Made by a program: the position numbers and the translations under genes. A DNA stretch of 62,285 nucleotides, the filler included. It is 11 parts of 11 records of this genome, joined end to end, with 100 filler letters (N's around TTAATTAATTAA, not from the genome) between each part and the next. Parts side by side here need not be neighbours in the genome. Positions count along the whole stretch, not along the records: positions 39,753 to 42,937 come from SRR15195285_5964; 10 more parts are not named here. One strand, given 5' to 3'. The notes under the pieces are model-generated. The model searched no databases and was not told the DNA's origin. It worked only from the letters and a program-made list of their open reading frames with translations. Positions 1-62,285 of the stretch are shown piece after piece; position 1 is the stretch's first letter; every line of letters begins with the position of its first letter.

Positions 1-42
1 GCGCGCAGGCCGGTCTCGCTCGGTGCGCCTTGGCATGCTCTC

Positions 43-245
43 CTTAAGTTGCAACCTCGGGACATACTTGTGACTTAAGGTCACGAACTCGCGCTTCGCA
101 CCCAACTGTTTTCACATTTTCACGTGCATGTCACCAACCTCAACCACCCCCCACCGTGCAATGACACGCGATTCCAAAACGAATTTCTGATTTCCTATAA
201 CGCGACATTTTGCGCTTAAGTTACAACCTCGGAACATACTTGTGA
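43..245. repeat. 31-bp direct repeat pair (43-73 and 215-245)
   Basis: CTTAAGTT(G/A)CAACCTCGG(G/A)ACATACTTGTGA, 29/31 identical. The first copy is itself bracketed by the inverted repeat CCTTAAGT (42-49)...ACTTAAGG (73-80). Confidence 0.85.
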
Positions 246-717
246 GTCATCCAATGGCACAAGTCGGACAAGTTCGTTTCCATCAGCATCCGCTATAACT
301 CTTTCGATTCGATAATGAGTTCCAATAGGTGTTCGTTCGTATATCTGGTTCCGGTACAGTCCGCGCGCGCGCCGCCCGAGGGGGATCCAGCGCGGGGATC
401 CAGCGCGCATGGGGGCATTCTGTTGTCAGCTACCTGACAATATACCGGTATAGGCACTAGTACAGGGGTAGCTAGTTGTTCGCAAATGTTCGGCGCGTGC
501 TCCAGGGAGTGACATGCACCCGCCCGCGCGGCGCGGTCGTTTCGTTCATCGATTACATCGATGTCGGCGATCCATCCGCGTGAGGTCTACAGCGTCAGAC
601 GCGCGGTCTACTAGTACTCGCTACTATGCGGGTACATGCGACGACACTGCTGGGCCGACAGAACTACTGAGGGAGGCCAAGCGGGTGCGTGCTCCCGGAC
701 CAGAACACAGGCAAAGG

Positions 718-2112
718 ATGTCAGCCGCAAGCACACATGGCGAGGAGGATGAACGCCGGGGTGCGACTGGAGATGATGAGCTACTGGTTGTGAGCTACAA
801 TCTCTCGTTCGCTGTGCAGAAGGACTGGTTGTTCCCGGTGGCGTCTGAGTGGTGGCTTGTCAAGGAAGGCCGGGAGGCACATGGTGGCGACCAGCACGAC
901 TTTGGCAGCAAGAGCCCGGATGAGCGCGACTTCCTGGCCGAGTGGAAAATATCGCTGTGCACCAAGAATGCAATGGAGGCACTGTCAGAGCTGCGTGGCC
1001 CGCATGGAAGTATCGATCTCATTGGGCTGCAAGAATGCAACCAGGTTGAGCGGCCACGGAGCTTCCACGCAGACCCGAAGACGTGGAAGGCCGGGTTTGG
1101 CTTCACATCGAGCGCGGTCCAGTATTTGGATGCGCTGTTGTGCGGGACGAAGTGCGAAACGCCGGAGCTGAGCGATTTCCGCGACGAGCCAGGTCTGGAG
1201 AAGACGGAGAGCAGGCCGAACACGGTGCTGTTTCAAAGCATCGGGTATGTGAGGTCCACGCTCTACGGAGCTGGGGCGATCGCCGCTGTGGTGTACAACA
1301 GAGACACCATGGGTCCACACCAGCGGGTGGCCGAGGGGGAGTGTGAGACGGAGGCCTCCATCGCGGCGGACTCTGTCTTGGCGGGCCGACCGTTCCTCAT
1401 CCTGTACTTTGAGAAACGCAACATTGCCGTCATCAACATCCATGCGCCGCGGACGGAAGACCCCAAAAGCGGCATGCAGTCATACACGAAGCAGCAGTAC
1501 CAGGCGCTATATGACCGCATCGGGCCGCATGTTCATGAGCTGGTAGTGTCCCGAGGGGCCCGTGTGATCCTTGTATCGGACTCGAATGACGAGCTGCACA
1601 TCGCAACGGAGAGGTCGGAAGGCCCGCTAGGAGGAGAAGGCAGTGCGGACGCTGCGTGCCCACACGAATTCATCGACATGGCCTTGAGCGCAGACCACCG
1701 GCTGAGGCTCTGCATGCCGGGGTTGCGCGATCAGCCGGCCTTTGAAGTCCAGAGCAGGCCCGGATACCTCCCACGCACATCCGCGTGGCCCACACTGGTC
1801 AAAGTCGGAACGGAACCCGATGAAGACGGTGCAGCGGTAGACAAGTACGCGGCCAAGTACGATCCCAGCGGACCGAAATTCTCGGCTACGATCGATCTCA
1901 TATTGGATTCTGGCTGGGGCCCAGACAGCCAGGAGTGTCACGCCACGTTGGGTGTCCCACCATCGATCGACTATCAAGCCCAGTACGATGCCAAAGCAGG
2001 GCCTGGGTCTGCCTTCGCAGACACACCATGGGACCAGATGAACAAGACACATTTCACATGGATGAGCGACCATGCGCCAATGTGCATGCACTCGAAGATT
2101 CAAAAAACCTGA
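718..2112 (+). CDS. Endonuclease/exonuclease/phosphatase (EEP, DNase I-like) family protein
   Basis: EEP motifs occur in the expected order: LLVVSYNL, DLIGLQE, VINIHAP, VILVSDSN (GDxN variant), IDLIL, and the C-terminal MSDHAP. The likely start is ATG 718; the ORF-track start at 514 lies in a motif-rich upstream region. Confidence 0.8.
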   Translation: MSAASTHGEEDERRGATGDDELLVVSYNLSFAVQKDWLFPVASEWWLVKEGREAHGGDQHDFGSKSPDERDFLAEWKISLCTKNAMEALSELRGPHGSIDLIGLQECNQVERPRSFHADPKTWKAGFGFTSSAVQYLDALLCGTKCETPELSDFRDEPGLEKTESRPNTVLFQSIGYVRSTLYGAGAIAAVVYNRDTMGPHQRVAEGECETEASIAADSVLAGRPFLILYFEKRNIAVINIHAPRTEDPKSGMQSYTKQQYQALYDRIGPHVHELVVSRGARVILVSDSNDELHIATERSEGPLGGEGSADAACPHEFIDMALSADHRLRLCMPGLRDQPAFEVQSRPGYLPRTSAWPTLVKVGTEPDEDGAAVDKYAAKYDPSGPKFSATIDLILDSGWGPDSQECHATLGVPPSIDYQAQYDAKAGPGSAFADTPWDQMNKTHFTWMSDHAPMCMHSKIQKT

Positions 2113-2520
2113 GCCAGTCATGTAAAGCGAACATCTGCAGTATGCAAGAGAGAAGAAGTGTATACACTAGGTCACTAGTATACGCGTATGGACCGGGATT
2201 TGCGTGCTTAAAAAAAAGAGCCCAACACGCAGGTACAAAAAGGACCACCAGTGCGCACAGGAGCACGCGCCACAGGCATACCATCAAGCCCACCTCCGTG
2301 GCGGACGCGACAGGAGGACACCCGAAAGCGATTTCCCGACGGGTATACCACCGCGCGACAACACAAGGTTGGCTCACGCCGCGGGCGTGCACCCTGCACC
2401 GCGCCATTACTATACATGTAGATTGGTACTGGTACCGTACCAGGTTCGATTCGACATACCAGTATGCCCAGGTTGGTGAGAGCGCGGTGCGGCTACATGC
2501 GTAGCTGGATAGCCGCCAAC

Positions 2521-2587
2521 CCCGGTTTGTGACGGTTGGTCCCAGGTGCTATGAACAAGCACTTGGGACCAACCGTCACAAACCGGG
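2521..2587. repeat. 30-bp near-perfect inverted repeat (hairpin) with a 7-nt loop
   Basis: CCCGGTTTGTGACGGTTGGTCCCAGGTGCT (2521-2550) and AGCACTTGGGACCAACCGTCACAAACCGGG (2558-2587) pair with one G:T. It lies between convergent genes. Confidence 0.95.
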
Positions 2588-2882
2588 CCCGGGGAATATT
2601 ATGCAGCCCCCTGGTACCGAAGCTCAAAGTTTCCGGTTGCGGATGATCATAAGGCCTTATGCCCTATATCATGGGCACAATGTGTTGGGTGGCCCTGTAA
2701 CATCAGAGTACAGTACCTTGAGCACCCTCACTCGCTACTGCGACAAGCTCAAGGTGCCGCCGCCCTGGAAAAAGTTGAGGGCTGGCTATAACTCTTGCTA
2801 CGTAGATGTGACATCGGAGGAAACTACGAGTGAAACGCGTAAACTGTCATTCTGTGCATTTACTTCGACATTTAGGCAGCGG

Positions 2883-5213
2883 TCACACCATGGTGGGCTC
2901 CACCGTTGCCACTAGCAGCTGCACTCCGCACAGTGTCTCGCGCTCCATTTTGACGCAGTGCAGGTAGGTGAGAGGCGGGTACAGGAACTCCTGCTCGTTC
3001 GGGTAGACCGACAGAAAAGAGATGTCCGCGCCGCGGTTGATGCAGTTCTTCGTCACGATGCGGAAGACCAGCGGCAGGGACGACGCCGCGAAGTTCAGCA
3101 CCGCCACCTCCTGGCTCGCGGTAGTCGACACGCAGGCATAGTCGGTGCCGCCCTCCGTCATGAACTGCCCGGTGATTCCGACGTCCTTGAGGCCGCGCCA
3201 CAAGATGCGCTCGACGTAGGCGTCCGCACAGGTGGCCGCCACAGCCCGCAAGAGGCGAATGCCGTCGCTAATGAAGTAGGTCGTGGCGGCAAACGGGTGC
3301 GGCCTCTGCGGCGGGTCGGCGCGAAGTGGGTCGTTGATGCGGCTGTAGCTCGAGGTAGTGTAGAGCCGCAGGGCGATGATGTGGTGCCGTCCGAGCTTCG
3401 CTGTCTGGGCGCTGCTGTGTGCAAGCAGCGAGTCGACCGAGACACCGGGGCAGGCCCAGCCGGGAAGTCTGGTGCCAGCCAGTACGCAGCGGTAGTTCGC
3501 CTGGTCCTCCGCGGTGCCGTGCGCCGCAAACTCCTGCTCGATCGCCGCCTCGTGCTGCTGGAGGTAGGTCCCGATGATGGCATCGCTCACGCCTAGCAAA
3601 ACCTTGATGCCGTGGGCGGCGTCGGAACCTTTGCCGAGCCGCATCTGCTTGTCGGCGGCGATGTACTTGTCGAGCATGGCCGTCAGGGGCTCGGGCTCGG
3701 GCTCCGGCTCTGCGGCAGCTGCTCCCCCGGCCACGACTTGAGACACGGCTGTGACTGCATTAGTTTGCGTCATCGGGGCCGTCGGGTCAGCACTGGATGC
3801 AGCAGGAATTTGTTTGCGCAGACGTTTGAGCTGGATGGCATTGAAGCCGATTGCTTGGAGCTGTTCATCGGTCACGTCCTCTAGCTCGGAGGCTTCAGCA
3901 ACACCGAGCTGGGAGAGCGCAACCTCGAACGCGCCGAACTTGTTTTGCGCGCAAAATTCTGTGAGTGTCATAGGGCCAGCCGTTGGGGCTGCCGGCAGGC
4001 TCGTGTTCTGGACGATCAGACTAGGAGATGCAGGTTGCCCGTGCTGAATGAGCGGCGCTTGCAGCCCTTGCTGTTGTTGCAGTTGCTGCTGTTGGTACTG
4101 ATGTTGTGCAAGAGGTTGTGCGAGGGTAGCTTGTGTCCATACTGGTTCGCCTTGGGTTGGTGGTGCTACCACCTGCTGTTGCTGCCAATGTATACTGGTG
4201 GTCATAGCCTGTGGTGGCTGCCCACCAGGTGCTAGGCGAGTGAACTGGTCGATGCGCCCCAAGAAGGATGGCTGACCAGGTACAACGACGATAGTAACTT
4301 GGCCTGTTTTTGGATCGACATCGACCCCCGTGGCGGTGTAGTTCCATTGGATGTAAACGGCTATTGCTGTGCTTGCGTAGATGAGCAGCTCGACGATAGC
4401 CTCCTCAGAAAACATGTGGAAGAACCCGTAGAAAATGCTGTACAACGTGAGGGTTGACCCCAAATACGCCGTGTTCACGATAATGCACACCTTCTGAAAT
4501 TTTAGGAATACGAATCCCATCGCAATTCCTCCAACCACGGCAACAATGCCGAGGCCTTCGGATTGCAGCGCCTGGCTGCTACCCAGAAATACCATCCCCA
4601 CAGAGGAGACAACCAGCATTCCAAAGCCGCAACCGGCGCAGAAGATCACGATGAAGTACATGGCGATGAAACAAAAACCTCCGCACGCGCCCCCGATCAG
4701 GAAGGCTAGGAGCATCATGGCCTCAGGATCTGCTTCGCCGTTGGCACTGGCGCTGATCCAAGCAATTACGCCAGCAATGAAGCCGACAAAAAGGAAACCC
4801 ATTAAGAAGACGACATACTTCCAAAGACGGTATCCAAGCAGTGCAGTTAATAGTCCAATCGGCAAGAAGATCAGCCCGAGTGGCACAGTTGTCGCGTAAG
4901 AGACCGCGGAGAAGTCAATGCTGGGGAGGCTGTTCTGTTCGCTGGGGAGGCTGTTCGCGCCGGTCGGTGGGGTCGGCGGGGGAGAACAACCTGAGCTGAA
5001 TACGCCGTTTCCACCATTGTATGGCACCCCACAGTTGGTGGGGTACTGGATGGCGCAGCCTTCCTTGGTAGAAGCGTGCCCAACAACAGTCGGACTGCAG
5101 CGATATCCGGCACAACAGGTGCACGTGCAGTTGTCGGCATCAACGCTCCCCACAAGCGAGACTAGCACGACCACAGCAGCCTGCCTTGCGATTCGTTCTA
5201 GCGCCATTTCCAT
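2883..5213 (-). CDS. Signal peptide + small Cys-rich ectodomain + TMEM198/TM7S3 (DUF4203)-like multi-TM domain + Gln-rich linker + SAM + C-terminal R-S-E mono-ADP-ribosyltransferase
   Basis: Signal peptide MEMALERIARQAAVVVLVSLVGSVDA, then CTCTCC...C...C...C. A hydrophobic Gly-rich helix series begins GLLTALLGYRLWKYVVFLMGF and ends IVNTAYLGS...VYIQW. SAM-like segment LTEFCAQNKFGAFEVALSQLGV...LQAIGFNAIQLKRL. ART motifs LRLYTT..Y..IN..LR, LWRG (R), CVSTT (S), GADISFLSVYPNEQEFLYPP (ExE). Confidence 0.85.
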   Translation of the reverse strand: MEMALERIARQAAVVVLVSLVGSVDADNCTCTCCAGYRCSPTVVGHASTKEGCAIQYPTNCGVPYNGGNGVFSSGCSPPPTPPTGANSLPSEQNSLPSIDFSAVSYATTVPLGLIFLPIGLLTALLGYRLWKYVVFLMGFLFVGFIAGVIAWISASANGEADPEAMMLLAFLIGGACGGFCFIAMYFIVIFCAGCGFGMLVVSSVGMVFLGSSQALQSEGLGIVAVVGGIAMGFVFLKFQKVCIIVNTAYLGSTLTLYSIFYGFFHMFSEEAIVELLIYASTAIAVYIQWNYTATGVDVDPKTGQVTIVVVPGQPSFLGRIDQFTRLAPGGQPPQAMTTSIHWQQQQVVAPPTQGEPVWTQATLAQPLAQHQYQQQQLQQQQGLQAPLIQHGQPASPSLIVQNTSLPAAPTAGPMTLTEFCAQNKFGAFEVALSQLGVAEASELEDVTDEQLQAIGFNAIQLKRLRKQIPAASSADPTAPMTQTNAVTAVSQVVAGGAAAAEPEPEPEPLTAMLDKYIAADKQMRLGKGSDAAHGIKVLLGVSDAIIGTYLQQHEAAIEQEFAAHGTAEDQANYRCVLAGTRLPGWACPGVSVDSLLAHSSAQTAKLGRHHIIALRLYTTSSYSRINDPLRADPPQRPHPFAATTYFISDGIRLLRAVAATCADAYVERILWRGLKDVGITGQFMTEGGTDYACVSTTASQEVAVLNFAASSLPLVFRIVTKNCINRGADISFLSVYPNEQEFLYPPLTYLHCVKMERETLCGVQLLVATVEPTMV

Positions 5214-5577
5214 TTCGGCCCACCGAATAAGCACCGATACGCGCGGACGCGTCGTCGTCCAGCACACCACCACGCCCGGCCGTGGAAAGCGAGCGCCTGA
5301 GATCGTACGCGAGCACGCGAGCGCGTGGGCCTGTCGCGGTTTTGTCGCAGTGCTCGTCAGCCAGCAGCAGTGTGCTCGCGTCAGTCCGTCCGCGCGTCAG
5401 GGAGCAGGCAGCGCGAGTCGCGCGGATTCAGCATGCACGCGTGCACTATCTACTGTATGCATAATAATCAATATTGACAACACCTGAACGCATGGAATTG
5501 CAGAAAGCAGAAAGCAGAAAGCAGGAAACAAGCCGCAGGAAACAAGCCGCTCTAAATTTTCCACGAGCTGAGATCGC

Positions 5578-5639
5578 CAGCTCGTAGGTGCGGCAAATTT
5601 CGTGTTCGGCAGCTCGTAGGTGCGGCAAATTTCGTGTTC
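5578..5639. repeat. Tandem repeat with 32-bp period, two copies, at the contig end; preceded by (GCAGAAA)n at ~5499-5524
   Basis: CAGCTCGTAGGTGCGGCAAATTTCGTGTTC at 5578-5607 and 5610-5639. Confidence 0.9.
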
Positions 5640-5650
5640 AGCAGACGTCT

Positions 5651-5750
5651 NNNNNNNNNNNNNNNNNNNNNNNNNNNNNNNNNNNNNNNNNNNNTTAATT
5701 AATTAANNNNNNNNNNNNNNNNNNNNNNNNNNNNNNNNNNNNNNNNNNNN
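5651..5750. other. Artificial contig linker (44 N + TTAATTAATTAA + 44 N). Identical linkers at 14099-14198, 21845-21944, 25568-25667, 32515-32614, 39653-39752, 42938-43037, 46359-46458, 55702-55801 and 58974-59073
   Basis: Ten identical 100-bp blocks carry a six-frame stop spacer. ORFs run into them and are cut (EF-hand, Cys-rich, Myb, kinesin and WW genes). Confidence 0.98.
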
Positions 5751-6298
5751 GCAATTTGCAAAGGTGGTCCATCTCGGGTGGCCTTACATGTTCATCGTAT
5801 CGACACGGACGATCTTGCCAGGCGAAGAGCTGCTCTTGTAAGCCGACCTACTCAGTCAGTAGGTCAGATGTTTCGACTAGATTACTGCTTAGAGGTTGCA
5901 GAGTTGGCGCACAACCCTAGCACGCCCAGCGCTAGCCACACCTGTGCGATTGCCTGCATCACCGTTCAGTGCACTTAGTGGGCTTATGCATATCATCATG
6001 GCGCAATAGGGACTACGGTGAAGATTACTGGGACTGCCGGAGGGAGCCAAGTGCATTGTCATAACGGCCTGTTGGTGCAATCTTTCCAAAACAGTTTTTT
6101 TAGCTCCCAGCTTCGACATGGACAGCGCCGCGGCTCGATTGCAGCAAATCGCATTTACAGCGCCAGTGTAAACTTGCTGGGACGCAGAACGATCATGAAT
6201 GAAGCAATGGCGATGTACCGGCGCACAATAATTGTATAGCTCTGCTGACGCAAAATATGCTCTTGTCCATGTGTCGTATGGACTGGTGCATACATTTA

Positions 6299-7377
6299 TC
6301 ACATGCGTGCAACGCCATTGCACTTTAGACTGTGCGTTCCTGTTTCCTTGTTCTCTCTCGTTGTCTGTGGTGGCGATGTGGCCGGAATAGCTCCGCTGAC
6401 TGTCTGGTCGCCGAGCTCTCGCATTGCCTGCTCATTTTCTTCAGAGTCGAGCGCCAGAATCCATCTCGTCGACTCATTCATCGACTGCTGCACGCCAAGG
6501 GGGATCAAGCGCTTCTGGTGCTGCTGCTGAGGCATATCCCTGCGGCACCAGAACAAATGCACGGCGGCTTTGCCCCGAGTGCCGGTCGGGGATAGATTCT
6601 CCGTGCCTGAGTGCCAGGTGTGAGCATTCATAACTATGCAGTCCCCACGGTCGCAGGTAATCTGCACCTCGGCAGGGTGTGCTGCGCTCGGATCGGGCAT
6701 GTCTTCGGCAGGGAGACGCTGCCACCTGTGAGATCCAGGAACAGCACGCAAGGGACCGGTGATGGTGCTGTAGGGCGCGAGTGCCACTAAGACGTTCACC
6801 ACCCATGGCCCTATATCGTCAGCGACAGCGGAGAAGTCCGCATGCAATGGCTGCCTGCCTGCTGGTCCATCGTTGACGTTGCTACTAGACGGGACGACAC
6901 GCGCATTTGCTGAGCTGAGTTTTAGTCGAGAACCACCGAGGATGAAGGCCACATATTCTAGGACCCCGCGATTGGTGGCGAGTCGCTCAAAGATGCCATC
7001 CTTCCCAACCAGCGCTGCCAGCCGGGAAGTCCCCGCCTCCTGTCGGAACTCGGAGCCTGCTGCCGCGCCTTCTGCTGCCAGTAGCCGATGTACCGCCGCC
7101 TCCTGCGGCGACCGTGCGAAGCGTGCAATATACAAGTCGTCAGTGTCTGGCTCAACTTGTAAGCGATGATGGCTAGCAGCTACGATAGATGCACCGTGTT
7201 GGCTAAGAGGCATCAAACTGCCCGCACCGCTTCGCCCAGCAGTCTCTCGCTGAGCAACCCCTTGACGACACAGAAGCCACGCTCTGTGAGCTGATCGGCG
7301 TGCTCCGATGGGATAGCTCCCTGCAGCGCTGCCAGCTCAGCAGGCACTGGCGCTTCCATTGCCAGCTCAGCAGGCAT
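6299..7377 (-). CDS. Phytanoyl-CoA dioxygenase (PhyH)-family Fe(II)/2-oxoglutarate dioxygenase, 2 exons
   Basis: Exon 1 (7377-7228) reads MPAELAM...EHADQLTERGFCVVKGLLS. Intron 7227-7103 is GTGCGG...CACTGAC...CCGCAG, phase 0. Exon 2 has QPLHADF (HxD), GPLRAVPGSHRW and GDCIVMNAHTWH (distal His). Confidence 0.88.
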
Positions 7378-7536
7378 TGCTGGCGATGCCGATTCAGATT
7401 TACATAGCTAACGTGGTCTTCATGAGCCTTCTTCGTTGCTGTAGAGGTACACGCATGTAGACGGGCGTCGGGGATACGATACGCGCGGCGGCCCGCGACG
7501 TCGACGTGGACCAGGCAGCTCGCGCGTGCCTGCGCA

Positions 7537-7599
7537 ATTGACTGCTGGCAGATTGACTGGGATTCGATGGCCCAGCGTAATTGACTGGCAGATTGACTG
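7537..7599. promoter_or_regulatory. Cluster of four ATTGACTG octamers upstream of the PhyH gene
   Basis: Copies at 7537, 7552, 7580 and 7592, 160-220 bp upstream of ATG 7377. Each contains TTGACT. A regulatory role is inferred only. Confidence 0.45.
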
Positions 7600-7882
7600 A
7601 CGTCCCTCAATAAATGGCGTACTGGCTGGACACAGGGCATTAGCCCTAAAAAGCCCCCGCTAGCGCCCCGTGTCAAGCCCTGTAGCTAGAGGCCGATGAA
7701 GACACATCCCTCTGGATTCCGAGCAACCATTCTTATGGCAACAAACATACATGTATTTGTACGGTAATCGACCTAAACAAGATGGGTAGAGGCAGACGCG
7801 CCGTGAGGTCACGCAAATAGACGGGCTTTACAATGTAGAGTGGCTGATTCGTCTAGCAAGCCGCAAAGAACCCGAGTTTCTC

Positions 7883-10800
7883 TCAGGGACTCTTTGCTTC
7901 CCTGTTTACATTCCAGTTGCTTCTCGCAGTTGTTGTGTGATTGGAGTCCGGACACGCAGGCCCGCTCTCGTCGCACTGATTGTTTCGCAAATATATCCCA
8001 CGGGCACTGTCCGTAAGATTCTTCTTCGCAGGCATGGTCGAACGACCCACTACGATCCCACTAGATCCAGGGCCAATCATGTTGCTCTCGACGACGATGT
8101 CCGCGCCTACGGTAACCTCGGCAGATGCAACAAGAGTTCACCACATCAACCCCTTCACGAAAACAAACGAGCGTTGCGTTGCGGAAAAGTACTCACAATT
8201 AGACTCAGTGCCCAACTGCATGCCCCCGTTGTTGTGCATGCCATTCCTTGCAAAGCGAACGAAGCGTACCTGCATTTGGATCACCGTTCGAATGTATTCG
8301 AATTGTATTTGAGTACAATGGATGGCCAACGAAGACGCAGGCTCACCGATGGCATGACAAAGTCATAGTCGCCGAGGCCACCTTTGTCCTCCACGAACAT
8401 ATTGAAGTTTGTGCTACCTTTAGACTTCAATGCTTTCACGTTGTACCGCGGATTGTCGCCACGGAATTGCCCGTATCCTTGGGCTGGAGCACCTGACTCA
8501 GCGCTGAGCCCCTCGAGCAGATGATTGTCCTCAACTGCGCCCACGCCAGTAATTGATTTGATGCGATGGAGATGAATGTGCAGTTACGCGAGTACTCTGA
8601 CGGCATGCACGAAAGAGAGAACTCACACTGCACGAACCAGTTCAATCCGGCTGTTGTATGAGAATACGCGCGCGCATCCTGCCACGTACCTGCAGGGCGC
8701 GCGTCCCGTGAGAATCCGGGCCTTGCGAGGAGTGTTGGGAAAATGGGGTCTCAAGACATCATGTGATGAATTGCATGGGTGATGTTCTCTGATATGGGCT
8801 CAATGATTTTGAAAAACTGGACTCAAACGTACCTTCGGCCGCAAAACCGCTGTTCCTCCAGGCTGTATTGCCACTAACAATTGCATTCATTCCCATCATG
8901 TAAAATTGAAACATCTGTGACATCCACACTCATAATCAGTCAGCATCTTCCTCTTTTGGCGGAGGGCGGGGCAGTTGTACTTACACCAGCGTCAATGAAT
9001 TGATTGCCAGTGAAGATGTGGTGGCCGTTGTGCGCAACTGCTGCGACAAACGATGTGGCGTCCGGTTCTACATCGAACGGGCGATCGAGTTCGAACTCAA
9101 TCGAGCCGGGGCCGGCTGCACCAAAGGTTTTATTCAAAATGCGCCGGACCTGACCAACGCCGGTCCCATTGACGATCGCAAAATCCCCTCCTATTGCAGC
9201 TTGAGCCCGACCAGCGTAGCCACCGTTGTCGATCGGGTAGTGGCCACCATGACTCCAGAAGCACCCATTCTGAGACTCTTTGGTGTGCGAGCTGTTAAGC
9301 ACTGTCACTGTATTCCCAGATACAGACGCATAGGGGCCCCAATAGCATCCTTGGCTCATCTGTGTGTCAAATGTCATGATCTCGCGATCGTTGCCCCAGT
9401 CTTGATTGAGTCGATTGTTTGACCACAACACGTGCTGCGTTGGGCCTGTGTGCCCCCAAGAGTAATCGGTGATGCAATTACCTCCTCCTTCCAAACTAGC
9501 CGACTGAATATCATTCCCTTCAACAATTATTTGACGCACACCGTCAAGCCATAGTGGGTTCCCTCCGCTATAGAGCCGATTCCGACGCACAAGCCCATAC
9601 GCCGCAGCGCCACCATCGAAATAACCTTCGGCACCCGATCCAGGCATGGCACAGCTGCAGTTTAGCTTGTTCTGGCTGAAGGTAATGTTGGGAGCGTGTC
9701 CGAGCCCCCATGCATACGGGCTCATGGAACGGATCAGGGCCTCTCCTGCGCCGTACAGGTCGCAATCTTCGATCACCCAGTTGTTTCCCGTTACGTCTAC
9801 TACGTAACCGACGTCTTGAGGCTCCCAGGGTGGTGAGCGATGCCCTGCCGAGCCACTTGCCGCACCGTATGAGCTGGCGTTGCGCCCAAGTCCATCCATG
9901 TTCAAGTAAGGGTTTGCACGTACTAGAACTCTACGCATCTCGAACCGAGCCGCACACTGCGTGTGGATCAGTGCTCGATAGTATCCGGTGACATAAAAAG
10001 TCACATCTTCAATACCCCAAACGCCCTGGCACTGGCCTGCATTGGGCGCACCGTAGTAACCACCACAATCATAGTGTATGTACGCATGTGGTGCGGTTGT
10101 AGGACTATCCTGAGCGAACCATATCGCTGTAAGCTCTTGTGCCTCTCCCTTCAGAACGCAGTTGGGCGGCACCTGCAATCCATCTTTGTACGGAGGCCTG
10201 TGCGCATAGTACCAGAACGCCTGCAAGTTCCCCGGCGTGGTGTCCAGCCCCCAATTCCGCGCGTCAAGAGGAGCTTCGATTATGTACTTGCCACGTGGAA
10301 AGTACACGACGCCCCCACCGTTCTTGCCACAGGTCTCAAGAGCAGCTACGACTGCCGCTGTTGCGTTGATGCACCCGCCGGCAGAGCTGGTGTTGCAGCT
10401 AACGACACCCATCTGCGCGACATCGACCGAAAACTGCTTGAAATGCCTTGTGGTTTGTCTCAAGCGAATCGACACTGTTGCAAATAGTTCGAATTACGCA
10501 CCTGCGTGACGTCGTACTGGGGGCCTGTAGGCAGTGCGGCAGTATCAGGCGAGACGACCTCATGTAGGTCAGTCTTGTAGTGAATTGGGTCCTGAAACAT
10601 CGAGATCTGTTCAGAACCACTGTACCCATTGTCGATAGCCAATCTGTACACACCGGGCGCCAGATTCGACGGTAGCTCGAAGAGTGCATCAAACTGCGTG
10701 AAGTTCGTCGCCACCACCTTAGTTGATTGCTTGCCACCACCTTCCTGAGGCAGCAGATGAAGTGTTGGTTTCTTGACTTCTGGAGTTGCTAACAATGCCG

Positions 10801-13366
10801 CAAACTCAGCGGACAGCTGCGACACAGCACCCGCATCGTGGTTGCGCACAGCATGCTGCAATGACCATTCGAGCTCTGCCAGTCGCACATCCACGGTCCC
10901 ATTAGCAGTGGTCAAGGACATCGCCCTGCCCATCACCCGCACCCATCCGCCTGCCGTTGACGTATTGCCTCGGTCACCTTGGAACCACCACGTGTCTGGT
11001 GAGTTGATTGTATAGGGTGCCGAGCCATCGACAGACACAGTGTAAGTATCTAGCGCCATCGTGGCTGGGATCACGAATTTCAAACTCGCTTCTGACACCT
11101 GTGTAGCTGCAACTACAACTGAGTCACCGGCCTCGGTCTTGATCGACACTTTTGGAGCAGCTGCCCAGCCAGACCCTGCTAGCATAACAGTTTCGCCGGG
11201 GCGAGCAGGCTGCGTAGCCCAGAAAATTGTTGTTGCGGCAGTGATTTGGTCATCTGACTTGAGCGGCGGTTTGCATGCAGCGGTGCGTGGAATAGGCTGT
11301 TCGCACGGTCGCTGCCCGGCCTTTGGTTTGTACGACTTCCATTTATCAAGTTGGTTTTTGTATGATTGATCAAGCACGTCGCACCAAGGGTCTTCGAGCC
11401 CCCCACTGCCAATCGGAGGAATGGCGACTCCTATCCCTTTCAGCATCTGTGCCATAGTCTCGTTCGCATTGAGATTCTGATCGATTGCTCCGGAGTAGTA
11501 GGTACCCTCTGGCAATAGCCACTTGATGAGGATAGAATTGCTGGCATAGTAGCCGTTCTCTTTGACGATCGGGATCGAAGCGGACAACACAGACCGGCGG
11601 TCGACAGAACCCTCCACTACAGTGAAGATGTCAGGCCACTTAGAGCGCGCAGCTGCAAGAAACGCCTCCATGTTGTCACATTCAGCTTCATCGAAGTAAA
11701 AACCTCGAACGCCCTTGTTGATCCAGTGCTCCATACGATCAAGATTTCGTTGCAGTTGATTTGGCGGCCATCCCAGCATATCATGGATCCACTGAAAATC
11801 TCCTTTCTGCGTCACCCGAAAACCATCAGGGCCAGTGCCGTACTCCACTGCTACCTTCTTGATATCCCAGGTGGCGTCCCCACCCGGCGCGTCAGGTCCG
11901 CGAGTGATGTTGACGATATCTGAACAAGGGCGTTGGAACCAGAATACGTTGACGCCCGCGTCTTTGAATTCCGTCAAGAACTTTGCCATCACTGCGTCGT
12001 CATGCTCTGCAATATTCGGATCGAGAAACTCTGTTACAGGATTGAACTCGTTCGCCTGGCCGTTGTTTGTCTCCCAACTCGAGAAGAGCGCAGTACCCCA
12101 CACGCCGAAGAGATTCGTACCAAATCCACGTAACGACTCTGCAGTGGACTGTGGGTTGCTTATATTGTACAAACTCATTTGTGGTAACCGGTCCTTGCCG
12201 CCCGCACCAACTCGCCCCGCCTCGTATGCGTTCACTTTGAACGGTCCAGTGGGGCAGTACGAAACTTGGCCGTATGTTTTGTCAAAAAACTGTTTGTACG
12301 GCTCGATTGTCTCTTGCCAATCTGCGGCCGCCGCAAGCTTGAATGCGACGGTCAGCGAGCTGCTTTTGTTGGTCAAAGACATCTGAGCACTGCCACGGAA
12401 GCCAGCCAGATACCCTGAGAACGGGATCATTTGCTTGAAGCTGACTTCCTCGCCCACATCGATCGTATCGAGATACATCATACTAATAGCGACGTTCTCA
12501 TCTGCCATGATATCAACGGGCGAGAATGCACCGCGGGGGTAGGTCCCAGGCGTCTCAGTATGAGTTGCACACATCCCATGGGCATATTTGGACACCGTGC
12601 ATTTCCCAGTCCACGTGTTGTTGTAGCCACCGTAGTCTGGTGCCAGCTCCCACATCTGATTGTGGTCAACATTCAAGCTATCGTTCGCGTACAGGTTGCC
12701 TAGTTGGAGCGAACCTAGAAGGACGGGAATCAGCACCGTCGCTGCTGCGCCTTGCTTTCGAGTTACGTTCATGGTTACGTATATTGTATCACCAGAGAAG
12801 TGGAACGTGTCAGAAACCATCAATTCTTGGGACTCGACTGAGACCACGACAGTGTGTGCACCAGCGTCCACTGAGACTGGGGCCGTCAGCTGCGGGGCAC
12901 CGATGACCTCGTCGACGACCTTTGACCAGTCGCTTGCCTGGTGTGTCTGCCAGTGCGTGCCGCCGCCCATCAAATTCCCGCTTGCCGAGTGCATCCACAA
13001 CTGCGTGCCCGAGACGTTCGGTGCGTTTGGGCGCAAGTCGTACGGTGTGGGGAAACGGTATGACTCGTCCCACAGAATGCGGCGAGAGCCACCCGGCGCT
13101 GTGGTCCAGTTCAACTCCACCAAACGACCGTCTGTCTCGTTGAAGAGATACGACAGAGTGGGGGGCGGGTCCCCACCCTCTTCCGTATCTGTGGGCTTGG
13201 AGCACCCAGGATCCACCGGCCAGTCTCGCAGCCCATCTCCATCGTTGTCGAGCCCGTCGCTGCACGCCGGCAGCGTACCGTCGCGCACCGCGTGTGAGGC
13301 TCCACTGGCGCTAGCCTCCGCCGCGCAGACCCCAGCACACCCAGCCAAGGCTGCCAGGAGCAGCAT
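7883..13366 (-). CDS. Large secreted carbohydrate-active protein (~1650 aa, 7 exons): signal peptide, CSDGxDNDGDG..D...DPGC motif, putative glycoside-hydrolase TIM-barrel module, LKSDD linker, Ig/IPT-like domains, pectin-lyase-like right-handed beta-helix
   Basis: Reconstructed exons: 13366-10502, 10433-8985, 8914-8833, 8689-8627, 8534-8347, 8269-8197, 8106-7883. All introns are GT-AG, the phases are compatible, and the total is 4944 nt. Motifs: signal MLLLAALAGCAGVCAA; KGVRGFYFDE; NATAAVVAALETCGKNGGGVVYFPRGKY (Pectate_lyase_3/GH55-type N-terminus); repeated xxxNxx beta-helix turns. Confidence 0.8.
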
Positions 13367-14198
13367 GCTCTCGTGCCGTCCGCGCGTCCTGCGCCGAAGC
13401 CGTCCACCAGCGCACGCGCGCGCTACGCCCGCGACCACCCGACAGCTATCGATAGCGCTCAGCCCGCCACGCGCGCGCGGACGACCGCGGATCTTTCACT
13501 CGTACGCGTGCGCGCGCGCGAGCTCCACCGGCCGCGCCGTCACTGTATTGGAATATGGGTATTTCTGACTCGGCTGTTCGTGAGTCTGATCATCACTGAG
13601 TGACTACCGTACATGTACTGGTATGTGTATGAATGCATGTACCCCCTTACAGTGCAACTCTATTCTCCCGTGGGAGCGAGAGTTGTGGCCAGGTATTTTT
13701 GGTCCCAAGAACATCCTTTCACTATGAGGGTATGACTGGTGGGACCGGTACAAAATAGATCTATTGTACCATTTTCTCTGATTCAGCCTCAGTGGCGGGC
13801 TACGTGGTTGACTGTACAGTACACAGTCTATCTGACGGTAGCGGAACAGCTACACGAGGTGGTGGTGGTGGCCCTGGTGCGAGGGTGTAGGCGACGCCGC
13901 GGCCGGTGCCGCAGTCGCTGGGGGCGTTGTAGACACAGCACACGCTGAGCAGGAAGAGGACAATCACCTACGGCAAGTCCGCTCACGTGGTGCACAACCT
14001 GCTGCGTGCACTCTCCGCGAAGAAATGTCCGAAGAACGGCTTTGGTCGTCAGCAGCTTGCTTCCGACACAGTTAGTGCAGATTGCCCGTCAGTCGCCTNN
14101 NNNNNNNNNNNNNNNNNNNNNNNNNNNNNNNNNNNNNNNNNNTTAATTAATTAANNNNNNNNNNNNNNNNNNNNNNNNNNNNNNNNNNNNNNNNNNNN

Positions 14199-14223
14199 GA
14201 GAGAGAGAGAGAGAGAGAGAGAG
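14199..14223. repeat. (GA)n microsatellite at the contig start
   Basis: Visible dinucleotide run; a second short run lies at ~14325-14340. Confidence 0.95.
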
Positions 14224-14343
14224 CTGACAGCGTGCATGCGACTGATGACGAGTGGAGCGCGATGATCTCACGCGCGCTGATGCGCAGGTAAACGACGGTG
14301 AGCAGTGCACACGAGAGGAACAATTGAGAGAGAGAGAGAGGCG

Positions 14344-16851
14344 ATGTCAACCGTGCATCCGGACCCGGAGACGCAGAAGATGACGGACCTGGCGACGGCC
14401 GGGGAGACCGCCCCGATCAAGCTGACGGGTCTCTCGTCAGCGCAGATCAAGCTCCGCACCAGCAAGAACTACAAAGGGATCGTCATGGCCGTCATGCTGA
14501 TGTTCAACTTGATCGATATACTGGGTACCATCTTGTTCATGCCTGCTGGCGGTATTCTCTGCCAGCGCGCCGAAGGCGGTCCCACGGACAGCATGGCTAA
14601 GGTCCTCAAGCTTCCGACAGCCCTGAACAGTGAGCTCGCGGAGATGGGCTCGTCACCGGCCCTGATCCTGCTCCACAACGACCTCAGCGCAACGTTCCCG
14701 TGTGATTCCCCGACACACGAAGGAACTGCGTACCCACGTCTGCCCAACAAACCACCATGCTCTGACGGGGAGTCAGCAACCCAGGAAGCATGCGAAGCTG
14801 CGGGCGAGCTGTGGAACGAATCGCCCGAAACATGTGAACTCCGGGACCTGTACATCCGCGGAGATCTAGACGCGGAGTTCTTAGCTTGGGACACGCTGGG
14901 GATGCCCAAGGCGTTCCCCCGCGACCTTCCATTTGGTTTCTCGACAGCCATGAACATCCTGGTCATGGTCGGCTCCCTTTCCGGTGGCCTCGGCGGTGCT
15001 GCTTGGGGCTTCATCTCGGACAAAGTCGGCATCAAGATCTGCGCGCAGATCTGCCTCGTCGGTGGCACCTGCGGCTACTTCATCATGTACTTGGCCGGCG
15101 TTGAGTGGAACAGCTTCTGGTGGTACGCCGTGGGCCAGATCGTCAACGGGTTGTTCAGCGGATCGGGTGTTCTGGTCCCCACATTCATTACAAAGTTATT
15201 CCCGCCCGAGGAAGCTGCCAAATATCAGGGAATGGTGATGCTCAACATGATGGTCGGGGCTGGCCTGGGCGCGCTACTGTTGATGCCGTTCATCGCTGGC
15301 AGGGGCGAGAACGTATTCAACGCAGCTTGGGTCGGTATTATCGGCTCTGTTGTTATCTTCCTCGCTATAACATTCGTGGTGGCAGAGCCAAAGAAGTCTG
15401 CCAAGGAGGAAGCTACCGACGCGAAGGCAGAAGCCAAAAAGGAGATTCCAAAGACGCCAATGATGGTAACGAGGATGCTGTGGATTGTGATCATCGCTGG
15501 TGCGTTCGACGCGGCTGGTGACGAGGGAACACGAATCTCACGCGGTACAATTTTGCAGAATAAGTTCCCGGAGGTAAGCTCAGCTATCGATTTGATTGTG
15601 CACGCAGATGATGTTCTGCTAGCACCAGGCGCTGCCGTCTCACTCTGCCCCGCGGATGCTGATGTGACGCAGACCAATACCATAACCTTCCAAAATGTTC
15701 TGATTCTGTCTCTCATCGGTGTGGCTCTGGTCTCAATGATCTTTACTGGCATTGGTCGAGGGATGTGTGGCTTTGGCGTAACGGCTGTTTTCGGCGCCTC
15801 CGCAACTGCTCTAACTCAGTTCTTGCTGATGACCTTGGATTTCAAGGACTACGGCATGTTCCTTGCGCTGTGGTACGCTGGCAAGACCTTCGGCTTCCTC
15901 AGTAGCTTTGCTGGGATGTTCGTCATCGCTGAGCAGGCCCCAGAACACGAAAAGGGGAAGTGGAACGGAATTTCGTCTGGCCTCAACGGGATCATTGAAG
16001 CAGCCGCTACCATGTCCATGGCAATTATATACGATGAAACACTAAAGAGCGCTGGTGCGGCGTGGGAAGCTGAGCAAATCGCTGCAGACTTAGCCGGTCG
16101 CGCAAGAAACATGGCCCTTTTTGACGAGTATGACGATGCCCTCCGCGGAAAGACAACTCTTATGATCACCGTCACAGTCAGCTGCCTTGCTGTACTTGCA
16201 TACCTTCCGCTGGTGCCGCTCGCGGGCAAGCCGAAGGACGAAAGCGAAGAGGCGAAGAAATTCCGCACCGTCGAGGACTATCTTGCAATGTCGGACAAGG
16301 AGCTGCGCCAGATGACACTCGAAGAGGCTGCCTTCATTGGAGACCAGATGATGAAGAGGGATCCTCCAGTAATGCCCAAGGTCATGACATGGGGAAGCTA
16401 CACAGAACAACGCCCAGAGCTTATCGGCGAGGGTGGCTTGCAGGACCGTGCTCGGTCGGACTTCAAGTTCATGAAAACGTACATTCTCGATATGCTGACT
16501 TCTCAAGAAAAAATGGACCAAGCGCGTGTCGAGATGAAGATGATGCGCGAATGGGAAGAGCAGAACATCGACAAGGAAGCAGCCAAAATCGAGATGGGCC
16601 GCTGGCTGGCTGACTACCTGGACGATGCTGGCTACGATAACTGGTCAAGCTATCCCTGCATCTACAAGGCTATGTTCATCAACGCGTTCCCACCTATCGA
16701 TCCGCTCGATGACAAGATGGTCGACGCCGACACCGTTGACCTTGAAGCTTTGCTGCTGGGCTTCCTCAACGTGGCTGACCAGCATATCAAGCATTCCGAG
16801 ACCGGAATCTTCGAGAAGATGAAGCCGCGCGCACTCCGCACTGTCAAGTAA
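14344..16851 (+). CDS. Major facilitator superfamily transporter with a large extracellular loop and a ~200-aa soluble C-terminal extension; one in-frame intron (15574-15672)
   Basis: About 12 hydrophobic helices; MFS motif A variant WGFISDKVGIK; GQIVNGLFSG; EQAPEHEKGKWNG. The 99-bp GTAAGC...GCTGAT...ACGCAG segment is stop-free and is read through by the ORF track. Confidence 0.88.
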   Translation: MSTVHPDPETQKMTDLATAGETAPIKLTGLSSAQIKLRTSKNYKGIVMAVMLMFNLIDILGTILFMPAGGILCQRAEGGPTDSMAKVLKLPTALNSELAEMGSSPALILLHNDLSATFPCDSPTHEGTAYPRLPNKPPCSDGESATQEACEAAGELWNESPETCELRDLYIRGDLDAEFLAWDTLGMPKAFPRDLPFGFSTAMNILVMVGSLSGGLGGAAWGFISDKVGIKICAQICLVGGTCGYFIMYLAGVEWNSFWWYAVGQIVNGLFSGSGVLVPTFITKLFPPEEAAKYQGMVMLNMMVGAGLGALLLMPFIAGRGENVFNAAWVGIIGSVVIFLAITFVVAEPKKSAKEEATDAKAEAKKEIPKTPMMVTRMLWIVIIAGAFDAAGDEGTRISRGTILQNKFPEVSSAIDLIVHADDVLLAPGAAVSLCPADADVTQTNTITFQNVLILSLIGVALVSMIFTGIGRGMCGFGVTAVFGASATALTQFLLMTLDFKDYGMFLALWYAGKTFGFLSSFAGMFVIAEQAPEHEKGKWNGISSGLNGIIEAAATMSMAIIYDETLKSAGAAWEAEQIAADLAGRARNMALFDEYDDALRGKTTLMITVTVSCLAVLAYLPLVPLAGKPKDESEEAKKFRTVEDYLAMSDKELRQMTLEEAAFIGDQMMKRDPPVMPKVMTWGSYTEQRPELIGEGGLQDRARSDFKFMKTYILDMLTSQEKMDQARVEMKMMREWEEQNIDKEAAKIEMGRWLADYLDDAGYDNWSSYPCIYKAMFINAFPPIDPLDDKMVDADTVDLEALLLGFLNVADQHIKHSETGIFEKMKPRALRTVK

Positions 16852-17167
16852 TCAAGGATCGCTACTGGTCACGACTGGACATGCTATACAGCACGGCACG
16901 ATACATCTATGGCTCTGCAACGGCAGCGCCGCGCAGCGAGTGGGTGAGAATCTTTGTGCAGTATACTCGGGAAAATGAAACTGCTTAGAACCCAGTTACA
17001 CGACTTGATAGATTCATTCGAGTCGGACAATCTAGAGCTAGACATTTAAAGCAACAACGCAATCTGAGTCGCCAGTTCCTAGTTGAGGAGCGTCGGGGAC
17101 TTGGCGTTCTTGCCGGCGCGATAGCTACAACTGGAAAAGTCCAGCTGAGCCAGCGCTCCTGTTAGTA

Positions 17168-18973
17168 TCATCTGGTGGTGCCGGCGGGTACAGTGTTAGC
17201 ACCGGCTTGCTGCCAGCAGCTGAGAAACTGCGGCATGGGCAGTGACTTGAGGAACGTGGCCGTGGAGCATGGCTGCAATTGCTGCGCGGAACCCGTGAGC
17301 AGTCCCTGATGTATTTGGTGCGCAATAGAAATGTCATCCAGAACCAGTCTTGATAGCGCCGAGCGTGCAGCGGCACTGGTGGCCCACAGTGTGTCGGCGT
17401 CCTTCGCGTTGTAGCGATGCAGCAACGCATCTAGCAGGATCGGCTCAACTTGTCGCGAGTGTGCCTGCAGGTTAATGGACGCAATCTGCCGAAGCACCAC
17501 CGCCTTGGCCTTCGGAGGCTCGACAATCGGCTTGCCACCAGCCGGGTGCAGCTGTGCGGCAGCGACAGTCAGGCAGCGCACGAAACGCTCTGCACGCTCG
17601 ATCAGCTTCGTGCACGAACCGCAAGGTTTCTCGCAGCTCTGGCGCCGAGTTACGTGTCCGGTCGGGCTGCTCGATACTCCCACCATGCGCTGCAGGCAAT
17701 CGTGGCAAGGTTCAGCCGGTCGCGCAGCGGGCTTGCGGGCAGGGCCCGAGTTTGGCGTGGTTGATCCGCTGCTCGCCACTTCCTGCTTCTTGGACAGCTT
17801 CTTCTGGTACTCGCAGGTGTTGCACCAGGCGACGTTCGGCGGATCTCCGTAGTGTTTCCGACCATAGCAGCACTTCATCCACGTACACTTCCTCAGCATG
17901 ATCTGCGGACGAAAGACACCATCGACGACACAGTTTGTGACGTTGAGGCCGCCGGCATGCCAGCGACACGTGTTTCCGATCTTAGTGGTCTTCCGATCGC
18001 CGGTCCAGTCGCTCCTCTCGCACAGCACAAAGCGCAGCGTGTGGCTCCGTCCGCCGCTGTCGCGTCCCCGGAGAGTTGCGTCGAGGCTCCCGCCAACACA
18101 CCAAGCCACTGACGTTTTGGCCAGGCCGCTGGCTCCATCCAGCCACCGGACAAGAGCGCTGACCAGGCATTCGAGGTCTTCAAATTTTGTATTCCGATCA
18201 ATCGACCATCCGGAAGAGCGCAGGATTTCCTGCGCACGTCGCTCCGATTCCCGCTCCTCTCGAGAGTGGCGGCCCTTCGCGGACAGGCTCCGGAACGGAC
18301 CGTTCGGGAGTGCGCCGAGGTTGAAGCCATACGGTAGGACCTTGACCGAGCGCTGATTCCACTGCTTAGCGCGCAGGTCGAACTCGCACCCGACGACCAG
18401 GTTGCCGCCGACTTCGCTGCTGCCGGCGGAGCATGGAGCACAGGACGCCGCGGCTAACCGAGTGGCGCTACCCTGGCGAGGAGGTGCGACTGCTGAGGCC
18501 GGCGGGTCGAACTCGTCGCCACCTGCGGAGAGGTCGTTGCTGAAACCAGCCTGGATACCCGCCGGGTCCACTGACATGGCCGCGAACTCTGGGGTGCCGC
18601 CACCCGTTTCCTCCGACTCTGAGTCGCCGCTCATGGAGCTGGGCGTGCTCGAGCTCCACACCGGGGACGTAGGGCGGGCTTTCGGCTCCGCTCCAAATGG
18701 GTTGCGGAGACCGGCCTCGACGTCGAACGTTCCGATGCTGTCGAAGTCCTGGTCGGGCAGCAGGGTGAGGTTCTCCTGCGACAGCCTGGAGGAGAGCCGC
18801 ATCTCCTGCCGCGAGCGCTTGTGCGAGCCGTGGGGTGATGTAGAGACGACCGCTGCGCCCGGCTCGGTCTTGATCTGCATCAGGTCCATCGCCTCCAGCC
18901 CCGGCAGCGCGGTCCAGTCGGCACCGGACGGGATGTCGTGGTCATCCCAGCTGTCGTCCATGCCGTTGTACAT
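17168..18973 (-). CDS. Hypothetical protein, probably nuclear and zinc-binding (acidic, Ser-rich N-terminus; Cys clusters)
   Basis: About 600-aa ORF from ATG 18973. Contains IKTE (psi-KxE), HKRSR, CTWMKCCYGRKH..WCNTC and PCHDC...CEKPCGSC. No family recognised. Confidence 0.65.
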   Translation of the reverse strand: MYNGMDDSWDDHDIPSGADWTALPGLEAMDLMQIKTEPGAAVVSTSPHGSHKRSRQEMRLSSRLSQENLTLLPDQDFDSIGTFDVEAGLRNPFGAEPKARPTSPVWSSSTPSSMSGDSESEETGGGTPEFAAMSVDPAGIQAGFSNDLSAGGDEFDPPASAVAPPRQGSATRLAAASCAPCSAGSSEVGGNLVVGCEFDLRAKQWNQRSVKVLPYGFNLGALPNGPFRSLSAKGRHSREERESERRAQEILRSSGWSIDRNTKFEDLECLVSALVRWLDGASGLAKTSVAWCVGGSLDATLRGRDSGGRSHTLRFVLCERSDWTGDRKTTKIGNTCRWHAGGLNVTNCVVDGVFRPQIMLRKCTWMKCCYGRKHYGDPPNVAWCNTCEYQKKLSKKQEVASSGSTTPNSGPARKPAARPAEPCHDCLQRMVGVSSSPTGHVTRRQSCEKPCGSCTKLIERAERFVRCLTVAAAQLHPAGGKPIVEPPKAKAVVLRQIASINLQAHSRQVEPILLDALLHRYNAKDADTLWATSAAARSALSRLVLDDISIAHQIHQGLLTGSAQQLQPCSTATFLKSLPMPQFLSCWQQAGANTVPAGTTR

Positions 18974-19744
18974 CGTCGCCCCTGTGTCCTCTACCGTTCT
19001 GACTATCACCCTCTTGCTCCTCTTGCTCCTGCCGGCTGAGGAATTCGAGCTCCTGCGGTGGTCACCAAAAAATCGACCCACCCCACGGCGACGCACAAAA
19101 CCACAGAAAGTGGCTCTTCCCCAGCCTACCACTCCCCTCCCAAGGCACCTAAACCCAACTCCGCTGCACCACCCTCACCAGCCGCTCTCACACTGCCCCC
19201 ACCACCGTTTTCTCACCCTCAAACGCCTCGAAACCCCCGAAAACGACCTGTTTTCGCTGCCAAAAGCGCCCAACTGCGTCAGGACCAGTGTTTTTCTGCC
19301 CTCCACCGTCTGTCTGTCCTCACGAGCTGAATGCCTCGCCAGGGGCAAATTGCGTACTGCAGCTACAATTTCGAAGACTTGAATCGTCGATGGTTATGGT
19401 AAATCCTGAAATGAGGGAGAAAGTAGTACTAGTTTGTAGCGGTGTTGACCTCGCCCTTTATCGATGATCCCTCGCTGCGAGAGTACTAGATCTAGTATCG
19501 TGTGCTGCTACAGGCTGTACAGCTGTAGGAATTCCTAGCTAGTGCTGGTGTCGAACATGTGTCTGCTCCCGACGTCGGCCTCACACACTTTTGCTCGCAT
19601 GCGACGGCAGTGATGCAGACACTGTTTCAGCTGTACAGTACAGTGTACAGTATCCCATCCAGACTGGAATTTCAGTTGAGCAGAAAAGACGGACAGGGAC
19701 ACGAGCCAAGCCGCAGTGGCCAGTGCCAAGCCGGACTGGTGCTT

Positions 19745-20179
19745 CGGACTGGTGCACCAGTCCGGACTGCTGCCGATTGCATGTTAACTGTCGCCGGGCG
19801 AATGCAGATTTGTGCCATTTGAGCGAGTTTGCGCGTTGGGTGACTCGCGGTCTGAGCGAAGTTGGGAGTTGAGTCTCTATTGAATTTTGACTGATCATTG
19901 CTCAACTCCCAACCTCGCTGTTCCGCGAGCGGGGAAATCGGCGCCGAACGTTCGCCGGAAACCGCGACACTTAACATGCAATCGGCAGTGGTGCTTCGAT
20001 GACCAGCAGACTCTAATCGCCGATTGAGACCAGTCTTGCGTAAATGGAAAATGTGTATTTGACCCGACCCACCGCTGGCTCTGAGAACTCGTGTATTTGG
20101 CCCGACCTGGGTACCCCCCCCCTGCAGAATCGACGCTCGCGATCCTGCAACTGGGTCGACCCAGGTCGGGTCAAATACA
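19745..20179. repeat. Cluster of intergenic inverted repeats
   Basis: A perfect 20-bp palindrome CGGACTGGTGCACCAGTCCG (19745-19764); a 19-bp IR at 19855-19873/19901-19919 (1 mismatch); a 21-bp IR at 20092-20112/20159-20179 (1 mismatch), with a third partial arm at 20054-20069. Confidence 0.9.
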
Positions 20180-21237
20180 ATCGCTTTACAAACCCGTACT
20201 GATGCAATAATGAAAACTTCATTTCCACTGTGAGCTAGTACTACTCTCTAGGCACCATGTCCCCATCTCGCGCGGCACGCCGGTACCCACGATACGTGGA
20301 CGGAGCGGTCCGGACGCTGCCAGCCCGCTGCCGCCAAGCGGTCGCGCAGCACGTCGCGCAAGCTCAAAACGCTCCCGAACTGGAGCGAAGAGGTGTTCCG
20401 AGTGATCAGCTGAATGTGCTCGTTCAGCTGCTTTACCGTCATCAACGCCATTGGTAGATGTCTACTCTATCGTAATCCCGATATCGATGTATTCTATGAG
20501 ATGCTGCTGGCACTGCTGACGGCAGCGTTAGGCTGGTATTCTGCACCCTCAGGCGGGCTCTAGTCCTTTGCGAGTCTGAAGCTCATGTAGCACACCGTCT
20601 TGAGGCGCGTGAGCTTGTCACCAGTCCACTCAGGGATACACTCTCGGCATTGTCTCACGGCACTTCGTGCAATTGAATGCCGACATGAACGGTTCCATGT
20701 GCTTGATGCGCCGTCCATGGTGTCTGGGCTTGCACAAACGAGGCGAAGCAATAGGCCAGTTCTAGCGTGTATTCCCACGGACCGCACTGCTGGCTGAGGC
20801 AGCATGCTTCCAGCAACGGAATAAATTCTAGGGTACTTGGCACTGGGGAGCTGCTGCGCTAATCGACTGGTCAAACTGTGCTGAGCGTCTACAGCATTTA
20901 TAAAACCACCAAGTGTGCCAACAGCTTCGCACGCTCTGCTTGCTGAGCTTTCAACAACACTGCTCCAAGCTAGGCAGCAGCCGTTGTAGCACTTTCTACT
21001 GTGTGGTGGGCGCGGCCAACGTAAAGCTATATAGTCATCGACGTCGTGGTTGTGCTGCGTGATCGCGGTGAAGAGCACCAACGGTTGCCCTTACACGATT
21101 GTAGAGCACGCAGGTGCAATCACGAGCACCACAGATACCCCTATGTTGCCCCGAAAACAATTGTGACATCGCGTAAACCAGAGCTAGTGTTGGCGCCCTA
21201 GCTGCTGTACTGAGAGCCACAGTGCCTCGTGTGCCTG

Positions 21238-21843
21238 TCAAAATTGCAGCAAGCGCTGCAGCCACGCGTTCATGTGATCTGCGTTCAGCTCTGTTGCATC
21301 GCTCGACTTGGCAGTCTCCTTTTCGAACATTGCGCCCAGCAACTCACGAAACTGCATGGTGCTGAGCGCGCCGCCGTTCGCCACGAATTCTTTCGAGATC
21401 GGCCGCGAGAAGTTCAGCTTGTCCATCACCGGCAGCCCGGGCGTCTGGTGGTCGGCCCACCAGGTGACGAACGTTGTTTGGAGAACCTGGCCTGTGTCTG
21501 CAATATCCAGTGTAGCAATAGCCCGGTCTACCATACTCGTGTGCACCAGCGCTCGACCATCGCCTGACGGCTTCTTTGCCACGGGCGGGGCTGTGGTGGG
21601 TTCGACGTGCCGATGTTCCATAGGCAGCGGTCGCATGCCGACGGTCTGTGTCCTGCTCGTTGGTCCGCGAGCCGCAAAGCGCGTGCGCACAGCAGGACGC
21701 ACTCCGTTCCTGGTGATGCCCACTCGCTCCAAGAACGGCCCGACGATCTCTACACCCGGGACAAGCCAGGTCGTCGACTTGCTGTGCGGGTCGATGAAGT
21801 ACTTGCGGCCGGTTGCCTGGTCGAATGCTTCCTCCCAGTCGTC
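21238..21843 (-). CDS. WW-domain-containing protein, 5'-truncated by the contig end
   Basis: The frame is open from the contig edge and reads DDWEEAFDQATGRKYFIDPHSKSTTWLVP, a canonical WW signature. It continues into the 21238-21732 ORF. Confidence 0.8.
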   Translation of the reverse strand, partial: DDWEEAFDQATGRKYFIDPHSKSTTWLVPGVEIVGPFLERVGITRNGVRPAVRTRFAARGPTSRTQTVGMRPLPMEHRHVEPTTAPPVAKKPSGDGRALVHTSMVDRAIATLDIADTGQVLQTTFVTWWADHQTPGLPVMDKLNFSRPISKEFVANGGALSTMQFRELLGAMFEKETAKSSDATELNADHMNAWLQRLLQF

Positions 21844-21944
21844 CNNNNNNNNNNNNNNNNNNNNNNNNNNNNNNNNNNNNNNNNNNNNTTAATTAATTAA
21901 NNNNNNNNNNNNNNNNNNNNNNNNNNNNNNNNNNNNNNNNNNNN

Positions 21945-24307
21945 CCATCGTTGTCTTCATTCTCGCGTCCACTACTAGTATCGCCAGCACCAAGTCCAGC
22001 GCGTCCGTTCTTAAATGAAGCCGCAGCCCCGCCCAGCCGGTTCCGATCGACATTTGGGTCCGCCCGCGGGGACTTGACCGCTTTCGTTTTAGCTCTGACT
22101 TTCTTTGATGCCGCCTCGGGCTCCGGCTCTGGCTCCGGCTCCGGAGGCGTGTACTCCCCAAGATCCAACTTCCCATCCTCATCCACAATCGGCTCGACGT
22201 CCTCAGCTTCTTTGAGTATGAAGTTCGACTCGCCACCGTCTCGGATAGCGGTTTTAAGTACAGGCTTGTCGTACGAATCCACCCCTGTCATTTTGATGAC
22301 GATACTTCGGAACAGGGAGCCAAAGAAGGCAGTGTAGTGCGCTTCTGAAACACCAGAAGCCCAGTAGTCGACCAGCTCGAACATGGAGCGTTCGAATGCT
22401 TCATAGGTCATCTTGTAATTCTCACTATCGTCTGTGCACAAGCACTCCGCGAACTCTTCTGCAGAGATGACACCACTCCCATCGTCATCTATCATTCCGA
22501 ACACCTCGCGCATGTCGGAATCGCTCACATCATCTGTTGTGAGCCCGGATTCGGCACGCACTGCTGCGGTAAACTCTGCACAGTCAAGCCCCCCCGACCC
22601 ATCCTCGTCGAATTTTTCGAAAAGCTTCTTCCAACCGTATTTACTCACCTGCTGAGAAGAGGCCTCTTTAATCGCGTTCATGCACCGGATCAGAGCCTGC
22701 TTTGACTTCGGGAGGGCTTTACCTCGTGCCTCCGCGCGCTCCTCTTCGCGCGTCAGTGCCATGAGCCAGGCGGCGAGCTCCTCGCCATCGATCTCGCCGC
22801 CCCCGTCAGCGTCCACAGCTTCGAAAGTCCGCTTCAAGTCATAATTGGAGATGTCATTGGGACCGACACCGCTCTTACGGACTGCCTCGGTAAACTCAGT
22901 CACGTCAAGCGCTCCGTTGCCATCCTGGTCCATTTGCCTGAACAGGGCAGCCCACCCTTCCTTCTGTACAACCTCCTCGGATTTTGACTGCAACACCTGC
23001 TTCACCTTGATGAACCACGAGTTGATGGTTGCATCACTGCTAAACCTAGCTACGTCTTCAGTCCAGTCCACGAGCGCAGCGTCTTCGGCCTCTTCGCGCG
23101 ACCAGTCGGCACCTTTCTCCGACAGCGCTTTGCCCAAGGCGCAGTGATAACGCGTGTAGGCAGTCAGCGTTACTTCGGGCGCAGTATAAGTGGAGGAGGG
23201 ACCAAGCCGTTTTGGCGAGTCTTTGCACAGCGCCTCAGCCAACTCCGTGGCCGAGATCGCGCCGCTGTCATCGTCGTCGATCATCTTGAACACCTCCAAC
23301 AAGTCTTCGTCACTCGCCTCCTTGGTGGATATTCTACACGAGCGTACCACCTCTGTGAATTCCTGTGCATCCAGCCCTCCAGACCCGTCATCGTCGAATT
23401 TCTCGAAAAGCTTCTGCCAGCCAAGGACGGCCACGAACTCTTCCGAAGCGTCACGGATGGCATCCATGCACTCCAGCTGAGCCTTCTTCTTCTCAGACAG
23501 AGCTTTGCCCTTTGTCCTCGCACGTTCCGCCTCTTTGTCTAGTTTGACCAACCACGCTGCGAACTCGTCGCCATCAACCTCACCGCTCCCGTCGTCGTCC
23601 ACAGCTTGGAACGTCGCCTGCAGATCCGCGTCGGATATGTCCTTCGCTTCCACACCAGACTTACGGACTGCCGCGGTAAACTCCTCGACGTCAAGTGTGC
23701 CGCCACCATCTTGATCCATCAGTTCGAACAGCGCCTTCCAGCCCTCTTTCTGAATGACCTCGTCGGACTGTCGCTGCAGCACAGCTTTCAGCTTGATGAG
23801 CCATACGGACTCGACGAGAAGCAGGTCCCACATCCGCCTGATCATGGACTTGATCTTGGGCGCGTTCCGCAGGTCCATTTTCATAGCAAGCTGTGGATTT
23901 TCCTGCCGCAGCCGCTGCTCCATCTCTTGCGCAGCAGTGGAAACGTCCGCTCCGACCTCGTCAGAGTGCTTCTGCGCGAGGTATTTCGCCGCGTTGAATG
24001 CTGACACGATCGTGTGCACATCTGTTCTGGCGTCCAACTGCCCGAGGGAGCTTTTGACCAGCGCCACCTGCTTGTCGACGGACACCACCTCCCGCTTGTT
24101 GTGGCCCTCTTTTCTGCGGAGCTCGCGGGCTTGGGCCACCCGGTGCTTGGCCTTGGCAGCGAATCGGAGTGCCATCATGCCCCCTGCCATCGATGGCGCC
24201 GCCTCCTCCTCGGCGGGCGCCAGATTCTTCTTGCGGGCCCTCAGCTTGGCAGCAAATCGTGCCACGTTCAGCCCGGCGCCCATGCTGCCGCCCTTCTCGA
24301 ACTTCAT
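21945..24307 (-). CDS. Calcium-binding protein with 8 EF-hands (two duplicated 4-EF cassettes), 3'-truncated
   Basis: Loops DQDGGGTLDVEE, DDDGSGEVDGDE, DDDGSGGLDAQE, DDDDSGAISATE, then DQDGNGALDVTE, DADGGGEIDGEE, DEDGSGGLDCAE, DDDGSGVISAEE. An EPEPEP tract lies near the end. Confidence 0.92.
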
Positions 24308-26381
24308 GGCAGCACTGGCAGAGTTGCCCTTCCGTCAGTGCCGCCGTCCGAACAAGCCCACGTTGCGCTCAGACCATCAGCTATCCTCACTCCACGTCAA
24401 CTCCCGGTGAGTGGTACACAGCGGCTGTATACCCACCGTGCTGCTGCGAGGAGGCCCTCAGGCGCTGCTCGGGCCGGCCACGGCGGTCCAGCACACGAAT
24501 GACGCTGCCGCTCCCGGGAAACCTACCACCGCATCCCCCAAGCCAGCCCGACGTCTCTGCCCTGTGAACCTCCAACCAACGCGCGGCAGCTTTCGGCAGA
24601 CTCTGTCTCCCTCTCCCCTGCCAAGGGCTACCGTTCTCCAGCCCCAAAAGCAGCAGGCCCAGCAGTCCTGCACCGCCGCAAACCAACCACCACCCAAAAC
24701 CGCAACCCTCCCCACACCCCACTGTCCTCCCTCCCCTCACATCTCCTAGCTACCCATCATACCATCTAACCCAACTCGCTACCCTTCAACCCACACGGCG
24801 ACTCTAGTAAAGTGTGCTGCGCACCCACCGTGATATTGGCCGAGAATGCAACCAAAACCACTGGCGCGACGGTCCGCCTGCCTGTCCAGAAACCACCCCT
24901 ACCGCTACCCTTCAACCCCCCCGACCTCCGCCGCCACACCCTCGCCACTCTCGCTCCACGCCTGCTCTCAGACGGCGAAACGTCCGCGTAACGGCTGTAT
25001 AACGGCTGTATAACGTTCGCGGTGGCCACCAGGGGCAATTTCAGCACGCCCTCCAAGTGCTCCTCAGGGCACCGTCGATTCTCAGTGCATGTACAGTACT
25101 ATTCACACATGTATCGCACACAATTTCGACGAGATGAGGTGGGTGCTCCAGAATGGTGCGATTTTCCGGTACGCAGACTGCGCAAAACTCTGAAAAGAGA
25201 ATTGACCTGGACGGCATGCTGTTCTGGTGGGTGCTGGTCGGTCAAGCCCCCACCCATGCAGAAAAGACGCACTCGAGATTTCCGCCGAAGTTCGGGCAGC
25301 ACCTGGACGGTCAGTCTGCCGGTTCGATCATCAGACACGGTAACCCATTGTCTATTGCTTATTTGTACCGTATCATTCAATCATGTTGAAAAGTTTCAAT
25401 GTGGATGAGAGGAAATCATGATCTGGACAAAAATGCTTCCGCTCGCGGAAAAATGCAGACGGTTTCCGGTCGCAGTTTCCGCTCGCGAGTTCCGCACGCC
25501 GGATCGAGGATCTCAGTGCAGCTTCATGAGTGTTCGTTTTGTGAAGCCAAATGAAATTGTCATTGTCNNNNNNNNNNNNNNNNNNNNNNNNNNNNNNNNN
25601 NNNNNNNNNNNTTAATTAATTAANNNNNNNNNNNNNNNNNNNNNNNNNNNNNNNNNNNNNNNNNNNNCTGCAGTTCTCAGTGAGTTTTCCGTACTCCACA
25701 AGAATCCAACACGGATGTGGTGATGAGACACACTTGAACCTAGAACGTGAGATGGCCACGCACGAGGGAGCGGCTTAAGGAGGAGACGCTTGTGAGCAGG
25801 AGGAGGAGACGCTTGTGAGGCGCTGCTCTGAGAGCGGCTGAGCGCTCTGGCGGCGGGTCGGGAGGACGCGGACGCTGGGCTTGGTCGGGGGGGTAGGTGG
25901 GAGGGTGTGGCCCACTGGCCCACTGGCCCCGTGGACGGCGAGGTTGGGCGCTTGCGATGCGATGGGAGGGAGGGTTGCTGGCTATGGTGGCTGAGAGAAG
26001 CGCCCCTGCCGCGTGTAGACACTGTTGACTGGGCCGCGTCCGGACGGTCTTGCTTGGGAGGTGAGGCGGTCGGCAGGCCCTGAGATGTGAAGGCAGGCTG
26101 GGCTGGGCTGAGAGGGTCTTGCTGGTGTCTCGAGACACTCGTGGGAGCGCCGGTCGACGGAGGGTCCCCGGAGAGAAGCTCGTCTGGAAGGTAGAGGAGG
26201 TGGATGGCGGGTGGGTAGCGGTAGTGAGTGGAGATGTGATGCGATGGGCTAGTGGGCGGTCGTTGGGCCCCCTCGATGTGTGTACACATCCCGGGATGAG
26301 GAGGGGCTGAGGTGGGAAGTTGTGCGTGAGCGGAGTGAGCGCGTGAACGGGGCTGCCTCGGAAAGTCGCGGCACGCGCAGC

Positions 26382-29300
26382 ATGGGGGACGACAACGTGT
26401 CGTTTTCGATGGGAAACTCGTCCACGGAGAACGCCTCCACCCTGTGGCCATCGTCGTCGATGACAGACCACAGCATCGTGCCCATATGGTCGTTCGCGCT
26501 CTTCCTCCTCGCCTACCTCGTGGTTTCTGCGACCATTCGCCGCAGGTACCGCTGGCGGCGGCAGATGATTGAACAGGTACTGAGGGGGGTCGAACAGAAG
26601 CGAGCGGGCGGAGAGGAGGTGCACTGGCCACAATCGCGTCCCGAAGCGGCAAGTGTGCGCGACAAGGACAGCCCCGTCACACCTCCGAAGGACCCCAGCC
26701 CGAAGAAAAGTGGAAAGAAAAATAGCAAGAAAGAGAAGGATGGGCGTCGAAGCAGTTCGCCGAAGTCTCCTCGAGAGTCATCGCTGGAGCGATCGCTCTC
26801 AGAAGACCAGGATCTCGCGCAAGCCGGCAGTCTTGGGACATTTGAAGTGGAAGGGTGCTCCGCAGACGAGCTCCAGGAAGGCTCCACGAGAGCCCAGCCC
26901 GGAGGACCCTCCGCATCGCCTGGGGCAACATTCGATGTCGAAGCCACCCCTGCGGAGCGGACCGCAGACATCGGTGCACCTTCGCGCAGCTCGAGTGCGC
27001 TGGTGCGAACGGTCACTGTCATGGATATGGGGCCAGGTGCCGCGCCTGAAAACGCGGAAGCAGCGGCGGAGATCCGCAGCGAAATCGAGACAGAGCGTGA
27101 AAAGGAGAAGCGGCTGCCTGCCTTTCAGCGCTTTGTCCACCATTTGTCAGGGAATCTAGAGGGTCTGCTGCTCACGCAAGAGTTTGGCGTCGAAGCAGGC
27201 TTTTACCTTGCGCTGGTTTGGATGTTCGCACGATTTGCCCTCTGCTTGTCGATCCTTGCTTTGCCGCTGGCGGCGTTCTACTACCAGTACGGCGACAGGC
27301 AGAATGCCGACCTTTCATGTTTCACTGCAGCCAACCTAGCGAAGGGCTCGTCAGCAACTGGGATGACTGTCGTTGCGGCCTGTGTTGTTCCAGTGCTAGC
27401 ACAGGGCTTGTGTGTGTATGTGTGGTCTCGCCTGCAAAAGCTGAAGTATTCAACGTCAGAGGCACGGAAGGAGGCTTTGTCCGGTTCAACGCTGATGATT
27501 GACGGGTTGCCAAATGATATTACTGCGGATGACAGATTGGTAGACTTTCTGGAGCTCTTGGTGCCGGGGTGGATCAAGAACGCTCATATTGCTTTGGATC
27601 TTGAAAAATTGATTCACATAGAGCGAAGGCTTGCCGTGGCGCGCCACGACCACTCACGGGCCGTGGAGTCAAGGGGCAGTTGCAGTGGGTCTGGCAGAGT
27701 ACGGAAAGCAGAAAAGCTCGTCAGTAAGCTCGAGCGCGAGGAGGAGGAGACGCGTACTACTGAGCTCAAAGGCACGGGGATTGCCTTCGTCACGTTCTTC
27801 TCACTGCGTCGAGCGATGGAATTCAAACGAGCTATATCAGTGAAGGAGGTCCCACGGATATTTGATTCGCCTGACTCGGCGGGTCAAGAGGAAACGAAGC
27901 AGACCGTCGAGGCGAGCGAAGCGAATCGATCAAGCCCGAGCAAAAAGGGTCCCGGAATTTCGCTGTCGGGTGCACCAGAGGCAGAAGAGCTCAACCTGTT
28001 CGGATGGAAGATTGAGGTCGCACCAGATCCGTCGGACATCCTGTGGGAAAACTTGAGAATCTCACCAGAATCGCGGAAGCGACGAAGGCGGTCATCGAGA
28101 GCTCTCCTGCTCTCAATCCTGCTGTTTGGTTCAGCGCTGGTTCTACTAGGAGTGTTTTTTCTTGGCTTCCATTACGTAAATTTGGTGTATAATATTGAAC
28201 CTGCGGCGCATGTGACTGAGGGTCTGTCACAGGTCGGTGATGGATTAGCCGAAGTCTTTGGCGGCGCGTACTGGCTGGTCTTTCTCGCACCGCCAGCGGT
28301 CTTTCTGGGGCTTATTGCCTCCGTGCCGATGATTGCGAAGAAGCTTATTGCAATTGAGAAGCATTTCACACGCTCTGCAGTGATGCAGTCCTACGTTGCG
28401 AAGAGCTTCGCGTTCTACTTGCTCCTCAACCTTGTCTTGACGTCTTGCTCTTGGGTGGTCATCGTCACACAGTCAGAGGAAATGGAAGGTTGGATGTCGA
28501 AGATGCAGATATTTGCTGACCTTTCTGGCACGTTTCATATCTGTGTGGTGCTTACGGAGGCGTTTGTAATGGCACCACACCGTATGTACCGTGGATGGAA
28601 CTTGCACGCCGGCGTGAAGTGCGTCTCGTTGCGGGCACCGTCGTTCCCGACTCCTGCGCTACCTTTCAACCCAACCCTGAAATCGGATGAAATGGACGAT
28701 GATGCGGTGTTGCTATTTGACTTCTCAAAGCAGTATGCCGAGATCTTCTCGATCTTTGCAATGCTGCTGGCGTATGGCCCACTCGTGCCGTGCGTACTCC
28801 CAGCTGGGTGGCTGTACTTCGAAATCTTATTGGCGACAGACCGGCAGGTGCTGCGCGAGCAGTTCGCGAAGCACCGCACGGAAGATAAGCGAATTCGCAC
28901 CATAACATCTCATATTCAGTGGTCCGCCGTGGCAGCGCAGTTTGTCCCATTCGCATTTATCGCAGTGCATGGGACAGAGGTCGGTGTCATCGCGTTATCC
29001 GTGTTGGCGGTGTGGACCCTGATAACGTACATTCTCTACATTGATCATGCGGACAACCATGGGAAGCTCTTCTACAACAAGTTGGAGCGCTGCCTCCCGT
29101 GCGCGGAGACTGGCAGGTCTGCACGCGCACAAGTGGGGATTTCCTTCACGGTCAGCGTCGATCCAGCCAGCTTGCGGACAAATAGCGCCCCAACAGTGCG
29201 TACAGTGCTTTGATGCTTGTTCCTGCCATTTGACCTAGTCTGCCATTCAGAGTTCGACTGCATACTAACTTTGCTGAGGGGTAATTGTAGCGTGACTTTG

Positions 29301-30127
29301 GACAACTGTCTCTGGCGCGAAAGGACGCGGAGAGCCAAGTGTCATCGTCTGCAGGTGGTGATATTTCACCACTAGACAATGTTGGAAATCCACTTGTCTC
29401 ACAAGATGGCAGCACCAGCCCGAGTGTCCGCGGAGACGACGATCACATCGCTCCCGCAGTGGATTCGCCCTACTCTCATCCGCTCGGTGCGCACGACTCC
29501 ACAGCCAGTCTCTGTAGCTCCTACTCGCGTTCATGCGAGGTTCATCGCTAGGCCACACCGATGCCACCGTCGTTTGCTTGTCGGCTTGACTTGAACTGCA
29601 TACGTGCAGAAACAGCAGTGTCAATGGACTCGCCAGCGCTCGGGTCGATTGTACCTGCTTCTGGCCCGACCACTTTCGACCTAGACGACATTCGCCCTAC
29701 GCCACTGGAGCTTGACGGTCCTAATAGCGACCAGGTTGACCAGAAGAAAAAGAAGAAGCGCCTGGATGGGTTCGGTCTGCGTAGAAAAAAGGTCGACATG
29801 ACACCTGCCGGCGCAATGGAGATGCCAGGCGCCGAAGACGAGCTGTCACCTCATACCCAAGCCTTGGATCAAACGATGACTCAGTTCCAAGGTAAGGGGA
29901 GTTTCCCTAAGCGAGGGGCCTCTCTGAAGCCTACAATAAGCTCAGACATCGCCATGCAGAGGGTCCAACCGACGAATGCCGCAGAGGCCTATCATCTTGG
30001 AGGTGCAAAGTTGACAGATGGGCTGCCGCGCTTAACGAGTAGAGACGATGGCAATGGCGGCGCCGAGGGCATGTCGTTTTCGGCATTCGACGACATGTTA
30101 TCTACCGCCACTGTAGGAAGAGAATGA
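26382..30127 (+). CDS. OSCA/TMEM63 (CSC1-like) mechanosensitive cation channel, 3 exons
   Basis: Motifs EAGFYL, GSTLMIDGLP, GTGIAFVTF, WKIEVAPDPSDILWENL, IEKHFTRS, FDFSKQYA...LAYGPLVPCVLPAGWLYF. Probable introns 29133-29290 and 29487-29609 give a C-tail containing SPYSHPL. Confidence 0.88.
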
Positions 30128-30269
30128 GGGCAGCAGAGCGGTGTTCCAGTGTCAAGCAGTAATCGACACCTGTGGCTTGTTTGGATGGATGTCTGCATTG
30201 CCACTGGGCCCCCCATACCCCCACACTCGCTCACGCTCTTCCTTCTGCTCTGCGAATAGCAGGTGCTCA

Positions 30270-32323
30270 TCATCTTTCCATAAGCTGCCGTCCATATTAA
30301 GCAATGCAGCGGCAAAGGGGCGGCGGTGGTGAGCAGTGGCGGGTTATAGTATGAGAACAGAACTAGGGCAGAGCAAACTCATTGCGTCGGTGGCTTACCG
30401 CTGCAGGCGCCATAGTCGCTGTGTCACTCGCGTATTCCTCGTCTTGTACTGTATTGGTAGTACCATGCTCTTCCTGCTCGTGCTCTTCCTCTTTCTGTGC
30501 ATTTGGATCACTCCATGGCATGAAGTCTGTGTGGTCCTTGTAGTGGAAGTTGCTCTGTGTAAGGTAAGGCGAAGCCCAGCCCTCGCCGTGGACACCCGCG
30601 ACTCTCTCCACAGCCTTGCCACAGCACAGGCACATGGCCATCTTCGGGTGGCAGTAGTGCGAACGAAAGAGACAGCCGCAGCACGGCTGCTTTCCGCAGC
30701 AGACAAGCTTTGTCTCTACAGGTACAGTGCAACTCTGCAAGCACGGACAGCAGTTTGGACACCTGCCAGCACGCGCAAACATTACATGCGGATTGCGTAA
30801 GACACAGCCGTGCAACCGATCTAGGCGGCACTGGTATGGCTACTGCAGCAGCTCGCGCCAATATGCTCAGGAACGTACCGTGGGCATGCCACCTGCGGAC
30901 AGCGTGGGCATTTCGGGCAGTTGTAGCAGCACTGAGGACAGGCTGGTATGAGCGTGCAGACGTAGCATTGGCAAGCGCATCCAGTGCACCAAGCTGCGGG
31001 ATCGCATCTCTGGCCACGACAGCCCTCGCAAGGCCGACACTTGCAACTGTACGGCATCCAGCTCCAGCAGCTGAAGAAACACGGGATCTGGCACTTGACT
31101 AGATCGTCGAGGCATGGAAGGCACTCCAGGCACGATTCCACGGTCTGACCGCACAGACACGGGCCGCATACGCTGCAACTGTCCAGACACGGCTCGGCGG
31201 CAGACCAGCACGGCAGGGACACGAGCGTAGCGTAGCACGGCAGAAAGCGCAACTGCAGTACGAGCTGCCACAAAGACATGTCTGCGTGACAACTTGAACC
31301 GTCCACGGGATTTCTGGTCATATCCTCACCCAGCGCATCGAGGTCGCAGCATCGCGGCTCGAAGCACTCGTTGCAGCACACGCAGCACACGCAACTGTTC
31401 AGCATCAGCCGGCAGTTATCGAGAGGGTTCTGCGGGTCGCCAACACGATCTACGGTGTAACCGTGGCCTCGCGGCACAAAGTCGTACGCGAACCCATCTG
31501 GCAGCTTGGGAAGCTGCGCAGAATCTGGCACCGCTGTACAGTACATGCCACGTTTGTCACTGATCCCAAACACGCCAACATTTTGGAATGATTTTGGCAT
31601 ACTCTCCAGCGGTTCCGGAGCAGTGGCAAACTCTGCGCCACGGAAGCACAACCCACCTTCCCACGGGTAAGCCACACCGTCTCCGTCCGTATCTATGTAG
31701 CTCGAAGCTGCTGGAGCACCAGCACCCTCCCCTGGCTTTGACTCTGAGGCACCGTCTGCAACCGCGTTGGTGCTGCCATCGCTAAGAGGCACCAGTCTCA
31801 ACCCGTCAGGCTCCTCCCCCTGCTCCTGTTGCTGCTCGTTCTCTTCGGCATGCTGCTCCTGCTCTTGCCCCTGTACTGCAGGCTCCGCCAGCGTGCTACG
31901 AGATGGCAACGGCGGCGGCCCGTCTCGTCCTGGCAACGGCGGCGGTCCAGCTTCTCGAGGAGGAAGTGCTGGCGCTCGCCCTCGCGGCGAGGCGAACTCT
32001 TCTAGCGGACCAAGCGTCTTCACGAAATCCTTCGGGAAGATCCCCTTCTGCGCCCGGTCCCGCTCGAGGTACCCACGCCACCAGTTGCGCGACGGATCAT
32101 ACTTGGTCATCACCACGCGATCGCCCACATTCAAGCTCAGGTCTCCCGGCTGCTGCGACGGGAACCTCTTGATCGCCTCGCCCAGCTTTGGCTCGTAAGC
32201 ACGCGACGTCGTCGACATCCGGCTCGACACCCGCGACACGCCGCTCACTGTGTTGTGCGGCGAGGGTGGCGGCGGCATCAGGGGCACCATGGAGGGCTCC
32301 TCCGGCGCGCTATTGTCCGCCAT
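30270..32323 (-). CDS. SH3-domain protein with Pro-rich motifs and an extremely Cys-rich C-terminal half, 3 exons
   Basis: SH3: EAIKRFPSQQPGDLSLNVGDRVVM...NWWRGYL...KGIFPKDFV. PxxPxR motifs PALPPR, PPPLPGR and PPPLPSR. Introns 30878-30763 (GTACGT..CAG) and 30398-30285 (GTAAGC..CAG) give the ending APAALMER*. Confidence 0.82.
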
Positions 32324-32614
32324 CAACGAGAGCGGCAGCGAGGGCGTTGGCCTCCGTGATTTCTGATCTTGCCAACGCAATACAGCTGTACTGTACTGAT
32401 TACCGGTACCGTAGTCTCTATTCATAGTTTATACTGTTTCGTCTACAGGGCCCGCCCAAATCGCGCGCGGCGGGTCAGAGAGGGGCACAGCCCTTTGAGA
32501 TCAATAGTTTGAGTNNNNNNNNNNNNNNNNNNNNNNNNNNNNNNNNNNNNNNNNNNNNTTAATTAATTAANNNNNNNNNNNNNNNNNNNNNNNNNNNNNN
32601 NNNNNNNNNNNNNN

Positions 32615-35600
32615 GTAAACTGGGCGTGGCACCGTTCGAAGGCAGCAACATGGTGAGTTGATGGTGGTTATATGAGGTTAGGGCTGAGTCGCTGGGTGGT
32701 TATATATGCGCTTGCATTAGTGTATGCACGGTGGTGAGCGTGCTGGAGCGTTGGCAAGACGACTTCCGGCTGTTGCACAGACATGACTGATTAAGCACAT
32801 TGGATGTACATGCATAGTGTCATTGTCAAAACTAAGCAGCCTCTTTGTCTAGTTCAACTCAGTGTGTGACTTGGTATCTACTCACAAATGAGCACTCCTG
32901 CGCCACAGACGACCGACCCAAGCTGTCAACTGGACGTGGCACCATTCGAAGGCGGCAAGATGGTGAGTCAATGTAGGCTAAAAGGTTCACACCCACACGT
33001 TTACGGTGCAACCGCATGCACTGCAGCCCCGCCAAGAAAGTACGACCAAGACCTGGATGCCACTACAGCTCCTCTGGAGTGTGGCCATGGTGCCCCAGTG
33101 GTGTGCACGGCGAATTTCGACGGCACGGGAGGAGTAGTCCCTTGCGACGAGACGAGATGTACCCGTACCGGCAATCTATGGTCTGCTGCGGACTTAACCT
33201 GCCGCACCGAGCTCGGTGCTCTTCGCGGAGTGGCCACTTGCACCAGTACAGCAACAAACACAGCAGACACTCCTGACTGTGCGTTAGCATTCGCGACCGC
33301 TGGGAATGGTCTCCCTGATTCGTGTGCAGATGGGTGCACGTATCGCGAGCCTTTCGATCAAAACGCGTGCGTGTACACTGGGCACGTGTGGGATGCTGAG
33401 ACGGGTACTTGCTTAGATGTGAGCGGAAGGGGATACTGCTTGGATGCTGACGGCGACAGAATGGTCGAATCTATGTCGACTCATGACTGGCGCGACCCAG
33501 ACCTATGCGAGTCCGTTTCTGGGAGGACGTGGGTCTGGCAACAGTTCCGGGGTTATCAAACGGACACACTTGAAAACGGTGGTGCAACGCAGTGTATAAT
33601 GTGTCCGTCAGGCGCGGCAGACACTGACCGGACGTCAACAACCGCATGTTCCACATGCGATCCCGGTGAGACTACGATGCGGTGCACTGATGCATCCGGG
33701 GTTGTTGCAGCAGCAGTGAGCGAAGAGGAGTGCACTGCAGCGCCCAGCTGCGGCGATTTTACTGTAGCAGAAGGCTGCCCACCAGGTTGTGGCGACGATG
33801 GGACGGAATGTACTGGGGATGCAGATACACCTTCGACGACTTGGCAAGCACAAGGTGCCACCAGCTGCTTGCTTTGTCCAGCAGTCATGGTTGAATCATG
33901 CGCAGGCACCGCCTCGGGAGACGATACTGGCATGACGTGTGATTTGGATAGCGCCACGGATGATATTGCTACGTGCCCATCAGGACGTGATCACTACCAG
34001 CCACCTGCAGACGATGTAACTTTTACTACTACTGGCAATTCGTTTGGATCTGAATCGTACTGCTATGCTTCGGACGGTTCCACGACGATATCTGACCTTG
34101 ACGAGGCTACATGTAAGGTCGAGCCAAGTCCTTACACGTGGCATTTGCAACTTGGGGCGACCGAGTGCACTGCGTGTGCGCAGGGATTCGCTGATGTCGA
34201 TGGAATCTCAGTTGCTGCTTGTGAGTCGTGCCCGGTGGGGACCACGACTGTGCGCCAAAATGAAGACGGGACCAGCTCCATCGCCATTGCAGCCACTGTG
34301 TGCTTTCCTTGTAGTGATGGATCCTATGACCATGATATGACTGCTACAACACCGTGCTTCGAATGTTCTGCTGGCAAATATGGTCAGGGCGCCGACGACG
34401 AATGCGGTGACTGTCCATCGGGCTTGTACGATGACGATCGCTCAAGCACTACCCCATGCGTGACCTGTGCTCTCGGCCAACATTCCAACCCCGGTCAAAC
34501 TTACTGTCAGTACTCAGCTCAAAGAGGCGTGACGTGCGCATCTTGTGAGAAAGGCCAAACCGACATGGACGGTCAGGCCACGCAGGATCTGTATCTGTCT
34601 GGTGCAGGTAGCCTCCCTCTGGTCGCTAGGAGGTGCATAGATGTGGATGACTACTCGCTGTTGGCTGACATTACTGACGAGGCAACATGTGTTGGAGATG
34701 CTGAATCGCCAACTGGGCGGACTTGGACCTCGCCCACGCCGCAATGCCTAACACATTTTGTCCCCGGCACATGTACCCGCCCATCTGGCAATACTTGGCC
34801 CGAGCCAAATGGTCTGTGTTTGGATGGCAATGGACAAGAGGTCATTGTTACTAGGCCAGGAGAAACCTTGACAGCCCGGCAGCTCGAAGCCATGTGTACA
34901 CGGACGGCCGTCCCCATCTTTGACGAGGCTGGTTGCACAAGCCTAGTTCAGGACGCAACGTGGAGTGTCTACGAGCACTGCGCGCAAGCACAGACCTCTC
35001 CAGATGAGATAACAGAGGATATGAGAAATGCTGACCACACATCGTGCGAGTCTCAGTCGACGGACAATACGTTCGTTGCAGGTAGTTGCACGGATACAAG
35101 CGGTGACACGACATCCCACTCCACTGAGGATTCGTGTGAGTACGAACCCACTTCCAATACGTGGGATCCAAGCGCTGCCGCGGGTGATGAGTGTTCGGAC
35201 TCGAACGGCAACGTGCTGCCAGTGCAGCCCGGCGACGAATCAGCTTGCGTCCAACAAGAGAGTGGTCGCACGTGGTCGCCTGGTCAATGCTTTGCGCCTG
35301 ACAGCAGCTTGCTGGCAGATTTGACGACGCAGTCTGACTGTTTGTACACATCAACAGCAAACACGTGGTTTCCAGGCATCTGTATGAGGAACGACATGGT
35401 GACCTGGATGGAGGCACTCATTGATGGCATTCTGGTTGATGTGCTTGATGAAGCAATGTGTGATCAGATGCAGGCTGAGTGTACCGCCATCACGGATCCG
35501 TGGTACCGTGTGGGTGCGTACCTTGCCGAACGGGACGACATGTGTCGTACTGGTGCGGTTGTCCAGGAGCTAGCGAGTGTGCAGCCGTTCGCACTGGACA

Positions 35601-38600
35601 CTTGCAACAATGCTGCGGAGTATGCTTCAACGCACTCGGTGACGTTGCAGGCTGCCTGCACTGCAATGGCAGATGTAATTACTGCAGCAGTTGATGCAGA
35701 TCCTAGTCATCCATGTGCAAATGCTGCAGCTGCTTGCGCCTGTGTATTTACACCACAGGAGGTACCGTCTGCCGGCACTCCGTGCGTACAGTGTGCATCT
35801 GGACGTTACACTGATCGGTTGTTCTTCGGAGAATGTGACGAGTGCGACGCCGGTAGGTATGATGAGGACGCTGATCCATCGACACCGTGTGAGGATTGCT
35901 TCGTAGGACGGTACAGTAGCGCTGGCCAGGTCGAGTGCATCGATTGCGCTGGTGGCACATACGACCATGATCAGAACCCGGCGACCACGTGTCTTGACTG
36001 TCAGGTCGGTTGCCATTCTGCTCCGATCGTACACAAGGTTTGCACTACAGCTAGCGGTGATATTTGGAACATTTCCCACATTGAAGACCCTGTAGAGTCC
36101 GACTGCATCAACGACCTTAGGCCCGATAATGTCTGGAGCGTGTACGTTGCTGGCGCGTTCGGGCCCAACGGCTGTATCGGCTGCGATTTTGGCACGGCAG
36201 ACGAGGACCTGGATCCCGCAACAGCTTGTAACCAGTGCCAACCCGGTCAGTTTGCCCCACAGCTCGCAACTGGATGTACTGATTGCCCACAAGGATATGG
36301 TGACGATGACCTTGATCCGTCCACTCCGTGTGTCCAATGTCGTGTCGGGATGTTCGCTCCGGCTGGCGCAACGAACTGCACAGGATGCCCACCAGACAAG
36401 CACGACGGGGACTTGGAGTCGACCACGCCCTGTGAGGACTGTCTAGCAGGCCGGTATTCAGGTTCTGGCTGGACCAACTGTACCAACTGCACTACTGGGT
36501 TTGCGGACGAGGATCAGAACCCTGCTACCCCTTGCGACGCATGTGCACCGGGTCAGTACATGCCAGAGTTTTCGATCATCTGTGTGGACTGCTTGGCATT
36601 CGAGTATGACAATGACTCCAACCCAGCCACACCGTGCGTGCTCTGTGACGAGGGGCACCATACGAACGGCCTGGCGTGCATTTCTTGTGCAGCTGGTCTG
36701 TTTGACGATGATACCGACCCAGGGACTGAGTGCGAGTCCTGTATGATCGGACAATATTCTCCTATGGAAGCTGTCTCATGTACGGACTGTGCTGCAGGCG
36801 CTCACGATCACGATCGAGACCCAAGCACTGCTTGTGAACTATGTGGCCCAGGAAACTTTTCTGCCCTTGGCGACTTGTTCTGCTTCCCCTGTCGGCCCGG
36901 GACACACGACAACGATACCGACGCGTCGACGCCTTGTGTCTCTTGTCCAAGGGGGACGTTCTCAGAGGGTGCTACTGAATGCATTGACTGTGCAGCAGGA
37001 CGCATTGACCGGGATTTTGATCCGGCATCTCCCTGTGTAGCCTGCCCGCCTGGCTCGTACGCTGGCGAAGGCGCCACGGTGTGCATTACTTGTGCTGCCG
37101 GTCAGATCGACCACGATCAGGACCCAGCAACAGAGTGCTCTGCGTGCGAGCCGGGTAAGCACTCTGCATTCGGCGACTACAAGTGTGATGCATGCTTCAC
37201 CGGGTATTACGATGCAGATGAAAGTGCTGCGGCACCGTGCACCCGATGTGAGGCCGGACAATTTTCGTCAAAGCTGGGCAGATGCTCAGCTGGGTCGACA
37301 GACCTGTTCACGTACTTTCAGTGGTCTAGACCTTTGCCTCAGACCGAGGGAGAATGCACCACCGCAAGCAACTCGAACATATGGTCGTCTTCTTTTCGAT
37401 GTGTTGACACGGATGGTCTGACGACGTTGCCAGAAGTTACAGACCAAAGCGCTTGCACTGATGTTGCAGGTCGTGTCTGGACGTCTGGATGCTTCTCATC
37501 TGATGGTTCGTTTGTGTCCGCACGTATCACTCGGCATGAGTGCACCACAGATCCGACGGGCAACCTGTGGGTGGTCGCGTTTCCTGGTCTGTGTGACGCA
37601 GATACCAATCCGGTTGATGAATGTAGTAGCGAGGTGACGGTGGACACTGGTATCACGCAGGAATGCTTCGACGCCATCACCGAATCTCCCAGTGCTGCTG
37701 CATTCGTAGAAACTCTGGATAGCTGCACCGCATGTGGGTCCATTGACGGACCTGCGGATATTTGTTCTGCATGCGAAGCAAACATTCTGGCAGCACTTGC
37801 CCGCTGCACTCCCACTGGTGCAGCGGAGCATTCGATTTGCGTCATTCCGACGATGAGCGAGTATGAAACATGCGAGCTCAAGTCCTCTAATAACGTGTGG
37901 TTTCCACCCGTGTGCCGGACCGCGCCTACTACCAATACGTGGGGCGGCGATCCACCTATATGTACTGATGACCGTGGTCGGAACAGCCAGACGGCTGCTA
38001 CATCGGAAGCTGAGTGCGTGGGCAACGCACCCGTGATAGCATTGGACGAGACGGAGTGTGAGATCGAAGCCACGGGCCGAACTTGGATAGATGGTTGGTG
38101 CAACGACTATGCGCGTTGCATTGACACGGACGGCTCCATCGCAGCTGAGTTTACGGCAGAGTCCGAGTGTGTAATCGATTCGACAGGCAATACATGGAAT
38201 CTAGCTGATGTGCTGCCAACCGGGGTTGCAGACATAAATGCAGACGCCGACACAGTGACCTTTGCGATATCCCAGACCTCGCTCGTAATTGGCCAGGCCC
38301 TTCAGCTGGGGCACAACGTGCCAACTTGCGATTTGAGCGCTGCCACAGATGGGACAGGTGACTGCCCTGCAGGCTGCTTGTTCATAGATACGACTACACC
38401 AGTTTGCCAGTGGGAAGACGCAGACGCTTTGACTGGATGTCCTGTTGGTTGCGCGGAAGACCTGAATCAAGGCACCTGCACTGGGGATGCTACGCCTGTG
38501 CCAGCAACCTGCACAGGTCAAGCAAATGCGAAGAACTGCGCTGCGACGGTGGGCGTCGACCTTGTCATTTCAAATGTGCAGGGTGCTCAGGTCACGTTTG

Positions 38601-39652
38601 CAACGGACATATTGGCTGGAGACCCGGACGCTCTCCAGAATTGCCACATTTCGAGAAAGCTCTGTACGTCAGACTCTGGCTTAGTCGTGGAAGCTGACGA
38701 CCAGGACGAATGCGAGCTGGTAGATAGCGGACGTTCATGGATCACCCCACGTGTGGCAGGTGTAACCGACGAAACCACGTGCGAGTGGGAAGCCACGGGT
38801 TACACGTGGGACGCTGTTGGAACATGTCATCTGCTTTGTGCGTACTCGCAAGGCACCGAGGGGTGTCCAGAGGGTTGCACGGATGACGGAACCACCTGCT
38901 CTGGGGAGACTGATGCGCTGCATTCGACTATTGCGTCGGAGGCCGAGTGTGGAGGCTCGTGTGTTGTGACTCCTGGCACCAGCGAAGAGGAGGCAAACGA
39001 GGCAACCACATGCACTTTGACCATTGGCGACTGCACTGTTGCCACAGGCTCTGGCTCATGTGCGTACGCCACCTCAACAGAGACAGTATGGCGGACTGGC
39101 CAGTGTTGGGAAGGAGCCAGCACAGTCAGCGCCACGAACGAGGCTGACTGCGAAACAGTTCGGATTTCTCCAGCGCGAACTTGGGTGGAACCATACTGCA
39201 ACGATGCTAACGGAAATCAACTTTCTTCAAGCGCTGCTGGCACAGAGCAAGTCTGCGAACTCGCAGCATCTGGCAACGTGTGGTCAGAAGGGTACTGCGA
39301 AGCGCCTGTAGAAAGCCTCAATCCTGTCAGTGTCGGTTTGAGCGTGGCAGAAATTGACGATACGACCAACACTGTCACCCTGGCATCTGTCGAATCAGGG
39401 ATATCCGTGGGTGATGTGCTGCATATATCCTCTGCACCCGGACAGAGTTGCCAGGCATTGCCGCTGAATACTGACCTGATCGTGGGCAGCGTCGATGGTG
39501 CCATAATCACTTTCGAGGAAGCAACCTTCGCATCCGCTGATGGAGAGGTGGCTACGGGGGATGTGGGGGCAGGCAACAACTGCATCATCGTGCGGCTACT
39601 GTTTTCAGACCAGGGCGGATGTGAGGAGATGCCCACCGGCAACACGTGGTGG
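32615..39652 (+). CDS. Giant Cys-rich surface or secreted protein with many GCC2/GCC3 (ephrin-receptor-like) CxxC repeats and C-x(3-6)-TGNTW-type repeats; truncated at both ends
   Basis: A >2200-aa stop-free ORF (32888-39652) carries many CxxCxxGxxDxDxDPxTxCxxCxxG units and C..(T/S)G(N/R)TW units. The short segments at the contig start end in ATG|GTGAGT donors, so the true start lies upstream. Confidence 0.88.
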
Positions 39653-39755
39653 NNNNNNNNNNNNNNNNNNNNNNNNNNNNNNNNNNNNNNNNNNNNTTAA
39701 TTAATTAANNNNNNNNNNNNNNNNNNNNNNNNNNNNNNNNNNNNNNNNNNNNAGG

Positions 39756-39781
39756 ACACTTTGTTCTTTTCATTTTGATTT
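39756..39781 (+). repeat. AT-rich dispersed repeat shared by two contig starts (second copy 43038-43063)
   Basis: ACACTTTGTTCTTTTCATTTTGATTT is identical at both contig edges, and both copies are followed shortly by GCAACCC. Confidence 0.85.
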
Positions 39782-40393
39782 AAAATTACTTCTCGCAACC
39801 CCAGTCCATCCATCCCCCATGGCCAAGCGCCGGCGGCCAGCAAAAGGTTTCGTGATCCAGTGCAGGTGCTCCTTGACGCAGATTCAATATTGGCGGGAAA
39901 ATTGTTGCTTCAGAAGCTTCCTGCTCCTCCTCCTGCTCCGCGTGGAACTCGTAGTGGTTCCATCGACAGTATGCGCTTCGGAGCGAATACACACAATGAT
40001 TTCCAGGATCGCTGGTCGCGAAATACTACGAGTTTATAAGACCCTCCGTACCCTGCTCCCTATTGAAAAAAATCGCAGACAGCGAGAGGAGAGCCCGTCC
40101 TGACCTGTAACCAGCACAACCTCAAGCTCATTCCAGTAGGGATTTCACCATCAATTTCAGGAGCAGTCCGCCGCCCAAAAAGCAGCAGCGCATTCCTCCG
40201 TGAATATACCAGGAAATTCATATATATCACAATTATTCATATATATATATAAATATCTACTTTTTTGCAGACCCCGGCGACTCCTGGGATCAGTGGTCGC
40301 CCCATTTCTTCCCCCATACAGCTGACTGGGCCGTTACGTTACACCCGCTCACTCCCCGACCGTTATCACCGCTCCGCTGGGCGCGACAGAGCT

Positions 40394-42937
40394 ATGCTGG
40401 CGGCTTCCAGAAGCCGCGTCTGGCGCCCCGAGGAGGACGCGGAGCTGCGGCGGCTGGTGCGCAAGGACGGCACGAAGGACTGGTGCTCCAAGGCCGCCGC
40501 CTTCCCCACCGAGCGCACCGCGTCCGCCCTGAAACACCGCTGGTCGAAGATCAACGAGGAAGGAACGGTTCGGGTGTCTCAGTCGGGACGTGGTAGTGCT
40601 GCTGATCCGGCGTGGCGCCATCCCTGCGCTGAGGTCTGCACCTGTACGAACTACGGCGAGTGCCGGCGGCTGGACAGCGCCCGCAAGCCGCAGCAACGGA
40701 CTGGCCCGGCAGCCGAAGCGCGCGGCAATGGCGGTCGGCAGCTCTCGGGGATACCGGTGGGACACGCCACCTCCCGGTCTGCGCCGTGTGGGTGCCAGCG
40801 CACACCGTGCAGCTGCGACGGTCTGGTGCATGCGCTGTCGCCGCAGCCGTCCGGCTACCGGCACCATAGAGGAGCGCTTGCAGCTGGCAACGACATTCTC
40901 TGTGCCGAGATGACGGTCGAGCAGGCGAAGCTCTACTGCCAGTCATTACCCGCGGCCGTAGGCTTCACATTTTCTTCGACTGAGGCGAACCCGAATGGGC
41001 CTGTGCTGTGCTACTTCAAATCGTCTTCTCTTGCAAACTCAGATCCTCTCTGGCAGCGGTACATGAAAACGTCTGTCGCATCACCAGTCCCGCCGAAAAC
41101 GCTGCGTTCGCAGAATCCCGATCCGATGGCGCCCCGCAAAAAGCAGCGACCGCAGAAACCCGAACCGGCGCCCCGCAAAAAGCCGGTTGCCGACATCTTG
41201 CGCAGCGTTAGAACGAAGCGCCGCGCCTTCTCGTCCGGGAGCGGCGTCCCAGAGCTAAAGGAGGAGAACACGCTGCTTTGGTTCAAGTACATCGCCGAAA
41301 GACAGCGCGTGTACAACTGCTGGTTCAACGGCGCAGGTCATCCCTGGACTAAGGATGAGACTCTCGCGCACGGGAGGATGTGCAACAACTATCGTTTTCT
41401 CGACCGCGAGTCTACCTGGGCGATTGCAAATATCGTCGAGCCGCTGCGCCAACGCCCAGCCGACCTTATCTTCAACATACTGATCTTCCGTTGCTACCTC
41501 AACTGGCACAAATCGATGGAACTGCTCGGCCTGCAGACTGCCGAGGGATTCGACAGAGCCACGTTCGAAGCGAAGCTACGAAAGGTCCATGCACAGCTGG
41601 GGAAACTGTCTAGCGCTGCGTACAATGTCGGCTCGTTCCATGCCTTCAGCGAGGCGGATGAGTTAGTTCAGGCCGAAGAGACTGGTGTAAAACCTACACG
41701 CGCATCGGTGATGTTCGCGCAGCTCGCGCCACTGATGCCAGAAGTTGCACGTTCGATCATGGAGCGGCGTGACTCGTTGCACACATTCAAAACGCTCATC
41801 AACCTGAGAGGTGTCGGACGATTTCTCGGCTGGCAGTGCTGCCTTGACCTGGGTTACTGGAATCCTGCGGTGTACAACGAATCGTTCCATGTCGAGGTGG
41901 GGCCAGGCGCGGAAGAGGGACTCTCTTGGCTGTTCAAAGACACCGGAGGATTAGATCCGATCGCGTGTGTAAAACATCTGGCTTTTGTCCAGACCGCTTG
42001 GTTCGATAAGGCTGGCATCGGCCCTGACACAAGGAGGTCACTTTTTGGCAGTATGCCTCGCCCTCCGATGACAGCTGGCGTCGGCCCAAGTACTGCGGAG
42101 TTCGCGCAAGATCTTAGCGCGATGACAGGACCACTGAACCTGATGGCGATCGAAGGCGCTTTGTGCGAAGGAAATAAGTACTTTCGAGTCCACTACAACG
42201 ATGGATCAGGACGCTTCAAGCAGCAGTACAGAGCCTCGAAGGGTGCCGACGCACGCTATAGGGCTGACTTCAGCGTCATGATGCGCACTCTGTCTAGCAC
42301 CTGGGGCGCTGTGGTGGGACATTCTCCAACGCCGCATGGCACAGCGGCGATCGGGTTTCGCATTGGCATGCAGGCTTCCGCGCTACCGTGCCTTGCGGGA
42401 GGTCGACCAGCGCAGCCCGTGGTTTCAGCCGCTGCAGGGACTGCAGCTGCGAAGAATCCAAAAAAGCCGGCTACCGTTCCAGGTGTAAAGAAGAAGAAAA
42501 AGCCAGGTACCAGGCGCACTGAGGCAGGGGCGAAAGGACCGCGACGGCAGCGCAATGCCGCAGACAAGCTGGGTACTGAACTCGTTGGAGCAGGTGCAGA
42601 GGGCCCGGGACGGAGGTACGATGCGACGGGCAGGCTTGTGAAGGATCCAAGCTTGCTGGTTGGCAAGATGGTCGAGGTTCTTCACGACCGCGTGGCCTGT
42701 ATCGGGCGTGTGTTGGAAGTGAAGCACGTATTCGGAGCCCAGGTGAGGGTTGAGTTGCCAAATGGCACAGTGGTGAACAAGCGCTTAAACAAAATCAAGC
42801 AGGTTGACACGCCACCGGACGATCGGATAGCTGAGGTGAAATCCGACGTGTCGACCCATGCGGTGTTGCAAAGCTTGTGTGCTGACCTGGACCGCGGGGA
42901 CGATGTCGACGACGACGACGACCACGACGACGACGAC
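40394..42937 (+). CDS. Myb/SANT domain + PAN/apple-like module + aGPT-Pplase1 / 5-hmdU DNA kinase helical-domain (HhH-glycosylase-fold DNA base-modification enzyme) + basic NLS region + Tudor/SH3-like barrel; 3'-truncated
   Basis: Myb: WRPEEDAELRRLVRKDGTKDW...RTASALKHRW. Catalytic region ~41273-42190: WFKYIAERQRVY..HPWTKDETLAHGRMCNNYRFLDRESTW, LIFNILIFR..N, HhH LRGVGRFLGWQCCLDL, VGPGAEEGL, LMAIEGALCEGNKY. Then KKKKKP and LVGKMVEV...IGRV...VRVELPNG. Confidence 0.82.
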
Positions 42938-43161
42938 NNNNNNNNNNNNNNNNNNNNNNNNNNNNNNNNNNNNNNNNNNNNTTAATTAATTAANNNNNNN
43001 NNNNNNNNNNNNNNNNNNNNNNNNNNNNNNNNNNNNNACACTTTGTTCTTTTCATTTTGATTTTTAAATTGTTCTTTTCATTTTGACTCATTGATTGCAA
43101 CCCACTGTGGCGTTTGCCTCACTTTTTTTCAATATACTCCGGCGCTTTCTAGAGATTACAA

Positions 43162-43203
43162 GGAGTCGAGAGCAGGCTCCTTTTAGCGCCTGCTCTCGAC
43201 TCC
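43162..43203. repeat. Perfect 16-bp-stem hairpin with a 10-nt loop
   Basis: GGAGTCGAGAGCAGGC (43162-43177) and GCCTGCTCTCGACTCC (43188-43203). Confidence 0.95.
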
Positions 43204-43552
43204 GTGGATGCGGACATACAGCGCAGTCGACTCAGGGGTCCTTTCACTGATTGCCCCCTCTACTAGTAGGAGGTCGACGCTCGGCCTATCGAGTGCGTGC
43301 GCTTGCTGTTTGATCTCTAGCTAGAGCTTCAGCAATTTATACCAGTTACCACTATTAGTAGGATTACGTATACCGGTCGGGTAGTGAATGATCTGCATCA
43401 TGCGATGGCGTGATTCCGAGATTCGCCGCGGCGCGTCCAACAGAAACACTCGCCCGCGCTCTCGCTTCCCGGTCTCACAACGAACGCGTTGGGGCACGTA
43501 CAGCTAGAGGGGGCTCGGGAACAATACGCTTCGCGCAGGCCGTGCACAAACG

Positions 43553-44672
43553 ATGGAAGAGGGCCTCGCCACGGGGTCGTCGGATGTGGGATACGCGGCA
43601 CAAGGCTCCGCGGGCATCCAGCCGGTGGTTGTGGTGGACTGGTAAGACAGCAACTGCCTCGAGCGACCGCCAGCGCGCAGCGGGTGGCGCGCGTTAGGTG
43701 GTCCATCGCACGGCGATTTCTTGTGTACCCCTCGTCAAAACTTGGCTGACTTCGCGGCCCACCTGCTCACACAGGTCGGACGCAGGGGGGATTATGGGTT
43801 GTCAGCGAGACACCGAGATATGCGTGTGGGGCATGTGTTGCTTCCCGTGCCTTTACGGCCAGACTAAAGTACGCACGGGTCGCGAGCCGAGCAGCTCGCC
43901 TGGTTTCCTTCAGCTGCTCACCGTTCCGGCGATCGTACATGGTATCGCAAACTTTGTGTTGAACAATAATCCCTCAACTGTACTAGATCTCTTCGGCGTA
44001 TCAGGCGCTGACAACCTGAAGAAGTTTGCCGACGTGCTGGTGATGGTAAGGACACTCGCGCCCTTGCGTGGAGATGTGTGTAGGTGGTTGACGGGTGGAT
44101 CGGCTGTGTTGTCCTGTGTGCGCGTGCGGGTGTGGGGGGCGGGGGGTTACAGTGTGCAATCGGATACGTTGGCGGCAAGAATCGTACGTCGATGCAGAGG
44201 CAGTACGGCAACCGAGCCCAGAACATTTCCGCTTCCGGCCTGACTCAACAGAGTGTGCCCTGGGACTGGAACAACTTCCTGCTGCACTGCATCCCGGTCA
44301 CGATGCCGTTGGCCTTGATGGAGGAGGCTCGAGTCGCCAAGGTGAGCCCCTGAACTGTTTCTCACCAGCGCGACGCTCGGGGCCTACCCCGAACACAGTG
44401 GTGTGAGCAAGTGGCTCTGACTGGTAGGGCGTTGTGTACTTGCGTTGCCACGCTGCTGCTGATCGCAGGCCAACGCCACCCGCGACGGCCCATATTTTAG
44501 CGCAGACGCAACCAATTTCATGCTGCTGCTCTTCTTCATCGTATCTGCCCAGGCAGGGAATGAGGTGTACGAGGGTGATGAATGCCGGGTCGCAGCGATA
44601 ATGCCAGGCTTCGAATCGTTGTCGTGGAGCGTGTTTTTTTTCACGTCACCGTGGGAGTATTTGCTCCAGTGA
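43553..44672 (+). CDS. PLAC8/cornifelin-family Cys-rich membrane protein, about 4 exons
   Basis: Introns 43642-43774, 44046-44152 and 44342-~44468 join DWSDAGGIMGCQRDTEICVWGMCCFPCLYGQ...NRTSMQRQYG...NFLLHC...LALMEEAR, a PLAC8 signature. The 3' end is tentative. Confidence 0.75.
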
Positions 44673-45044
44673 GCGGAGGCGTGTACCACATGAGCGATTG
44701 TATGGCACATATATGCTGTGCAACCAGTCGAATCGAGAGATGTTGTCGACACAGCTTACACTCATGCGATTTATGATCTGAACACATATGTAGCCCACGC
44801 TCAGGTATGCAGAGCTGCTGTGGGCTGTTGGCGCCACGCGTTACTCGTAGCACTCCGTTCCTGAGAAAGCACTTCCCTGAATCGTCGCAATAGCAAATCG
44901 ACGACTCTCGAAGACCTTCGCAACTGGACACATTTTCGCTTTTCGGCCCAGTGTACCCAAGGGCCGACCTACTAGTTCGCGGCAGCTGCGGTGGTTGCGG
45001 GGTGCGGGGTGTTTGTCGTGCCTTTTCTTCGGCCGGCCCTCGTG

Positions 45045-46190
45045 TCAAAGAGTCGCGGGCGCGGTCTGCGTTCCAGTTGCCGTCGAGGTGGCGGCCACGA
45101 TCTTGGCCGCCATGTAGTCCAAGGCAGCCGGACTGGACGACGTCAGGTCCGGGTTGCCGATGAAACCGTGGTTCATTCCGTCGTATTGCTGGTACTCCAC
45201 CGGCACGCCGGCAGAGCGCAGCGAGCCTGCATACTTCTCGCTATCACTACGCAGAGGGTCGCACTCTGCCACCACGAATATCGCCGGCGGGAGTTGCGCG
45301 AAACTTGAAGCACGGGTGGGGCAAGCATATCTGCGGCTTCGCAACAGCCAAGTCAGATCAGAATGTCACCGCAGCTGGAAGCCGCTGCGGCGGCTGAGCC
45401 GGCTGTGCCACGTGCAACAGCAGAGCACGTAGGAGCAGCAAGAACAGCAAGAACAGCACAGAGCAAGCTGCGTTCAGAGCGGTCGCAGCGCTGCTACGCA
45501 CGGGTTGTTATCGTGTTCACCGCCCACGGGACCAAGATACATCTCCCAGAACCACTCCATGCTCCTCGTGGAGAGACCGAAGCCCTCCGCGAACGCCGTG
45601 TACGAAGCCGTCGTAAAATCGCGGTCGTTGCACGGATAGATCAGCAGCTGGTAGCGCAGAGGGGGAATCACCGACGGCCCCTCGTCTCGGGCCTTGAGCG
45701 CCACGGCCGAGGCGAGATTCCCTCCCGCGCTGTCGCCACCCACCCCGATCTTGCGTGCGTCGATTTGGAGGGACGTGGCGTTTGCAACCACCCACTGCAA
45801 TGTCGCATAGCAGTCGTCGAATGGCGCTGGGAACGGGTGCTCCGGAGCTTTCTGGTAGTTCACAGCGATGATGACGGCGCCGCTCTTGTTGGCCAGTCGG
45901 TGCAGTGCCGCTGTGTACATGTCGATATTGTTGAACACAAACCCGCCACCGTGGTAAAACACCAGCGCCGGCAGCGCCACCGCCGCCGCTGGCCGGAAGA
46001 TTCGCACGTGCAGATCGCTGGTCGGGCCTGGTATGTATTTATCGACCACGCTGTGACCGATTGGCTCAGGCACGCAAGGCGGCGGCCCCTTGATCGCGCG
46101 GCTGTCCCGCACCGGCACATCCCAGTACGCGGGAAGCTGCAGCGCCGCCGCCGCCTCGAGCGCCGCCTGGATCTCCGGCGCCAGCGGCAT
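45045..46190 (-). CDS. Alpha/beta hydrolase (HSL / Abhydrolase_3 family esterase-lipase), 2 exons
   Basis: FYHGGGF oxyanion motif, GDSAGG nucleophile, ECDPLR (Asp) and GMNHGF (His). Intron 45501-45331 (GTGCGT..GCAG) joins NNP|YACP. Confidence 0.93.
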
Positions 46191-46458
46191 ATGGGTGCCG
46201 CCAGATCAGGCTGCCTGGGCCCCCTTGCCTGCTGTCGACCTGTGCTTCTTGCTGGTTGGTGGTTGGTGGCCGTGCTGGCTGGTGCGCAGTGCGGTGTGAA
46301 GCCGCCTTATTGGACACTCGTGCGCGCCCGGTGCGTCGATCAGTCCTCAAACTGAATCNNNNNNNNNNNNNNNNNNNNNNNNNNNNNNNNNNNNNNNNNN
46401 NNTTAATTAATTAANNNNNNNNNNNNNNNNNNNNNNNNNNNNNNNNNNNNNNNNNNNN

Positions 46459-49529
<3,071 letters not shown>

Positions 49530-49800
49530 GGCGTCTGCCGTCTGTTTGCTTCGTTTGTCTGTGTTTCCAAGTGTCTGGCTGCACGACCCATCTAAGTGAG
49601 TGGGTGCGTGCGTTCTACAGGAACTCTCTGCATTCGAAGTAGCTGATTGCGGTGTGTAGCCCTAAGCGGGAGGCCTGAATGTCAAGCTTGACTCGTGTGA
49701 ACACTCATTTTAGTCGGCAACCCACCATATCCACCATTACCCCGGCGACTACGGGTGGGTGATGGAGCACTACGATAGACCTTCCGTGCGTTGGTGGTTC

Positions 49801-49840
49801 AACGAAATTCATCGATTCAAAACGAAATTCATCGATTCAA
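49801..49840. repeat. Perfect 20-bp tandem duplication
   Basis: AACGAAATTCATCGATTCAA x2, between the convergent kinesin and GNAT genes. Confidence 0.95.
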
Positions 49841-49868
49841 AATGATGTAGCCGGCTTGTCGACAACTG

Positions 49869-51739
49869 TCACAACTTCGAACTGGCTAGCGGTCTAATCA
49901 CTGCATTGGACAGCTCGTCGACATCAGCGCTCACTCGCTGACTCGCTGACTCGCGCTCAGTCAGACTCGAGACCATGTGCAGTCGCTCGTGGGTGATCTT
50001 GAAACGTGCCTGGCGTAAGCACGGAAGTGCAGGCGAATGATCTGCCTCGGAGTTGATCTGCAATTTGTCGTAACGGCTCTGCAAGGATACACGAAAACAG
50101 ACGCTTGCCACCGTGAACCAAACCACGAAACGCAGTGAAAAGATCAACTCCTGTAATCGCGCAGCTTGATTACCTGTAACTCCTGTAATAGCGCAGCCAT
50201 TCCTATAGGCGTGCCGCAGAGATCGAGCAGTGCAACCGCACCACTCGCGGCGCTCAGGACATCATTCGATGGGCGGTACAGTACATACGAATCGTACTGC
50301 GCTGAGTGTCCACTCCCCGGTTCGCATATCACTGCGAGGCCAAGCAACCCGTCCATTTCGGCCAACGATTCACGCTGCCTGTTCCATACTGGCATGCTGG
50401 TTTGGTGCAGCATGTCATATGCCTCGTTCAGAAGCGAAGCGGCCCCAGCCTCGGCAAGAACCAAGCGTTGTGCAACCTGTTTCAGTGGATCAGAGTTCCT
50501 TGAGCAGCGAGCAGTCGAAACACTATGGGATTCCAATACAAAAAGTGTTCAAAGTGAATTTTGAGTGCAGTAAGCATGTACGCGTGTAGGTGCCCAGGCA
50601 GCGGGTTTGTTCCACTCCATCGAGAAGCACTCATGCGCAACGATGAAACCACATGCTTCGTATGTCTTGATGGCTGGGAAGTTGTCCTTCATCACCAGAA
50701 CCACGAACATGCATCGAATATCAGTGACTGCAATACACTTTCGTTCCGAACTTTTGGTCAATTGATATTCTATATTGTACCTTCATGCAACCCAGCGTCA
50801 TGTGCCGCGTCGCGCCAGCCTTCCTTGCCAAACGCTTCATTTCCTCAGCCAGAGAGCGACCGATATGCGCGCCACGGAACTCCGCCAGTATCCCAAACCT
50901 GCTCGACCGAATCACTGACAGGTCAGACCCACAGCGTATGGAGGATACCGCACGATCTGCCGCGGTTCGTACCCTTTACACCACGCAGTGCCTGTATGGG
51001 GCCGCACGCCAACCGTAGCAAAACCTGCCGGCTTGCCACCCACGAGGGCGACAGGGCAGTCGCGCAGTCGCATCTGCTCTTCCCGCAGGTACCTGCAAAC
51101 AGACCAACAGCATGTGTTGAGACGCAGTTCATGTAGGAGATGCACACTGCCTATGATGGATGATTCCAAGACAGTACACAACACTAACCAGAACGGGCCA
51201 CGGTGGGCAACAGAACATGTGAGTGTGGAGTCGGCGTACTCTTCGAGGTTCTGCGCAGAGACGGTCACGGGAATCAGCTGCCCGCCGCTGTAGTACCTGC
51301 TCCGACCAAGAATCCTCCTCGATCAGGTGACGGCAAGCCAGTCCGATCGTGGAGCGGCTGGGCGATTGATTGACCGTCCAGCGATTCGATGTCGTGTGGA
51401 GCTGACAACAAGCGGCATTGAGGACGGATCAACTGGTGGGTGATCGATGTCCATGGCACTGTCTGTGGATCGCGCTGGCTGAACGTACTGAGCAAAGCTC
51501 CCTGTGGGTGACAGTGATGACACAGCAGAGTGGCGAACGCTGACTAACGAACAGAGCGGAGCTCCCTGTGGACCTGAGAATGATGGCTGTAGCGTGGCGA
51601 GCACTGACTGACTGTAGACGTACTGAGCAAAGCTCTCTGTGTAGAGCTGTGCCACCACCTCGAGATCACCACCAGACCACTCCTCGGCGCTCACAAACTC
51701 AGCAGCCACTGCAGGGGCAGGAGGCCCGCTAGCGCACAT
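49869..51739 (-). CDS. GNAT-family acetyltransferase (~342 aa, 7 exons), resembling bacterial tandem-GNAT proteins
   Basis: Exons 51739-51624, 51296-51240, 51092-50973, 50898-50781, 50686-50582, 50476-50174 and 50078-49869 total 1029 nt. The joined product reads AWCKGFGILAEFRGAHIGRSL (motif A)...MTLGCMKDNFPAIKTYEACGF (motif B). Confidence 0.75.
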
Positions 51740-52181
51740 CCCACCTGGGTGAAACCAACAGGTGGGGGTCCTGACTAGTAGCGAGTACTCAGCGGCTATC
51801 CCGGACCCCCCGGCGCCAGCGTGACGTATCCGAGTCGATGTCGTCGTCAGGCGGTGGCTCGAGCGCGCGCATCGCGTGTGGGTGGCGGGCGGCCGGGCCG
51901 CGGGCGCCTCGTCGCTAGGTGCATTTATCGGAAATTCGAATGAACGCTCTAGCTAGACTAGAATGTTTTATACTACAGCTGTATAATACCTGTACCAGCA
52001 TTAATGGTAAAAGCGTATGAAAAATAAGCGGATCAACTCAGCGCGCGTCGCCGCCAGCGCAGCACCTGGTCCGCGTAAACACGGCGTCGGCGTCACTGCA
52101 CGTACGTATCCTCTCTAGGCTACGACGCTACGTAGACACGTTCGAGAATCGCCCGGCGCGGTGGCGACCTGGATCACCTGG

Positions 52182-52903
52182 ATGGTGGCTTTGTCTCATC
52201 CTCACACGTCCTTGATGTTCGCGCTGCTGAAAGGGCTGCTCGCCACGCTCGCAGCGCTGCTCACCTACCGGGCGCTGTTGCATCGTCGAGCGCACCTGCC
52301 CCGCCGCCCGCCGAAGGGGGCCATGCCTGCAGGCAGCCCCGAGCAGTTCCCAGCAGAGCCAATTGCTGCCGTGCCGCCGCCCAGAGATCCCGCCACAAGC
52401 CAGCCGGATGACGGTGACGATTGGCACGGCCGTACGCCTGAGATCCGCCAGCGCCGACGCGATGCAGCGGCGGTGGCCCGGCAGCTACACCACGTGCGAG
52501 CGATGCGCAGCAACTGAGGACCACAGGCCTCTGCCCGTCACCGCAGAACACCTGGTGTAGAACTGCACGCCAAGGCATGCCTGGCATAGACTGGCAAACC
52601 CGGCAACATTGTGACCGCCTCGTTGATGACTTGAATCGTGGTGATAATTATCACACCTTGCATCACAGGCGTGCGTTACGGTTGGGGCGGAAACCCGTGT
52701 TGCCCAACGGTCAATCGTCAAACCATCTCCTGCCCCCAAATGCCTGCCCGATGCAGACCTCGACGCTCCCGGCCATGCCCGTCTGGGCAAGCATTTCGGA
52801 AGGCAACTGCTCACGAAGGAAGGGGCCATTGTGCAACAACCGCAACTCAGGCAATCTGGCAAGCAGCACAAATGGGCGCAATGGTTTGGGTGCTTCTATC
52901 TGA
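52182..52903 (+). CDS. Possible small single-pass membrane protein (2 exons)
   Basis: Hydrophobic LMFALLKGLLATLAALLTY followed by a Pro-rich stretch. A GTGCGA..CCGCAG intron (~52494-52546) would join it in frame to the 52577-52903 ORF. No homology recognised. Confidence 0.35.
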
Positions 52904-53115
52904 GGCGATGTTGTCGGCATAGACCAGGCATGTCTATGATTATGTACAATCAATGAAATCGAGAGCTCAACACTCCAACTGCGTGTATCCCATCGCAGCG
53001 CACCAGAGTGGGAGACGCAGGGTTGCGGCAAAGGCTGAAGGTCACTGAAGGTCACTTTAGTACAAACCAAGGTCACTAGGTGCTTTAGTACAAACCACTG
53101 CCATTGCAATTTCCA

Positions 53116-54778
<1,663 letters not shown>

Positions 54779-55092
54779 GGCGCCCGCTCCACCCTCAAAA
54801 TCAGGGCGACCACCCACCCTCCCCAGTCAACTGTATGGAGCTTGGAGCCCAGCTCAACTTGCCGCACCGCACTGGCGGCCACCGCACCGGCGGCGCTTTC
54901 CGCGGGAAGGGGAACGCACGGGCGGCGTGACCAGGGCGTGCAATCGAGTGAAACTTTTCCGATGATCGTGCCTTTCGATTTTGTCTTTCGAGACAGCGAC
55001 CGCCGTGGATGCTGCATGGTGCATGCGCTCTCGCTCATCAGCATTCGCTTCGCTTTTGCACCACACAGGCTGGTGACAGTGACATCAGGCAG

Positions 55093-55350
55093 ACATCACG
55101 GACGGTGACATTCGTGGGCATTGGTATCTGGACCTACATGTAGAACCCGATGACGAGGGTGTCGAGACTCACTGGAAGGTCATGAAAAGCGACGGGAGAA
55201 TTGTTCAAGAAGAAAAAGAACATTGGTGTCGACTCAGACTGATTCGAGATGATCAAGTCCAGGCTGTGTACAAAAAGCCCATTCTATGCCCTTACGGGAG
55301 GACCCTACCTACCCCACGCCCACCACTAGTATTCCAAGCGTACTTCCGGT
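55093..55350 (+). CDS. Possible coding exon of an unidentified gene
   Basis: After a CAG acceptor, about 85 stop-free codons read ITDGDIRGHWYLDLHVEPDDEGVETHWKVMKSDGRIVQEEKEHWCRLRLIRD. No start exon was identified with confidence. Confidence 0.3.
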
Positions 55351-55801
55351 AGCACCCATCCGGGATTTCAAGCGTCCTAGCTTACCATACTTGCTAACGG
55401 TTGCAAGTACGGGTTTACCCTCTCGTCATATATTGTGTGTGTGTGTCTCTCTCTGTCTTTCTCTCCCTCTCTCTCTCTCTCGCTCATCATCATATCGACG
55501 TGTAGCTAGAACATTTAGCACCGGTGCCGGCACAAGAGTCTGAACCAAACATTGGTTTATTGAAAGCCACTTTTTGGGGTAAGACAGGACGACCCTTATG
55601 GTCTCAGAAATTCACAGATCCCGTCTCACTAACGTCTTGGGAGGGGTCTAAGTGGTACTAGAGAGGGTTTAAAAAGGGGGTGTCCCAGTCCCCCATATTC
55701 CNNNNNNNNNNNNNNNNNNNNNNNNNNNNNNNNNNNNNNNNNNNNTTAATTAATTAANNNNNNNNNNNNNNNNNNNNNNNNNNNNNNNNNNNNNNNNNNN
55801 N

Positions 55802-56205
55802 GGAGGCATCGCCGTTGGGACGGGGGTGGTACAGGCTGTACTAGCTGCATGTACGGCCGCGTCCTCAGTGGCGGGGCATGAGTACTACGCCGCGCTCCTG
55901 CACCTACAGCGGCGCCTCATCGCGTTGCAGGACCATATAGTCGAGAAGGGATTGCGTGTGGTGGTGCTGTTCGAGGGACGCGATTCTGCAGGGAAGGGTG
56001 GTGCGATCAAGCGGATTACGCAGCACTTGGATCCGCGGGTCAGTCAGAACTTTGTCCGGAAACTCGCAAATCATTTTGCCATGTCTGACTCTAGATTTGA
56101 GAGGAAATTGCGCAATGACAAAGTGCTTTCGGGGAACAGGTGTGCCGCGTGGTTGCGCTGCCTGCACCCACCGCCTATGAAGAATCACAATGGTTCTTCC
56201 ACCGC
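55802..56205 (+). pseudogene. ppk2: Polyphosphate kinase 2 (PPK2) N-terminal fragment with one spliceosomal intron; the C-terminal half is missing
   Basis: YYAALLHLQRRLIALQDHIVEKGLRVVVLFEGRDSAGKGGAIKRITQHLDPR | intron 56039-56139 | VCRVVALPAPTAYEESQWFFHR. I found no DRSWY (Walker B) or lid region before the convergent gene ends at 56632. Confidence 0.75.
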
Positions 56206-56488
56206 TTCCAACCGCCTTCGTGTTTTCGTTCCGCAAGTGTCATGTGGTTCGCCAAGTGCCTCTTGCAAGGGCAGAATCTCTTGGTAAGCTGCCTACGCCG
56301 CAACAAGCGCCTCCCTTGCTTTTGCCACAGCAGTAGATAGATGAGCGTGAAGTGTTGCTTTCGAACGTCCCGAGCGCATGGATGACGGTGGAAATGGCAC
56401 CAGCACTTGGCACGAGGGAGGGCCTTGCTTCATAGGAAACTAAATATTGAGGAGTGGGTCATTGCGTTCCCGTACTCGGGTGGGAGGG

Positions 56489-56580
56489 TCACGGGTCACG
56501 CAATGGTCGGGGGTTTATGGCTTTGTAGCTTTTAGCTACAAAGCCATAAACCCTCGCTTGGCCGTTACGTGACCGTGTGA
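56489..56580. repeat. Foldback element: a perfect 20-bp stem (56511-56530/56534-56553, TTT loop) inside imperfect outer arms
   Basis: GGGTTTATGGCTTTGTAGCT-TTT-AGCTACAAAGCCATAAACCC; outer arms GGTCACGCAATGGTC and GGCCGTTACGTGACC. Confidence 0.93.
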
Positions 56581-56631
56581 AAAGGCTGAGAGCGAAGGGA
56601 ATGTCACAAATGACTTGTATCACTACTTGAT

Positions 56632-58443
56632 TCACTGGGAACTACCAAATTGGACTTCGGAAAGATAAATCTGGAAGCGCGCCTGATTGTCTGGGTTCGT
56701 ATGGTCTTCGAGAACGACCTGCCACTTGGACGATGTAACTGCTGCGTTGAAAGTAGCAACCACGAACGGACCAGAAACCACGGGGCGATTCGGTCCGTCC
56801 GGTTTGTAAAGAACATCAGATCCCGGGATTCGAATCATCTGCTGTGATGCATCGTCCCAATAGTTGAGGTGCGCGGCCCCAAAACAGTACCAACTGTTTC
56901 CCGCAACGCGCCAGTGCGTGAACGTACGTGGCTCCCCGATGTCAACCGTAAAGAGCCAAGGCGCCTCGCGATAATTCGGTCCGTCCATGTCAAAGCTTGC
57001 GCCAAATAGTTCCGCGGAGGTGCCGGTTGTCTCCCCGTCAAAGGCATATTCCGGGTTACAGACGTCATACATGGAACAATCTGCAGCGTTGCCTGTGGGA
57101 GAATAGTCTCTAGCTGTCCAGCCAGTGCCGGCTCCCGAGTACCACTGCACGTGTGCCGGCGCCTGCGTCTCACAGTTGTGGCCATTCCAACCGTCTACGC
57201 ACAAACACTGGTACTCTGCCACAGGGCTCTGCATGCCGACAGACTCATCGCACAGTAACACGGCAGTCTGAATCGCTGCGATGAAATCATAGCCACCCTG
57301 TGCTTGCTGTAGTGCAGTGGCGCAGTCATGGTAGTACGGCACAAGCACCTCACTGCAGCCAGCGTTGCACGTTGTCGGTACCCCGCTGTTGCAGTCCTCC
57401 GCCATCTCGTGGCAGCACGCCGCATTCACCGCAGCCGATCGGTCAGCCAAATCTGTAGCCCCGCACACCACGGTGCCTCCGTAGCCATATCCTCCCCCGG
57501 CCCCCTGCATGCGCCGGTGGCCTGAGTCTGCCGACGTCTCTGTGCAAGTGCCGCCGTTCTGGCACGGGCTCACGTCACACGGTCCCGCTTCGCATGCGCC
57601 ACACGCAAGTGGGCACTCAGATCGTGCAGCGCGGTCCGCGGTTATCAGGTCGGCGCATAAACCGTGCTTGGCGGCTGCGTACGCCTCGCAGCCGTCGCCG
57701 TCCGCATCGAAGAAGCCGGCCGAGTCCTCGCAGACGCAGCGGACGGTGAGCCGGAATCTCGTGTGGCGGCTCGCGCCGTCGGACACGAGCAGAATCTGCA
57801 CGAAACCACTGGAAATGTCGATAGGGCCTGCCATCGGCAGGTTGCTGTCGAAGATGGCCCTCAGCTCATCGTTTCTGTCCTCATCGGAGTATAGCCGCAG
57901 GTTGTCGTTGCTCTTCTCATCCAGCGTGAGGGTCTCGAACTCCAGGCGGACGCTGCCGCGGGACGGACCCACGTCGATCGTCACGCGTGAGAGACCGTTG
58001 ACGATAGATGGGAACAGCGCAAACCCGTCGTCTAGCACCGCGCCGCACGTGTGGATCGTCTGGAGGCTCGGGTCGGAAATGTGGTACACGTCATCAACGC
58101 CGTCGGGGATGGCAGCGGCCGAAGCAACGGCCGTGTCCAGCGCTGCCTTGCGCCCGGCGAACCATACCGGGCTCCGCAAGAGAAGACTGTCGCAGCCTTC
58201 TGCCACGTGGCGCACCACTTCTGCACACCCGCGGGTGGTGACAGTGCTCGGTACCAGCGTGTCCGCCTCAGCGAACGCCTCGCCCGCCCGAGAGCAAGCA
58301 TCGCGCATCCACTGCAGGTTGGCGAGCAGCTCGCCCTCGCTGTCGCAACCCATCGCGGGAGCCTCCTGTGCTTTCGCAGCGTGTCCGTTGATGTGGAGGA
58401 GCAGCGCGACAGCGGTCACGGTGAGGGGCGAGGTCGCACCCAT
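56632..58443 (-). CDS. Secreted mosaic protein: signal peptide, helical Cys domain, CUB-like domain, ShK-like Cys motif, interrupted EGF, C-terminal beta-sandwich (F5/8-discoidin-like)
   Basis: Signal MGATSPLTVTAVALLLHINGHAAKA; CUB-like VRLEFETLTLD..NDNLRLY...VQILLVSDG...FRLTVRC; CEDSAGFFDADGDGC..ECPLACGAC; PCQNGGTC and YQCLCVDGWNGHNCE; AFDG...WLFTVDIG...LSEVQF. Confidence 0.75.
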   Translation of the reverse strand: MGATSPLTVTAVALLLHINGHAAKAQEAPAMGCDSEGELLANLQWMRDACSRAGEAFAEADTLVPSTVTTRGCAEVVRHVAEGCDSLLLRSPVWFAGRKAALDTAVASAAAIPDGVDDVYHISDPSLQTIHTCGAVLDDGFALFPSIVNGLSRVTIDVGPSRGSVRLEFETLTLDEKSNDNLRLYSDEDRNDELRAIFDSNLPMAGPIDISSGFVQILLVSDGASRHTRFRLTVRCVCEDSAGFFDADGDGCEAYAAAKHGLCADLITADRAARSECPLACGACEAGPCDVSPCQNGGTCTETSADSGHRRMQGAGGGYGYGGTVVCGATDLADRSAAVNAACCHEMAEDCNSGVPTTCNAGCSEVLVPYYHDCATALQQAQGGYDFIAAIQTAVLLCDESVGMQSPVAEYQCLCVDGWNGHNCETQAPAHVQWYSGAGTGWTARDYSPTGNAADCSMYDVCNPEYAFDGETTGTSAELFGASFDMDGPNYREAPWLFTVDIGEPRTFTHWRVAGNSWYCFGAAHLNYWDDASQQMIRIPGSDVLYKPDGPNRPVVSGPFVVATFNAAVTSSKWQVVLEDHTNPDNQARFQIYLSEVQFGSSQ

Positions 58444-59356
58444 CTTTTCTCGGACAGCAAATGGCACCAGCAGCGGGCCCACTCGCGGCCACGCACGGTC
58501 GCTCGCCAGTGAGTCCTCGGCTCCTCGATGAGGGGCGGCCAGCCAGTTCGCCTCTCTCGGGACCCCCCGCTCTAGGCGTGCTCCCTTCCTGTCCGACGCC
58601 CGTGGCCCAAGCAACGCGTTATAAACCGCAACCCGGCGTTTATAAGCGCTCGCTATGTGGCGCACCCCGCTCTCGAGACTGGTGAGGTGCCTGCTGGTGG
58701 TGGTACTAGTATAATAGCTGGTGAGGGAGACCAGACTCGAAGACACACGTTGGAAACGAAAAAGACCAAAAACTTGTGGGGCAATTTCCGACCACCGGCA
58801 AAACACTCCGCCCGAGCCGGCATACTATAATCTAATATCAATAGTACATGTTCAAATGTAAATCAAGCGCCGGGATGTATTGAAAACCAAGAGGCAAGGA
58901 ACACAGCGCTAAGGGGTTTAGTACCGAGTTAACGAGCTTCCCTATACGAATACGAATACGGTTTGTGCTTTACNNNNNNNNNNNNNNNNNNNNNNNNNNN
59001 NNNNNNNNNNNNNNNNNTTAATTAATTAANNNNNNNNNNNNNNNNNNNNNNNNNNNNNNNNNNNNNNNNNNNNGATTTAGTATGCGACTACTGCGGATTT
59101 AGCGACTACCCGACGGTGGCGACGGTGGCGACTGGCGATCTCATCGAAGAGTCGTAGCGATGGCGATGGCGATGGCGCTGCGGCTGCGGCTACTGCCGCA
59201 CGCTACGCTGAGCTGAGCTGCGAGCACCCACCGAGCGGTTGAAGCTGCGCGGGGCTGGCCCTGCAGGGTGGCTGGGTAGGTGGGGCTGCATGCTCGCCTG
59301 AGAAGTCTTCGGCTGCCGGTGGGTTCGGGCGGTTGCACTCACTGCACTGCCAGGCG

Positions 59357-62285
59357 ATGGCGGTGCGCTACCCGGCGACGCTCAAGCTCGCGGTTGCCCA
59401 CAGCGAGGCCGGCGTGGACGACTTCGAGTGCGAGTTCCCGTGGACGGTGTCGCTGATGCAGGTCAAGTTGGACATCGCCACGAGGCTGGTCCTGGCCACG
59501 GAGGACATCGACCACCTCGAGCTCAGCGTCCCGTCCGTGGAGTACCTGGACCAGGGATACCCACGCTGGACCGGGCAAACGCAGGACCTGATGGACGGCA
59601 AGTACTCCATGATGAAGCACGCCCGGCGGAGTGGCTGGCGCATGGAGGCCGCGGGTGGCTACGACCACGACGTGGCTGACGAGGAGGGCTGGCTGGAGGC
59701 CAAGAGATGGAGCGCGAGCAATCACGGCGCGGTCATGAGCCTGCACGTCGAGGTCCCACCTGTCGTGGAGTCGGACGAGGAGCCGAGCTACCCGGGCCTG
59801 CCGGAGGCGCCCACGGCCCGGCTGCCCCCCACGCCTCTGGAGCCACCGCGGGAGCGACTGCCGGAGCCAGACCCCGTCACGCCGCCGGCGCCGCCAGTGA
59901 AGAGCAAGGTCCCTCTGGCGTCGCGCCTCGGCGGCGTCAGCGCAGCCAGACCGGGCGGGGATACGCCGGGCGACCATGGGGCACCGCTGGCAAAGGCGCG
60001 TTGGGGTGGCAAGAACGCCCACCTCGAGCGGCTGCAAATGAAAGCGTACGGCAGCACAAGCGTGCGCGAACGTGCGGAGGCGCTGCGGGAGCTGGGGGAA
60101 ATGCGCGAGAAATCACTGGCTATGGCCAAGGTGAGCGAGCAGGCGCAGCTGACGGACGAGGAGCGTACGGCAGCACAGGCCTCAATCAAGGAGAAGCAGC
60201 GGCTAGCGGAGCTCCGAGAAGAGGAACGGTTAGCCAAGGAGCGGGAGGCCGCCGAGGCGGCTGCCGCAAAGGAGCGAGAGGAAGAGGAGAAACGCCTGGC
60301 CGCGGAAGCGAAAGCGAATGAGGCCATGTCCAAGAAGGCCGCGAAGGAGGAGAAAAAGAAGGCGAAGAAGGCAGCGAAGGCCGCACAGAAACAGTTGGAA
60401 CGCGAGTTACGCAAGCAGAAACAGGAGGAGGAGGAGGAGGCGCAGGCGGAAGCTAAAGAGAAGAAGAAGCAACAGTTGCGTGAGGACGCGAAAAAACGCG
60501 CTGCTGAGGCCCAGATGGATGAAGAATATCATTTCGCGCAGCGTTTCAGCCGCGATGGGGCAGTGATTTTCATTCAGATGGTGGTGTTAGTAATGATTGC
60601 AGGGAGCATCGTTGCGGCGCTGACGTTTGTGTACCTGCTCCTCCACAGCTGCAGTGACCCGCTGGAGGAGCCGATGGCGCCTACGGTCGTCAAGCATTTT
60701 TCGCCGTTGAATCTACGCTTGCTGGCGGTTCAACAGGACACCGGGCCTGTGAACGTACTTATGGGCTCCTGCAATTTGTCGACATCAACGTCAGCAAACA
60801 CATCTTCCTGCTTCAGCGGTGAGGAACCGGACTGTAATCCAGCGATTTGTTGTTGCATTCGGGTAAAGGTTGTGCATCGCGGTGCGACTCTCACTGCTAC
60901 AAAAAGAGTCCAAACGATGATGAGACTCCAAAGTCGGGTACTCAGTATTGTGTCTACATTTGACCGAGCAAACGCCGGGATATTTGATTGCCCACAGGCA
61001 GACATTACAGTATGGATCCCTCGCGGCATTGCTGTAGGGGTGTCGGGTCTGACTCAGAAAGTGGACCCACTGGAATTCTACGGAGACGGTTATTTCGATC
61101 CAACACCGATCAAAACGGTAAATCGCATGGAGCTGCAGGTTACCCTCAATGCATCAGCATCCCAGGACTGGCTGCCCCCCCCCAAAAGTGACGTCCGAGT
61201 TGCGCTTGCTCCGGACGTACCGTTCGGAGCGGCATCTCTTTACAGTAACGCAGGTGATTTGGAGGTCGATGGCTTTTATGGCGGCGCAGTCCAGCTGCTA
61301 GCACATGGTGGCAGCATTTCGGCCAAAAACCTCGAGTGCGATTCTCTGGATGTTGAAGTCCGCGCCACTCATGGCTTTACACAACCTGACTGGGGTACCC
61401 GACTGTTAGGAGTGCTGCCTGCGGTGCCGTTTCTGTATATGTGGCCCGTTATGCACCGCACTGTGGGTAACGTGACAGTGGTCAACGTCACTGAGTGGGG
61501 CCGCAGCGGTGGAAGCCCGGACGCTACGACCAACTTGGCTAGCCTCAATGCAGGTTATCGATGGATCGAGCGCGATCCACGGTGGTCTGCGGAAGCATAC
61601 AGAGAGTACGCTGGAACTCGGGCGGAAAATGTCTACGCAGGTTCCACCGTTTGGAATGGTCGATTTATGTCGCGCGACATGTGGTTGAAAATTGACCTGC
61701 AGAAAGTGTATACTATAGCAGGGATCAGCTTGACTGCCTTCGCTGGTGGAGGATTACCTCGCAGATGTGAACTATGGGTTTGCTCGGACGTAAGCGGTGT
61801 CTGCTCGGGGGAAAGCACCACCTGGGAAAGCGTGATGCCCTTCATGGGCGACCCTACAGACAGCCCACAGTTGTTCGACGGATTCGAAGGCACAGGCAGG
61901 GTGTTCAAAATCACAGTGCTGAGCACGTATCCTGCGCTGATCGATACTGGCGTTCCCGCCTCCGCTGGCTCGGCAGGTGTCATGGCCTCTCCACAGCTCG
62001 AAAACTCTCCTGCTGGATGGCAGGAAATTAGGGACTGGAAGGTGTATTCAACAGGGGCACGAATCGGGCTATTCAGTGATGGCACGTCGCTAGATGTCAA
62101 GTCGGGCAGATATCATGCATTTCAGAATGGTTTGTACATCGTTGCAGCAAACGTTCAGCTGGATATCCTGTCCCTGGTTTCAGGAGTCGTCGCTGTTGCC
62201 GTAGCACTGAATGGAAATGTTGATGCGCGTGCAATGCATACAGCAGACAGTCACCCCGACTCTGGCTTCGCTGACTTCTCCGTCA
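59357..62285 (+). CDS. Large type II membrane protein (absent from the ORF track, runs off the window): cytosolic Pro-rich and E/K coiled-coil region, one TM helix, extracellular beta-rich, discoidin-like and C1q-like domains
   Basis: My manual translation from ATG 59357 found no stop over 976 codons to the window end. TM GAVIFIQMVVLVMIAGSIVAALTFVYLLL (~60557-60645); MWLKIDLQKVYTIAGISL (F5/8-like); GWQEIRDW...SGRYHAFQNGLYIVAANVQLD (C1q-like). Confidence 0.8.
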   Translation, partial: MAVRYPATLKLAVAHSEAGVDDFECEFPWTVSLMQVKLDIATRLVLATEDIDHLELSVPSVEYLDQGYPRWTGQTQDLMDGKYSMMKHARRSGWRMEAAGGYDHDVADEEGWLEAKRWSASNHGAVMSLHVEVPPVVESDEEPSYPGLPEAPTARLPPTPLEPPRERLPEPDPVTPPAPPVKSKVPLASRLGGVSAARPGGDTPGDHGAPLAKARWGGKNAHLERLQMKAYGSTSVRERAEALRELGEMREKSLAMAKVSEQAQLTDEERTAAQASIKEKQRLAELREEERLAKEREAAEAAAAKEREEEEKRLAAEAKANEAMSKKAAKEEKKKAKKAAKAAQKQLERELRKQKQEEEEEAQAEAKEKKKQQLREDAKKRAAEAQMDEEYHFAQRFSRDGAVIFIQMVVLVMIAGSIVAALTFVYLLLHSCSDPLEEPMAPTVVKHFSPLNLRLLAVQQDTGPVNVLMGSCNLSTSTSANTSSCFSGEEPDCNPAICCCIRVKVVHRGATLTATKRVQTMMRLQSRVLSIVSTFDRANAGIFDCPQADITVWIPRGIAVGVSGLTQKVDPLEFYGDGYFDPTPIKTVNRMELQVTLNASASQDWLPPPKSDVRVALAPDVPFGAASLYSNAGDLEVDGFYGGAVQLLAHGGSISAKNLECDSLDVEVRATHGFTQPDWGTRLLGVLPAVPFLYMWPVMHRTVGNVTVVNVTEWGRSGGSPDATTNLASLNAGYRWIERDPRWSAEAYREYAGTRAENVYAGSTVWNGRFMSRDMWLKIDLQKVYTIAGISLTAFAGGGLPRRCELWVCSDVSGVCSGESTTWESVMPFMGDPTDSPQLFDGFEGTGRVFKITVLSTYPALIDTGVPASAGSAGVMASPQLENSPAGWQEIRDWKVYSTGARIGLFSDGTSLDVKSGRYHAFQNGLYIVAANVQLDILSLVSGVVAVAVALNGNVDARAMHTADSHPDSGFADFSV

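Follow-up and report, generated by a model that had tools for sequence, protein, structure and literature searches.

The aGPT-Pplase family is said to have been first defined by Iyer et al. in 2013. Its clade 1 corresponds to the Pfam family PF18723, which is mostly bacterial and phage-borne, and its clade 2 to PF18724, the amino acid:DNA transferases. In the available portions of the published work, the P-loop kinase and clade 2 are the only proteins shown to act on 5-hydroxymethyluracil (5-hmU) (PMC8989533). The same portions describe, for clade 2, an essential Cys, a flipped-out base and a need for metal (PMC8989533, PMC13458397), and in the glycine transferases the Lys directly after the Cys holds the donor carboxylate (PMC13458397). 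Glycinyl-thymine was still made in a lysate mix lacking gp55, the phage M6 member of clade 1 (Lee 2021, PMC8989533), and no assay or defined activity of any clade 1 protein, phage included, was found in the parts of the literature that were accessible. An earlier, sequence-only reading of the locus described below had assumed that the phage members of clade 1 act on 5-hmU, which these sources do not support. It had also known of no characterized eukaryotic member, and indeed none was found in the literature naming aGPT-Pplase; likewise, no literature connecting a thymine pyrophosphorylase with chromatin was found. According to the accessible parts of two papers, the only established thymine hypermodification of eukaryotic chromatin is base J, which starts from 5-hmU, both being made by Euglenozoa (PMC10161547, PMC1874636).

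The gene, its contig and its host

The window, i.e. the whole stretch of DNA analyzed (62,285 nucleotides, linkers included), is composed of 11 contigs of 3.1-9.2 kb each, joined by N..TTAATTAATTAA..N linkers. The gene studied here lies on a single contig of ~3.2 kb (39753-42937) that carries no other gene, is bounded on both sides by high-copy repeats and has no physical link to the other contigs of the window. Its features are collected in Table 1.

Table 1. Features of the contig carrying the Myb-PF18723 gene (positions along the window).
Feature	Position	Strand	Basis
5′ leader common to this and the next contig, spliced-leader-like	39753-39785	+	25-mer recurrence, depth, contig divergence
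Long 5′ untranslated region	39786-40393	+	Sequence; X14 contig
Coding sequence, 848 codons, 3′-open (no stop; contig ends)	40394-42937	+	Frame reading, variants, independent collinear contig
Single Myb-type repeat, residues 10-53 (Trp 10/31/51)	40421-40552	+	Pfam, c-Myb R1
Two small Cys clusters, residues 76-94 and 130-143	40619-40822	+	Seen in sequence
Conserved N-terminal module, residues 160-224, common to P0004 and P0024	40871-41065	+	Alignment
PF18723 / aGPT-Pplase clade 1 catalytic-type domain, residues 295-603	41276-42202	+	Pfam, PHROG
Helix-hairpin-helix (HhH) motif LRGVGRFLGWQCCLDLGYW, with invariant F477 and D485	41804-41860	+	50/50 sequences
IEGALCEGNKY motif, invariant C591	42149-42181	+	50-sequence family alignment
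Lys5 run in basic stretch, NLS-like by eye	42488-42502	+	Sequence only
Conserved beta-rich module, residues 754-804	42653-42805	+	Alignment of orthologues
GAC x13 repeat (Asp run), site of contig break	42899-42937	+	TRF
Artificial linker (N run, TTAATTAATTAA, N run)	42938-43037	.	Not biology

The first ATG of the frame is at its first position, and the frame stays open until it enters the linker within the 13-copy GAC repeat, without a stop codon. The protein is therefore truncated at its 3′ end, and the Asp run, previously taken for a poly-Asp tail, is internal and does not form the end of the protein. Depth at the GAC repeat reaches 20,000-39,000, contributed by unrelated contigs. Among the contigs of four public runs, 12 of the 14 distinct coding differences are synonymous; the open reading frame (ORF), which joins a Myb repeat to a full-length PF18723 domain, is therefore a real and constrained coding sequence under purifying selection. 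The variant sites at Myb codons 14 and 47 are synonymous, as are those within the PF18723 domain, with one exception.

An independent 2702-nt contig of run X2 is collinear with 40241-42925, and no joint is seen in any run. This rules out an assembly chimera of the Myb and catalytic parts, a worry voiced in the sequence-only reading, and shows the span 40241-42925 to be free of introns. The description of an intronless nuclear gene accordingly holds for this span of the 3.2-kb contig, but not beyond it. Near-identical contigs of the gene are also present in the RNA libraries X14 and X15; in these two runs, uncovered bins of the gene carry no information.

Depth over the 5′ leader is 1156, 1740 and 214, versus about 4-10 downstream, and contigs sharing the leader split into unrelated sequence after 39785-39789. 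The contig at 43038 opens with the 25-mer of the leader, followed by a partial tandem copy. The 18-nt leader was missing from the 10 loci compared, and the leader sequence had no match in the literature searched; in the accessible parts of the literature on Picozoa and the spliced leader, no report of trans-splicing in Picozoa was found. The 5′ untranslated region, which is spanned in part by an X14 RNA-library contig (record 9; 40127-40466), contains a CAG preceded by a pyrimidine tract (about 40260-40269) and a 40-nt multi-copy element (40292-40331), where depth rises and which other contigs match on that piece alone. Searches with Rfam (gathering thresholds) and a tRNA scan returned 0 matches and 0 genes, respectively.

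The eukaryotic origin proposed earlier was borne out by (i) EF-hand, SH3 and OSCA-type proteins encoded on other contigs of the window, (ii) a protein on another window contig that is 100% identical to P0194, an entry of Picozoa naming form, and (iii) introns in the paralogous loci L002 and L005, the latter with an intron inside the PF18723 domain. L005 also adjoins a gene that shares a repeat module with the 2270-aa protein of the window (E 3e-15). Relatives at 57-70% identity cluster with Picozoa-named members, and a metagenome scan yielded 9 loci, with no orthologue above 70% identity. The most likely host is a picozoan; these tiny heterotrophic protists are marine and uncultured. We are not aware of any report on modified bases from Picozoa.

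The PF18723 domain and its relatives

The catalytic-type domain covers positions 6-278 of the 281-position PF18723 (HMUDK_hel) profile with an E-value of 1.4e-41 and a score of 143.2 bits (cut-off 25), and it matches PHROG 2396 with an E-value of 4.4e-41. M6 gp55 itself matches PF18723 at E 8e-56. The assignment to aGPT-Pplase clade 1 in the sequence-only reading was thus correct, PF18723 being that clade, and its extent (41273-42190) nearly coincides with residues 295-603. The motifs quoted there (ERQRVY, PWTKD, RMCNNYRFLDRES, GVGRFLGWQ..LDL, GPGA..GL, IE..LCE..KY, KKKKK and the Asp run) were all found in place.

In 50 diverse PF18723 members, R303, N331, R334, D337, F477, D485 and C591 are invariant, and E592, K595 and G505 each recur in 49; the position of E587 is occupied by Glu in 38 and by Gln in 11. 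The ORF protein keeps all of the family-invariant residues, including GPG and LCE..KY, while its full-length identity to M6 gp55 and 408 other phage records is 23-25%. A sub-branch of the family (P0053, P0057) is without GPGA and has the look of relaxed members; the ORF protein is not among them. Its PF18723 domain is complete and seems to be active. The Protein Data Bank (PDB) gave no match to the domain alone by sequence, and with the domain alignment profile the sole hits were designed repeat proteins and RadA, none of them better than chance; NCBIfam and PADLOC offered no family or defence model for the protein.

The ORF protein has no match to PF18724 at E<=1 and so is not a member of clade 2. 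Comparison of clade 1 with a 30-sequence clade 2 profile gave an E-value of 6.3e-4 with a probability of only 28% over 105 columns, and the alignment covers the C-terminal half alone, from the HhH motif to the Cys. This result is better than those of the reversed controls (E 0.36 and 0.19) and of 30/30 column shuffles (best E 0.0079). The HhH hairpins are paired, as are E587..C591 and the transferase residues E243..C247: the hairpin of the ORF protein aligns with the clade 2 segment GFGPWIGFK..D, and IEGALCEGNKY with VETVLCKWKSH, the site of the catalytic Cys and of the metal-binding Glu/Thr. From hairpin to Cys, the median distance is 91 residues for clade 1, close to the 94 of clade 2. The comparison weakly suggests a remote similarity of the HhH-to-Cys segment to the amino acid:DNA transferases, which are the best model at hand for how PF18723 domain chemistry might proceed (flipping, Cys attack at C6, metal). 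Glu592 stands where clade 2 has its donor-binding Lys; the ORF protein probably differs from the glycine transferases in its donor or in its reaction.

Clade 1 is located among thymidine-hypermodification genes in all three phage or phage-like loci examined. The M6 locus runs from the gp51 transferase to gp55, followed by a thymidylate-synthase homologue; in L009 the order is PF18723, PF18724 and kinase, and in L008 PolA, PF18723 and a TET-associated glycosyltransferase. Among the long prokaryotic forms with an N-terminal extension, 9 of the 14 scanned carry a thymidylate-kinase-like P-loop domain (6 above the Pfam cut-off), whereas a kinase domain was found in none of the 13 eukaryote-like PF18723 proteins scanned; the activating step is therefore unaccounted for in eukaryotes. 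No close relative of the ORF protein was found in viral contigs.

In a 124-row tree, all 16 eukaryote-like rows group together in a single clade (SH-aLRT 90); source names assign members of this clade to Picozoa, the diplonemid Namystynia and Euglena longa, and the green alga Cymbomonas lies just outside. The window had been said to hold no 5-hmU partner enzyme, which can be upheld for the 19 ORFs scanned besides the target (18 of at least 250 aa and one of 181 aa): none encodes a TET/JBP protein, a 5-hmU kinase, a hydroxymethylase or a base J glucosyltransferase.

Modules outside the PF18723 domain

The N-terminal Myb/SANT repeat was confirmed. In the whole-protein scan PF13921 scored 23.6 bits against a cut-off of 22.9; when the repeat was scanned alone, PF13921 scored 29.0 bits and PF00249 28.7 (cut-off 24.4). 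W10, W31 and W51 represent the three spaced Trp of a Myb repeat, and its best solved relative is repeat R1 of c-Myb (E 2.7e-10). The small Cys clusters reported earlier are present in the sequence but match no family, residues 60-290 having no Pfam family at E<=10. The module at residues 160-224 has 31 invariant columns across 3 sequences, no Pfam match, and PDB matches at chance level only. A PAN/apple-like identity was considered for it and rejected, being without Pfam or PDB support.

As for the Tudor/SH3-like barrel claimed previously, a conserved module does exist in close relatives (residues 754-804; 25 invariant columns among 4 orthologues), but it has no Pfam match at E<=10 and only chance-level PDB sequence matches. 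The sole pointer to Tudor is a language-model (Atlas) score of 0.80, with Tudor families on top, so a Tudor/SH3-like fold may be put forward as a weak lead.

Chromatin-type modules are found in the relatives. P0004, which is 84% identical to the ORF protein, has a C-terminal chromodomain (994-1060, E 7e-12). In P0002 and P0003 (90% identical) the equivalent region begins alike and then diverges, perhaps through read-through of an unspliced intron. The missing C-terminus of the ORF protein is expected, by comparison with P0004, to carry a chromodomain. Another eukaryote-like relative, P0007, has a bromodomain (E 8e-16); neither an AP2 domain in P0053 nor the Tudor-type matches of P0005 and P0024 reach the Pfam cut-offs.

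Proposed function and comparison with known systems

In our estimate there is an even chance that the ORF represents the first ~850 residues of a nuclear, chromatin-tethered picozoan enzyme whose PF18723 core would act on a thymine-derived base. We infer the substrate, chemistry and targeting, as well as the presence of 5-hmU in picozoan DNA, along the following lines. The HhH segment would bind DNA, and a thymine-derived base with an oxidized or activated 5-methyl group (5-hmU or its phosphate ester) would be flipped out. Cys591, aided by Glu587, Glu592 and Asp485, would then attack C6, allowing the substituent on the 5-methyl carbon to be exchanged; this chemistry is modelled on that of the amino acid:DNA transferases, which are distant relatives. 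Localization of the enzyme to particular chromatin would be due to the N-terminal Myb repeat together with the expected C-terminal chromodomain. The targeting by Myb and Tudor-like domains that had been suggested from the sequence is not supported in that form, given a single R1-like Myb repeat and a weak Tudor call. The idea of a hypermodified-thymine mark fared better with respect to the family, the clade and the chromatin fusions, but not with respect to a clade 1 activity or to a 5-hmU source or kinase in the window ORFs scanned. The gene hints at a so far unrecognized DNA base mark and proves none.

A wider version of this proposal is that a new hypermodified thymine is written into the chromatin of Picozoa, and perhaps also of diplonemids, euglenids and some green algae, by the cell's own small set of clade 1 enzymes, each with a different reader (Myb and chromodomain, bromodomain or Tudor-type modules), the placement being set by histone marks or DNA motifs. 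We regard it as tentative, and on the doubtful side.

The protein could instead be an eraser or processing enzyme that recognizes 5-hmU, base J or another derivative and either excises the base or drops the hydroxymethyl group by means of its Cys. Such a role would suit the hairpin, which aligns with endonuclease III, the lack of a fused kinase in the eukaryote-like proteins, which fits a phosphate-free reaction, and the occurrence of relatives in Euglenozoa, which own the base J writer pathway; M6 gp55 was also unneeded in the forward pathway, according to the accessible part of the report (PMC8989533). The likeness to HhH-GPD glycosylases (endonuclease III, MutY, AlkA) is, however, confined to the hairpin: 17 columns align with E. 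coli Nth at E 0.035, a single-sequence comparison with less power than the clade 2 profile test. The ORF protein has no Pfam match to the HhH-GPD family at E<=1, so that it is not an ordinary repair glycosylase, one of the cases that the sequence-only reading had named as disproving it. In place of the glycosylase catalytic pattern, the domain has an invariant Cys-Glu pair with the spacing of the transferases, and the phage gene sits in biosynthetic clusters. We consider an eraser unlikely.

A defence enzyme directed against viral DNA or the DNA of ingested prey, hypermodified or rich in 5-hmU, would be in line with the mostly bacterial and phage membership of the family, and with a machine-learning prediction, unvalidated in the accessible part of its source, that the bacterial aGPT-Pplase-MazG-MazG_C type (P0094) is anti-phage (PMC13092281). 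Fusions to Myb, chromo- and bromodomains nevertheless point to the cell's own nucleosomal chromatin, and neither a PADLOC model nor a close relative in viral contigs was matched, which makes this role improbable.

The domain might also have become a non-catalytic reader that binds a modified thymine and recruits factors via the chromatin modules. No activity is known for clade 1, as far as the accessible text goes (PMC8989533), and Pfam now names PF18723 the "helical domain" of a kinase, not an enzyme. Yet every invariant polar residue, Cys591 included, is retained despite the low identity to the phage members, a single variant site within the domain is non-synonymous, and the loss of GPGA marks the relaxed sub-branch to which the ORF protein does not belong; a reader therefore seems very improbable. 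Finally, contamination, mis-binning or a chimeric assembly is scarcely credible: the window is a chain of unlinked short contigs and this one ends in high-copy repeats on both sides, but independent contigs of other runs are collinear over the Myb and catalytic domains, the 5′ leader is common to the next contig, the 57-70% identical relatives group with Picozoa-named members, and L005, with its intron in the domain, has as neighbour a gene whose repeat module recurs in the window's 2270-aa protein.

The gene shows that several protist lineages have acquired an intact enzyme-like domain of phage thymidine-hypermodification clusters; there, the kinase partner seen in bacteria was lost and Myb, chromo- and bromodomains were joined to the domain. 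Activity of the domain would speak for a new epigenetic base and for a cross-talk of histone marks with DNA base chemistry. It would also offer a way into clade 1, phage members included.

With phage clade 1 proteins such as M6 gp55, the ORF protein shares the same full-length domain, the invariant R/N/R/D/F/D/C residues, GPG and LCE..KY. The phage proteins are, however, stand-alone, ~300 aa long and encoded in hypermodification clusters, whereas the ORF protein exceeds 848 aa, carries a Myb repeat and further modules, and is eukaryotic. The bacterial kinase-PF18723 and PF18723-MazG-MazG_C fusions contain the same domain, with far higher scores to the Pfam model (330-376 bits), but they form a separate 41-row clade with nucleotide-kinase-type or MazG modules, which the eukaryotic clade is without (0/13). 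The amino acid:DNA transferases of PF18724 (M6 gp51, ViI gp247, YuA, PaMx11 Pplase2) resemble the ORF protein remotely from the HhH motif to E..LC, with the same hairpin-to-Cys spacing, but only the C-terminal half aligns and a PF18724 match is absent. The base J pathway, with its JBP1/2 thymidine hydroxylases and a glucosyltransferase, involves unrelated protein families, although two named relatives of the ORF protein are from Euglenozoa; to our knowledge, base J is not reported for Picozoa. Picozoa are essentially uncultured; with relatives in Euglena longa and Namystynia, the question can be addressed in growable, 5-hmU-containing organisms. If the wider proposal is true, eukaryotes would possess a second thymine-mark system alongside base J.

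Extent and continuity of the gene

Ten copies of TTAATTAATTAA, with N runs on either side, split the window into 11 pieces of 3.1-9.2 kb, and it is therefore not a single chromosome stretch but a series of joined contigs. An ORF "ending" in X residues, such as the 2270-aa ORF that ends at 39652, is thus cut by a contig end. The target ORF lies on the piece 39753-42937. It starts at the first ATG (40394), directly downstream of an in-frame stop region, and its frame stays open up to the sequence end at 42937, which falls within a 13-copy GAC repeat; the coding sequence is thus truncated on its 3' side, which makes the poly-Asp "tail" of the sequence-only reading an internal run. Unrelated contigs of public sequencing runs stack up at this repeat to depths of 20,000-39,000. 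Three relatives run ~400 residues further: P0002 and P0003, each with 90% identity to the target in the catalytic region, and P0004, with 84%, which ends in a chromodomain (PF00385, E 7e-12).

Parts of the window were present in the 19 public runs listed, from 16 studies, which carry marine or seawater metagenome labels and in one case a rhizosphere label; six of these runs are RNA libraries, while the "DNA" label of the rest is a guess. A 2702-nt contig from run X2 matches 40241-42925 apart from 16 differences and a single gap, and a 1994-nt contig from run X1 spans 40943-42936 with one difference. No contig of any run had a joint within the gene; independent assemblies thus carry the Myb repeat and the catalytic domain contiguously, which answers the earlier concern that the two parts might be a chimera. 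Over four runs, 14 distinct coding differences were found, 12 synonymous and two changing a residue (V61A, T390A), at sites scattered across the catalytic domain, the Myb repeat and both the N-terminal and C-terminal modules. Contigs from the RNA libraries X14 and X15 match portions of the gene, a finding in line with, though no proof of, its expression.

The description of the gene as intronless holds for the span 40241-42925, covered without an intron by an independent contig, and for that span only. Short introns inside the PF18723 domain are borne by two metagenomic paralogue loci (L005, 3262-3364; L002, about 900-970). Because the paralogues have introns, the window copy has none over this span, and a leader sequence is present at its 5' side, the idea arises that the window copy may be a retro-copied gene.

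Features of the window, of the target protein and of one metagenomic locus
Feature	Location	Strand	Match or remark
Linkers, N-run/TTAATTAATTAA/N-run	5651-5750, 14099-14198 and so on		
TM7S3/TM198-like membrane domain, SAM-like domain and C-terminal NAD:arginine ADP-ribosyltransferase (fusion)	2883-5273	-	PF01129, E 9e-8
PhyH-type 2-oxoglutarate/Fe(II) dioxygenase	6299-7216	-	PF05721, E 7e-16
Giant Cys-rich protein, 2270-aa ORF (>2255 aa, cut by contig end)	32888-39652	+	weak ephrin-receptor-like matches
T-rich 25-nt leader ACACTTTGTTCTTTTCATTTTGATT	39753-39785 and 43038-43094		identical start of two consecutive contigs
Bacterial-type RecA	53727-54662	-	PF00154, E 1.8e-84
Target: Myb, single repeat	residues 10-53		over both Pfam cut-offs if scanned alone
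Target: N-terminal module	residues 160-224		kept in relatives P0004 and P0024; matches nothing
Target: PF18723 (HMUDK_hel, formerly aGPT-Pplase clade 1)	residues 295-603		Pfam E 1.4e-41, almost whole profile
Target: C-terminal module	residues 754-804		conserved among orthologues
Gene with the ~80-aa repeat module	L005, 2-2464	-	adjoins PF18723 paralogue

Catalytic domain and flanking modules

The earlier assignment of the target to aGPT-Pplase clade 1 was borne out by Pfam and is secure; the protein also matches PHROG 2396 (E 4.4e-41). The N-terminal Myb/SANT repeat was likewise recovered, with c-Myb R1 as its nearest solved structure (E 2.7e-10). No Pfam family matched residues 60-290 or 685-848 at E<=10. 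The C-terminal module had been taken for a Tudor/SH3-like barrel: Tudor families stood at the top of a language-model search, with a score of only 0.80, but PDB profiles gave no match, and the putative Tudor/SH3-like identity is a lead.

In a 50-sequence family-wide alignment (target numbering), R303, N331, R334, D337, F477, D485 and C591 are invariant, G505, E592 and K595 are each kept in 49 sequences, and position 587, E in the target, is occupied by Glu in 38 sequences and by Gln in 11. The target retains all of these residues. A profile-profile comparison of clade 1 with 30 sequences of clade 2 (PF18724, amino acid:DNA transferases) gave E 6.3e-4 with a probability of 28% over 105 columns, compared to E 0.36 and 0.19 for reversed profiles and 0.0079 for the best of 30 column shuffles. 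This alignment pairs both HhH hairpins, as well as the clade-1 IEGALCE with VETVLCK, where the catalytic Cys and the metal ligands of clade 2 lie; the median hairpin-to-Cys spacing is 91 residues in clade 1 vs 94 in clade 2. An ordinary repair glycosylase had been named as the outcome that would overturn the assignment, and against E. coli Nth only a 17-column hairpin aligned (E 0.035), in a comparison with a single sequence that has lower power than the clade-2 profile comparison.

Relatives, eukaryotic clade and host

When 1.84 billion representative proteins were scanned in full, 1437 relatives were recovered at E<=1e-3, 21 of them at E<=1e-30; the Atlas clusters are chiefly bacterial (Actinomycetota, Cyanobacteriota) and phage. 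With tblastn, 409 phage records matched, all at <60% identity, 338 of them covering >=80% of the query; one of the 409, ORF055 of Pseudomonas phage M6 (gp55), shows 23% identity over the full length. The M6 gene order is gp51 (PF18724, transferase), gp52, gp53, gp54 (PF18748, 5-hmU DNA kinase), gp55 and a thymidylate-synthase homologue. PF18723 is in the same kind of gene company in two metagenomic phage-type loci, L009 (PF18723, PF18724, kinase) and L008 (PolA, PF18723, TET-associated glycosyltransferase). Fusion to a thymidylate-kinase-like P-loop domain is common among bacterial members: of 14 scanned long, N-terminally extended forms, nine have it (six above the Pfam cut-off); P0094, another scanned long form, carries MazG and MazG_C at its C-terminal end.

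A quick IQ-TREE phylogeny (LG+G4) was built from 202 collected proteins, of which 185 matched the profile built from the family alignment A1 and 142 covered >=250 profile positions; removal of 19 near-duplicates and addition of M6 gp55 left 124 rows. Fourteen rows labelled eukaryote-like group with two cluster mates in a single clade (SH-aLRT 90), which grows to 17 rows with P0058 (93) and to 19 with P0093 and P0095 (94). P0093 comes from the green alga Cymbomonas tetramitiformis, and P0045, within the eukaryote-like clade, from the diplonemid Namystynia karyoxenos; P0061 (Euglena longa) was too short for the tree, yet aligns with this clade. The kinase-fused bacterial forms make up a distinct 41-row clade, and M6 gp55 is placed elsewhere.

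A Pfam scan of 13 eukaryote-like proteins found a kinase domain in none. It found a chromodomain in P0004, a bromodomain in P0007 and the Myb repeat in the target, with matches under the cut-off to Tudor-type domains in two proteins of one cluster and to AP2 in P0053; PF18723 stands alone in seven. In a sub-branch of the eukaryote-like clade with P0053 and P0057 the GPGA motif is replaced and the HhH hairpin altered, and its members may be inactive or retargeted. The statement that no eukaryotic member has been characterised agrees with the literature searched, in which the papers naming "aGPT-Pplase" treat phages or prokaryotes, save one on human sweat vesicles, and no eukaryotic member. The family was defined by Iyer et al. 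2013, whose abstract reportedly mentions systems of this type in certain eukaryotes, among them chlorophyte and stramenopile algae.

Further contigs in the window code for eukaryote-type proteins: EF-hand arrays, SH3, an OSCA/TMEM63-type channel, an MFS transporter and the unusual TM7S3-SAM-ADP-ribosyltransferase fusion. Over 521 residues the channel shows 100% identity with P0194, whose source name shares its form with entries called "Picozoa sp." in EukProt, and target relatives at 57-70% identity belong to clusters with Picozoa-named members. The giant Cys-rich protein shares its ~80-aa repeat module (IDD..TVTLA..G..L.L....C.A.P...DLVV.SV.GA.I) with the L005 gene (E 3e-15). The host is most likely a picozoan. 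Picozoans are marine heterotrophs without a plastid, known chiefly from single-cell genomes. RecA, on a 9.2-kb contig with otherwise few long ORFs, could be an organelle-targeted protist protein or mark a bacterial contaminant contig.

The leader ACACTTTGTTCTTTTCATTTTGATT, followed at 43038-43094 by a partial tandem copy, reaches depths of 200-1700 in public runs, where many unrelated sequences come after it. It looks like a picozoan spliced leader or relics of one; it is absent from the literature searched, in which works naming both "Picozoa" and "spliced leader" are, by title or abstract, on other matters. A separate 40-nt element in the 5' UTR (40292-40331) is multi-copy in metagenomes (depth <=34 vs ~8 in the flanks) and is the sole matching piece in several metagenome contigs.

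Possible role in thymine modification

Phage members had been described as acting on 5-hmU. In Lee et al. 2021 (PMC8989533), this is upheld solely for the kinase, which forms 5-phosphomethyl-dU in DNA, and for the clade-2 proteins M6 gp51, ViI gp247 and PhiW-14 gp109, which transfer glycine, serine or putrescine; in clade 2 a conserved Cys and a Glu close to it are essential. However, lysates without gp52, gp53 and gp55 still formed the glycine adduct, and the clade-1 gp55 was therefore dispensable there.

With clade 2 and the gene context as models, the likeliest mechanism would be a Cys-dependent reaction at a thymine derivative flipped out of chromatin DNA, to which we give about an even chance. 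A 5-hmU-derived substrate would fit, without being proven, because Euglenozoa, home of some relatives, produce 5-hmU and base J (PMC10161547, PMC1874636). The sole dioxygenase seen in the window, of PhyH type, is outside the TET/JBP family, and the window ORFs scanned (18 of >=250 aa besides the target, and one of 181 aa) contained neither a TET/JBP protein nor a 5-hmU kinase or hydroxymethylase.

An eraser or processing role, in which the domain would remove or process such a base, is the foremost rival to this mechanism. Defence against foreign DNA comes second; such a role is predicted, without validation, for bacterial aGPT-Pplase-MazG proteins (PMC13092281). A pure reader, third, has to be set beside the complete set of conserved residues in the target, and an artefact, last, beside the joint-free independent contigs.

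In the glycine transferases of clade 2, the Lys after the Cys binds the donor carboxylate, whereas the target has Glu there. The target is a kinase-less eukaryotic form of a known family, coupled to chromatin readers.
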